Shown here one piece after another: positions 1 to 64,000 of a stretch of DNA of 64,000 nt. The stretch covers positions 13,826,001-13,890,000 of the forward strand of contig OZ024747.1 of the NCBI GenBank assembly GCA_964016885.1, read 5' to 3'. How positions within the stretch are numbered: the stretch's first letter is position 1; the number at the start of each line of letters is the position of its first letter. A program made the position numbers and the translations under genes. A model generated the notes under the pieces. The model ran no database searches. It was given only the letters and a program-made list of their open reading frames with translations, and was not told the DNA's origin. This stretch comes from Eledone cirrhosa. Taxonomy: Eukaryota.

Positions 1-3000
1 TTTTAGTTGCCTCTTATGACACAGGGATAGTGTATTGTAAAAGGGAAGTATGAAGTATGATGCTTTGTGTCACCATTGACAGCAATATATATGAATCAAC
101 AGACCTCCTTTACCTAGCTGCAAATACCTCATCAGCATTGTGTCTTGCTCATTCACAGTTTTATGTTAGCCAGGTTGTCATGTTAGTAGGTTTTGCAAGT
201 AGACAGGTTAGATGACCATGTCTTGCTCATATGATGCAGTTTCTAGAACTGGATTCCAACATTTAATGCTAATCACTTAACATTTTATTGTAACTACTTT
301 TCATTGTGAACTGGGTGCATGATATTGTGACACTAGCACTACCAGTTCAGTCTGGAATGGGTACATATTATTGTGGCACCAACACTGTAACTTTACAGTG
401 TATTGATGACTCCCACAATTATTGACCTGTATATCAGTTGGTTGGTATATTATCTGATCCTATGCTAAGTGAGAATCTCTAGGTGGTACTTAACCAGCTA
501 AATGACAGTGATTAAAGTAAACAAAGAAAGTTATTTGTATACCTGCTATATATAAAAGACTTCAAATTGAGTCGTTAAGGAGACAGATTAAAAATGCCTT
601 AACATTTTGAGTTCAAATCCTGTGACGGTCAACTTTCCTTTTCATCCTTGCAAGGTCGATATAGTACTGGTGTTGAGGATTTTTAATTCTCTGGAAAAAA
701 TTGGCTGTGTTCCAACTTAGAGGGGAATGAACTCCACCAGGTTTTAAATGTCCTAGACACACTATCAAGACAGTGCCCCAACAACTCCATCACGAGTTAA
801 GGGCCCTATAAAGACCAGTGATTAGGAAATTAATAGGCTCATTCCTATATTGTATGTAGGTTCATTAGATAGAATATAGGAAAGTACAGTCAACCCTTTG
901 ATAACGAATAGAATCATGTTAACAAACGGCTTCCTCATTAAAATAACGAAATGTTGCTTGAGCTCGCCCATGCAATTTCTGTATGCGTGTGCATGACATA
1001 AATTTTATGTTGAATTATTTCCCTTAGATCAGATTCTTAATGTATCAAAACAAACTAGAAGTAAATTATTTTTATGGATGTATTTTTTTTTATTTTTAAG
1101 GGAAAGCTTTGGGCGTAGACTTTCGGTATTAGGTCTTTAGATGCGGTCACAAATTATGTTCTGCAGTAAATCAAAATGTCAACTGTATCGTACTAAGTTC
1201 GTTTTGTTTCGCTATTAGAGACAAATGTAATTATCTTCACTTTGAAACCTGTCTAATAAAAAAAATAACATCCATGGTTATGTTTTAGGGGAAATTACAC
1301 CGAAATAACAGTATTGAGTTCTACGCTTGTTTGTTAAGAATGGTCGGACGCCATGCTTTGACGCATAGAGTTACGGCCCTTGCCATTCTGAGTTAAATCC
1401 CGCCGAGGTTAACTTTGCCTTTCATCCTTACGGGGTCGATAAAATAAACTATCAGTAATACACTGGGATAATTGCTGGCTTTGTTCCAAAAAGTAGAAAC
1501 AATTATTATTGATAGTAATACTATCTTTTGTTGCTAATTGAACAATTAATATGTGATTTGTTTCTAAAACGACCAGATTAAGCTCTGGTCTATTGGATAT
1601 ATTCAGGAAGTCTACCTTGGAAAAAAGAAAAACAAACCCTTTTACGATATTATTAATGAAATATCAGCAGTTTAACACCCATTTTCCCACACAATCGTGG
1701 GTTAGACGAGTTGCCCCATTGTGATACAAGCCTGGTCCGATGACCATCTCTTGCTCATACAGAACTAGTTTTGGCTTTATTTCTATGGATGGATACCCTT
1801 CCTAACACCAACCACATTTACAGTGTGCGTAAGAAATACATTATATAAATTAATGAAAGGATATGGAAGGACTTACTAAAATTATCATGGTATTTGTAAC
1901 AGAACTTTGATATGTTCTATATCAAACAAATTAATTTAGATAGGAACCTTTTTAAATTGAGTGGTTTTGTTTCATAGAACAAGATTGTATCTATCATTCA
2001 ACATTCACTGAATATATAGTTAACAAACACCTTTGGAAAACGCTTCCTTGTCATGTCTATGTATCTAATTCATTTAGATGTTGTAGTTCTTTAACATACT
2101 GTAATAATGTAGCAGAAAATATCTAAAAACGGGTGTTAATTCAAAGGTTTATTTATATTGTTTTTGATTAGTTGAGAAATTGTGGAAATTTGCAATATCA
2201 GAGTAAGGATTTCAATTTTTAATATGATGCAGTCGTTTATATGGTTTTATAATTTTCAAGGAAGTCTTCTTAATGTGGTCATGTGTGGTACAGGACGTTA
2301 AGAGTTAACTGTGCCAATGCTGATGTCAGATATTTGGTAATTTTAAAAACAGTTTGTATAGTATATTTGGGAAAGAACAATGAAGTGTAAATTCATTAGA
2401 GACAAACTTTTAAATAAGATTTATTTTTCTTTGAAAATGTTAAAAACATAACATGAAATTTGAAGGAATGTAGAAGCAGCCAAGAAACAGAATATTAAAA
2501 CAGCAGTGAATCCTTTTAAGAAAGAACTTAATCTGTCCCCACACAATTACTATTTGAACCATAACCAGCTCTGAACCACCAGACAATTCTGCTTTTTCAA
2601 TGTAAAGGTTAAAACCCTTTCACCATATTTCTAATAAAAGACACTGCCTATGATGTTCAAATAATTTTGATAGGTTTTAGTAAAATAACAGTAAGGTTAC
2701 AATTCATAAAAGTGAAACACCAAACTTTAACCATTTTATTGCTACATTTCTAACAAAATACAGTTTATAATTTTCAAATAATTTTGAAAATATTCAGCAG
2801 AATAACTAACTTTCCCCATTATCTGGTGTTTGGAGCAGAGCTCAAAAGGTTCTTAGAGAATTAGGAGGGAAGCTTTTTTTTTTTTTTTTTTTTTTAAAGA
2901 TAAATATAAACATTTTGAAACAGTTTTTCATAGAAGCTGGGGCTGTTTTGTATCAAAAGAGTTAAAAATCAGTGAATAGAAAACAAAAATGAAAATAATT

Positions 3001-4494
3001 TATTTTAAAGTTACGTAAAATAACCATTAAGGTTTATGCGGTGTGATCTATTAACTCAATTTTGAAATCTTAAATAGTGGGTAAATTTACAATAAAGACA
3101 TATCTATTTTAGGAAGCTTACTTGAACCATATTTCTATCAAAATACCAGTCAGTATGTTTCATTTGTTTAAAACAGACATGGGCAACCATTGGGTTGCAC
3201 AGTGTGGCTCATCATAAGGCAGGCTGCACTACAAACCAATTTTGAGATTAGGTGTGCTATTCAGAAAGCCAAACAGGCCTATGACTGGTTTAAAATGACC
3301 AAATCTTTTGAGAGTTTCATAAAACAATCTTTTTTCTTTTTCTTAAAGATGTTTGGAACATAATTTTATTTTTAATGAGATTAAGATGAGAAGTTTTAAT
3401 TTAAATAAAAATGTTTGCATCAAAAAACCAAGGTTGTCTTAAAAAATGTTATAAAAAAAAAAAAAAAGGATGCCTCAGTGAAGTGGTGAGTTGGCAACCC
3501 AGTTACAATTCCAAGTTGTTAGGACAGGAATTAATATATCCCACTCTCTTCTCTTTCCATGAAATCTCTAAGAAAGTATATTGTTTGGATTTTGAAATAT
3601 TTGAAAAAGTTGTGTAAAAACTTGTAAATAAAACATAAATATCTTCCCTTTCTTATAAACTTGTTTGTAGTGAATAAAAACAAATTGAAAATCTGGATAA
3701 ATAAATACTGTGTAAAATATGCTTGCGTTTGGACTATGGCATTCCTGTATTAGAGAATATCATTTCAGTGGTGAAACAAAAGGCATGTTTGTATGGTTTT
3801 GGGAGTTTGCTTTGCAACCATGTGGTTTCGGGTGGGATCCCACTGCGCGGCAGCTTGGGCAGATGTCCTACTATAGCTTTGTGTGTGAAATTTGGTTGAT
3901 GGAAACTATGCTGCGTACATATATATATATATGTGCGTGTTTTTACATTCACTGCTTGCTCCTCTGAACTACCAAGGCATGTACTGCCCCCACCATTCTT
4001 TACAGTGCTAACTCCCTCAACAAAATAATACAATTGAACCTTTTTTTCTTTAAAACAACCCCACCAACACAGTTTGAAAATTCAAATTAAACATCTTTTT
4101 CCATCTTTAAGAGTCTTCACTCTATTTTATAGCATCTCTGTACATAAGCACACCATTCTTTATATAAACATCAGTCATTGACTTCACTAGTCAAAAAGAG
4201 GTAGCAAACAGTCTCATATCATTAAAACACACAGAAGACCTATAAGAGGTCGGCTAAATCTGCATGGGTATGAACCATAACAACAAAAGCAAACAAGCTG
4301 ATGATACCCAGAAGACCTATGAGATGCAGCAGCTTATATAAGGTACGCTAAATCTGTAGAGCCATAACAAGAACAAACAGTCCAAGAAGGGACAGTACCT
4401 CACATGTTAAAAACAATATATGTAGTATCACTTGGTGAGAAGAATAGTCAACACATGTTTAAATCCCTCTAAAAGTAATTTTATAACCATCATG

Positions 4495-4670
4495 TCATGA
4501 CTGTATCATCTTTTTCTTTGGGTCAAAAATATATCGTTTGAATGACAAAATGATTTTCACAGGTTCCTTATCTGCAACAGAAGCAGAAGCAGCAGCATCA
4601 GCAGCATCAGCATTTTTTCCCTTCTTCTTTGTACTTGAGTATCTCTGCTGGACTTCATCACTTAAACCAT
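4495..4670 (-). CDS. EEFSEC: EEFSEC exon 7 (terminal coding exon)
   Basis: TTGCAG| (N)GLSDEVQQRYSSTKKKGK...VKIILSFKRYIFDPKKKMIQS-TGA. Matches the eEFSec C-terminal FKRY.FD...M.Q motif. Total CDS 1662 nt. Confidence 0.94.
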
Positions 4671-5079
4671 CTGCAATATATATATATGGAAATATAAATA
4701 TACACACACACATAGCTATAAATATTATTTTCTACATTTACTAAGAATTTCAATTTACTTGACATTTCAATGATTTATTTACAAATGTTGCTGCATTCAA
4801 AACTGATTATTTAGCTTCTATCATCATCATCGTTTAGCTGGCCTCCTTTTGGGGGTGTATTAATGATAGGAGCCTAATCCTATCTAGACAGTAATTGTCG
4901 TCAAGGGTTGTTTAGCACAATGGTACAGAGCGATCAAACATATCTGCAAGACACAATCATCTAACATGTCTATCTAGCCTCAGAATTTGACAACCTATCA
5001 AACCCATGCAAGCATGGACAAATAAACGTAAAACAATGATGATGGTAATTTGAATATGTAAAGAAAAATGCTTACTTAC

Positions 5080-5755
5080 TTGGAATACGAATCTTTACTT
5101 TACCACTTTGGCCAAAACTGCTCTCAATGATACCATTCTCACCACTTGATAAAGTCACTTTGAGGTTGACAAAAGCCTGGATATTTGTTTCTTTCTTGAA
5201 TAAATCCTTGCCAATAAGTGAATGGGCATCGGAAACTCGTTCAATCCTTCCCTCACGGGACTTCATTTTAAATATCTTGAGTTCTGCTAGTTTACCCTCC
5301 TTGTACTTAGAGTCAGTGTAATTTTTTAATAGTTTTCCATGGAAGGCGATCCGACACACATTTGCATTGATATCGCAGTCAAGTTTGGAGCCAATTACTA
5401 GACAAGAAGGCAAACATGTAATGGGTTTCTCAAATTCCAAGAGAGCATATTGGCAAAGCTGGGGTTGCTTTTCAAGTAATTCTTCTTGGTAGTTATATTC
5501 TCTAGAAAGATCTAAATTATTGTCTTGGTCAGAAACATTTTCAGTACCAAAAAATGTCACATGGGCCATAATAGTCTCATGACCGATGGTTATGTGGAAC
5601 TTGGCATTAGTTGATACAGTTCCTTTGTAGTAGGGGATTTTCTTTACAGATATTAAGCCTGCATAGATAGTGGGTAGGGAACCAGGAGAACATACAAGGC
5701 CCCGCTCCAGGAGTTTGGGGTCGAACTGTGTCACACAAATACCAGCACGGTCACC
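5080..5755 (-). CDS. EEFSEC: EEFSEC exon 6
   Basis: TTTGTAG| GDRAGICVTQFDPKLLERG...KFHITIGHET...CRIAFHG...SFGQSGKVKIRIP |GTAAGT. 676 nt, phase 0 to 1. Confidence 0.97.
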
Positions 5756-5992
5756 CTACAAAACAAAACAAAATACTGAAGTAACATCATCAATACAACA
5801 TTTTAAAGAGAGTAATTGGACATTTTCTTTTGGTATCCCCAATACAAAAAGTCGATAGGGTCTACATGGATTTTTGATTGTTTATTGAAGTTAGAATGGT
5901 CATGGTTTGTTGGAATTAATAAGAGTAAAATTAAATTTACAGCTCACACCTAAACAGGTTGAAAAGTATTGGGAATACAATGTTAAAACATT

Positions 5993-6115
5993 ACCTCAGA
6001 ACACTCATAAGACAGTTGTATGTCCCAACTGCTGGCTCAACAATGGAATACCATTGGAGCCAAGCACAGTTGATGGGCACACTTCATATTTGCGCAGAGT
6101 TTAGTCATCATTGGT
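5993..6115 (-). ncRNA. Candidate intronic box C/D snoRNA/scaRNA, copy 1 (EEFSEC intron 5, host sense strand)
   Basis: Minus strand reads ACCA-ATGATGA (box C, 6111-6105) ... CTGA (box D, 5999-5996)-GGT, with an ACC/GGT terminal stem and a long internal hairpin. Paralog at 6836-6958. Confidence 0.72.
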
Positions 6116-6835
6116 GGGAACAAAGGTCAGAAAATATTAAAAGGATAGGAAAAGATCATCATCATCATTACTGTTTTATGTCTAGTTTTCATGCTTGCAA
6201 GAGTGAAACAGGTTATCACATATAGAAGCTAAATAAGCTTTCCCCAAAATATGGGGCTTATTTGAATTTCCGCATTCCCCATTTCCAATGTCAAAAGCCT
6301 TTGACAGATCTACAAATGCAACCAAGAGGTCTGAAATTGCTTCCTAAATATCTCTTGAAGCTGCCCTTGTAACGAAGATCATATCGACTGACTTGATCGC
6401 TTCAAAAGCCATACTGTGACTGATGTAATATTTTAATGACAGTAGATGAGCTATTGATGGATGTGTAATTCTAGTATGCATGATGGCATAGCATGGATGA
6501 GCTGGGAGAAAAACTTAGTATAAGAGAGATCAAATGTAGTGTGCAAGGGAGAATATTGCATTGGTATGAATATATGATGTGCATAGATGATGATCACTGG
6601 GTAAAAAAGTTTCAAGTTTTCAATGGAAGGATGTTACTGAAGTGGAAAAGTGAGAAAACCTGGGCATAAGTGGTGGATGAAGGAACACAAGTAGAGGAAA
6701 GCTGAGCTGGAGAGACCCATCTAACCTATACAAGCTTGGAAAAGTAAATGTAAAAAAAATTGTGATGTCCAGCAGTTTGAGCATCCCTACAGACAGACTC
6801 ACTAATTCACTAAGCTAGGATCATGTTGCCATATT

Positions 6836-6958
6836 ACCTCAGAACACTCTAAAGACAGTTGCATGTCCCAGCTGTCGGCTCAACAATGGAATATCACTGG
6901 AGCCAGGTACAGTCAATGGACATACTTCATATTTGCGCAGAGTTTAGTCATCATTGGT
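6836..6958 (-). ncRNA. Candidate intronic box C/D snoRNA/scaRNA, copy 2
   Basis: Same 123-nt length and identical boxes and 5' segment (ATGATGACTAAACTCTGCGCAAATATGAAGT). Several hairpin substitutions keep base pairing. Confidence 0.72.
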
Positions 6959-7104
6959 GGGAACAAGAGAAGGTCAGAAAACATTAACTATTTCTTATGA
7001 AATGCAATGCCTATGATTTTCAAATAATTGTCATGTCCGACCATAATGAGGGACCGATTTGGAGTTAAACAACAACCACAAATACACTGATTTACTGAAC
7101 TGAC

Positions 7105-7188
7105 CTGGACAATTTTCTCAACTGGTAAACGAAACATTTGGATTGATTTTACATTTTTAGTAACTTTCAGAGATGGGATTTCGATGGT
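7105..7188 (-). CDS. EEFSEC: EEFSEC exon 5
   Basis: TTTTCCAG| TIEIPSLKVTKNVKSIQMFRLPVEKIVQ |GTCAGT. 84 nt. Confidence 0.95.
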
Positions 7189-7336
7189 CTGGAAAAGAAA
7201 AATCAATAAAACACTGCAATTAATCAAACTCATACCTGATGGAGTCAAATGGACACTAGTTAGTGACAATGAATGTGTTATAAGAACTTTAAATCCACAC
7301 TTCTCCAGGTCTGAACATAGCTGATTTCTTACAGAG

Positions 7337-7457
7337 AATAATAATAATAATGAAATTATTGTGTACAGTGCTCAGGTGCATTACAACTCATCAAAGGTGC
7401 ATGTATAGTACATAGAATAATGTACAAATGTCAGAAAAATGAACTGTATGAGTCATG

Positions 7458-7490
<33 letters not shown>

Positions 7491-7820
7491 AATATTGTGT
7501 ACAGTGCCCAGGTGCACCACAACTCATCAAAAAGTGCATGTACAGTACATAGGGCAATGCACAAACATCAGTAAAATGAACAGTGCACGAGTCATGATAC
7601 ACATGTGTGCATGTGTATGGAAGGGATACATCAGGTGTAGTTTTGGCGTATTTCGGGAAGCATGAGTGTCTTAAAGGATGCAGTGTCTCGGTAGCTAACA
7701 ACTGACGCAGGCAGTTTGTTCCATGCTTCAGCAACTCTGAGCGTGAAAAAATGTCTACGAAAGTCATGGGAGCTGTGCTGTTTTCTGATTTTGTAGGCAT
7801 GTCCACGTGTGTTAGACACA
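7337..7820 (-). mobile_element. CR1-clade LINE 3' fragment plus a second, adjacent copy of its 3' UTR
   Basis: TRGHAYKIRKQHS..FRRHFFTLRVAEAWNKLPASVV is the CR1-group ORF2 C-terminus. (ATT)n tails at about 7458-7488 and 7337-7351. Confidence 0.85.
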
Positions 7821-8740
7821 CGGAGATCAAAAAGGAGAGAAAGAATTAACTCAGTACTGGATAGCTACTTTTTTTTATCAACTTCAAAAGGATGAAAGAC
7901 AAAGTTGAACTCGGCAGGATTGGTGCTCAGAACACAGAGCCAGAACTAATACTGAAAAGAATTCCATCTGATGTTCTATTGACTCACTGCATTTGATAGC
8001 ATTGATAGAAGTGGCGTAAATATAGAGGGAAATAAAGGCTATATTATAAAATTAAACTGAGACAAACAACAAGTGAGAAATTGGCAGAGTCATTAAAAAC
8101 ATTGGATTAGTTGCTACAGTATTTGAGAAATACACTCCAATATTTTAACTCAGAGATAACTTCTTTAATAAAGACACTGCTATGTGTATAATATGGATAT
8201 GAACTAGACATTTTCTGACCGTGTTTCTTACTATTTCAATTAATTAACGATAAATTTTGAAGAAATTACTAAAATTATTAATCATTTCGTAACGAAGATA
8301 GTTACTTAACATATGATTCTTATATAAAACATGCTGAAAGATTATAATTTAAATAGTAACCCATTAAAATGGGTGATTTATTTCATAAAACCAGACCTGG
8401 GTTTGGTTGGGCTGGTCTCAAAAGAATTTAGAAACTCCTTACTTTGAATGACAGGGAGACAACTCTTGCAATTCATAATGGATATCTTATGTGGCGTAGG
8501 ATCTAAGAATGAAAGCTTCGCAGTTGTCTGATGCTCTAACGACTCTGACAATCTACCACTGTCATCATGATAATAATAATAATAATAATAATGATGGTTT
8601 CTGATTAAGGCACAAGGCCAGCAATATGGAGGAAGGTCGAAGTTGATTAAATCGATCCAGAACGTAAAGGGTCATAACTAAGCTGCGAAGCAGGGTGTCC
8701 AACCCACTGCTCTTAATAATAATAATAATAATGAACTCAC

Positions 8741-8926
8741 CTCATTGATTGAGACACTGCCACTAAGCACAGTACCAGTCATCACAGTTCCTTGTCCTCG
8801 AATTGAAAAGCAATGGTCAACAGAGAAAGTAAAAGGTCCAGTAAGGTTTCGTTCTGGAATATAGGTGTACTTCTTTAGGGCTTCAAGCAGTTCCACTATA
8901 CCTTCGGATTTAGGGTTATCTCCAGT
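8741..8926 (-). CDS. EEFSEC: EEFSEC exon 4
   Basis: CCTACAG| TGDNPKSEGIVELLEAL...SVDHCFSIRGQGTVMTGTVLSGSVSINE |GTGAGT. 186 nt, start of domain II. Confidence 0.96.
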
Positions 8927-9545
8927 CTGTAGGGATAAAACATCTTAATAAGAACAGCCATAAATTTAACAAATAACCTGCTATCTACTTACTTGTCATT
9001 TTCATCATCATCATCACCACCATTTTATGTATTTGTTTATGTTTGTATGGGTTAGATTGGTTATCACATTCTGAAGCTAGACTGATCAGATGACAGTGTC
9101 TCCCTCATGCTTTATATTTTGGCTTGGTTTCTATGGCTAGATGATTTCCTAATACCAACCACTTGGTATGTACTAACTACATTTTATTGTGGCACTGCCC
9201 CTACCACCTAACATGATGGACTGGGTGCTATTTATTGTAGCCCCACCACCACCATTTTTTACATGATTGTGTGTCCTTGACCAGGTTGGGGAGGCAGTGA
9301 TATTTATTGATATTAGAGACTGTTGTTTATTGTGCACAGGAAGATTTTTAGAAAAATTTCTTAACACAGCAGCAGGAAGAACAAAATAAAACAAAAATGA
9401 AATATGGAAAAAGATAGCTAGAACTGACAAAACATCACAAGGGTTGTAAAAATAAAATTGTTAAGGTGAGACCAAAGTAAGAACTCAGACAAAATCTGCC
9501 AAGCCCAAACAGAAGTCAGAATGATGTTTGAAAAAATTTACCAAC

Positions 9546-9635
9546 CTCAGTTTCTCCAGGATTAGCAGACACTGCAATTATTGGGGATTTGGCAAACTTT
9601 GTGGACTCCAGTGTTTTAAGTAACCGCTTGGTCAT
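9546..9635 (-). CDS. EEFSEC: EEFSEC exon 3
   Basis: TTTCCAG| MTKRLLKTLESTKFAKSPIIAVSANPGETE |GTTGGT. 90 nt, contains the G5-like VSA motif. Not in the supplied ORF track. Confidence 0.93.
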
Positions 9636-9935
9636 CTGGAAATAGTAAATGTTTCAAATGTTAGGGTATAAATATGATGATAGTCATAGTAATACACCAT
9701 CAATCAATTTGAGTGATGGAAACCAAGTGAAGAGCTGCTGAAAGCTGATCCCAATAAATGGAATCTCCCAAATGAGATGACAAAGGAAAGAAATAAAGAG
9801 AGATATGGTACTGGAGAGGCCTCATCTTATTAATGTGAGCAAAGAAAAATGGATGTAAAAATGATGATGATGATCTTCCAATCACTCTTTAGAATGAGTA
9901 GGGGACTAATTCTTTTTACAACTGATCTTCTTCTT

Positions 9936-10221
9936 CATCATCATCATCATCATCTGGCGACCTCAGCCGAAATCGACTCAACAATTGAACTCCACGTGGG
10001 TCTGTTGCTCATTGCCGCTGCCAAATTCTGGATTTCAATACTAGAATCTCTGGAGATGGCATCGGGATAGGAGAGCTTGTGCCCCCTGTTATTAGTGACT
10101 GCTTGTGGTTTCCAAAGCACTAATGGGGACACAGCCTTATAGTTGGCACGATGGCAGTGGCCAGCAAATCTTACTCTCCTTTTACATACGACAGATATGC
10201 GTGGGAGGCCGGCATATTTTA
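9936..10221 (-). mobile_element. RTE/RTE-X LINE 3' fragment
   Basis: Minus translation KRRVRFAGHCHRA...VSPLVLWKP...YPDAISRD...AMSNRPTW, followed by a (GAT)n tail. Confidence 0.8.
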
Positions 10222-11132
10222 GATGAAGATGAGTTTACAAAGTAAGACTTACAATAGAAAATAGAAACTAAAAGAGATAAGAACTTTAACACTAATGAAA
10301 GACACTGCCTTTGATTTTCAAATAGTTTTGAAAATAATCAAGAATTTTGTAATATATCTAACTTACTCATTATTAAGCTGCAGTTTGGTGCATTACCAAT
10401 TCATAATAAAAAATTTGGAAAGATTTAATAATACAATTTTCTCATTTTTAAGCTGGTGTTTGGAGCATAATTTAACATAAGGTTCTTATATAAAATTATG
10501 ATGAACGGTTTCTTTAAATAAATATAAACTCTTTAACATAAATAGCTATAGTGCCATGACAAAAGAATTCAGCTCACCCTGTTAGGTGATAGTGTTGATG
10601 CCATGACAATCAGCATTCTGTTACCAGCACTACCAAAGTGGTACTGCTGGTACTATGATGAAAAGCAACCAGTCCACTCAGTAAGGTGGTAATGCTAGTA
10701 TCACAAAATATGCTCCCAGTCCACACTGTAAGGTGGTTGGTGCTAGGGAGGCACCCAGCAGTAGAAACCAAGCCTAAAACGAAACACATGTGCAGGATGT
10801 GGTCACCTGACCTGCCTAACCCATGCACATTAATTAGTGATGATTGGCAGTATTGGTAGAGGGTCAGATGCCATGCTTTGCAGCATAGAGTTACGGCCCT
10901 TAATGATCTGAGTTCCAATCCCACCGAGGTTAACTTTGCCTTTCATCCTTACGGAGTCGATAAAATAAAGTACCAGTAATGTACTGGGATAATTGCTGGC
11001 CTTGTGCCAAACGTAGAAACAATTAGTGATGATGATGATGATGATGATGTACAAATGAGATTGAAGAAATGAGAGAAGAAATAAAATGTGAGAGGAAGTT
11101 TGAACATGCTGGAGAAATGAATGAACCAGTAC

Positions 11133-11302
11133 CTTTTCAGTTGTAGCAGTCTTTTTAGCTGGTGGCAACAAGTCAGTCTTGTTGAGTACTACAATCATTT
11201 TCTCACAGGCAATCTCTCCAACCACGAGACACTCAGCAGTTTGAGTTTGTATCCCTTTAGTGATGTCAACAACCAGGATCATAAGGTCAATAATCTGGGC
11301 AC
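11133..11302 (-). CDS. EEFSEC: EEFSEC exon 2
   Basis: TAG| acceptor. Translates (G)AQIIDLMILVVDITKGIQTQTAECL...VLNKTD (G4 motif). Donor AAG|GTACTG, phase 1 to 0. Confidence 0.96.
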
Positions 11303-12274
11303 CTAAGGAGTGAAAATGAAATGTAATTTACACCTTACTCCTATGCAAGTTTAGTTGGACTCCTATGTAGATTTATTTTATAGGTTTCTTGAGGGTTTTA
11401 ATGACACGACCCCAGTCCCAGAATAATGTTTTCTATTTTAAGTACAAGGTCAGTAATTTTGGGGCAGGGTAATGTCGACTATATCGACCCCAGTACTTGA
11501 CTGGTACTTTATTTTATCAATCACAGATGGATCAAAAGCAAAGTTGACCCCAGTGGGTTTTGAACTCAGACGCCCTACCTACTGTCTCTTCACCATCCTT
11601 CCCTAGACCTACAATACTACTACTACTACTACTAATAATAAAACACTATATTATTTTGCCATGAACCCACTGAAACGAAAGATTGTACATAGGCACCATA
11701 ATCGTCCGTTTATTTATACACGAAAAGCTGCGTAAAATAAAGTATCTTGCTCAAGAACACAATGGATAGCCCGGTTCAGGAATCGAACACATGGTCTTAT
11801 GATTCTGAATCCAACATCCTTAACCCTTTAGCATTTACATTACTCTATATTTACTATTATGTTTTCATGGTGAACACTTTACCACATGTAATTATCTCAC
11901 ACAATATCGAATCTATGAGATTTTGATATTATTTATTTTGAGAACAATACCATAACATCAGTATGAGTGGCCAGTTATGGCTGGTTTGAACAGAAAGGGG
12001 TTAGAAAATTCTGGCCGGTTGAACTAAGTTGTCTTTTCCGATTCACCGGATTCATTTCGCATGTTGGGTTTTATTATTTTTTAATTTTCACTAATACAGA
12101 CAGAGTCGGCTAGACAATTGTTTGTTACCGTGTATGTACAGGTATGGGTGTTATTGCATGTGTGTATGTTTTGAGTTATAAGTACACATATACATGGTTT
12201 TAGACCTATACATGTGTACATGCAGTTATTACTTGCTAAATTTCTGAAATGTTTTACATATTTTTACACTTCTA

Positions 12275-12620
12275 TTAATGGACTGTACTTGCAATTCCTA
12301 ATTGGCCCCGTTCTAGTTCTGTAAAGTCTAACTTTTCAAGTTTTGTACTAAGGTCGTAAACATATCTAAGTGCCCCAAAGATCACAGGTACACATCTAAA
12401 GGTATAGTCAAGGTGGAGTATTTGCAAATTCCTCATTAGTTCAGCAAAAATATTTTTGCTATGTAAGTATTTGAACTGAAAGAGCCGGAATGAATACCGG
12501 TGAGTGGGAGAAGATACTTTCATTTTCTTCATTCGAGATATAGAACCCTGTCTGCAACTAAAAACAAATATATATAAAGACAATATCCTTTTTATATGAA
12601 AATCGGGTTGAATGGGTGAC
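12275..12620 (-). mobile_element. Degenerate RLE-type (R4/Dong-like) non-LTR retrotransposon remnant
   Basis: The peptide DYTFRCVPVIFGALRYV resembles the VP(I/V)(V/I)IGALG motif seen intact at 43828-44250. Confidence 0.45.
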
Positions 12621-12841
12621 ATAAATGAATTAGGAAGTTAAATTACTAGAGCACCAATACAACGTGGGTTGTGAATAAATATATGGCGGTCATACCCACG
12701 TGTGTTTAAAGGATGTGACTGTTCCATAAGAACTACTGCCCCGATCCATACATACGTGTGTATATATATATACTGGTGAGATAGAGTAAATTATAAAAAA
12801 GAAGGAAATATGAAGTTAAAAATATGTAATCATTCCATTAC

Positions 12842-13121
12842 CTCCAATAATAGTTCGAATGAGAGAAGCGTGACCTGGACAGTCAACAAACGTAAACTGA
12901 AGCCGTTCATATTTAGTCGCCAATTCAACAAGGTGTGAAGGAATATCGACAACTGCAGAAGAGAAGCCTAAGTCTAACGTAATTCCACGCTCTTTACTCT
13001 GGGGGTTTTTATCAAAGCAAGCAGTGCTGGCTGTTGTACTTAATATTTTCGATAGACTTGTTTTGCCACTATCCACGTGCCCCAACACACCAACATTAAA
13101 ATTAAATGTAGATGCCGACAT
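12842..13121 (-). CDS. EEFSEC: Selenocysteine-specific elongation factor, coding exon 1 (G domain, P-loop)
   Basis: Translates MSASTFNFNVGVLGHVDSGKTSL...ERGITLDLGFSS...FVDCPGHASLIRTIIG. G1/G2/G3 motifs typical of SelB/eEFSec. Donor GAG|GTAATG, phase 1. Confidence 0.97.
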
Positions 13122-13720
13122 GTTGAAGGAAAAAAAAAGTTTATAAAAAAATAACAAAATAAAAACAGGAAGTGAAAATTATTTATTTCCTGTCCGGTTT
13201 CGAACATAAAAAAATTGGTTAAGTAGATTCATTTATTTACTGGAAGTGAAATAACTGCAAATATGACAATTGTCAAGGTTTTGTTTTTAGCATAATTTGT
13301 AAGAAAAACAATTAATCCTTTTGTGCATTTGTAGCCAGGGCGATACAAATTCATAAACATGAGAAACTATTTTCATAGTGATATGCTTTGGTTCGAGATT
13401 ATTTACAAAAATAAAAACATTTCGTATTTATTTAACATTTTGAATTATAGAAATAATGGAAAGAATATTTACAGGAATAATTTATTTATAAAATTTATAT
13501 TTAATTTTTCATTTTTATTATATATTTTTATTTGCTTTTAAATGTTAATAATCTACTCAACGTTTACGGTAATTGTCGGGAACTTCCGGCAATAAACGCC
13601 AAGACGATCGGCCTGAATGGCTGCAAGTTGTGAAAACAAAACTGATTCAGTTGAATGAAGATGTATATAAAAGAGGAAAATTTACGCCTTTGGCCCAAAA
13701 CTAAACGTCGTCAATGTAAG
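13122..13720. promoter_or_regulatory. Probable bidirectional promoter shared by EEFSEC and WDR47
   Basis: Divergent ATGs about 1.26 kb apart. ETS/GABP-type motifs ACAGGAAGTG (13165), CTGGAAGTG (13240) and ACTTCCGG (13582). Locally more CpG than the flanks. Confidence 0.6.
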
Positions 13721-14379
13721 GTATTACACGACTTTTTCCATTAATTCTGCCTCTGTTTGAATATATCTTTATATATCTTCATTTTTGCCTGGGATTTTCA
13801 GTCGGTCGGGGCAATCTTTTCCTTGGTATTCTCGCTAGGTGCTACATCTACATGTGTCTTGGAGCTGCTACTTCTACGATAATCCATGGATTTATTATAG
13901 TCTACAGTGTTTTACCCAAACCTCGGATTTTTACTAATAATTCCCTCGACAAAACTTTAACTACGAACGGTTATTTTACCGATTGATATCCTTTGATAAA
14001 CCTATCCCTCATTCTCTCTCTACATATTTCTACACTTGTCTATTTCTATCTTTCTTTCTAACTATACATGTATCTCACTATCTATTTATCTCTATAGTTT
14101 CCTTCCTTCTTCTGTTAAATTCATTACAATCTGAAAATAGTCTTCAGTCTGTTGGATTCTTACAGTGACAAACTGCGTCATGGAGTAACGATGCATTTAT
14201 TCAAGTTTGGAATATTTTCTTTTAAATCCAACTAAAATATAAAAAATTCTAGAAGAAAAAAAATATATTTCTTCAACATTTTTTTTTTATCACTTGAAGT
14301 GAACATTTTAAAAAAATTTATTCTAAGAATAATATTTTTTTTTTGTTTTCTGTGGAAGTTTTAATTGTATTTACTAACA

Positions 14380-15928
14380 ATGCCGGCTGCAAATATTGTA
14401 GTAAACGAAACAGACGTACTCCGTCTTGTGACGGAATTTCTTCAGAATCGTGAACTGAACATTTCTATGATGTCTCTGGAGCGAGAGACTGGGGTCATCA
14501 ATGGCCTCTTTTCAGACGATATGCTCTTTTTGCGTCAACTAATTCTGGATGGTCAGTGGGACGATGTAATGGACTTTATCCAGCCGTTGGGCAGTGTTGA
14601 CGATTTCGACACTAAACGTTTCGAGTATGTGATTATGAAACACAAATATCTGGAACTACTATGCATCAAATCAGAACCCAGCATTATGGCCAACTACGAC
14701 TTCACGGTCGACGAAGTGGTCAAATGTCTCAACTCGCTCGAGTCACTTTGTCCAACTAAAGAAGAATACAGCAACCTTTGCCTGTTGCTCACCCTACCCC
14801 GTTTGGCTAGTCACATCGATTACCAAAACTGGAACCCGAGCAATGCTCGTGCCCAGTGCTTCAAGACTGTTTACCCGATGGTCGAGAACTTACTGCCGTT
14901 CGAACGTAAAAATGACCAGAACAACTTGGTGGCCAAAAATGACCGCTTGTTACAATTACTTTTGAAAGGTTTGCTATACGAATCGTGTGTGGATTATTGC
15001 CAGTCAAAGGCAACTAGCAACGGAGATGAAATGGAACTGAAATTCGCATCACTGTTGAACGATACTGGTCTCAGCGATGCTGATTTGAGCCTCCTCTCCT
15101 GGCTACAGAGCATTCCCTCGGACACATTTTCTTGTCCATTTGAACAGAAGACGATGAATGTCGACGTTCGACCACTGACAAAGCCATCACTGGAAGCGTC
15201 ATGGTCAGAACAGATCCTCGTCACCCCCATCAAACCTCGTATGTTCCCACATTCTCATGTACCCACCACTCGCCCTAGGGGAGGCGCCGACATGATGACT
15301 CGCTCCTTAAACCCGCAATTTGATGGCCTGTCCAGCGGCCTTTGGCAAGGGAGGCGGGACTCGGGCGATGGACTTAGCCCTATGTCTCGTTCCATGACCC
15401 CAGCAGCCAGACTGTTCAATATGAAAAAGAACCCGATGCAAATGTCGATGGACAAGCTGTTTGAGGAAAGCGAGGTAATCAACACGCAAAGTTCCATCTC
15501 CGACGATTCGCGTTCATTTCGTTCGTCGTCCTCAGTGACATCGTCTCCACTTAGAACCCCGAAGAACGTCAAGTCGGGTACGTCAACTACACCGCCGCGT
15601 TCTTACTCGCCCGTAAACAACAACATTACCACTTCGGTAACAGACTCTCCAAAACACCTCAAGTTAAACACCACCGCCTCTGCCACGCCGGGGCCTGCTG
15701 GGTCCACCAACACGGAGTTGTTTAAGGAATACCAGCGCCAGAAACAGCGTCTGCAAGAACAACTAGAACTTCAAGAACAACAAAAGGAACAGTACCAGAA
15801 AGAACTAAATGAACTCGAGAAGAAACAGACCCTGTTGAGCGATAACCGGATTAAGGATGAAGTACGCTACTCGCAACAATCATTCAGCTCACCAGAAACA
15901 TCCACTCGGTCTTTACAAGGAACTCCAG
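14380..15928 (+). CDS. WDR47: WD repeat-containing protein 47 (nemitin), first coding exon: LisH, CTLH, Ser/Pro-rich linker and coiled coil
   Basis: Translates MPAANIVVNETDVLRLVTEFLQNRELNISMMSLERETGVINGLFSDDMLFLRQLILDGQWDD...WNPSNAR...KGLLYESCVDYCQ...DLSLLSWLQ, motifs characteristic of WDR47. Donor CAG|GTAAGT, phase 1. Confidence 0.96.
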
Positions 15929-16925
15929 GTAAGTCCTTTTACTTAGGTTTTTTTTCTTTCTTTTTTTTTTTTTTTTTTAATCTGAACCCATAGTGGTGGA
16001 ATCACATCGTCCCCTGGGCCCCCGAAACATTTCTCTACCTACAGCGATCGGGATGGAGACGATCATCCGGGAGAATGAACCACACAAGTTGTACTGACTC
16101 TTTCAAGCACATTTTCGCAATTCCTCCCCGGATGACACTTGCAATTCTGTCCTTTGGGAGCATCAGGCAACATCCATGTAATGTTTTGCAAAGGACATGA
16201 GATGGTAGTGTCATCAATTAATGGGTTTGTTTCTTTTAAATAGCTTTCTTATTGTTACCTAAGAATCGTGATAATTTGGTTGGTCATGTTCAATGTCACC
16301 AACACCAGTTGTATTGATATCAGGTTGCCAAGTCACACACCATGCAGTCCTTTAGAAATGTAGAGATGTGTTTACTTATTCTATACAGGGATAATTGGTC
16401 AACACTGGTCTCGAAAATTGACGTTCATGAATCCTATAGAAAGAGATCTAAAACATAATTGAGATAGTAGATACACGAATTTAAATTCGTGTTTATTCTG
16501 TATAAACTGTTTTGATTTCATATATTGAATGTTTTCTGGTTACTACGTTCAATGTGTAAACTTAATGCTGATGACATATCGATCTCTTCGCTTTATCTGA
16601 AGGTCCCTTTGTCCAGACTTGCTAAGTGATATATAAATATATAGTTATTGTGTGCCTAAACCAGTAATGGGAGTATTTAGAGAACGGAAGTTTCTTTGTT
16701 TTGTTTCTTTAATTAAATTATTTACTATCTTATGTTTATTTTCTGATCTCCTTCCATGCTTAGGATACGTCAGGATGAGTGTTCGCAGATTTAGCTCCAT
16801 TAGCCTTTTCCTTACCATATTCATAATGAAAAAGACACTGCCTATGATTTTCAAATCATTTTGAAAATAATCAAGAATTTAAAGCGATTTAGTAAAATAA
16901 TTAACTTTCATTATTAAATAGGAGT

Positions 16926-17127
16926 CAACTTTGCCTTTCATCCTTACGGGGGTCGATAAAATAAAGTACCAGTCATGTACTGGGTAATTGCTGGCCTTGT
17001 GCCAAAAGTAGAAACAATTATTAAATAGGAGTCAAGGTTAACTTTGTCTTTCATCCTTACGGGGTCGATAAAATAAAGTACCAGTAATGCACTGGGTAAT
17101 TGTTGGCCTGTGCCAAAAGTAGAAACA
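16926..17127 (+). mobile_element. Two tandem 5'-truncated SINE A copies nested in a MITE
   Basis: ATTATTAAATAGGAGT occurs three times (16910, 17017, 17128), bracketing two SINE 3' halves. Confidence 0.85.
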
Positions 17128-18873
17128 ATTATTAAATAGGAGTTTGGTACATAGCCTAACAAAGTTTCTTATATGATGGAAGGTTTTAGATTGATATATA
17201 TATAGAACCAGGCCGGATAGTTTGGTATCAAAACGGTTAGTCATGGGTCAGAGTTGATCTGGGGCTTAACAACAAAGTTGATCTCTCCTCATTAATACCA
17301 ACTACATTATCAGTGATAACGCCATCATCATCATCAGCACTGCGACAGTAAAACAGCATCACTAAGTATGTCAGTCACTACCATCACGATCAGGATTAAC
17401 AACTATTCTCTACCACTGCTTCTTTTTACTTAGAAATACTACTACACATTGAAATAGTTTAAATGGAATCTAGATTTTGGCAACCATCTTTTTTTTAAAT
17501 ATCTGTGAACAATATAATTTCTATCAGAAGTAGTAGTGTAGTAACTGTTGGTGTTTACTGTTTTGAATTGATTCCCTACTAGTAATTGACGTAATTTGCA
17601 TGTGATAAAAGTTGAATGGTAACTCTTGGCAACAAGTGCTCTCCTTCTTTCACTTACAGTTTAAGTGCACCCCCCCCCCTCCGATTTATTCCTTTATAAC
17701 TTTCTTAATAATGTATGTTTTCAATGGAATTTTATAGAGCTAAATTACCGAAACTAGATTATAATTATAAAAAAAAAAAATCTTAATTCATAATTGTAGA
17801 AATGATATTGAACTCCTGTAGGAAATCTTGATTAATGATTATGAAATTTGAAGAGGTTATTGACAAATTTCCGAGTTTATGTTTAGCCTACTAGAAACAA
17901 ATCGAAAGTAAATGAAAGCATATAATGAACGGAACTTGTACTATAATGACAATGTTCAAAAACATTTTTCTCTCTCACCAAATTGTATCAACATTATCAT
18001 AATCTACATCATGGAAAATGTGTCTGCAAAATTTCATTTAAAAATATGCATTATTAAGAAAGTTATGAGAAGACAAAGTTAGGAGTATAGGACACTAAAC
18101 TGTATAGTTATGCTCCCCCCTCTTTCCTCGTTTTGTTTGATAACCCTTAGCAACAAGTATATTCTTCACTTTTTTCTCATATCATAATTAACAAGTTCTG
18201 TTTAAAATCCTTCGTGTCATACACTTAGTTTTATCCTTTTAATTTTGTTTACTCCCTCAATGGACATTAAAGTGTGACATTCTTGTTTTCTTTATGGCAT
18301 TAGGGTAGTAGTTTCAAACCGGATGACTTGTTGTTTAGCAGTTATTCCAGTCATGACCATCCTGTCGATTTATCTTCATCTATCTAGGATTACATCATGC
18401 AATAGTTATCCCCCTGCCTTTTTTATTTTTAAAGACAGTTGTATGTGATGAACATTTTGATGGCTATTTCTAGCAGGACGAGCATCGCTCGCTGGCTTTA
18501 TAATATTAACAATGGTTTCTAATTTAGCCACATAACCAGCAATGTTTTCGGGTATGGAGAAGTCGATTAGATCGACGTCAGTATCTGACTGGTACTATAT
18601 TTCGTTGACCATGGACGGATGAAAGGTAGAATTGATATCGGTGAGATCTGATCTCAAAACATAATCTCCGTTACTAAATACCGCAAAGCATTCTATCTGA
18701 CGTTCTACCGATTCTGCCAACCAATAATTTATACGAGGGAATAAACTGTGCCATTTCCTAAACCTATTTTAGGTTAGGTGAAGTTGTATCGGCCATCAGA
18801 ATGCACAATTGTCATGGTAACTTGGAGCATAACGACCCAGTGTATTAACATACGACCACAAAAGTGTTGGGAA

Positions 18874-18876
<3 letters not shown>

Positions 18877-18920
<44 letters not shown>
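18877..18920. repeat. (TA)n microsatellite
   Basis: Seen directly. Confidence 0.95.
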
Positions 18921-18922
<2 letters not shown>

Positions 18923-19123
18923 GGAATACTGTTGGCTTCTTGCTACAATACTTTCTATACTTTTCATTTATATATATATATATATATATATATAAGTTTA
19001 TTTTTGATACGTATATTCTGCAGCCCACACTGATATCGAGTGGAGACTAGTAAACACGCCTTCAGGTGTTCGGGTTACGAAAGCGCTGGGGAAATATATA
19101 TATATTATTCACATATATATATA

Positions 19124-19619
19124 CTAGTGGACCAGTACTATAAATAATTGTTTCTACTATTGGCACAAGGCCAGCAAATTACCCAGTACTATAAATAATG
19201 ATGGCAACATCGTTGAATGTATTTAATGTTGACGTCAAGAATCGGTATTACATATATATAAGGATTAGTGGATATATGAGACTGGGAATTTTGCGTTTTG
19301 ATAAATTTATGGTTTGCATAAGAGAAACCTTACAGTTTATGTTGATTACTGATACATGGAAGTGATTAACGATAAAAAAAATGACATTTTGATAATTTAT
19401 TTCTAGGATATAATTACATAAATGTTCAGCATGTATGTACAAAAGACATACCGGATTGAATGTATGCGTAACCTTTAGAGAAAGGGGAAGTATTTACCGG
19501 GACAAATGTAGGGTTAGAACCCAGGACCGTGGGATTGGATAAGGAATTTATTGATTGTAGCAGTATGACTGATATACGCAATACATTTTGTGTAAATTTT
19601 AAAGAGATGTAGATGGAGA
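19124..19619 (-). mobile_element. Non-autonomous Helitron, apparently complete
   Basis: Minus strand A|TC...CTAG|T termini. The subterminal hairpin is disrupted here by a SINE-tail insertion but intact in the paralog at 45443. Confidence 0.7.
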
Positions 19620-22600
19620 TATATATATTATTGAATCGGTCGCAGTAAGAATCTTCCGAGGATGAAAAACTAAAGCCATCATAGGCAGGATTTGAACTCA
19701 GCCAGTATAAGGCTCTTGACTAAAATATTCCAAAGCTTTTACTACATACAACATGCTGTTACTGTTTCTATAGTAAACACATTCGAGATAGGAATGCTCG
19801 ACTTATCTATAGTGTCTTTAACTCTTATGTTATTGTATTTTTGTATTTCTAATGAAATACACTACCTATGTTTCAATTAATTTCGAAAATAACCTTAAAT
19901 TTTCATTAGTAAACTGATGTTTAGAACATTTCTTAAAAGTTTCTAAAATAAAATTATGCTGGAAGGTTTTATTATAAGTATAAAATTAACAGTTTTGTAT
20001 CATAAACACAGGACGGTTTCAGACAGTTTGTTATCGAAAGGGTTAAGGAATTTATATATTTAATTCTTGTTCGGTCTGCTACTAGATGTTTATCACATGC
20101 CAGTGCTGTTTTTGTTAGCTTCCTCTATCTACTGTGAATGACATATGACTAATTAACATAGCATGTTCATTCATACATGTATATTGTGTTCCTAGCTTCC
20201 TGTATTTATCTCCACTTGAATCTTTTCCGTGCACTTATTCTTACCAGTGCAATACATATTTGACGTTTCCCCTCTCCCCTTTAATCCTTAGATCTTTCTA
20301 CTTAACTATTTTGATACCCAAACCCCCAGAAATCGCTCCTCATTTTGTTTATTTTAAAATGTTTATAATTATCTAAAAACATTTTCATCTGACTGAGCGA
20401 TAGAAAAAAAAATAAAAGCTAGGTGTGTAGGCAAAATAATTCTGAGGTTCATAATTTAATTAATTGATATCTCCTGCGTATGTGTTATTGGGTTTCTTGA
20501 TAGGACATTAATCTACATATAGCTCAGTTTTCAAAGCTATAGAGGCCACAGGTATCGGATCTGTTTGTGTATGTGTTTATGTAGAAACTATATATATATA
20601 TATATACTATTAAATCGGTACCATGGTTTTATGCTTGGATGTTAATAATGCACTTATATGGTGCTGCCATAAATTCGTTAAGAAAAATGTTAAGTGCTCC
20701 AGTCGTCCATTTTTTAAAGAGAATAACTTTTATGTTCATATGTATGACCATATTAAGAGTTCTTATGGCATTTAAAGCACTGTGATTGATTTTACAACAG
20801 GAATTTGAAAAAATAATTTACTGATTGTATTCTTTGAAAAAATACGTCTTTAAATTTGATTTAGAAGCTAACACAGATGGTGCAGTTCGTTCGTATTGAC
20901 AGAGGAAGCTTATTCCAGAGAGCTGGAGTTGACTTGAAGAAGGCCTGATCACTGTAGTTCTTCATTCTAGTGCTTGGTAATCTGAATTAGTACTGACACT
21001 CACTTGGATTAACACCTTTTTTGGACTGGTTTGAAACCATAGAGCTACTAAAATAATTAGGGTGGGAGTGATCATATTTTTCATAAAATACACTGAATGC
21101 ATTTCAATTAATTTTGAAATTAATCAAGAACTTGGAAGGTTTTAGTAAAATATTATTTTCATTAAGTTGGTGTTAAGAACTTCATAACAAAGTTCTTACA
21201 TACAATTATAATGGAAGGTTTTAATTTAGATATGAACACTAATATAGGCTGTATTATCGCAGAACCAAGGGCAGTTTCAGGCAGGTTGGTATTGAAATGG
21301 TTAAAATATGGTTCTGTCTGGCAAGCAAAAGGTCAATATTTTGACCTAGTTGGTGTAGTAAGAAGCATGCATGCTATCTTAAGTTAGACTGTTTATATAT
21401 TGATCAACGCCCACAATTAATCCTGTGATGGTGGAAACTGTCAGTAGGTAGCTCCAATCATCCATTTTTTATGGCATGTGAAGTTTGTGATGTATGGAGA
21501 GTTGGCTGATATTTCTAGTTGGGCAAGTGATTGCATAAGTAGCCGGCTCATTGTACACTCGGCAGTTAGTCTATAAGAATTACGTCATACACCACAGAGC
21601 CTATGAATTTATTCTGTGTAAGAATGGAGATATAGTTTTAGACTAAAATAATTTCGGACTTATACAGAACAAAGTAAAAATGTAAAACAAAGACATTCAC
21701 ATAAGGATAGGACTGGGATGCCAGTCATTAAAACACCAAAGGGTCCTCATAGGAGGCCAGCAAAACTTATGCATCTGTGAGCCATGAATGACAACAACCT
21801 ACACACACATGCTCTCTCTCTTTATATGTATATGAGTGTGTGTATGTAGGAATATTCTAAAAACCAACAGGAATAAAGAGACAGAAGAATGAGAAAACTA
21901 TGTAGGAAGTTAGCTTTCATTTTTTTTCATTAATAGCTGCATTATCTTTATGCTTTCAGTCATTCACTGATTCCTTAATCTCATTCATAGCTTTGCTAGG
22001 CTTATACACATTCAAGGCTTTTTAAGCTTATACACATCAGATAGTTTTAAAAGCTTATACACATTGTCAATAAATTTGTATTGCCCAGTACTATCGCTGG
22101 TGTAAATTAGCATTATTTTCCTCCCACACTTACACACACATTCTGTTTTTTGCTTGAGCAGCCATTCACAATGAAGATATATTTTACAGTTTGCTAAGAT
22201 AGCAAGAAACAGATATTTACAATGCATAAATAAATCATATTTATTAATCCTTAACATCCGGTCATGATTTAGCAGAAAATATTTTAAAATGGGTTTGTTA
22301 ATTTAAATGTTTATAGTATCTTTACTGATGGACAGATTATTGTAAACATTTGCCGGAAACTAAACTAAAGACTTTGTAGTTACAGTGCAGTTTTGTACTT
22401 TTCAACTATGTCTGGTTTATGCAGTCTCATGCAGTACAGGATGTTAAGAGTTAATAAAAATAGCTGTGTGTATCAGGTTTAGAACAGGTACATTGTATCC
22501 TTGCATGTTACAAGAAACAACTAGAAGAGTTGGCACCAGGCAGAACATCCGGCCATACAACATTGTTTAAAAAAGGAGCCTATGATGGAGTATGAAGCCT

Positions 22601-25113
22601 TTCATGGGGTTAATAAAGCTAACTAACCTCTGCTTTAACTGGGAAAACTGGCCTTAACATGCTTGCTGGCTGCATATTAATAAACACACACACTCAGCAC
22701 TGACATATATGAATCACTAATCATAGAACTCCATATGGAGTTGTAATAGCTTTCAACCTGCTCCAGGTTTGACTGCAGCTGGATCTTTCCAGAAAAAGAA
22801 TCGACCCCAGTATTGGACTTGTACTTTATCTATTGATGAAAGGCAAAGTTGGCTTCGACAGGATTTGAATTCAGAGTGCAAGAGAGTTGGAAAGTATTTA
22901 TTGTTGAAATCATTGTGAATTATCCATCCATGGGCCTTGAACTCTGAACTCCTGATGAAGTCATATGGGTGCTGTCACAATATATATCTTGGGCATTTTA
23001 AACCTGTTGGAGCCCAACCCTCTAAACACAGTCGATTTATGCCAGTAAGAAAAAGAATCAGCCCGGTACTCGATTCATACTTTTATGTATCAACCCTGAA
23101 AAGACAAAAACACAGTTGTCCTCTCTGAGATTAAAACTCTTGTCATTGAAAGCTGCAACAAATGCAGTGAAGTATTGTTTGATGTGTTACTAACATAGCC
23201 AAATTGCTGCTATGTGGTGAATTGTGTCTGAGATTCAATAGTTGTCTGAGGAAAGTAGTTTGTGATTGCTGTATCTAGGCTTCTACCTGTATTTCTTCTG
23301 TTATTGTCTAGGAGAAAGTTCATTATATTATTGATTATTGATTTTTTTTTTTTTTTTAAACGTCACTTGTTATTGACAATAAGCTTTTCATGAGCTGTTG
23401 TTGATTGTTTCTCGTTATATAATTTAGCACTATCTCATTCCTTTGCAATCATTTAGTACTATTTTAGTTAAATTCCATTAATACTGTCCAAACAACAATT
23501 GGTTTCATTCTTTAGTCTGTTCTTATTTTATATACTAGCTAGTTGTTTAGTCCTTTTGATGCTAAACTACACTTTAATTCTATGAAATAAAACTGTTTGT
23601 TTTGAAGTATTTATATTTAAAATCTTCCACCAAAATTCTACGCAATAACATTTAACTTAATAATGAGAAAGTTGTTTTACTAAATCTCTACAAATTCTTA
23701 ATTATTTTCCAAATTATTTTGAAATCATATGTAGTGTTTTTTAATTATAAATATGACCCAGGTCAGCCCTGATTGAGTATATCTATGACCAAATATATTC
23801 CAGTTATAATTATCCTGTATTATTCTTTCTGGCATTGTATATCTTGCTTTTTAAAATTGTATGGTATGATCTGAGATTTGCTGTTAATCCTAGCAAGTTT
23901 GCATGGAGGTTTTATTTTATGCTTGTTACTAGCTAATTGGATGGCAGTGGTAAAATGACATTTTGTGGTTGTTGGTTATACTGCTTGATACCAAGCTTCC
24001 TAAACTCACCTCTGGTTCATCCTACAAAACTTATATTTTAAAGTGTTTATATTTATTTAAAAACCTTCCATCATAATTTTATGTAAGAATATTTATGTTC
24101 CAAACACCAGATAAATAACAAGCATTTTGATTATATTATTAAATCTCCCCAAATTCTTTATTATTTTAGAAATTAATTGAAAATCACAAGCATTGTCTCT
24201 TATTAAAAACAAGGTAACTAAAGGGTTAATGGAGAATTTTTCTTCATAATGGGAAGTTTATTATCTTTTCTTAGGTTATTTTCTGTTTGCTTTGTTGTTG
24301 GTGTTGCTCTTTGTAAATTCAATCAGTTTAGCTTGAGCAGACCAGTAAATTGAGAAGCTGGGCCAGATGCTTATGTACTGTCTATCTACTCCAAATTCAC
24401 CTCCTATCTATTTACTAACAAATACAAATTACTGCATGATATTACCATCTCTATCAGTAATCTTAATGCTATCTAGACTAAAGAACCAATGTGGGTGGTT
24501 AATGTTTGATCATGCTAATGTTCTTGTGAATGAACCAGTTAATAGCCAGATGGAGGTGATGATGATGTGTAAGCATGGATCTGAAAGCAACTTGGTTTGC
24601 ATTACATCTTGTATTACATCTTTTTGAGTGAGTAATAGCAGAAGTTTAAAATCAGGAACCTTTTATTTCACTTTCAGAAGTTTAGTGTTTTTAAAGTGTC
24701 CGTTTATTTTTCTACTATATATGATAGGGTTTTTTTACAGGCTCCTCTTACTAAATTAATATATATATATATATATGGCATTAGTCAGCTTGAGGGTATA
24801 GTAGAAAGAACTTGCTGAAAGGGTTGTTCAGTGAGATGTAACATGATACCATGTGTTTATGAGGCAAACTGTCTTAACCACAAAGCTGTCTGCACCTCTC
24901 CATATGATTTAAAGTGTTTATATTTAAATTGGAACCTTTTATAATTTTATGGTAAGTATGTCTTTAAAAAATAAGTACTGGAGTTGATATGATTTACTAA
25001 AATCTCTCAAGGTGGTGCACAGGCATGGTTGCAGTCAAATAATTGAAACCAGTAAAAGAATAAGTTGTTTCAAACACCAGCTTAAAAATCAACAAGTTAG
25101 TTATTTTACTAAG

Positions 25114-25138
25114 CCCCCCCCCCCCCCCCCCCCCCCCC
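25114..25138. repeat. C25 homopolymer inside a MITE copy
   Basis: Seen directly. Confidence 0.95.
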
Positions 25139-26085
25139 AATTCTGAATTGTTTGAAAATCATAGGCAGTGTCTTTCATTAGAAATATGAAATGAAGAAAA
25201 TGAAATTTACTTTAGTGGTGGTACTTCCAGTCCTATTATGAAAAGCAATGTAAAATGAAGCACTTTGCTCATTCACAAATCGAACCCATGACCTCATGAC
25301 CATGAGTCCAATACACTAAATGCTAGGTTGAGTTGATTCCTCTTGACCCAACTTTTTTTTTGTGTGTGTGTGTATTGAAATGAGCAGCAATTAATGTACT
25401 GGTTCAATTCAGTTGACTTACACACATCTCACAAATTGATGGCATTGTGCCATTGGAAGAAATTATAAAGTTGTTGAACCAGGCATATTACTTAGTTGGC
25501 CTCTATTTATGCACCTTCCTATTTCATGGTTGAAGGGTTTGATGTAGAAAGGGGAACATCCTGCAGCATGTCAATAGTTCACATTTACATCCGATAGGAA
25601 TGTTAGGAAAACAATTACTCCATTATGCAAATTGAGTATGATCTGGTAGTTTGTGTATGATGCATCTAGTTTACTACCACACATTGTTTATATATGTGTA
25701 ATTTAATCAAACTAGTGAGAGGAAATAGTTGAATAATAATTATAAAGATTTTATATAAATGAAAAACAACTCTTCAAAGGTTGTCTTTAACATATACCAC
25801 TCTGACCACTTCAGTTATTGGTGTTGGTATCATTATTATTATTATTATTATTAAAGGTGGTGGAGTGGTAGTAGTGCTAGGGCGTCCAACAACATACTTT
25901 GCAACATTTGTTTTGGTTCTTTACAGTCTGAGTTCAAATACGGCCAAAGTTAACTTTGTCTTTCAGCCTTCTGGAGTTGATAAAATAAAATACCAGTGAA
26001 GTATTGGGGTTGATATAATTGACTTTCACCCCCCTTCAAACTGTTGGCCTTGTGTTTAAATTAGAATCTATTATTAATTAGATAT

Positions 26086-26280
26086 GGCGGTGGATTGGCA
26101 GTATCGGTAGAGGGTCGGACGCCATGCTTTGATGTATAGAGTTACGGCCCTTTCCATTCTGAGTTCAAATCCCGCCGAGGTCAACTTTGCCTTTCATCCT
26201 TACGGGGTCGATAAAATAAAGTACCAGTAATGTACTGGGTATTTGCTGGCCTTGTGCCAATAGTAGAAACCATTATTAAT
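26086..26280 (+). mobile_element. Full-length tRNA-derived SINE (family A; central domain resembles the Meta-type domain, from memory)
   Basis: A-box-like TGGCAGTATCGG, B-box GAGTTCAAATCC, core ACTTTGCCTTTCATCCTTACGGGGTCGATAAAATAAAGTACC, ATT tail, TSD ATTATTAATTAGA. Other copies at about 1342, 10842, 11420, 18530, 25855, 28342, 28533, 39115, 47070 and 62965. Confidence 0.88.
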
Positions 26281-26464
26281 TAGACATGTCTTTTCACAGC
26301 TTGTCGCCTTGACCAAACTATAGTCCTGGGAGATATGTTGGGTTCCTGGCATCAAGAGTGCTACCAGGTACTCACAGCACTTTACAAGCTGGACAATGTG
26401 ATAATCAATCAGAAAACCAAAAAAAATTTGGAGGGATTTAATAATATAACTAACTTTCTCATTA

Positions 26465-26660
26465 TTAACTCTTAATGTCATGTATCAGGTGAAATCACAT
26501 TAGCAAAACAATCTTTCAAAAGTACAAAAGCAGCTCTAGGATTATATCACAAAAACTTTTCACAGCAATGTATCTATGAGTAAAGGTGCTATAAATATTT
26601 GAATTAATAAACTTGTTTGTAGACACTTTCTGCTAAATCAATACAGGATATTAAGAGTAA
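26465..26660. mobile_element. TTAA-flanked MITE family 3 (TIR approximately TTAACTCTTAACGTCCTGTA)
   Basis: Matching inverted ends here and at about 2090-2308, 22250-22455, 38994-39485 and 61553-61758. Confidence 0.65.
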
Positions 26661-27051
26661 ATCTGGTGTTTGGAATATTGCTTAACTAAAATTCTCATAA
26701 AATTATGAAAGGTTTTCAGATAAATCTAAACATATTAAAACAAACAGTTTTGTATCATAAAAACAAAGGTGGTTGGTTTCAAGCTTTTTTGGTATCAAAA
26801 GGGTTAATCTTCTAACCACTCCCCCAAATTGCTGGCTTTGTGCCTACATTATTATTGATTGTATTCTGTGGTATGTTAGTGTGTTAAACCAGATATTGAG
26901 CAACACCAGTTAGAGCCAAATTTCTAACATGTAAAAGCTTTATTCTCAGCAGGTTGATTTCCTGGAACATAGTTTACTAATCTAGTCATCAAAACAGTCC
27001 CTGACTGACTGGTTGGTCTCTATTTTTCATGGCAAGCAATGAGAGGTGATT

Positions 27052-27299
<248 letters not shown>

Positions 27300-27654
27300 A
27301 GTGTTTTAGCCGGTCATAAGTGTTAGTTAAATAAAAGCATTGGAATTCAAACAATCAAGTGTTGGGGAGGTGTCTGTTGGCAAGATCCAATACAGTAATA
27401 ACCAAAAAGAAAAGAGTTTTATGTTACTTTGAGGAGAGGCAAAAGCTAACTTCACTAGAGAAAAATATATTTCATTTTTTTTTTTAATTACACCCTTCTC
27501 TAAAATCAATAAAATAGGATTCATGTTTATCTATGCCAATGGTCCTTTACCTGGGGTCTGTAGACTTCTAGGAAGCCACAAACGTAGTACACAGGATCCA
27601 TGAAGTTTAAAACCTCATGTGTAATTGAAAAGCCATCACAACAAAGCTAATGAT

Positions 27655-27862
27655 CTTTTCTTCTTCTTCGCCCACTTATTCCTGAGAGGGTTGTCGGAGC
27701 TGAGTCCTCAGACATGCCTTCCAGAGGGTTTTATCAAAAGCAACCGTATCCAAATGATCTGGCTGGATTCCAAGTGAGACCAATCAAGCTTATGGATGTT
27801 GTCCAACCATCTTGTTTGTGGTCTATCTGTGGGTTTCCTGCCGGTTGGCTTTACCCAATGAA
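27655..27862 (-). mobile_element. RTE LINE 3' fragment
   Basis: Minus translation VKPTGRKPTDRPQTRWLDNIHK..(frameshift)..LGIQPDHLDTVAFDKTLW, then a (GAA)n tail. Confidence 0.7.
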
Positions 27863-27942
27863 GATGAATTTATAAATTTTCAAAACATTTCCAAATCTGC
27901 ACGAATTGTTTAATATTTTAAACTAGTTTTTAGAACTGAATG

Positions 27943-28138
27943 TTAACCCTTTAGTATTTACATTACTCTACATTTACTATCATATTTATCTCATATAATA
28001 TCAAATCTACGAGATTTTGATATTATTTTGAGACGAATACTTTAATATCAGTATGAGCAGCCAGTGGCAGCCGGTTTGAACAGAAAAAGGTGAGAGAATT
28101 CTGGCCGGTTACAGCTGGTTTAAATGCTAAAGGGTTAA
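27943..28138. mobile_element. piggyBac-like MITE family 2
   Basis: TTAACCCTTTAGTATTTA ... TAAATGCTAAAGGGTTAA. Paralogs at about 11820-12030 and 60410-60630. Confidence 0.85.
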
Positions 28139-28341
28139 TGCTGAGATGACTTTGACTTGCTTGTTCAGAGCTGACTTGGGAGTAAATAACAATCACCTTA
28201 TACAAATATAAAAAAGAAAAAAGAAGTATCTAGTGCTTCCACTGTATATGACTGGGGCTTCTATCTTTAAGACATGTAAGACCTTTGAGATAAAACATCA
28301 AAGTGCCCTTGTGGAAAATGAATGAATGAAATTATTATTAT

Positions 28342-28528
28342 TGGATTGGCAGTATCGGTAGAGGGTCGGACGGCATGCTTTCCAGCATAGTTACGTCCCT
28401 TTACGATCTGAGTTCAAATCCCGCCGAGGTTGACTTTGCCTTTCATCCTTACGGGGTCGATAAAATAAAGTACCAGTAATGCACTGGGTAATTGCTGGCC
28501 TTGTGCCTAAAGTAGAAACAATTATTAT
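28342..28528 (+). mobile_element. SINE family A copy
   Basis: Highly similar to 26086-26280, in (ATT)n context. Confidence 0.88.
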
Positions 28529-30136
28529 TGGATGGTGGATTGGCAGTATCATTAGAGCATCAAACAAGCTTTGTAGTATTTAGTTATGACTTTATACCTT
28601 CTGAGTTCAAATCCTGCTGAGGTCAACCTTACCATATACCCTTCCGGGGTTGTTAAAGTAATGTACCAGTTAAATACTGGTGTCGATATAATCAACTTTC
28701 ACCTTCACTCAAAAGACTGGTCAATGTTAGAAAGTATTATCATTTGGTGGTTGATATAGTCAGCCTGGTGTGTTTCTGATATGCTGCACTTGAGCCACTA
28801 TAAATACATTTGTGTCTCTGTATGTATGAGTTTGAGTCTGTCTGTATGTGTGCATTTGTGTATCAGTCTGTGTGTGAGAGAGAATAAGAGCACTCACAAC
28901 TAAGTTTACTTCCTCTCTACTTACAGAACTACATTTAACTGTGCTTTTCTCATAGAAATAGAATAAATAGTATGGTAAGGTTCAGCACTGGCATTGTGAT
29001 TTGTCATGTTGTTTGGTGCCAACTAACACTGATAAGAATTACCAAATCTGTAGAATCTTTTTTTTTCTATCCATTCAGTCGTGTGTGTGTGTGTTAATGA
29101 GGGAGGTGTGTTCTGGTTGTATCTATTTATAATTTCTATTTGCTGGTTCTTTTTTTCTTTCCTGGTCCCTTTTGTTAAAATATCTGGTAGGGGCCTCCTT
29201 GCTGCTGTTCTGGATTGCTATAATACACTGCTGCTGCTATTAGTCAGCTGCTTGAAAAGATTCTGAAGGAGGGGGACCTATTTAAGGGTGGGGTGCACTT
29301 AAAGAAATATATTCCATCCTTTTTATATATAATTCTTTTTGGTAACAGAGATGGAGGAATTAGGCAGAGTTGGTTGTTTTTGTTTTATGTTTCTGTTGGA
29401 TTTTCTTTTTTTTTTGGTTTCTCTTAGATAAGTTATGATAAGAAATCTTATGGTAATATATGTAACACAAAGAGAGCAATGTAGTTAACCCCCACCCCTA
29501 TTTCCTTCACTATCAACCATGTAACATGGGTAGGCTTGCACTCTCACTCTTACCTTTCCCTCCATCCCCACTCTCATTTTCTCTATTCATTTGCTATTCT
29601 GTCTTTTAGTCACTCCACTCACTTGCTCTTCTTTATTGCCTTTCTCTCCACTCATTCTTTTCCCTCACTCTCTTCCTTCTCTCACTCTCTCCATTCTCTC
29701 CTTTCTCTCTCTCCACTCGTTTCTTTCTCTTCCTTTTCACCCTCTCTCCTCTCACTTACTCCTTTGCTCCTTTCTCTCACAGTATGTTTGGTGATAGGGA
29801 AGGGATTTACTTCCATGTTTATATAAACATATATAAACAGACACCTATGAATTTTCATGACAGTCAGAAAAATAAAAGAAGGAAAATGTGATAACTGTGA
29901 AATAATAATGAGACCCCAAGTCCCTTAATTTACATGTTTCATTAACATTAAGCTACTGACCCTTTGTCAACATTTTTATCTTGATTATTTACTGTGTGTA
30001 TCCTGTATAGAATGGGCACACCATGTCCCAGTATGTAGTGTCATAAAGAATGACTAAATGGTGTCAGTAAAGGCATCCAGCTGTAAAACACTGCTTCAAA
30101 AAGTCAGGGTGGAAAAGTTGACGTAAAAACAATAAT

Positions 30137-30320
30137 TGTTTCTACTTTAGGCACAAGGCCAGCAATAACCCAGTGTATTATTGGTACTTTATTTTATCGA
30201 CCCCCGTAAGGATGAAAGGCAAAGTTAACCTTGGCGGGATTTGAACTCGGACCATAAAGGGACTAACTATGCTGGAAAGCATGGCGTCCGACCCTCTACC
30301 GATACTGCCAGGCCACCGCC
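30137..30320 (-). mobile_element. SINE family A, full-length, with TSD
   Basis: Reverse complement of the family consensus. TAAAAACAATAAT duplicated at 30124-30136 and 30323-30335. Confidence 0.9.
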
Positions 30321-32569
30321 CTTAAAAACAATAATAATATAACTTGTTTCTTATTTTCTCAAGTATATACATTCTTATTTAGTGTATATATGTGTGTGTG
30401 TGTGTGAGAGAGAGAGAGCGTTTGCCTCTGGTGATTTATGAAGTTGATAGTTTTATATATATTGTTTTTTTTCTCATACTCTGTTTGTTGAACTGCTAAG
30501 TTACAGTACATAAACACACATAGTATAGTGCTGGTGCCATGGGCCCACACACACACACACATACACCTACAGTATAGTGTTAGTGCCATGATAAGATACA
30601 CACAAAGTAGATAGTGATGAGTCTTCTGTCAGTTTTGAAGATGAGCATCCGGTTGTTCAATCAACTTACTGTCTGCTGTGTGTAACCTTTACATAATTCT
30701 CAGGCAGAATCTGTGTTATATAATGTGACAAGGCTGAACTTTTGAATTGTAAGTACAATCAATTCAAAAGGCTTTTACTCAGTTTCCATCTACCCGATTT
30801 CACTCACAATGCTTGAGTTGATCCAAGACTATGGTAAAAACACTTGCTCAAAATGTCACATACTGGACTTGAATCTGGGAGCTCATGATTGCGAAGTGAA
30901 CTTCAGACATTGGGAATATGAAATAGATGATGTCACACTAGTTATGTGCATAGTTAATTGGGTTGTATAGGAAAGTGTTATCTCTGATGACTGATGCAGC
31001 TAACTACACTAGATAAGGTAATTAGAAGTGTTTTAAACTAAAGGATCTAATTAGGAAGATAAGGGTCTCAATTCAGCTGCTGCAAGATAGAGTTGCTTAA
31101 ACAGGATACATATTTTGTTAGTAGCAGGACATGTATTCACATGTTTGCTCTAGAGCAGTCATGGGAAAACTTCAGGCAGCATGTAGTTCATTTGGCTTTC
31201 TGAATGTAGTGTGGCCCATCTTATGAAGAGCCATAAAGGTTTCATGTTTTTGTGAATTAAGCAAGGTATGTGGCCTAGTTGTTAGGGTGTTCAACTTGTG
31301 ATCATAATGTCGATTGAATTCCTGAACTATATTTCTAATGAAATACACTCTATTTCAATTAATGAATGAAGAATTTTCAGGAATTGATTATTTTATTAAG
31401 ATAATAACTTAACATGTGCCTCTTTGATAAAACTATGAATGGTTTTGATTCATTTGGCCCAGCTGGTATTAAAAGGGTTAATTAATTAAAATAGTGTTAT
31501 TTTATTAGAAATATGGTCACGGATGGATTGAAAGTATCTAGCATTTTATTTTGGTGATGGTGGTTCTATTAAAATAATGAGAGAGGAGAGGAAATGTGAA
31601 TGACAAAAAAACAAAATGATGAATGGGAGTGGGTGGGGGTAAATCCATGTTAATTTGAGAACTGGTTCTGGCAGCATTCCTCACCATTCACCAATCTCCT
31701 GGAATAGCCAGCTGCTGGTATAACAGTTTTAGTTATTTATTTTTATTTATTTTCCTCATTGCTCATTGAAACCAAGGAAGTTTCTGGAATTTTTATGGAG
31801 TAGGAGTTTTAGGTGGATGAGTTAATAAGGAAAGTATGGTGCTTGTAATTTCTATGTGAAAGACATTCTTTCTTTTAACCCTTTTGTTACCATATTTCTA
31901 ATGAAATATACTGCCTATAGTTGTCAAATTATTTTTGAGATAATGAATAATTTAGAAGATTTTAAAAAAAACTGCCCGTCTCATTATTAAGCTGGTGTTC
32001 GGAGCATGTGAAGGCATGCGATCTAGTGGTTAATGTTGGACTCATAATTATGTTGTGGGTTCGATTCTTGAGAAAGATGCTTCATTTTTACATTGCTTTT
32101 CCTGACAGGACTGGAGTCCCTGTATGTAAAACACTCAAGAAACCTGTTATGAGATGTAACCTGGTAGGAGGCCAACTAACCCTGCAGTTCTAAGCTGTAA
32201 ATTAAATTTTTTTAAATTTTTATTAACAAAAATTTTGGAGCATACTTAACATAAAATTGATGGAAGGTGTTTAGATAAATATAAACATTTTAAAACTGTA
32301 TCATAGAACCAGGAGTAGTTTTTAGACATTTTAATATAAATAAAAAGTTATATATATATCTTCCTTGAATATATTGGAAGGAGCAGACAAGTAAAATGGA
32401 ATGGGAGTAGATTGGAGCAGATCAGCAACTTTGCTTCAGGGTAGATTTAGCATTGTAAGCATAAGGCTAGGGTGTTGTGTGGCTTTGAATTAGAGTTAGC
32501 TGAGAAAGGAAGCAGGATTGTAGAGTTACTTCCATAATATGCTTGTATATCCTTCCTTTTCTATGGAAG

Positions 32570-32606
<37 letters not shown>

Positions 32607-34232
32607 GATGAGAGCAATAACTTGTGTTGTTGCCAATAGAGACATTATACTACATGGCTATTTTTGCTGTTGTTCAGTTGTCAATTTGATGCAGGAAGAA
32701 AAGTTCTTAGAAAGAAGGAACTTTCCAGACCATAAAACACAGCTAACTCCATTCATAACTACCACACCATTACCACCACTGCCACCATCACAACTATTAT
32801 TGCAGCTCCTTTCTCCCTTATCTTCAGCTCATAAATTTCCCCATTGCCATTTTTTTGTTGTTGTTGTTGTTCAACAAATGACATTTGAATGGAAGATGAC
32901 ATTGAGACGATTTTGTATAGGTAGGTAGGTAGGAGCATGTAAATATAAATGCAACGTTTGAATAAGACTCAGTTCAATGACTTGCCTAGTCTCAGACTAT
33001 GATGACCCGGCCAACTCATAGCAGCATAGAAACCAGGTGTAAAATGATAATGATGATATATGTAGAATGATGTACAGAGATATTTAAATAGATAGCTGTT
33101 GATAGATGGATGCTGCTATTTATTGAAACTGTCCAAGACATTAGGATAGTAGTATTGAAATATCAATGAAAGAGAAGAATGTGTGACTAAGTCTTCAGGA
33201 ATTAAATCATTGAATTTTGGAATAACCAATTGGGGTTTGAACAGATTATATGTTCAAACTCTGTGATTAAGCATTTTATTACCAAACCACCCCTGGTTCT
33301 GTGACATAAAGCTGTTTTAAAGTGTTCATGGTTAAATTGAAATCTTCCATCATAGTTTTATGTAAGTTTATTTAAGTTATGTTTTTAAAAAATGGCTTAA
33401 AAATAAAAAAAGTTAGTTATGACTAAATCCTTAAGAATTTTTTTATTATTTTCAAAATTAATTGTAAAATCATAGGCAGTGTCTTTTATGAGAAATATGG
33501 TAAATAATGGTATTAGCAGGAGGGGCATCCAGCCATAGAAAACTAGGCCCCAAATGGAATGTATGAGAATACATGATCAGTTGACCTGTCTAGCCTCATA
33601 ACATGACAACCCATCTAACCTATTCATGCATGGAAAATAAACATTAAACAGTGATGATGATAATGTTGGTAACAAGAGTTAAATTCAGCAGTATTGAATG
33701 GCTCTTGCGGAATCATTTTGTGACTATATTTCTAATGTAATACACTGCTTATATGTTTCTAATATTCTAAATATAAACAAGAATTTAGTAAAATATCTAA
33801 CTTCTCAATCATTAACCTTTTCATTACTATATACTTTAAAATAGCAAAATTCTATTATATACAGAATGCCTGTAACTATAGGTCTGCTCAAATAAGGTTG
33901 GCCTGGGGCTAAACAACAACCACTACAAAGAAATGAAAAGGCTTAGTTGAGCTCAGTAGTGCTTTACTTCAAATCCATGAAATCACTGAATAGGAATCCT
34001 AACTTTCACTTGTGTACCCAATTCCATTTTATGTACTTAAATTAGAGCATTTATTTCTAGGAGGCAATGTTTGTTACGTCAGTGGTAGTAACAACAACAA
34101 TAACTAGGAAGCTGACTGGCGTCTTAATACAATTTAAAGTAGAATGGTGATTAGCATTTAGACATTTGGAAAACTGCTATTGTGCAGTTTATGGTAGATG
34201 GCTTTTGTTGTTTGGTGGTGACTTCTGTCCTT

Positions 34233-37200
34233 ACTGGCTGTGTGTTCACTGTGTGCTGTGACTGGCTGTGTGTTCACTGTGCTGTCACTGGCTGTGTGTT
34301 CACTGTGTGCTGTGACTGGCTGTGTGTTCACTGTGCTGTCACTGGCTGTGTGCTGTGACTGGCTGTGTGTTCACTGTGCTGTCACTGGCTGTGTGTTCAC
34401 TGTGTGCTGTCACTGGCTGTGTTCACTCTGTGTTGTCACTGGCTGTGTGTTCACTGTGTGCTGCCACTGGCTGTGTTCACTGTGTGCTGTCACTGGCTAT
34501 GTGTTCACTCTGTGCTGTCACTGCTGTGTGTTCACTGTGTGCTGTCACTGGCTGTGTGTTCACTGTGTGCTGTCACTGGCTGTGTTCACTGTGTGCTGTC
34601 ACTGGCTGTGTTCACTGTGTGCTGTCACTGGCTGTGTGTTCACTGTGTGCTGTCACTGGCTGTGTGTTCACTGTGTGCTGTCACTGGCTGTGTGTTCACT
34701 GTGTGCTGTCACTGGCTGTGTGTTCACTGTGTGCTGTCACTGGCTGTGTGTTCACTGTGCTGTCACTGGCTGTGTGTTCACTCTGTGCTGTCACTGCTGT
34801 GTGTTCACTGTGTGCTGTCACTGGCTGTGTGTTCACTGTGTGCTGTCACTGGCTGTGTGTTCACTGTGCTGTCACTGGCTGTGTGTTCACTCTGTGCTGT
34901 CACTGCTGTGTGTTCACTGTGTGCTGTCACTGGCTGTGTTCACTGTGTGCTGTCACTGGCTGTGTGTTCACTGTGTGCTGTCACTGGCTGTGTGTTCACT
35001 GTGTGCTGTCACTGGCTGTGTGTTCACTGTGTGCTGTCACTGGCTGTGTTCACTGTGTACTGTCACTGGCTGTGTTCACTGTGTACTGTCACTGGCTGTG
35101 TTCACTGTGTGCTGTCACTGGCTGTGTTCACTGTGTACTGTCACTGGCTGTGTTCACTGTGTGCTGTCACTGGCTGTGTTCACTGTGTACTGTCACTGGC
35201 TGTGTTCACTCTGTGCTGTCACTGGCTGTGTGTTCACTCTGTGCTGTCACTGGCTTTGTGTTCACTGTGTGCTGTCACTGGCTGTGTTCACTGTGTGCTG
35301 TCACTGGCTGTGTGTTCACTCTGTGCTGTCACTGGCTGTGTTCACTGTGTGCTGTCACTGGCTGTGTTCACTCTGTGCTGTCACTGGCTGTGTTCACTGT
35401 GTGCTGTCACTGGCTGTGTTCACTGTGTGCTGTCACTGGCTGTGTGTTCACTGTGCTGTCACTGGCTGTGTGTTCACTGTGTGCTGTCACTGGCTGTGTG
35501 TTCACTGTGCTGTCACTGGCTGTGTGTTCACTGTGTGCTGCCACTGGCTGTGTGTTCACTGTGTGCTGTCACTGGCTGTGTGTTCACTGTGTGCTGTCAC
35601 TGGCTGTGTGTTCACTGTGTGCTGTCACTGCTGTGTGTTCACTCTGTGCTGTCACTGCTGTGTGTTCACTGTGTACTGTCACTGGCTGTGTTCACTGTGT
35701 GCTGTCACTGGCTGTGTGTTCACTGTGTACTGTCACTGGCTTTGTTCACTCTGTGCTGTCACTGGCTGTGTTCACTGTGTGCTGTCACTGGCTGTGTGTT
35801 CACTGTGTGCTGTCACTGGCTGTGTGTTCACTGTGTGCTGTCACTGGCTGTGTTCACTGTGTGCTGTCACTGCTGTGTGTTCACTGTGTACTGTCACTGG
35901 CTTTGTTCACTCTGTGCTGTCACTGGCTGTGTTCACTGTGTGCTGTCACTGGCTGTGTGTTCACTGTGTGCTGTCACTGGCTGTGTTCACTGTGTGCTGT
36001 CACTGGCTGTGTGTTCACTCTGTGCTGTCACTGCTGTGTGTTCACTGTGTGCTGTCACTGGCTGTGTTCACTGTGTGCTGTCACTGGCTGTGTTCACTGT
36101 GTGCTGTCACTGGCTGTGTGTTCACTGTGTGCTGTCACTGGCTGTGTGTTCACTGTGCTGTCACTGGCTGTGTTCACTGTGTGCTGTCACTGGCTGTGTG
36201 TTCACTGTGTGCTGTCACTGGCTGTGTTCACTGTGTGCTGTCACTGGCTGTGTTCACTGTGTGTTCACTGTGTGCTGTCACTGGCTGTGTGTTCACTGTG
36301 TGCTGTCACTGGCTGTGTTCACTGTGTGCTGTCACTGGCTGTGTGTTCACTGTGTGCTGTCACTGGCTGTGTTCACTGTGTGCTGTCACTGGCTGTGTTC
36401 ACTGTGTGCTGTCACTGGCTGTGTGTTCACTGTGTGCTGTCACTGGCTGTGTGTTCACTGTGTGCTGTCACTGGCTGTGTGTTCACTGTGCTGTCACTGG
36501 CTGTGTTCACTGTGTGCTGTCACTGGCTGTGTTCACTGTGTGCTGTCACTGCTGTGTGTTCACTGTGTACTGTCACTGGCTTTGTTCACTCTGTGCTGTC
36601 ACTGGCTGTGTTCACTGTGTGCTGTCACTGGCTGTGTTCACTGTGTGCTGTCACTGCTGTGTTCACTGTGTACTGTCACTGGCTTTGTTCACTCTGTGCT
36701 GTCACTGGCTGTGTGTTCACTGTGTGCTGTCACTGGCTGTGTGTTCACTCTGTGCTGTCACTGCTGTGTGTTCACTGTGTGCTGTCACTGGCTGTGTTCA
36801 CTGTGTGCTGTCACTGGCTGTGTTCACTGTGTGCTGTCACTGGCTGTGTGTTCACTGTGTGCTGTCACTGGCTGTGTGTTCACTGTGTGCTGTCACTGGC
36901 TGTGTGTTCACTGTGCTGTCACTGGCTGTGTTCACTGTGTGCTGTCACTGGCTGTGTGTTCACTGTGTGCTGTCACTGGCTGTGTTCACTGTGTGCTGTC
37001 ACTGGCTGTGTTCACTGTGTGCTGTCACTGGCTGTGTGTTCACTGTGTGCTGTCACTGGCTGTGTGTTCACTGTGTGCTGTCACTGGCTGTGTGTTCACT
37101 GTGTGCTGTCACTGGCTGTGTGTTCACTGTGTGCTGTCACTGGCTGTGTGTTCACTGTGTGCTGTCACTGGCTGTGTGTTCACTGTGCTGTCACTGGCTG

Positions 37201-37708
37201 TGTTCACTGTGTGCTGTCACTGGCTGTGTTCACTGTGTGCTGTCACTGGCTGTGTGTTCACTGTGTGCTGTCACTGGCTGTGTTCACTGTGTGCTGTCAC
37301 TGGCTGTGTGTTCACTGTGTGCTGTCACTGGCTGTGTGTTCACTGTGTGCTGTCACTGGCTGTGTGTTCACTGTGTGCTGCCACTGGCTGTGTGTTCACT
37401 GTGTGCTGTCACTGGCTGTGTGTTCACTGTGTGCTGTCACTGGCTGTGTGTTCACTGTGTGCTGTCACTGGCTGTGTGTTCACTGTGTGCTGTCACTGGC
37501 TGTGTGTTCACTGTGTGCTGTCACTGGCTGTGTTCACTGTGTGCTGTCACTGGCTGTGTTCACTGTGTGCTGTCACTGGCTGTGTTCACTGTGTGCTGTC
37601 ACTGGCTTTGTGTTCACTGTGTGCTGTCACTGGCTGTGTTCACTGTGCTGTCACTGGCTTTGTGTTCACTGTGTGCTGTCACTGGCTGTGTACTGTCACT
37701 GGCTTTGT
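34233..37708. repeat. ~3.5-kb minisatellite, ~26-28-bp unit (ACTGGCTGTGTGTTCACTGTGTGCTGTC), roughly 130 units
   Basis: Direct tandem repetition; length variants come mainly from GT-dinucleotide slippage. Confidence 0.98.
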
Positions 37709-38739
37709 ATGATAGAAAGTTTGGCTTTCATAAAACAAAGTGGCTTATTCTAAAAGATACTTGTTTAAATTAATATCTTCCAACATGATTCGAAATAAGA
37801 ACCATGTGTTAAATTACTTAGCAATGAAATAATAATTTTAATATTGAAATAGTGTGTTTCATTAGGAATATGGTCATGAAAGGGGTAACCCTTTTAATAC
37901 CAAACTGCCCAAGGTTCTATAATACAAAGATGTTTGTTTAAATCTCTGAAACCTTTCCATCATAGTTTTATTCAGGAATCTTAAGTTATGTTTCAAACAC
38001 CAGCTTAACAATGAGGAAGTTAGTTATATTACTTGATTATTTGATTATTTGAATTATTGATTATATATATCCTTGATTATTTGAAACCTATGGACAGTGT
38101 CTGTCATCAGAAATTTGGTAAAAAAAGAGTTAAACTTCCAATACTTTCAGAGGAAGAAGTTACTCTTACACCTTCATCATTTCCCCTACTTTATAATTCT
38201 GAAGATTTTATGCTTAAAAAAACTCATTGGCAGTTTAATTTTATTCTTTGGCAAGTCTTACTACTTTCTTTATCTTTATTTTCTCCCTTGCACCACCAAC
38301 TCCATTTGCCAGCTTTTGTTGTTTTTCCAACCAATTTACAATTCATTTATTTGCTAATTATCTTTACAGCTGAAATCTCTCTGAGTCATGACTCAATTTA
38401 ACTATATGAGAGCAACATCTGGTACATATTGCTTTACAGTTTTGCCCCCTAATCTGTTTCTTACCTTTTACAGAAGTTGTGTTTGACAAATATAATTAAA
38501 ACATATTTATTATTCTTTTTACTAGTTTAAATGTCTGCTTTCCATCTGTATGCCAGTAGACACATACATAGACTTGACAGTTAGTAAGATAGATTGATAA
38601 ATGTTATGAAGATGCATGGCCTAATGGGTTCTATTCTTGGACTGAGCAGTGTGTTTGTCCTTGAGTCAGGTGCTTAATTTCATGCTGCTCTAGTCCACTC
38701 AGCTGAGGGAAAAAAATGAGTACCAATTATTTCATGATA

Positions 38740-38910
38740 AAAAAAAACATCCGAGAAACCTCCTAGGAGATGCCAGCTAAACCTACATAGGTGTGGACTG
38801 TAACATGATAGGACCAGGTCTCCTATCATTAAAACACCCAAGAAACTGCCTATAAGATGTAACCATGTAGGAGGCCAGCTAAACCTACATAGGTGTGAAA
38901 CTATAACAAC
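38740..38910. repeat. Unclassified dispersed repeat (GATAGGAC...CATTAAAACACC...GGCCAGCTAAACCTACATAGG), locally duplicated
   Basis: Similar segments at about 4215-4370, 11340-11420 (reverse), 21706-21785, 32105-32200 and 57027-57125. Confidence 0.6.
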
Positions 38911-41900
38911 ATAGACTGATAAACTAACTGTTACTCAGCATGACTATCAAGTGCCATCTTCAAATAATATACTTTTTAATTAAACTGTTTCTTTTAACTC
39001 TTAACATCCTGTAATGATTTAATATGAAATATCTAAAAAGGAGTTTAATTCAAATGTGTATAGAATCTTTACCAGTGAACAGATCACCATGAAAATTTGC
39101 ATTATTAAGGTTAAAAATAAAGTACCAGTAATGTACTGGGTAATTGCTGGCCTTGTGCCAAAAGTAGAAACAATTGTTAAGGTTAAGACTTTTGTGGCCG
39201 TATTTCTAAAGAGAAACACCATTTCAATTAATAAGGAATTTTAAGGGATTAGCTAAAACTATTTCATTCCTAGTATAAGAATAAGAGCCTAGATATGGCT
39301 CTTATATAAAGTTATGCTAGTTGATATTAATTCAAATAAGAACCCTTTAAAATGTGTGGTTTTGTTTCATAGAACCATAGGCAACTTTGGGTGGGTTGGT
39401 AATTTTAGTATCATGCCATTATAGTGCTGTTTTTTACCTTTCAAAATGTCTGGCTAATGTGGTATCATGTGGTACAGGACGTTGACTTGATTTTGTTTTT
39501 GTACCTGCTTGTATTAGTCTTCATTGTACTGGGGGGTGGGAGAGCATCCTCCACAGTCCTTCTGTTATCTATCTTGAAGAATCTGACACATTACTGGGTT
39601 TACAATTTGGTGGTGGTAATGGGTGTGTCTTTTTCTTGACTTTTATCCTTCTGTCTGGGTAATGAAATGTAATTCTTCCCTGCCCTTGCTAGCAGGAAAA
39701 AGGATGTTAAATGATGATGATGAATTATAGCATGAGTTATATTAACCCTTCTGTTACCATATTTCCAATGAAAGTTTGTGATTTTAATTTGGAAATTAAG
39801 AATTTGGAAGGGTTTTGTAATAGGACTAACTTTCTCATTATTTATTTGGTGTTTGGAGCATAACTTAACGAAAGCTCTGACATTAAATTATGATATATAT
39901 ATTTTAAAACAAACAGCTTTATATTGTAACACCGGAGGTTGTTTGGCATCAAAAGGGCTTGTCTGCAAAAGGAAGGTTTGGCATCTAGCTTTAAAAGTAC
40001 TTTCACTAAATAATTCATATGTAGTTTTGAAAAGGTTAACCTACATTTGTTTATATGAAAATGAAGAAGAAAACAGGATGGGGATGTAAAATAGTTTTTG
40101 TTAGTTTAGCATTGTCTATGTGTATTTTACAGTCAAATTTTCAGTATCTGACACTTTTAATAAATTAAAAATGAAATAAGGGAAACAATGTCCCTGGTTC
40201 GATAATACAAAGCTGTTTATACTTGTATTAAAATCTTCCATCATATTTTAATATGGTACCCCAGCATGGCTTCAGCAAGTCAGCTGGGACAGCTAAAAGA
40301 GTAAGTAATGCTCCATGCATAATCATATTTCTAATGAAAGACATTGCCTATAATTTTGAAAACAATCAAGAATCTGGAGAGACTTAGCAATATAGCTGTT
40401 GTTTGGAACATACCTTAACAAAGGTTCTTACACAAAATTATGCTAAAAGATTTTTAGATAACTTTACACACTTTGCATGGTAAAATGTTGGTTGGTTTCT
40501 GGCAGTTTGGTATCGAAAGGATTAATAATGATAAAGTTATATTACAAAATTTCTTCAAATTCCTAATTATTTTAAAAATTAACTAAACAGAGTATTTCAT
40601 TAGAAATATGGAAATGGAAAGGTTAACCTGTTAACTCATGCGAAAACTGTCCTAATTCTATGATGACAGATCTCTTATTTTAAATTATTCATATTTAAAT
40701 AAAAAGTAATGTTATGAAAGACTATTTTTATTCAGCTGTGTACTAAATTCCAGCTTAATAATGTGGATAGTTATTTTACTAATTATTTCTAATTGTTGGT
40801 TATTTCTAAAATTAACTGAAACATATAGATGGTGTATTTCGTTAGAAATATTTTAATGATATGGTTAAACATTAGTTTACAATGCTGCATATTGTTCGTT
40901 TTTCTGTCTACACAATCACCACTATCATCCTCAAAACCTCCATAAACTGCCATCATCATCAATATTACTATCATCACCACCAGTAGTAGTAGTATGTGGT
41001 GCTCTGCAGTTAAACTCAAAATACTATTAACCTCTTCTTTTTCTTCCTTGGTAAATTTAACATCACAGTACTTTTCACTGCTGATTTCTTTTCATTTATT
41101 TTATATATATAATATCACTTTATAGTCATTTGACTTTCTAGAAATAGCAGCTAAATTGTCTTTAAATCATACCCTACTTTCAAAATAGACACATTAGGTA
41201 ATGTAGTCCTAGAAGCATTGAAAAAAAAATATATATGTTACCCATAGCTGGAATGTTTTTGAACATTGAACTGAAGTTAAACAACAGCAATGTATGTATA
41301 ATGTAAAATATATTTTTATTGTGCTGAAACTTCGCTACTCTCAATGGTTATGAATACATTTTGATTTATTTTAAGTAGATACGAGGTTCCAAGCCTATGG
41401 GAATTTGTAAATGTGTTTGATACATACTTTTCCTTAGGAGGCATTAACCATATTGGTTCCAAGCCACCTGATACTGCTCTTGCTCCTACAATAATTAGTT
41501 GCTTATTTCCTGTGTATCTATCTAAAGACCTACAAAGGTTCTTGAAAAAATTACATTAAAATGTAAATAAAAAAACAGAAATAGCTTACTCACTGTCAGA
41601 AACATGCCACTGACCAAGTAATATGGAAAAGGAAGGAACTCTCAGAAATCTTTAAAAACATGCTAGCTCTGGTTCTGTGATACAAAACTTTGTTTGAAAG
41701 TGTCTATATTTATCTAAAATTTTCAATCATAATTATGTAAGAATCTTTTTTTTAAATTGTTTCAAACATCAGATTAATGATGAAAAAGTCAGTTATATTA
41801 TTAAATCCCTCAAAATTATCATTTTCAAAATGATTTGAAAATCCTAACCAACGTCTTAGCGTAGAAATATGGCAATGAAAGGAATAGAAATAACTTGGAC

Positions 41901-42127
41901 TTAAAACAAAGTAGCAGGACTTGTCTACATCATCATCATCATACGTCCGCTTTTCCCTGCTTGCAAGGGTGGGACGGGAACTGATTCTGGCTTGATTTCT
42001 ACAGCTGGATGCCCTTCCTAACACCAACCTCATTTACAGTGAGTGCTGGGTGCTTTTTTTCCATGGCGCCTACACGTCCACTTTACAGTGGAATGATAGG
42101 GACCCCAGTCCCTATCATCTCATTTCT

Positions 42128-42257
42128 ATAGCTGAGTAAACTGGAGCAATGTGAAATAAAGTGTCTTGCTCAAGGAAACAACACATGACCGGTCTGAGAA
42201 TTGAATTCACAACCTTTCGATTGCAAGGCCAATGCTCTAACCACTAAGCCATGTGCC
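42128..42257 (-). mobile_element. CORE-type tRNA-derived SINE (family B), representative copy
   Basis: Minus strand GGCTTAGTGGTTAGAGC head and CCTTGAGCAAGACACTTTATTTCAC core. Relatives at about 11740, 32010, 38610, 46470, 49497 and 56908. Confidence 0.7.
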
Positions 42258-43635
42258 TCTACATAGAAACATATTTCATACTCTGTCTATATTCAAAATT
42301 ACATACAGGTTAAGTGATTATTAAAACCTACTTAATGAAGGCTAAGAACTAGAAGAATGTCCTTGATAATTTTTTTAAAAAATCCACTGAATTTCTTCTG
42401 CAACATGAAACAACTATATAAATGGTGTGACTATACTGACATTTTCACTGACATTTTCAATCTAAGATTGCTGTTACTCTTATTTCCTGCCTACACATAG
42501 CTGGGCATTATTCTGTTATTTCTTCTTAATCATTTTAACCCTTTCATTATCATATTTTTAGTAAGATGAATTATTACTAAGCTAAGAGAGAAAGTTTTTA
42601 GGTAAACATTAACACTTTAAAATAAACAATTTAGTATTGTAGAACCAGAGGCAGTTTAGTATCATAAAAGATAGACAAGTTTAGTATTTAAAGATAATAT
42701 TATCAAGTTTGGTATTTAAAGATAGACAAGAGTAATATTTCTGACCAGATAACATGAATTGATTCCACAGTGTTTGAGGAATATAACAAACTGTACAATG
42801 GAGGAAGATAGACTATATTCTACCACATGTGCAGAATCATTTTTTTTATTTATTTTTCTTTAAGATATTCATTGTTATTATTAATTAATGTAATTGATAG
42901 CTAGATTTATATTTAACTTTAGTTTTTAATTACCCTATATACTCACATATAAGTTGCACAGTCATTTTATATACAACATTCTCAACTCGGTACATGATTC
43001 ACATATAAGTTTTTGCTGGCTTTAAAATTGTTTTTATGAAAAAAAGTTGACACAATAAATTTTTGTTTCTGAAAATCTTGATCAATCTACAGAGAAATGC
43101 ATAAATTATCTAAATGAATGTATGTGTTTGTGTATGCATTTTTATGCAGCTTCAGTTAAATCCTGTACAGTTTGTGTACACACATGAATTTATAGTATAC
43201 TCCAGTCATTTAATGCACAATTTAATATATATGTCCCACCCTTACAAGCAGGGAAAAGCAGACGTAAAATGATGATGATGATGATGATTTTATATAACTT
43301 TGATACACATGCATTAATTTGGCCTTATGATGGGGTTATTATAGATTGAAATCTACCATTTTTAGTTCTGTTTTGTTGCCTCTTTCCTTTCACTCCTCTT
43401 TCTGTCTTTTTCCATTCTCTGCATTTACCATAAACAAACTTCGATTACATGAAGTTGTCCAAGCAATTTGTAGTAAAAAATGTCCTCTAACTTCTAAAGA
43501 TAAGCGAGAGATAACTCCAATAAGATAAGTTGCATGAAATTTGAACTAGATATAGATTTTTTGGCACATCTCAACTAATGGTAGAAGACTTGTTATATAT
43601 ATATATAGATATATGTATTTTCTTTTATTAAACAG

Positions 43636-43674
43636 GTAAAAAATCTCTTGGTAGAGTTGGATCCTGTCTTAGAG
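43636..43674 (+). CDS. WDR47: Candidate 39-nt cassette microexon of WDR47
   Basis: TTTTCTTTTATTAAACAG|GT AAA AAA TCT CTT GGT AGA GTT GGA TCC TGT CTT AGA G|GTAACT. Phase 1 to 1, no stop. Confidence 0.45.
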
Positions 43675-43721
43675 GTAACTGATAGAATAACAATATAAAC
43701 TGTTGTGGCATATTGTCAGGC

Positions 43722-44250
43722 TTATTATTATTATTATTATTATTATTATTGTTCTTTGAGTCTCAGTCATTGATGTTAGTTAACTGGAAAGTTTGTTGAA
43801 ATGAATATCAAGCCACTACCTGCAGCCTCAGATATTCAGGACGTATCGGAGGGTTCTTGCTGTTCCCAGCAAGCATGCCTTTTGAAGCATTCCAAAAAGC
43901 GTGAAGGGGCCAATTTTCTTTAACCATCCCTGGAAACTTTTTGAGATAGTACCTAGTGCGCCTATGACAATCGGGACCACTTTGACATCATGGCAGTTCC
44001 AAATCCTTTTTACCTCCCACTTTAAGTCCTGGTATCGGTTAATTTTCTCCCTCTCCTTCTCTTGCACTCTCGTGTCGAATGGGCAGGCCACATCCACAAT
44101 CAGGCACAATCTTTTTTCTTTGTCCAAAACCACCAGGTCAGGTCTATTGTGTTCCAGTTTCTTGTCCGTCTGTATCCTAAAATCCCACAGCACCTTCAAC
44201 TGATCGTTTTCTATCACCGACTCTGGCTTATGCTCATACCACTTCTCATT
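43722..44250 (-). mobile_element. 5'-truncated R4/Dong-clade non-LTR retrotransposon (restriction-like endonuclease domain, 3' UTR and (TAA)n)
   Basis: KWYEHKPESVIEN...LWDFRIQTDKKLEHNRPDLVVLD...IVDVACP...KINRYQDL...VVPIVIGALG is a PD-(D/E)xK RLE domain. Ends in a TAA microsatellite at 43722-43750. Confidence 0.9.
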
Positions 44251-45442
44251 ATATGTAATGGTGTTGCAGTTTGATTGATAAGAATATTCGAGAAGTTAAT
44301 CTAGTTAATATAGGCTTTGAATTGGCAGTCATTAAAGTGCCTGATTAAATGCCCCTGTCTTTGTTTCGGCTCTCTGCATTCCGAGTTCAAATCCAAGGTC
44401 AACTTTGATTTTCACCTTTTTGGGTTGATAAAGCAAATACCAATCCAGCAGCAGTGGGTTGATGGTGTTGTTAAATAGTCAGACAGGAGGCTTTACAGTA
44501 TGGCTCTGTGCATTCTGAGTTCAAATCCTGCCTCTTCCTGCCAGGAGTTGCAGTCAGCAGATACTATCAGCAATGAAATGACCAATGGAAATATAGTTTC
44601 CTTGGTTCAATCTGATTATCAGTTCTTTTCTTATGAGTTAATTTGAACATCCAACAAAAGTGATTGCTTTCATTGTTGTTGTCAATATTGTTGTCGTCGT
44701 TGTCAATATTGTTGTCGTCGTTTTCATTGTTGTTGTTGTTGTTTAGTGCCAAATCAAGTCTGAGTGAGCAGACTTGACCAAAGGCATTTTCATTGTGACC
44801 ATCCCATCATGTTTTAAGACATTGTGTATCTAGGACTATATCATTTAATACGCCCTGTGAGGATTTTATAGGGAGATTCGGCTTCTATTTTTAGCAGGTC
44901 AAGTGACCATGTCATAGTACCAGCTGTTGCTGTTAGTAGTTAATAAATTGATTGATTATTTTTTAAATTATTTGAAAATTATAGGCAGCATCTCATTAGA
45001 AATATAATAATGAAAGGGTTAAGAGCCACTTGAGATACGCTCCAGAGTTGCATATAGCTCTAGAGCCACAGGTTCCCCACCCTTGTCTTTCAGTACATTT
45101 ATCACATCATTCATGTCATTTGACTGATGAAACTAGTGTTTTTATTAGATTCTGAGCCATACTTGATTACTAATTTGTTCAACACGTTGCTGTTCTCATT
45201 CTCACAGCTGCCTGTTTCTGTTTTTTTCTGTTAATGTTTGTCTTGTGTGTTGTCTGTATTAATTGGTGATAATATTCTTGTTAAGCAGCTCTGGTCAACT
45301 TTATGTGTTGCAAAAGAGGCTAATTGAATAATTAGGAAATCTAAGCTATCAGTTGAATGAACCTCTTTGCTATGTTACACTTCAGTTTTATCTATAACAG
45401 TCTACATTTCCTATTCAATCGTTGATTATTCATACATGTATA

Positions 45443-45890
45443 CTAGTTGACCAGTGCTGTCAATAATGATGGCAATAGTATCACATATTTTATTTTTGGA
45501 GTCCAGAATTGGTATGCCATATATACTAGGATTATTGGATATATGAACTAACATACAAACTGGAAAATTTGAGTTTTGATAGATTAATGATTTGCATAAG
45601 AGAAACTCTATAGTGTATGTTGATAAATGATATGTGGAAGTGATTAATGATAAAAATGATATTATAATAATTCATTTCTAAGATATAATTGCATAAATGT
45701 AATGTATGTTCAAATGACATGCAGGATTAAATGTATGAGTAACTTTGGAGAAATAACTATTTGCAGACCCAAATGTAGAGTTCAAAGCAAAGACCTTGTG
45801 ATTGGAAAGCGAACTTCTTTTTGTAGCAACATGACTGATGTAGGAAATGTATTGTCTGTGTGTATACGAAAATTTTAAAGAGTTATACAA
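45443..45890 (-). mobile_element. Non-autonomous Helitron, second copy
   Basis: Clear similarity to 19124-19619. Plus strand A-CTAG-TTGACCAGT-GCTGTCA-ATAA-TGATGGC places a hairpin 9 nt from the CTAG end. Confidence 0.7.
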
Positions 45891-47243
45891 ACATATCATC
45901 ATCATCGTTTAACGTCTATCTTCCACGCTAGCATGGGTTTAGACGGGAATAGTCCCACTTGAGGTAAGATTAGTTGGGTGATCATGTCTCACTCGTATAG
46001 GACTGTCTGGCAGGTTTTCTATGGCTGGATGCCCTTCCTAACACCAATCACATTTACAGTGTGGACTGGAAGGTTTTTTATTATGTTTGGTGATATTTTG
46101 CTGTCTAGCTAAGTTGTTGTTACAGCTCACATATGTTGCATTTCATAGGAGGAGTCTTAGGTGTTTTAATCAAACTTCCTCTGGTTCTACAATACATGAC
46201 TGTTTGTTCTAAGTAGTTTATATTTATCTAAAAACGTTCCATCATACTTTTATGTAAGATCCTTTGTTCCAAACATCAGCTTAATAATTAGTAAGTTAGT
46301 GTAATTCTAAATTCCTCTGAATTTTTTATTATTTGAAAAAAAAATATTTCAAAATCATGGGCAGTGAATTTTATTAGAAATATTGTAATACAAAAAGTTA
46401 ATGATAGGGGCCTTAGTTGTTGCTAGTACTAATTTTTTCTTCAGCTTAGCTGACTGGAATGGTATAGAATACAGCATATTGTTCAAGAGAACACAATACA
46501 CCTTCTAGTCCAGGAATTGAACCCATGGCCATATTATGGTTGTGAGTTCAACTCATTGATTAACCACCAAGTCACATATTCTCTGTGTATTAGATAAAAT
46601 AAGTAGTAATAATATACAGTGAATTTTATTATTTTATGGCTCCAGGTCAGCCCTGATTGGGTAGACTTAAGTAGAAAGGGGTTCTAGTTGTAACCACATA
46701 ATTATTTTATGTGTTGGTAGTGGTGTGGTTGTGTTCAGGCAGAGTATATCATACAATATGTTCTTCCTTTCATTTTTATGTTGGTAGTGTGAGATTTGGC
46801 TGCTATTTCCGGCAGGTCAAGCAACTATTGACTCAATGTACATTGATGGATTCATTTTGCAGCCAATGGAAAACAGATGAAAGGAAGAAATATAATCAGT
46901 GTTGGCACTAGATACCACAAAGCAAGCAACAAGCTTAGTACACTATAATTTACACTGAATTCTCTTCCTGGTATTCTAATACAACGTAATGGAATGGGAA
47001 TAGGTTTCTTTTGATTTGGTCAGAAGATTAATCTTTCTAGATTTCCACCATTAATAATAGTAATGTATATAATTGTTTCTACTTTAGGCACAAGGCCAGC
47101 AAATTAGCCAGTTCATTACTGGTACTTTATTTTATCGACCCCATAAGGATGAAAGGCGAAGTCAACCTCGGTATATAATGATGATGAGTATAATCATAGT
47201 GATTATTTCATATACATATATATATCTATATATGTACATATAT

Positions 47244-47283
<40 letters not shown>

Positions 47284-47299
47284 TTATATGTACATATAT

Positions 47300-47985
47300 A
47301 CATCATCATCATTGTTTAATGTCTATCTTCCACGCTAGCATCGGTTAGACGGGAGTTGTCCCACTTGAGGCAAGGTTGGTCCGGTGACTGTGTCTTCCTC
47401 ATATAGGACTATCTAGCAGGTTTTCTATGGCTGGATGCCCTTCCTAACACCAACCACATTTACAGTGTGGAACTGGGAACTTTTTCCCGTGTTACCTACA
47501 CGGCCACATTACAGCGTGGACTGTGTGTTTTTTTTTTTTGTCATGACACCTACACAATCTTGATCTCGATCTCATTTATACATATATATCTATATGTATA
47601 TATATGTACATATATATAATACATATATATGTACATCATCATCATCATCATCGTTTAACGTCCATCTTCCACGCTAGCATGGGTTTGGATGGGAGTTTTC
47701 CCACTTGAGGCAAGATTGGTTGTGCTGCTCGTATAGGACTGTCTGGCGGGTTTTCTACGGCTGGATGCCCTTCCTAACACCAACCACATTTACAGTGTGT
47801 ACTGGGAGGTTTTTACCGTGTTACCTACACGGCCAGATTACAGCGTGGACTGTGTGTTTTTTGTCGTGACACCTACATGTCTGGCAGGTTGTCTACGGCT
47901 GGGTGCCCACGGCTGGGTGCCCTTCCCAACACCAACCACGTTTACAGTGTGTACTGGGAGGTTTTTACCGTGTTACCTACACCAT
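47300..47985 (-). mobile_element. Cluster of (GAT)n-tailed retroposon (SINE-like family C) copies with an internal duplication
   Basis: Repeated CATCATCGTTTAACGTC...GCATGGGTT...GGCTGGATGCCCTTCCTAACACCAACCAC. Relatives at about 1670, 9000, 41928 and 45895. Confidence 0.75.
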
Positions 47986-50900
47986 CCTTATATTTTCATG
48001 CTTGCATGGGCTGGTCCAATCTTCTCCAGCACAATGTTCTAAGATCAACTATGTATGTATGAGTGTGACAGATGGTCTTCTACAACTTCTGTCTACCGAA
48101 TTTCCGTCATATGACATTGGTCAACCTGGGGTTATAATAGAAGACACTTCGTGAGAATTTCAAAAGCACACCATCTAAACATAATGTGTTGATTACCTGC
48201 ATTGGTTTATAAACTGGTTTGGATTTTTGCCTATTTCTCAGACATAAAATAGGCGGGGGTGGGGATTATATTCGAGTATATATGGTGTATGTAGTTCAGT
48301 TGTATTTTTTAATCATCTGATAATATTTTTTCATCTGTAATGATAGTCATATAATTTTTAAAGTATCTACATTTTGTAATGTTATGTATCTGTTCATTAT
48401 TCTGCTGAATATAAAATCAGTATGTGTGTGTGCAGACACGTTTGTATCTTGCATACTTTGGTAATAGAAATGTTAATTGCTGGCTGTGACTGTTAATAGT
48501 GTTGTTTTGTTTCTACATATATATGGGATGAACCTCATTAAAACTGTCCTAAATTTGACTCTGAATTCTCAGACATTGAGCAGTAACAAAATTGTCATTA
48601 TGGTAGCTAATATCCCTCCTTTATTAGTTAGGACAATTTTACAAGAGTATCAACGTTTTGGTACCCGTTATTGGTCATCTATTTCTTCTGAATATGTCTT
48701 TGAAAGGGATATAGCTCAATAGGCAGGTTTGTCCAATATACTACAAGAAGTTTCTGTCATCAGCTATGCTCCGCCCTATGATCCAAATAATATGAAGGAC
48801 TTGCGATGTAAGTCAGTGAAACTAGTTGGAATAGTTTTTATGTTAACCCTTTTGATACCAAATTGCCTGAAATCACCCCTGGTTCTATGATACAAACATT
48901 TATAAAATGTTTATATTTATCTAAAAACCTTCCGTCATAATTTTATGTAAGAGCCTTATGTTTTGCTCTAAACACCAGCTGTGTATTTGAAAATTATAGA
49001 CAGTGTATTTTATTAGAAATAAATATGGTAATGAAATTGTTAAAATTTGGTGTCTCACTTTTCAGAATTGAAACCATGTTGTTTCTGTATCAATGTCCCT
49101 CCCACACACAAACTTAACTCTTGTTTACTATATTGATGTCCTTTTTTCATCTACTCACCAGTAATTTTCTAGATATTACTATAATTGAAGAGTTGATAGG
49201 AAACCCTAGAGGAAGAGAGGATATTTTCAGTTTGTCAAAAGCCTACATGGTATGGTTCTCTGACAGCATTTCAATTGATTTATTTTGACTGTTCTAAAAG
49301 TGTCCCCATCCCAATTACTTCTCCATTCTGTCCCTCATCCTTTAAACAAATGTTTTTTCAAAGCTTAGATCTGACAGGAAGTATAATATAGGCATCTGTA
49401 ATTACAGGGTTTGTTTTATGTAGAGGTTTAAAGACAGAAGTTGTCATCAGTAAGGTCACAGCATTTGTTTTAATTGCTACTAATTGTTAAATCTGTGAAG
49501 GCATGCTGCTTAGTGGTTAGGGTTTTCATGATTTTGCTTCCCTGTGAAGCATTATACTCTTCAGCAAAACACTTTATTTCACATTGCTCTGATTCGCTCA
49601 GCTGGAAACAATGAATTGTACTTGTGATTCAAGGGACCAGAATTATGTTATGAGCATGCTCTTCTGTTGATTAAACAACTGAGGCATTGATCAAAACTGA
49701 TGGGGGGTGTCCAACATGTGTTCAACTTCTTATTAAGCTTAATGTTTGGAACATAACTTTACAAAGGTTCTTACATAAAGTTATGACAGAAGGTTTTTAG
49801 ATAAATATAAACACTTTAGTATTGTAGAACTAGGTCCAGTTTCAGGCAGTTTCATATCAAAAACATTAATCAAAAGTTGAAATATAAATTAAATATTTAA
49901 AAAAGGGATTTATGACTTATCTCCACATTTCCTCTTTTTTTATTCCCCTTATCTTGTATGGAGTTTTCTTTTTACTGGAAATGCAAAAATGTATCTGTGG
50001 CACCCCACAGCGCTATGGCTCAGTGGTTGAAAGCATCTGTTTGTAAAGTGATGATGTTGGAATAGGTCTTTGACTGCTGTTCTTTGGTTGTGTGTGTAAA
50101 GAACATTAAATTCTTCATATTTCTTCAAATTCTCATAACAACAAGGTGACCTGTTTGGCATCACTCTTTATCCATCTGTTCACTTGCACTGTTCCACATG
50201 CTGCTATTTGTTTTTCCCAAAGTGTTAGGAATAAATCTGGGGCAAGTGGAAAAACCAAGAGCTATTGTAATAAACATGATGGCCTAAATAAAATATAGAT
50301 TCTATCATGTCTTTTAGAATTCTATTTTCGAAGTCTATTTCAGAATCATAGTTATTCTTTTCTGGCATAGGCCAGTAGTTTTTTGTTTTTTTGTTTGTTA
50401 TATAACTACCATTGTATAGATCAGCACAAACCCAAATATTGATACTGTGCACCCTAGCTTTAAATGGAATATACTGTTTTCAATTCTATGTGATTCTTAT
50501 AACCAAGCATAACATCAATGTAACATTTTTGTTACCATATATGTAAGGAAACCTATTACTTATGTGTTTATTTTGGAGAATAACATAATGTGTTTTTATA
50601 CAAAATTATGTTGGAATGTTTTTAGATAAATAGAAACACTTTAAAACAAACAGTTTTGTATTGGAGAACCAGGGGAGAAAAAGGGTTAAATGTTCAAAAC
50701 ATTCTCTAGAAAATTTTAAATCCAAGCTGAATATCTAGGAAAATAGGTCCATGACTTAATATAGTTATTATGCTAGAAATACAATTTACAGGATTGACAA
50801 AAAGATAGGAGAAATGTTTAAAAAAAAGTGGTGGGGTGGCTATGAAGTTAGGACAAACTCCTGCCACTTAGCTGGATGGTTTATTTTATTATGATGGTAC

Positions 50901-53354
50901 TAAGCTTATTATTACCATCATGGTCATACATTCTGGAAAGGCTACAATTTCTTTTTCAATGGTTTCATATAATTTTCTATTGGGGAGATGTTCCACACCT
51001 CTACAGACATAACTCTGTATAAATATATTGGAGAACACTATCTATTTCTGTCTTATCTCTAATTTTTGTATGTATTGGCATTGGTCCTGAAAACTGTTCG
51101 TTAATTCTGTCAGGGCGTCTATAAATTCATGTGTTTACATATAAATTTCTTCTATTTTCAATTATATTTTCACTGCTACTGAAATCAAACAGTAATGCCT
51201 ACCATCTACAGTGAAATTAAAACATTTCTCTCAGATATTGTCTATATCTTGGAAGATAAAACTTTGATTTTTATCTTTGGGACAAGTTTTTTGTGTAAAG
51301 TTTGAAAAATAAAAAAATATTGTACATCTTTCATTTTGAATCGTTTTGGACTGTCTTCGGTCATGTATGCTTATGGAATGTCTTTTAGGAGTAGGATACT
51401 ATTAAGTGGATGGGCAGTGCCAGATATAGACTTGGTGAGGCCCCAGATTATATAAAACTTTGAGACCCTTTGTTAAAAAATATTATACCTGGAAGTCACA
51501 CAAAAATTGAAAACTTTGATTTTGATGCCTTTTAATTATTTTGAAGTCCTATGCTGTAATTTGTTTAGCTTATGTCTAAATCTGTATCTAAGGATATTTG
51601 AATAGGAGTAACTGAAAATAAACTTAGTCCAACCAGAAATACAAAGTATCTAAATTTACTCATCGATCCAACCCATGCTGTTCTAAAACAGTAGCTGTAA
51701 TAATGTTTTAATGCTGTATTTACAAATACAATTCGTTATGATACAACATCCTGACTTTCATTTCCTCTTCCGTCATCTTTAGTCATGTCAGTCTTGGTCT
51801 TCCTCTTCCTCTTTTCCTATTTATTTCCATCACACCTCTTACTCAGTCCTTTCATCCTTCCTCAACACATGACCCAGCTACCTCATCACATTCCTCTTTA
51901 CAGCATTCATCACTAGCTCTATTTCTATCAACCTTTGTAATACATTCTATGTCTTCTTATTCACTGAACCATCCTCGACAATAGACAACATTGTATGATG
52001 GATGTTATACAATACAACAGTGCATGGATGTTTATATAAGTACATTTGTGTTGTAACATAGTGAGATAGGATGAGATTTGGTTCAATGCCTCTATGGAAT
52101 TTATGAAATTTATATTAACAGATATAACATAGATAGTAGAGGATTTAACCAAAGCTGAAATAAGATGTGTACATGTTTATATATATATAAGTATGTTTAT
52201 CTACATACATATTTCTCACAGATACAGTTAAATCCTGTACTGTTTGTGTGTTACATAAGCATATCACATCAATGGAAGTACTGATAAGAGTTTCATTAGC
52301 TTGTGATTTTGTGTTCTAATACTGCAAAGAGTATAAACTCAGAAGAGGTGCTGGGCTTTACCTGGTTGATGCTTCATAGATACTTTAGATCAGGGTCAGG
52401 GGCCCTTTTCAAGCTGAAGAACCATTTTTAGCTTATAAATTAATTAATAAATAGTAATTTTGACTATGATTATCAGAACTGCACGATTTATTAAAAATAA
52501 AAATCCTCACTAGAAAACATGAACTTTTTTCCTAATCAATGCAATTTGGTGGGGAGCTTTGAATCTTATCTTTCTGACAAGCTTCTTCACAGTTTCTGTG
52601 TTCCCTATTTCACTCACAACCCTATTGCAAAAACACTTGCTCAAGATGCCACAAAATGGGATTGAAACCAGAGCCCCATGATTGCAAAGAAATCTTGTTA
52701 ACCAGTTAGTTATGGTTATATCTACAATAGCTTTTACTCAGACATACTAGCAGCTGTGAATTGAGAAATGTTTAAGACCTTTTAAAATTTCTTTAGTTAC
52801 TATTTTCTATATTTCTGCTTGTCTAGTCGTATTTATATTGTAAATAATCAATGGTAAAATCTTAAGATATATGTTATATATTTATTGGACTTTGTTACAC
52901 CAGATAGCAGCTGGCTAGTAATTGTGATGATGTTAGTGGTGTCAGTAGTTTTCAGGTGAAATCAAAATCAATAGTTCATTTCTTGGTACAGATCAAAAGT
53001 CATATATTATTGAACTCTTCAGTTGAACCTTTTCGATACCAAACTGTCTGAAACTGTCCTGGATTTATTATACAAAACTGCCTGTTTTTAAATGTTTATC
53101 CTTATATTAAATCCTTTCATTATAACATTATTTTAGACATGTTTGTCAAGTAATTTTCTAAATATCAGCTTATGTAAAACTTAGTTATTTTATTAAATTC
53201 CTCCAAATGTTTGGTTATTTTCAAAATTAACTGAAACCTATAGGCAGTGTATTTCATTAGAAATATGTTAATTAAATGAAATACTGTGTAATTAATTAGA
53301 AACATGGTTATGAATGGGTTAACATTTTTCATTGATACTGTATTTATTTATTAA

Positions 53355-53390
53355 TTTAATGACTTTTTGTTTGTTTGTTTCAGGTAAGTT
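53355..53390 (+). promoter_or_regulatory. Candidate recursive splice site (ratchet point) in the WDR47 long intron
   Basis: TTTAATGACTTTTTGTTTGTTTGTTTCAG|GTAAGTT: a full 3' splice site directly abutting a consensus GTAAGT, junction 53383/53384. Confidence 0.6.
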
Positions 53391-55269
53391 AAATCTTGTG
53401 GTACATCAGTACCCTATAACAGAGAAGTTGACATTTCAGCAGCAGCAGCTACCTGTATGTTATAAACTCTTAACTTTACAATGGTAGGTGCTTATTTTTT
53501 AATATCTTTTTAACTTATTTTTGCTAAGTTAATTGTAGTTGAAAGCTGTGTAAAACTGTAGGTGTACACATACACACACAAATGGAGGAACAATATAATA
53601 GTATTCTGGTAATGTTTGAGTTTCAAAAGCTCCTAGTGGAAGTAAGCTGCAGAAGAGAAAGATCAAGGCAGACTTGGGGGCAGAAGTGGTGAGGACTGAT
53701 CTCACAGAGATGACAACAAAGTGTGGTAGGGCGAACTGTGCTGGAGGTAACCCATCAACCGATGCAAGCCTGGAAAAGTTGTCCTATGATGATAATTATG
53801 ATGAATCTATTCTATTGAGATCTCTTATTTGGATCAATCAATAAATCAATCCATGAAATAGCTTTAGATTTAGCTTACATTTTGATTTTCTTTTCTTTTT
53901 ATCTATATTGTCTTGTCTAATCCATTTTTGTTTATCATAACTTTTTTTTTTACCTGTTGTTTTGTATATTTTTGCCTAAGCAGTGCTTGATAAATAACTA
54001 TTTACCAGTTATTAATGAGGGATTCTTTTAAAAAATGTTGGTGATTGTTTAATTTCTTGAGAAGATGGCTGTATTTGTTAAACATATAATGGGAAAAGAA
54101 ATATTGATTGGATGACAAATTATTTTAGTTCAGTTTTGGTTGGTAACAAAACATGTTTCAAAAATGAATTCCCTCAAAATGTTTAACTTTTTTTAAAATG
54201 ATTTGAAAATTATAGGCAGTATTTTTCAAGAAATATGGTAACAAAAGGGTTAAACTTGTGGTATTGATTTCACATACTTGCACACATTACTGATTCCTCA
54301 ATTAACAAATTTGATCTTGAAAGAATATACTGTGAACTGTATTTACAGTTTGCACAAGTAACTGAACCACAGGCATAAACATGTTAATAATACCAACAAA
54401 TTCGAGATATGCTCTGCTCATTAAAGGGGATTTGTTGTTAAGTAAATTGTAACTTGAAACTTCCCATGGAAATAAATATAGCAAAATATATAAAAAATCT
54501 TGTAATAGAAAGCAGTTATTATCTTAACCTTTTGATACTGACACACACAAAACTGCCTCTGGTTTTATGATGCACAGATATTCATTTTAAAATGTTCATA
54601 TTTAAATTAAAACTTTTCAACATAATTTTATTTAAGACATTTTTTTTATTATGTAATGTTTCAAACAATTACTTATATAAAGGTTATTTATCTCATTGAA
54701 TTCTTCAAAATTTCAAAATTAATTTATATACAAGGCAGTGTATTTCTTAGAAGTAACAAATGGGTTATAGACTTAAGTGTTTCTCAGATTGGTGCGGTGT
54801 CATTAAATATATCTATGACAGGAAACAGGATTTGGACTCGGAAGGCACAGAACTGGAACAGATATTGCAAAATATCTCATCTGGCTTTTTAACAATTCTG
54901 TCTGTCCATAGTCCCTGGACTGACTGGTACTTTATTTATTGACCTCAAAAGGATGAAAGGCAAAATTGACCATGGATGTGTTTGAACTCAGAGTACAGAA
55001 AACCAGAACAAATCTGAGGCATTTAATCTGATGCTCATGGCCTGCTGAGAAAATAATATCTCTATATTTTGGGATATTATCTTGATCCTGTTTGTGCTGT
55101 TCATACAGTTAGACTGTTGGTCAATCAGATAGATAAATAACAGCAGTTAACCCTTTCGATACCAACCTTCCCCATGCCATGCATTTTAAAGGGTTTCTAT
55201 TTCAATTAAAATCTTCCAAACATAATTTTACTTTTGTTAAGTTATGTTACAAATATCATCATAATAATG

Positions 55270-55408
55270 GTTTCTTATATAGGCACAAGGCCACCAATTT
55301 GGGGGAAGGGGGAAAGTCGATTAAATCGGCACCAGTCCGTGACTGGTACTTTATTTCATTAACCCCGTAAGGATGAAAGGCAAAGTTAACCTCGGCGGGA
55401 TTTGAACT
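55270..55408 (-). mobile_element. 5'-truncated SINE A with 20-bp TSD, nested in a MITE
   Basis: CAAATATCATCATAATAATG at 55250-55269 and 55409-55428. Confidence 0.88.
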
Positions 55409-55925
55409 CAAATATCATCATAATAATGAAATAATTAAAAACTTTAGTAAATCCCTCTAAATTCTTCAATAATTAATTCAAATATAATGTATCTTATTAA
55501 AAACACAGCAACAAAAGTTAATACTGTTATTGTTAAACAGTATAACAGTTACCCAATAGAATAAATATCCACTTCAGTTTTAAATTTAGAAAGAAAAACT
55601 TGATCTATAAACATAGCCTGGCTTAACATTAACCTTTTTGTTACCATATCTCTAATGAAAAATACTGATTTTCAAATCATTTTCAAACTAACTGCTTGTA
55701 TTTGCTTTAATTCCTTTACTACTGTTTACAGATGACTAACTCTAATCTATCTTTGCTTTCTATTTTATTTCATGGTTTGTCCTATATGCCTTCTTCTGTT
55801 ATACACCTTCACAGAGACACATTCCCTTTGTGTAATTAATTGATTATGTATTCATTCACTCTACTCACTTCTGATATTGAGGTTAATGGGCTGAATGAAC
55901 AATCTCTTTGCTAACTGCATGATCC

Positions 55926-56167
55926 TTAACCCTTTCAATATCAACCTGCATGTAACTGCCCATTATGATGTGATACAAAACCACCCATTTTAAAGTGTTT
56001 GTCTTTATATTAAAACATTCCATCATAATTTTATGTAAGAACCTTTTGTTAGGTAATGTTCTAAACATTAACTTGATCATGAAAACATTAGTTATTTATT
56101 TTGATCATTTTCAAAATGATCTGAAATGCAGTGTCTTACATTGGAAATATGGTACTGAAAGGGTTAA
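55926..56167. mobile_element. piggyBac-like MITE family 1, representative copy
   Basis: TTAA-CCCTTTCAATATC ... GGTACTGAAAGGG-TTAA, i.e. TTAA TSD with CCC-starting TIRs. Dozens of diverged copies in both orientations, e.g. about 2610, 16818, 19870, 21090, 23985, 37886, 39742, 48843, 53026 and 58400. Confidence 0.8.
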
Positions 56168-59100
56168 ATCAAATTATGTTTGAGAGCAAATAGGTTTTAT
56201 GTCCTTGCTAGAAGGTTACCTTAATGATATTCAACATTTCCATCCTATTTCAAGGCTGTAATACAGTGATGTGATAGTATGTACATTTAGAAGATCATCT
56301 CATCTATAAAAATAACTGCTTCAACAGTATGCAAAACTGCTTCAAATTTGCAAATAAGCAATCCCATGGGAAAATGAGTGAAAAACAGTAACCCCGAAAA
56401 AAAAAAACCAACGACAATTCCTTCTACTTACAGGCTTTCCTCTATCTCTCCCTCTTCCTCCCACTCTAATCCATTTTCTCATGACCCACTGACTAGCTTA
56501 TTTTAAGGAGAGAGCAGTCATGTTGTAGTATTCCCATCTGCAAGCTTACTCCTCTTTTTTTTTACAGATCTACAGCTGTGTTACCATTATTACAAGACAT
56601 GTGATTTTTGTTATAGCCATTATTAGCAAATTTTGCTGGGTTGGCATCTCTTAATAAATACATGAACAACAACAATTATAATTCTTGTAGGCTTTGAAGT
56701 TGTTTTCTTTGCTATGTCTATCTTCTCATTTTCTTAACTTGTTCTTACAATCTTACACTTGTTACTATAACTCTCCCTCTGGATATAATAAATGTAAGAT
56801 TTGTGATTAAAGTAAAAAATTGTTTAGAATATGTCTTCAGATTTCCTTAACTTTCTTTATCTTACAAATCTTGCTGTTATTGTATCCAGCAATCTTTTTA
56901 CTAGTGAAAGCACAGAACCTAGTGGTTAAGGTGTTTACTTATGATCAAAAGGTAATAAATTTAATTCCTGAACTGGTTGGTGCATTATTTTCTTGAGCAA
57001 GACACTTCATTTTATGTTACCTTTCATGATAGGACTGGGGGGCCCTATCATTAAATCACCCTAGAAACCTCATGAGATGCAACCTTATAGGGTGCCAGCT
57101 AAACCTACATATGTGTGAGCTGTAAAATAATTTTTCCTATAGAGCCTTCTTTTATTCTTTTACTATTTTCAGTTATTAGACTGTGGCCATGGTGGGGCTC
57201 TACTTTAAAAGGATTTTAGTCAATAATATTGACCCTAGTACTTATTTTTAAAAAATCTGATACTTATTTTATCAAACTCTTTTTGTTGAAGCACTAAGTT
57301 ACTGAACACAGACACAAATAAATAAGTTAACAGAAGTAGCAAATAAAAATACCAAATAGAGAGACTATTAAATGCTTTTACCCCTTCCCTTCTGTCTCCC
57401 TACCTGCTTTCACACACTTCTCATCAAGCCCTTCTCTGCATTCTCTTTATCTAGTTGTAAAGTAAATTTGAAGCCAATTTAAAATACAAGAATTGATGCA
57501 ATATGCTGTATTTAAGAAGTGAGCATTAACAGTCTGAATAAACACACATGCATATTTCTGTATTTTCCCAAACATATACATTCATAGATCTTCAAGCTTC
57601 TTTAACATGCATTCATATATATGCATACACATATACATACAGTCATATGTACACACATTCACATGCAGTTTTAATACTTTTTTGGCACATATACTCATGT
57701 TTTGACATTCTCCCAAACATATATACATACATAGGCATACAATACTCGTTTTACACATGCACACATACATAAGCAGTCATATGCATATATGCAGCTCTAG
57801 TACTTCTTTTATGCATACACATATACACATATACATATATACATATTATCATCACATGCATTTTTATATACACACACATCCAATTCTAATACTTGTTTTC
57901 ACACACATATGCACACACTAATAAATTGTTCTATATCATGAAAACATTTACTGTAATTGCTTTACACATACACACAGACACAAATTGTTCCATATTATGA
58001 AAACAACTACTGTTAATAACATATTTATGTGCATTAACTGTATAATCTTGCTATGAAATAATAGGGGAGTGTCATTCTGCAGCAAAACTTTAAATGGTTT
58101 AAATGTATAAATATGTTATTAACATTAAAAATGCTTTAATCGTATGGAACTGTTGGGTAATTATGATGTATATCACCATCTAGTTTTTCATACAGTTGTA
58201 TAAAAACATTGTCACTTTTACATGTTTGCTCATACACACACAGTCTCCCATACTCACATGTGCATGTGTGTAAGCCCATGCTCACAAACATAAGCACACT
58301 ACTCTCTCTTCCGTCCCACCTCCACACATACACATATACTCTGGAAGCTTGAGGCCTGTCTTGTTAGCTCTATCTTTTTATTGTTAATATAAGCTGTAAA
58401 TTTTTTCAGTACCGAACCGCCTAAGACTGCCAATGATTCTATGATATAAAATCTCTCATTTTGCATTGTCTATATTTATCTAAAAATCTTCCTTCATAAG
58501 TTTATGTAAGAACCTTTGTTAAGCTATATTCCAAACACTAGTTTAATAATGAGAAAATTAGATATTTTGTTAAATCCATCTAAATTCTTTGTTATTTTGA
58601 AAATCATTTGAAACACGTGAGTGTCTTTCATTAGAAATATGGTGATGAAAGGGTAAAAACCATTATTTTTCATTACAGCTCTGTAATCATCTAACCATCT
58701 CTTGTGAACCTCAAACATGAGCACATGCAAGCAACCCACACACATAAACACACTTACCTACTCTTACATACACATACACTCATCACAGAGACTTGAATAT
58801 AAATGTACACATCCTTACTTGAACAGCTACACATGCAAAAATATACATATACCTAAAACATTTTTGACATCCTAAAGAATTTCTTTCATCCAAGTAAGAA
58901 AGACCCAGAAAAAAACCCAAAACAAAACAAATGTAAAAAATATTTTTGGGGGTTTCTGTGGGTGACGTAAAAAGGTAAAAGAAAAAGATAATTACAAAGA
59001 ATTATAAACTGTCAACAATTCTTTAAACAGCCTCCACCCCCTGTCGACACTCCCTCTTTTCATTTTTTTAGATATTACTATTATTATTGTTGTTTTTCGT

Positions 59101-61858
59101 CTAAGACTTTTGAGGTTTTCATTTCCTTTATTAGTTTGTTTGGTTGTTCTTTTACTGTTATTAACAGCAGCTTCTCTTTGAGTTCTGTTGAAGTTTTACC
59201 TTCTATTCTTTTACTTTATATCACTACAACCATCTCCCCCTTCATTGCAATAACTTTCTGAATCCAATTTGCACAGCCATTATACCATATCCAGCATTTT
59301 CCACATGCAGTATTACCACACTTTGTCATCATATACACCTATTACTGCATGTCTCTCACATACCCCACAAAATATGCATAGCCAAAGTACCATTGATTCT
59401 TTTCCCTTTTGCAAGAAAGAAAAAATTATTTTCTTCCTCTAGTGTATGTATTTTAGTTTTTTCATTAGTTGGCTAGCGATGCACCATTTTCTCATCTTAT
59501 TATTTCTAAAAAGCAAAAGTTGTGTCTGTGTATGTATGTATATGTGAGTGTGTGTTTTGTTATATGGGTATATATTCAGACATGTTAAATATGTTTATGA
59601 GTATACATGACTAGGACTATTAATTGCCTTAACTAAAACTCAAACAAGTCTACACCAAACCCATGCTGTTCATGAACTGTGAAATCATGTACATTGTGCA
59701 AATATTAAATGCATCCAAATTCTTGATTAGTTTTCAAAATTATTTGAAAATCATGGGTAATGTTTTTCAATAGAAATATGGTAAGGAAATGATTAAATCT
59801 ATTCAAGTAGAGTTGACCAGACTCATCTATCAGAGCAAAAATGAAAAGATTAAATGTTTCTGGTGTGAGATGTTCATAAAATATCTGATGGAAATTTGGG
59901 GATATTTTCAAAATTTATTAAAACGCAGGCTGTGTATTTCATTAGAAATACAGTACTGAAAGGGTTGAATACAATTTTTTTTATTTTTTACCTTAACTGA
60001 TTTTAGTCATTGGGCTGGTTATGTTGGGTCACATGTTTCAATGGCATAATCAGTTACTAACTGGTTTTGTTCAACCTAGGGAAAAATATCAACTACTGAC
60101 ACCAGAACTAGACTGGCACTGATTTTGTTAAAACATGGAAAAATGAAAGGCAAAGTTTTCCTAGACAGGGTTAACTCAGTATTTAAAGGGATATAACACA
60201 ATATCACAAGGCATTTTATTTGAAACCCTGATTCTGTTGTCCACTGTCCTATGTAAAAGCTACAGACCTACCGATGGTTATCAAACTACATATCTATCAC
60301 TTGCTGAGTGATCATATTACTGATTACACTAAAGTGCATCAGTCACTTTCTAATGTACCGGAAAGGTTAATGCAAGTATATTGAGATAGAAACTGTATGA
60401 AATACTATATAACCCTTTAGCATTTACATTACTCTATATATACTATTATATTGTCATGGTAAAGGCTTTAACTCATAATTATCTCACATAATATTGAATC
60501 TATGAGGTTTTGATATTATTTATTTTAAGACCAATACCGTAACATCTGTATAAGTGGTCGGTTATGGCCGGTTTGAACAGAAAGAGGTGAGAGAATTCTA
60601 GCTGCATATGGCTGGTTTAAATGCTAAAGTGATAAAGTTGAGATGATTATGCTGGGTTGGTTATTGAATGCAAATGCATAGTACCTATCTTCTCATGCTA
60701 CTAACATAAATTTTGATATATTTTAATAATCTTTATGTCTGTTTACTTACATTACTAATTCTATTGATATGGTATGTTTGCTGTAACATCTGCTATATCA
60801 AAACAGTTGCAGTGTCGTCTGCATTTCATATGTTATTAATATAGGTCAGTGAAAACAGTTGTCATCTCTTACTTTGCAATGTCTTTATATTCTGACATCC
60901 TTGGAAGAAAGTAAACATATTATTGTCAGGAATATAACAGAAACTAACCCAAATGACATGATAGTAGTGCTAATAGTAATAAGAAATATGTTACTATTCC
61001 TGTCACTAATACAAATGTGTTACTAATACTGAAACGGTGTTAGATCAGCTGTGTTATTGTATTATTAATAGTTACACTATTCTACTAATGATATCTTGTT
61101 TGTTAGTTATACTATGTTAAATTTAATCACTGTCTTTTATATACCCTGTCTCACTGATTTTATACTATTATATATATATATATATATATATGTATGTAAG
61201 TGTGTGTATATATATATATACACACTTATACTATGTTGTAACTGTTATATCAACTATGCTACTAATGTTATTGCCTTATATCTGATAGAAATAATAATAA
61301 TGATTAGTGGTGGGGGTAGTGATAATAATTTTAAGAAGAATACACATTCTGGAGAAATAAGCATTGTTTCAATATGGAATGTCTAAGCTCTCTACTCACC
61401 TTGTGTCCCCTCTTGAGGTAATTTTTTGTATTTCTTTCCACCCCTCTTTAAGTCTCTGTAAAGTACTTGTCATTTGTTCAAAAATGTCAGTGTATGATAC
61501 TTGATGACTGGGGGTGATGCTGGATGAGGTGGATGGAATGTTTGTTTCTTTACACTTAATGTCCTGTACCACATGAAACCACATTGGCAAAACATTCTTC
61601 AAAAGTACAAATGATCCCCTATGACTTAGACCACATTAAAAATTGTCTTTTTTTCTAATGCAAATTTTTCCAACAATCTCTCCTCCAAAAGACATTTGAA
61701 TCAACAAACCCATTTTTATATTTTCTCTGCTAAATCATTGCAGGATGTTAACAGTTAACTTTAAATAATTTAATTGATAATGTAACACTAATATAATTAT
61801 TAGTACTATTAAAGGTGAAGAGTTGGCAGTATTGTTAGTTTTGGGTAAAACACACACA

Positions 61859-61992
<134 letters not shown>

Positions 61993-62523
61993 CACATATA
62001 TGTGTATATATATAATATCTTTGAGGGTCTGTAAAGGCCATGGGAACTACTCCTTCCTCTAGACCTACCAGTTAAAAAAGTACAATCATACACACACATA
62101 TGTTAGTGGTCTTTCTTGACAGTTGAATATTGTCATAGTCTTCATCACAAAGATGTAATATTGTGGTGGGTCTAATGTACAGCTTGTGTGTATGTAGCAC
62201 CTTTGTATGAAGATATCTGTCTATTCTCTAGCTTGTATGTCCTTCCTAGTGTGGATCTATTTTTGTGTGTGCCTTACTATATGTGTATTGGAATTACATG
62301 TGTGTATATTTGTGTGTATGTGTGCAGCATGGGTATAAACCTATATGTAGATTATGCACCTCTCCTTGCAACTAAATTCAATTTATTTTAAGTATTTATT
62401 TATTTGATTAATTATTTATTTGCAAAACCATTTTGTTAGCTTGATTTTATTTTTAATGCACCACCATGAGCTCTTTTGTTGCCACTGCTTTTGTATGCTT
62501 ATTTTTTTCTTTCATGCTTTTAG

Positions 62524-62871
62524 ATCTGATCACAAGTACACCTATTAATGGGGAGGTGCCACACAATCCCTCCCTAAACAACACACCTGTGTTACCTAAC
62601 ACTTTGCCCAGGAGCAAGCCTGTAGGAATGGTCAAATGTGTTGACCACAATGTTACCAAAGATTCAAGTGACACTCCTGTTAAGGCTGGTGAGGCGACTA
62701 CTCCCTCTCTACAACGAAAGCACAGCTTGCATGGGGTCCCTGCAAAGTCTGTTCAAAACAAACCCCCCGCACAGAAACCTCTTAGTCCCGTCAAGGGAAT
62801 TGCTCGGAGTGCGAGCGTTCAAGGGACGCCGTCAGAAAGTAATGGTGGTGGTGTTGTGGAGAAGACCTCAG
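62524..62871 (+). CDS. WDR47: WDR47 downstream coding exon (low-complexity linker)
   Basis: Strong pyrimidine tract and TTTTAG|AT, open frame (D)LITSTPINGEVP...VVEKTS, donor CAG|GTAGGT. 348 nt, phase 1 to 1, compatible with the exon ending at 15928. Assignment to WDR47 rests on position and phase. Confidence 0.8.
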
Positions 62872-64000
62872 GTAGGTTATCATGTTAACCTAATTCTGTC
62901 TGATGAGTGAACTCTGTAAGATTGGGTTAAGTCAGTGGTAAAAAGAATCACCGCAATCCTGGTTAGAGGCAGCCATTTGGCAGAGTTGTTAGAACGTTGG
63001 ATAGAATGCTTTGCAGCATTCGTTCTGGCTTTCTGAGTTCAAATCCTGCCACAGTCAACTTTACCTTTCAACCTTTCATGGTTGATAAAAAAAAAAAAGT
63101 ACCAGTTCGATACTGAGGTCGATTCTTCCTCTATATCTCTTTCTCACTTCCTCTCTCTCTCACTCTCTCCTTTTCCTCTTCTCCTCTTCCTCCTCTGGAA
63201 GAAATTGGCTGTGTTTAGACCTGGAGAGGTGATGCGCTCCACCAGATTTAAAGTGCTCAAGGTATGCAGTATATTACAACAGTTCCCCAATGACTCCATC
63301 AGAAGTTATATCTCAGTCCATACTTACAATCCTGGTTAAATTTGTAAAATTAGTAAATTTTCTCTTTTGTGAAATTCTCAAACTCTTCCATGATTATTTT
63401 TTTTCACTTTAAATAATTGAACTCCTTATAACAATTTTTTTTTTTTTAAATTCAATTACTAGTTTCAGTCAGTAGACTGCCACCATGCTGGGGCTCCATT
63501 TTAATAGGATTTAGTCAATCATATCGACCCCAGTACTAGATTTCTTTTTTTTTTCAAATCTGGTACTTATTTCATCAGTCTCTTATACAACTTCTAAATT
63601 ATGGAACATAAACAAAACAGTACATGTAAACACACACCACACACTCATACACGTGCACACCACACATATATTTGGTGGGCTTCTTCAAAGTTTCTGCCTA
63701 CCAAATTTGGTAGTATTGGCCAACCCAAAGCTATAGTAGAAGACAATTACCCAAGATGTCCTGCAGTAGGACTGAATTTGAAACCAATCAATGGAATAGA
63801 TCCAAAAGAAACATCAGGAATCATATATAAGAAAAACCTCCTAGTACTATTATGTTTTATGCTCCTTTTTCTTCTCAAAATTATGATTTGGTGGACACAT
63901 TAGTAAGGCAGCAAATTGAGCCACCAATGAAAGGAAAAGTGCTAATCAGAAGATCAGTCCAAGGAACCAATGTTTCCAATGGTTATTCAATTGCTGATGT

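Follow-up and report, generated by a model that had tools for sequence, protein, structure and literature searches.

A pair of box C/D RNA genes in an EEFSEC intron of the octopus Eledone cirrhosa, likely guides for 2′-O-methylation of the U4 snRNA 5′ end

Two closely similar copies of a 123-nt element lie in a single intron of the EEFSEC gene of the octopus Eledone cirrhosa, within a 64,000-nt stretch of contig OZ024747.1 (the window, whose positions are used below). This arrangement raises three questions: which kind of RNA the copies encode, which base of which target it would modify, and how two RNAs could be produced from one intron. Our analysis points to intronic box C/D genes which, with good though not full confidence, can be predicted to guide 2′-O-methylation of the 5′ end of U4 snRNA, at C8 and/or G7.

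Two box C/D RNA genes in one EEFSEC intron

The host gene occupies 4498..13124 of the minus strand (outer limits approximate) and comprises seven coding exons mapped by tblastn. Its large exon carries the Pfam domains PF21208 and PF21131, and in the protein search octopus eEFSec was the top match (90%), followed by an Argonauta protein (81%). Intron 5 (5756..7104, minus strand, 1349 nt, GT..AG) contains both copies. The copy transcribed first (6836..6958, minus strand, 123 nt) starts 146 nt past the 5′ splice site, while the downstream copy (5993..6115, minus strand, 123 nt) is followed by the 3′ splice site 237 nt further on. A sequence-only reading had proposed two 123-nt copies, 843 bp apart, on the sense strand of one EEFSEC intron; the exact positions, the Pfam domains and the exon map bear this out. 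On the other side of the host gene, a long open frame at 14377-15990 (plus strand) encodes a WDR47 cross-over domain (PF25602); its start and that of EEFSEC, which is on the opposite strand, are separated by about 1.25 kb, and this head-to-head pair may share one promoter.

Of the 720-nt spacer between the copies (6116..6835), about 30 nt are duplicated 5′ flank, and pieces of high-copy repeats occur near 6153-6230 and 6480-6660. A Pfam search of these pieces gave no match; by their motifs, they resemble fragments of a LINE reverse transcriptase. Elsewhere in the window, a satellite with a 28-bp unit in about 124 copies and a strong strand asymmetry fills 34346-37691, and a 155-codon frame at 43831-44295 (minus strand) weakly matches PF18741 (E=0.033); the latter presumably belongs to a non-LTR retroelement, of which it would be the end with the restriction-like endonuclease.

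Both copies share one anatomy, given here in RNA numbering, with the minus-strand positions of the downstream and then of the other copy. Nucleotides 1-3 (ACC) pair with 121-123 (GGU) in a 3-bp terminal stem. Box C, AUGAUGA, spans nt 5-11 (6105..6111; 6948-6954), and box D, CUGA, nt 117-120 (5996..5999; 6839-6842), so that the ACC-A-AUGAUGA start and the CUGA-GGU end recognized earlier were found in each copy. The 11-nt antisense element CUCUGCGCAAA at nt 17-27 (6089..6099; 6932-6942) precedes box D′, read either as AUGA or as a five-base U-AUGA (6084..6088; 6927-6931), which aligns with UUGA, UUUA and CUGA of the look-alike RNAs described below. An apical hairpin of 65 nt follows at nt 34-98 (6018..6082; 6861-6925), in which CUC-CAR faces UUG-UU-GAG around a 2-nt bulge. 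Beyond it lies a degenerate box C′, CUGUCUU (6009..6015; 6852-6858); the sequence-only reading saw no clear C′ box, which must be revised, as this element takes the same position as C′ of the six look-alikes. Thus the terminal boxes C (RUGAUGA) and D (CUGA) with a short stem, by which the class is recognized, are present in both copies together with an internal D′ and C′.

The predicted hairpins are significantly more stable than 200 shuffled sequences (z=-5.3 and -4.5), in agreement with the earlier estimate of an internal hairpin of about 65 nt; for the whole RNAs the z values are -2.8 and -1.7. Extending the outer stem into the flanking sequences gave weak pairings (-3.7 and -10.6 kcal/mol). 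The sequence-only reading had also stated that the differences between the copies preserve pairing. This stands for five of the 12 differences in the hairpin, which are wobble exchanges; the changes that preserve pairing are mostly one-sided transitions between G.U and Watson-Crick pairs. One difference loses the loop-closing pair, three others are unpaired, one causes a shift of register, and the remaining two together form one possible double change. Because all 12 are transitions, they give modest support taken alone.

Over the 123 nt, 109 are identical and 14 differ. None of the differences touches the boxes or the guide, and the first 35 nt are invariant (P=0.007 if the 14 differences were random); an invariant 5′ segment had been noted before. 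Similarity also reaches about 30 nt upstream of the RNA, which had been missed: the 5′ flanks (6116-6147 and 6959-6994) differ by one mismatch and one 4-nt gap, and include another CUGA. On the 3′ side, where similarity was thought to drop within a few nucleotides of box D, it is gone about 14 nt past the end. The duplicated unit, of which about 30 nt are 5′ flank, measures approximately 165 nt, and the pair would have been produced by a local duplication of this size. The conserved flank could serve in processing, or simply reflect that the duplication is young.

When the 3-Gb genome was searched at the DNA level (E<=10), only these two places and no third copy came up. Since such a search passes over common words, contig depth was used as an additional check: contigs of a genomic run reconstruct both copies with no difference, and the depth over 5997-6074 is 32 (16.2 + 15.8), i.e., that of two copies, with repeats on both flanks. 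Contigs from the four runs examined read through the intron, and run X4 had none over the downstream copy. The genome-wide copy number is hence two by both approaches. The box C and guide pattern matched four times genome-wide, and the two matches beyond the known copies lack a D′ box; distant paralogs in this genome are excluded by DNA and pattern searches only. A transposon fragment (MITE or SINE) was ruled out by the two genome matches and the two-copy depth, against the many dispersed copies expected. These results also bear on the view that one or both copies are silent remnants of a recent duplication, or repeat pieces. The 5′ flank is conserved as well as the RNA itself, so the duplication may be young, but all 14 differences fall outside the boxes and the guide (with the same P value for the first 35 nt), just two copies exist, and the two extra genomic matches are without D′ box; we consider this view barely credible. 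Rather, selection seems to maintain both of them.

The antisense element and the 5′ end of U4

Antisense elements of box C/D guides measure 10-21 nt and are located just upstream of box D or D′. Nucleotides 17-27 form a perfect 11-bp Watson-Crick complement of nt 4-14 of the octopus's own U4 snRNA; one U and then the AUGA of D′ follow. The guide region was compared with U1, U2, U4, U5, U6, U12, U4atac, 18S, 5.8S and 28S RNAs of the same genome, among which the U4 match was the longest. Matches to the other snRNAs did not exceed 8 bp, and those to rRNA reached 8-10 bp, the ones of 9-10 bp in mature rRNA including two G.U pairs. The U4 match was equalled by 128 of 200,000 shuffled guide regions among snRNAs (p=0.0006), and by 803 of 200,000 with rRNA added. 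The ten nucleotides preceding box D showed no good snRNA or rRNA match common to both copies and vary across species, and the D-side guide is likely unused. The Pol II spliceosomal snRNA target that characterizes scaRNAs is thus recognized in U4 by complementarity only.

U4 nt 13 supplies an additional argument. All eight U4 loci that were read, out of 42 U4 matches in the genome, have A13, and the octopus guide carries a U opposite this base, whereas the Rfam U91 consensus and all six look-alikes carry an A there; the covariation between guide and U4 at nt 13 is read from one measured U4, the octopus one. Vertebrate U4 has U13, for which the A of the U91 consensus is expected. The genome contains at least two U4 types which differ in the 3′ stem-loop region, one at a single locus (L001, C2) and the other in a tandem array (L002-L008, C1); they are identical over the first 20 nt. 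The rRNA genes are much expanded, with an 18S of about 2870 nt (L151, L152) and a 28S of about 5100 nt (L153 1391-6504). It is very improbable that the true target is another RNA (rRNA, tRNA, U11, U6atac or mRNA) and the U4 match incidental. The comparison covered the snRNAs and rRNAs named above, and a 9-bp match exists in the spacer ahead of 5.8S rRNA; nevertheless, the best matches of the D′ region in mature rRNA stay at 8-10 bp with the G.U pairs mentioned above, while the U4 match is perfect and tracks the octopus A13.

The guide covers the U4 strand of U4/U6 stem II. Each RNA would be released from the spliced intron, bind the C/D core proteins with fibrillarin and pair with free U4; guiding would precede the annealing of U4 to U6 because it is with nt 4-14 that U4 binds U6 in stem II. 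Which base would be modified depends on the D′ box. C/D RNPs are described to act on the target base that pairs with the guide five nucleotides ahead of D or D′ (PMC8522698), and in human U4, Cm8 is given with scaRNA17 as its guide (PMC7960923). In the octopus register G7 is at +5 from AUGA and C8 at +6, while in the U91 consensus C8 is at +5. If D′ has four bases (AUGA), G7 is at +5; if it has five (UAUGA), as reported for yeast U18, the site would shift to C8. The five-base reading is drawn from the yeast work, in which a D′ without 5′ C can act as a five-base box with the site moved to +6, and both positions are modified by U18, whose D′ is likewise U-AUGA (PMC5389607).

Seven of the eight RNAs (the octopus pair and the six look-alikes) have no 5′ C in D′, as in the yeast five-base boxes, and we infer methylation at C8, G7 or both, placing C8 somewhat ahead because it is the known site. 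One look-alike, L090, argues against a simple ruler: its canonical CUGA D′ lies two bases after AAA and sets U6 at +5, which fits neither G7 nor C8 simply. A description of U4-Gm7 was not found in the literature search, and an Arabidopsis map lists A67 alone for U4, with the terminal 20 nt left to manual inspection (PMC8053127). The one-base offset offers a natural test of whether a D′ without 5′ C shifts the animal ruler to +6.

The position of the guide also suits a role without methylation, in which the RNAs would act as a chaperone or decoy, keeping the U6-binding strand occupied while U4 is free, up to its assembly with U6. The stem II strand of U4 is covered by the guide, which nearly copies the U6 partner strand (own U6 CCCUGCGCAAGG) and pairs at U4 A13 where U6 does not; the degenerate C′/D′ and the varying register (L090) would be poorly tolerated by a methylation ruler. 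However, the spacing between guide and D′ is fixed in seven of the eight RNAs, the pairing of stem II between D′ and C′ is kept, and human U4 is reported to carry a guided methyl mark in the same region (PMC7960923), all of which render this role unlikely and favor guided methylation of U4.

Look-alike RNAs in introns of other animal genes

A scan of metagenome contigs with a pattern of box C, guide and D′ yielded at least 120 loci. Among the matches listed, we retained six look-alike RNAs at five loci, in introns of four unrelated animal genes and on the sense strand. Two are copies in the same intron of a kinesin gene, 807 nt apart (L086, 2236-2338 and 1425-1531, minus strand); the host is, by its motifs, presumably KIF23-like, and the two copies differ much more than those of the octopus do. 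L048 and L050 lie in U2SURP introns (best named matches scallops, 74%), L090 in an eIF4B intron (best named match Daphnia, 55%), and L100 in an intron of a dsRBD-protein gene for which the protein search matched eukaryote clusters only; that L100 is of insect origin is a guess. The other 114 of the at least 120 pattern loci were set aside, e.g., L040 within an open frame, and many of them are, by motif, presumably bacterial recA. Near a contig end, L067 (41-69, plus strand) has a box C, the guide CACUGCGCAAA and a CUGA with no later D box, possibly by chance; the long frame just after these elements is, by its motifs, presumably kinesin-like. A tighter pattern gave no match in viral contigs and a single bacterial locus in genome contigs, which scored 14.5 bits under the six-sequence model described below.

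In five of the six look-alikes the conservation of the guide is circular, as the pattern contains it; the exception is L086 2236-2338, which the pattern did not match. The pattern did not dictate the intron position, the downstream C′ and D with their constant spacing, or the further L086 copy. A model was built from the octopus pair alone and run on 100 of the at least 120 pattern loci; its top scores (38.8 to 23 bits, against 21.5 for the next) went to L048, L050, the two L086 copies and L100, L090 not being among the matches listed. A six-sequence model that was not trained on L100 or L090 ranked these two first (35.7 and 31.4 bits, next 25.8) in 99 of the at least 120 loci plus L150. In the alignment of all eight sequences, which was fitted to the structure and so leans towards pairing, 77% of cells pair versus 54% in shuffled and 32-41% in slid controls, and the terminal 3-bp stem keeps its pairs in 95.5% of cells (same fitted alignment). 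The whole RNAs of five of the six look-alikes fold no better than shuffles (z between -0.5 and +0.6).

The order of elements is constant in the eight RNAs: RUGAUGA-Y and 3-4 nt lead to CWCUGCGCAAA, which a single base separates from D′ (two bases in L090); then come the hairpin, C′, about 10 variable nucleotides and CUGA. Box D′ varies between AUGA, UUGA, UUUA and CUGA, and C′, which is GUGUCAA, AUGUCAA, GUGUUAA, AUGUGAA or AUGAUAA in the look-alikes and CUGUCUU in the octopus, is without GA in seven of the eight. In seven of the eight, a pair links the first position of D′ with the sixth of C′; it is A-U in the octopus in place of U-A, a change on both sides. L090 and L100 are the weakest members.

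Rfam produced no match at cut-off over the 64-kb window, consistent with a family that is not annotated, and at E<=10 over 5700-7200 it returned ten matches, of which none covers either copy as a snoRNA; RF00283 did not list the copies at this threshold either. The absence of an Rfam match at cut-off, the presence of two copies only and the boxes shared with the look-alikes support an unannotated long box C/D family. The sequence-only reading had proposed an unannotated sno/scaRNA family hosted by the Sec elongation factor gene; the family holds, but its hosts also include kinesin, U2SURP, eIF4B and dsRBD-protein genes.

Processing, Cajal bodies and known guide RNAs

Two C/D RNAs in one intron raise the question of their separation. 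Trimming would proceed inward from the two ends of the intron, and a cut within the spacer would then free the copies from each other, like in vertebrate two-domain scaRNAs, among which SCARNA9 is described as an intronic two-domain RNA that is cut internally (PMC5612246). If the lariat were only trimmed from its two ends, a 966-nt RNA would result, similar to the sno-lncRNAs reported elsewhere (PMC4234469, PMC4696412, PMC10557570). That the copies stay joined and cap such a 966-nt sno-lncRNA as the main product seems distinctly unlikely, despite several observations in its favor. An intron with two snoRNAs, which sno-lncRNAs are stated to require (PMC4234469, PMC4696412), is found here, and L086 provides another, independent pair whose copies are 807 nt apart. 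The idea of a mini-exon in the spacer was rejected: two acceptor-like sites exist at 6637 and 6502, but no strong donor follows that would split the copies into separate introns. On the other hand, the spacer is partly high-copy repeat DNA, a single copy is seen at four of the five other loci within the contig DNA examined, and two-domain C/D scaRNAs of vertebrates are cut internally (PMC5612246). Internal cutting of the repeat-filled spacer is favored over the long form, for which the second pair in L086 speaks; the joined form is compatible with guiding and changes the mature form only. In carrying two C/D units per intron the octopus locus resembles both sno-lncRNAs and SCARNA9, with the difference that its units are paralogs with the same guide.

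The octopus RNAs are probably Cajal-body RNAs, given their snRNA target and long apical hairpin, features described for such RNAs (PMC4041459, PMC3884663). The signals described in one of these sources are a GU/UG wobble stem, the Drosophila cgaGUUAnUg box and a ugAG loop (PMC4041459). Neither a GU repeat nor the Drosophila box was found in the eight RNAs; five contain a bulged UGAG/AGAG word. The hairpin motif YUC-CAR / YUG-UW-GAG around the 2-nt bulge is present in five of the eight and absent from three. This bulged motif is a candidate Cajal-body signal: the apical hairpin with its bulged UG-UW-GAG, ending in the ugAG-like word, would act as one, and would be a candidate route of molluscan C/D guides to Cajal bodies.

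A much wider reading combines these elements: an invertebrate-wide family outside Rfam, writing U4 Gm7 (alone or with Cm8) by a sliding C′/D′, carrying a new bulged Cajal-body signal, and twice duplicated within an intron into an RNA of about 0.9-1 kb that would bind U4 at either end, a two-domain design at which vertebrates also arrived in SCARNA9 and SCARNA17. We regard it as speculative and rather unlikely as a whole. The RNAs belong to a well-known class with a predictable job, and the surprise is moderate.

Long-hairpin scaRNAs are known in human (U90, mgU2-47) and Drosophila (mgU4-65, mgU2-28, mgU2-41, mgU5-38, mgU5-42). They are likewise intronic with an snRNA target and a long apical hairpin, which is described to carry their Cajal-body signal (PMC4041459, PMC3884663); unlike them, the octopus RNAs lack the GU/UG repeat stem and the cgaGUUAnUg box, and their target site is different. 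Yeast U18, snR13 and U24 also have a D′ without 5′ C, and that of the octopus is identical to the five-base D′ of U18 (PMC5389607), but they guide rRNA sites and are unrelated in sequence; the ruler shift only is borrowed as a model. A search of the literature outside most subscription journals found neither this RNA family nor invertebrate U4-8 guides.

The closest known system is U91, or mgU4-8 (RF00283, SCARNA18), the 3′ box C/D domain of vertebrate SCARNA17 (mgU12-22/U4-8). RF00283 matched both L086 copies weakly (19.6 and 17.9 bits, gathering cut-off 40), 19.6 being the highest score in the family, and it headed the weak Rfam matches of one look-alike (17.9 bits). A separate U91 gene in the octopus genome was rejected, since its one RF00283 match (25.7 bits) has no box C and is regarded as chance. 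Like U91, the octopus RNA directs a guide upstream of D′ against the 5′ end of U4, and its layout is that of the U91 consensus (GCC/GGC terminal stem, AUGAUGAC start, box C, guide CACUGCGCAA, D′). In contrast to U91 (83 nt), the octopus family measures 103-123 nt and consists of a single intronic domain with a long apical hairpin and degenerate C′/D′, and in the octopus RNA one extra base separates guide and D′. U91 is described to form one part of a capped RNA with two domains that is transcribed independently (PMC4041459): SCARNA17 has its own Pol II unit and an upstream mgU12-22 domain, whereas the octopus RNA is intronic and its U12 match is at most 8 bp and inside the hairpin. The octopus copies were not filed as U91 because the RF00283 match is weak and two defining features, the 40-bit score and C8 at D′+5, are not found. 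Still, the octopus RNA likely works like U91 and is related to it, and the pair likely represents the invertebrate counterpart of this vertebrate guide. If this is right, guided methylation of the U6-pairing strand of U4 is not restricted to vertebrates, and the likely ancestor of the U4-8 domain in SCARNA17 is a stand-alone guide encoded in introns, which moved between host genes.

Follow-up and report, generated by a model that had tools for sequence, protein, structure and literature searches.

Intronic ratchet points accompanied by cryptic RS-exons are known from kuz, Bx and other genes of Drosophila, as described in the available sections of two reports (PMC8605326, PMC6110457). The fly sites favour intron midpoints and divide the introns into segments of 9–15 kb, according to the available text of the second report (PMC6110457). 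A different arrangement is described for Ubx, where m1 and m2 are expressed RS microexons of 51 nt that are in frame (PMC8605326, in the part available). Vertebrate RS sites lie in long neuronal introns and have EJC-repressed RS-exons, as summarized in PMC8605326. At the level of sequence motifs, large introns in insects and in sea urchin were reported to be enriched for RP sites (Shepard et al. 2009, PMC2773006); the available text of that study covers 13 species with no mollusc, and the string 'mollus' occurs in it 0 times. The literature searched documents recursive splicing for flies and for a few genes of vertebrates; for sea urchin and other insects it offers evidence at the level of motifs. 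Our search, which omitted most subscription papers and supplements, found no report of recursive splicing in octopus, cephalopods or molluscs. Here we describe a site in an octopod WDR47 gene which, by the sequence tests run, likely behaves like a Drosophila ratchet point and is a candidate member of this group.

The analysed window is a stretch of 64,000 nt (G000:C7:13826001-13890000) in a genome of 3.0 Gb. Its organism is an octopod: the protein encoded by the large exon at 14380..15928 (+) matches WDR47 at 97% identity in Octopus sinensis, O. vulgaris and O. bimaculoides, and at 89% in Argonauta. It also possesses the Pfam WDR47_COR domain, and the gene name WDR47 given in the original prediction is right. 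This exon counts 1549 nt from the ATG, ends in CCAG in phase 1 and is followed by the native donor GTAAGT. The next large coding exon, at 62524..62871 (+), has 348 nt and is also in phase 1; it is itself left out of some relatives' isoforms. The stretch between the two large exons, 15929..62523 (+; 46,595 nt by the coordinates of our tblastn exon map), is a single intron when a 39-nt exon described below is skipped. The remaining WDR47 exons were placed as far as ~84,400 by tblastn against the window and 200 kb downstream, and the odd tail of protein P0131 had no good match across 264 kb (best E value 0.14). Alternatively used exons were found in a cluster at 62524-62871 and near 66391 and 74321, in window coordinates extended downstream. 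This cluster corresponds to the low-complexity linker of cephalopod WDR47, a protein with 10 or more isoform models in each Octopus species. In the isoforms of relatives, all downstream alternative WDR47 exons join in phase 1, and therefore one regenerated donor could serve all of them.

Two further features of the window should be mentioned. Head to head with WDR47 lie the exons of a translation GTPase (5075-13178, minus strand, Pfam GTP_EFTU), which we take to be probably EEFSEC, the elongation factor for selenocysteine; ~1.2 kb separate the end of its first coding exon from the WDR47 ATG. The WDR47 intron also contains a T/G-rich tandem repeat of ~3.5 kb (34222-37770), which is open in all three plus-strand frames.

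The candidate ratchet point, CAG|GTAAGT, is located at 53381..53389 (+), with an acceptor AG ending at 53383 and a donor GT starting at 53384. The acceptor reads TTTCAG|GTAAGT in the sense direction of octopod WDR47. An AG-free zone of 82 nt (53300..53381, +) contains the branch-like TTAAT/TTTAAT at 53351-53360 (TTTAAT itself at 53355-53360) and a T-rich tract at 53363-53380, which is in part a (GTTT)3 run and has three G among the 12 bases at -18..-7. The original prediction had pointed to the TTTAAT motif, the T-rich tract and the CAG|GTAAGT at 53384, and had claimed that joining the upstream exon regenerates a donor identical to the native one; both claims were confirmed in the sequence. 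Indeed, the large exon ends in CCAG|GTAAGT, and its joining to 53384 restores the same 9-mer. The regenerated donor thus reads CAG|GTAAGT when the large exon is joined and GAG|GTAAGT when the 39-nt exon is joined. The only other CAGGTAAGT on the plus strand of the window is the native donor.

Downstream of the site, a candidate cryptic RS-exon occupies 53384..53483 (+), that is, 100 nt up to ATG|GTAGGT; a shorter version of 71 nt ends at CCT|GTATGT, with 53454 as the last exon base. The strength of donors was expressed as our own simple count of matches to the consensus out of 9. By this count, the two downstream donors score 7/9 (ATG|GTAGGT) and 6/9 (CCT|GTATGT) versus 9/9 or 8/9 for the regenerated donor. 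Translation across the junctions bore out the claim that the donors at 53454 and 53483 define 71- and 100-nt exons that shift the frame; a stop occurs at or just past the junction with exon 62524. The likeness to the Drosophila ratchet points, as far as these are described in the sources available to us, thus consists of an acceptor and a donor fused in a long intron, with a donor stronger than that of the cryptic exon. The fly cryptic exon is likewise short and out of frame, with ~50 nt in those sources, whereas the WDR47 candidate has 71–100 nt. We estimate the probability that 53383|53384 is a silent recursive-splicing ratchet point with a cryptic RS-exon at roughly 0.7; that it is a selected acceptor|donor is somewhat more probable.

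The site lies 37.5 kb downstream of the large exon and 9.7 kb downstream of the 39-nt exon, with a further 9.1 kb to 62524. With the 39-nt exon included, the candidate stands at 51.5% of an 18,849-nt intron (9,709 + 9,140 nt), in a similar way to the midpoint sites and 9–15 kb segments given for Drosophila in the partly available sources. A dispersed repeat with many matches of 77–128 nt covers 53200..53327 (no strand assigned) and ends ~55 nt upstream of the candidate. The ratchet candidate as a part of this repeat was rejected: the segment 53325-53520 matches the genome once, with no second match in a search that skips simple repeats, and the dispersed repeat stops upstream. The segment 53243-54220 shows 0 differences in contigs from three DNA runs, all on one sample, which is possibly the assembly's own source; the three runs behave as genomic DNA and showed no splice joint. 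A search of sequencing runs with the intronic segment 52500-54500 listed no RNA run.

We counted exact patterns genome-wide on both strands (3.0 Gb). The pyrimidine-only pattern Y11-N-CAG|GTAAGT was found 67 times versus 70 for the three other bases at +5 together. The B12-TT-N-CAG|GTAAGT class has 75 members, including the WDR47 site, versus 17 for |GTAACT (odds ratio 4.7, p 1.6e-7). When the AG was broken in the same class, GTAAGT and GTAACT were found 81 and 86 times. Accordingly, ~59 of the 75 sites are in excess and ~16 (~21%) are expected by chance, an over-representation of the fused acceptor|donor class of about four times across the octopus genome. Reverse-read pattern controls (19 and 11) were not taken as the main controls, since true acceptors are common. 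It should be noted that the B12-TT-N class was chosen after the WDR47 site had been seen and that it is narrow. Its acceptor half misses 10 out of 10 true WDR47 acceptors, and thus the real number of sites is probably higher.

The explanation of the excess by a single repeat family was rejected by core-versus-core BLAST (odds ratio 4.5 without three duplicates). Non-perfect donors demonstrate no excess, with 40 sites for |GTAAGV versus 55 for |GTAACV (~35 after collapsing one minisatellite). The original prediction had proposed genome-wide enrichment on the sense strand of long introns as a check; an excess was seen for perfect CAG|GTAAGT (75 vs 17) but not for non-perfect donors, and the sense strand is taken from base skew. 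A minisatellite with a unit of ~54 nt at G000:C25:8622889-8624916 (+; L123) contains 21 or more copies of a tract-CAG|GTAAC word. The TAG-acceptor pattern gave 388 matches. Among the first 100 listed, 88 belong to one repeat family, so such counts can be inflated; the remaining 12 comprise 10 GTAAGT vs 2 GTAACT (by eye; p 0.04), which lends weak support. Members of this family often occur as inward-facing pairs 0.7–3.5 kb apart, for example C1:38774010(+)/38774741(-) and C1:82078024(+)/82081478(-). The dispersed repeat with the tract-TAG|GTAAGT word is possibly a terminal inverted repeat of a DNA transposon.

We further compared the 9-kb flanks of 74 other class members and 6 of the 26 pyrimidine-only sites with those of 40 acceptor controls (all 17 GTAACT sites and 23 picked from 70) and 40 of the 81 no-AG controls. 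Removal of near-duplicates (5 test and 4 control loci) left 75 test loci versus 40 and 36 controls. A GTAAG word at +20..+120 was found in 23/75 test loci vs 3/40 and 3/36 controls, with a background of 5.8% of 5025 windows. The first GTRAG donor lies at a distance of 23–133 nt, and the residues of this distance modulo 3 (11, 9 and 12 of 32) show no bias towards 3n. Upstream of the sites, YTAAY at -50..-15 is present in 39/75 test loci vs 12/40 and 4/36 controls, and the median AG-free run is 56 nt in the test set vs 31 and 34.5 nt in the controls. The oriented T>A skew is positive in 51/75 test loci vs 18/40 and 14/36 controls; as a marker of the sense strand it was calibrated on two genes only, including the WDR47 introns, and as a continuous value it did not differ significantly from the controls (p 0.06 and 0.12, before de-duplication). 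A broader donor pattern, present in 50/75 loci vs a 20% background, was drawn up once the data had been seen, and we place no weight on it. A looser scan turned up 4 extra GTAAGT sites in the acceptor-control flanks (357 kb) but none in the test flanks (684 kb) or the no-AG flanks (360 kb).

Host exons for the other genome-wide sites were found neither in the flanks nor in two 100-kb stretches at duplicated sites, and therefore the intronic, sense position of these sites rests on the skew. The top ORFs in the flanks resembled transposon proteins by eye, and locus L090, which lies within a long antisense ORF, is a chance hit. The flank features are the signature that fly ratchet points with cryptic exons would predict, in an octopus genome; the genome-wide peak of cryptic exon length in octopus is 20–60 nt, compared with ~50 nt in the partly available fly sources. 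The approach resembles that of Shepard et al. 2009 (PMC2773006) in that, as its available text describes, a motif-level excess of fused sites was taken to indicate recursive splicing in invertebrates. The control described there is the antisense strand, whereas the octopus controls are base-swap and no-AG patterns, complemented by the downstream donors.

Within this class, the WDR47 tract with its three G belongs to the less enriched stratum (at least three G in 12/75 GTAAGT vs 7/17 GTAACT sites). The site lacks a GTRAG donor at +20..+120. Its best downstream donor scores 7/9, a value reached by 10% of background windows, and a 6/9 donor like that at +71 is found in 42% of them. One alternative explanation is a chance motif: a (GTTT)n run beside an AT-rich repeat would happen to end in CAGGTAAGT and remain unused. 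The ~21% of the class that represents background, the G bases in the tract, the moderate downstream donors and the end of the repeat ~55 nt upstream all agree with such an origin. So does a looser definition of the motif, by which 4 sites in 1.4 Mb of flank on both strands correspond to ~0.07 look-alikes per intron of this size. For the narrow class, which was drawn up knowing the WDR47 site, the expectation in a 46.6-kb intron is 1.2e-4, calculated from a background of ~16 sites in 2 x 3.0 Gb. Against a chance origin, the WDR47 site is the only one among the 12 G-rich test sites to combine a branch-like motif, an AG-free run above 50 nt (82 nt) and a 7/9 donor. Tracts with 11 T in 14 nt were found at 21 test vs 0 control sites, and the candidate is in sense orientation at the midpoint of a long intron. 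A classifier based on features outside the pattern, which is weak (leave-one-out AUC 0.72), gave a score as high as that of the WDR47 site to only 1/76 controls and to 4/75 test sites. On balance, we regard a chance motif as unlikely.

The acceptor may also be used in an ordinary way, the segment being kept as a regulated poison exon (71 or 100 nt, followed by decay) or as an alternative last exon giving a WDR47 without the WD40 domain. A last exon could make use of an open frame at 53383-53484, with 34 codons to a stop at 53485, and of a poly(A) hexamer AATAAA at 53840. The WDR47 region of relatives is rich in alternative exons, and some duplicated sites elsewhere in the genome keep 89–96% identity in the exon body, unlike the cryptic fly exons, which are poorly conserved according to the available part of PMC8605326. 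On the other hand, the peptide of the segment that starts at 53384 was found in 0 of 48 cephalopod WDR47 proteins bearing the junction motif, a count to be read with the caution that protein sets would not include targets of decay. Among truncated isoforms (proteins of 283–902 aa; 2 of 678 candidates), neither carries the cryptic peptide. The regenerated donor (9 or 8 of 9) is stronger than the cryptic donors (7 and 6), and the class favours a GTAAGT start over GTAACT, for which an ordinary exon would have no reason. A retained exon of either kind thus seems improbable, at rather long odds.

Immediately upstream of the GTATGT donor, a TTTCAG and tandem CAG acceptors (+) allow possible in-frame microexons of 15, 12, 9 or 6 nt. 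The functional element could accordingly be the 15-nt microexon at 53440-53454, with the upstream motif being incidental or a helper. It would keep the frame and has a branch-like TTGAC word upstream, but its acceptor is poor (an AG-free run of only 10 nt and 7 pyrimidines in 20), and its peptide is absent from all the relatives' proteins examined. We consider this explanation very improbable.

The original prediction had used a second site, at 43635, and proposed that the 46.6-kb intron is cut in three steps. This scheme needs revising: 43635 as a bare, zero-length ratchet point was rejected, since the site opens an in-frame cassette exon of 39 nt at 43636..43674 (+), and the 46.6 kb are not one intron in the isoforms that include it. 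The exon reads GKKSLGRVGSCLR, begins with GTAAAA and has its own donor, GAG|GTAACT. A matching 12-aa insert, GKHLGRVGSCLR, was found in 14 of the 48 cephalopod WDR47 proteins with the junction motif. All 14 are isoform models of three Octopus species, and the other junction-bearing proteins are without the insert. In the three Octopus species the exon has 36 nt, one codon less than the 39 nt of the window. As the exon is part of Octopus isoform models, the ratchet candidate bisects the 18.8-kb intron behind it. In the original interpretation of 53384 as a ratchet point with an RS-exon, the acceptor|donor anatomy stands and is joined by the genome-wide excess with downstream cryptic donors, whereas the three-step scheme is to be revised.

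The 39-nt exon may represent an expressed RS-exon comparable to the Ubx microexons: it is in frame, alternatively included in the Octopus isoform models and begins with GT. The difference from Ubx is that we only infer re-splicing at 43636, and a GT start in relatives is not readable from protein. The donor regenerated at this exon (CAG|GTAAAA) and its own donor (GAG|GTAACT) both score 7/9, and plain skipping explains the isoforms equally well. Ubx, as described in the available text, and WDR47 would each combine an intronic ratchet, a candidate one in WDR47, with a short RS-exon in the same gene.

For the silent ratchet point at 53384, a mechanism may be proposed from the fly model in the available part of PMC8605326. 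The acceptor would be recognised by exon definition across the segment from 53384 to 53454 or 53483, that is, as a transient exon of 71 or 100 nt defined by the downstream donor. The upstream exon would be joined to 53384 first, removing 9.7 kb if this is the 39-nt exon or 37.5 kb if it is the large exon. The regenerated donor would then outcompete the cryptic donor and be spliced either to the exon at 62524, which lies 9.1 kb downstream, or to one of the later exons in phase 1. The frame-shifting exon would be avoided in this way, and the mRNA would keep no trace of the ratchet step. The layout with a second donor for exon definition is shared by the octopus class and the vertebrate RS-exons, as far as the latter are summarized in the source available to us.

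The genome-wide sites also occur in neighbouring and duplicated pairs. Among 101 sites, the pairs closer than 500 kb are all co-oriented (7/7, with 1.7 pairs expected), and three of them are duplicates. A 100-kb stretch of C12 (G000:C12:45275001-45375000, L199-L208) contains three co-oriented ratchet-like sites at offsets 22996, 40602 and 79588 (+). Two of these share 96% identity across 200 nt and have flanks that do not align, and a third relative is found on C1200 (L101). The third co-oriented C12 site is outside the pattern lists; the skew matches in 9 of 10 bins of the 100 kb, and no host coding exon was found in this stretch. Another pair of duplicated cassettes, whose flanks no longer align, was found in G000:C3:79000001-79100000 (L189-L198) at offsets 24087 and 76228 (-). 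Further duplicated acceptor-exon-donor cassettes with unalignable flanks are L049/L050, L041/L042 and L074/L095; the cassettes of these pairs measure ~150–550 nt.

In five duplicate families, the fifth of which (L074/L095) was seen in direct alignment only, the acceptor-exon-donor unit forms, repeats aside, the sole collinear island. The island of L103/L104 extends over -82..+71 at 89% identity, and L101/L105 differ by a 13-nt indel in the exon body. The interpretation of these islands as retained ratchet units is suggestive only: it was the motif that led to both copies, and a short local duplication could look the same. A multiplication of cassettes composed of an acceptor, a cryptic exon and a second donor (~150–550 nt) is suggested because co-oriented copies lie 52, 57 and 330 kb apart with unalignable flanks. 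As a tentative joint reading, which we think doubtful as a whole, exon-defined recursive splicing would operate genome-wide in cephalopods, ratchet cassettes would multiply as modules in growing giant introns, and WDR47 would have a Ubx-like two-tier ratchet. In the latter, the expressed 39-nt RS-exon and the silent ratchet point would both feed the cluster of alternative phase-1 exons.

Compared with the known systems, the octopus, as a mollusc, belongs to a different phylum from Drosophila. More than 500 sites are given for the fly in the partly available sources, whereas the narrow octopus pattern has an excess of ~60 in 3.0 Gb. Only nine fully suppressed sites are noted for mammals in the available text of PMC8605326; the octopus signal is larger and closer to the fly case.

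The value of these data lies mostly in the genome-wide signal, with ~100 listed sites, and the single WDR47 site is modest alone. If the reading is true, a mollusc with a ratchet and a cryptic exon would fill the lophotrochozoan gap and would speak for a mechanism inherited from the bilaterian ancestor rather than for separate origins. If it also holds genome-wide in cephalopods, exon-defined recursive splicing would be present in all three bilaterian supergroups. In octopods, with their 3-Gb genomes and very long introns, intron removal is a practical question. Since the fused signal is about four times over-represented, octopuses likely remove some of their long introns stepwise, as flies do.
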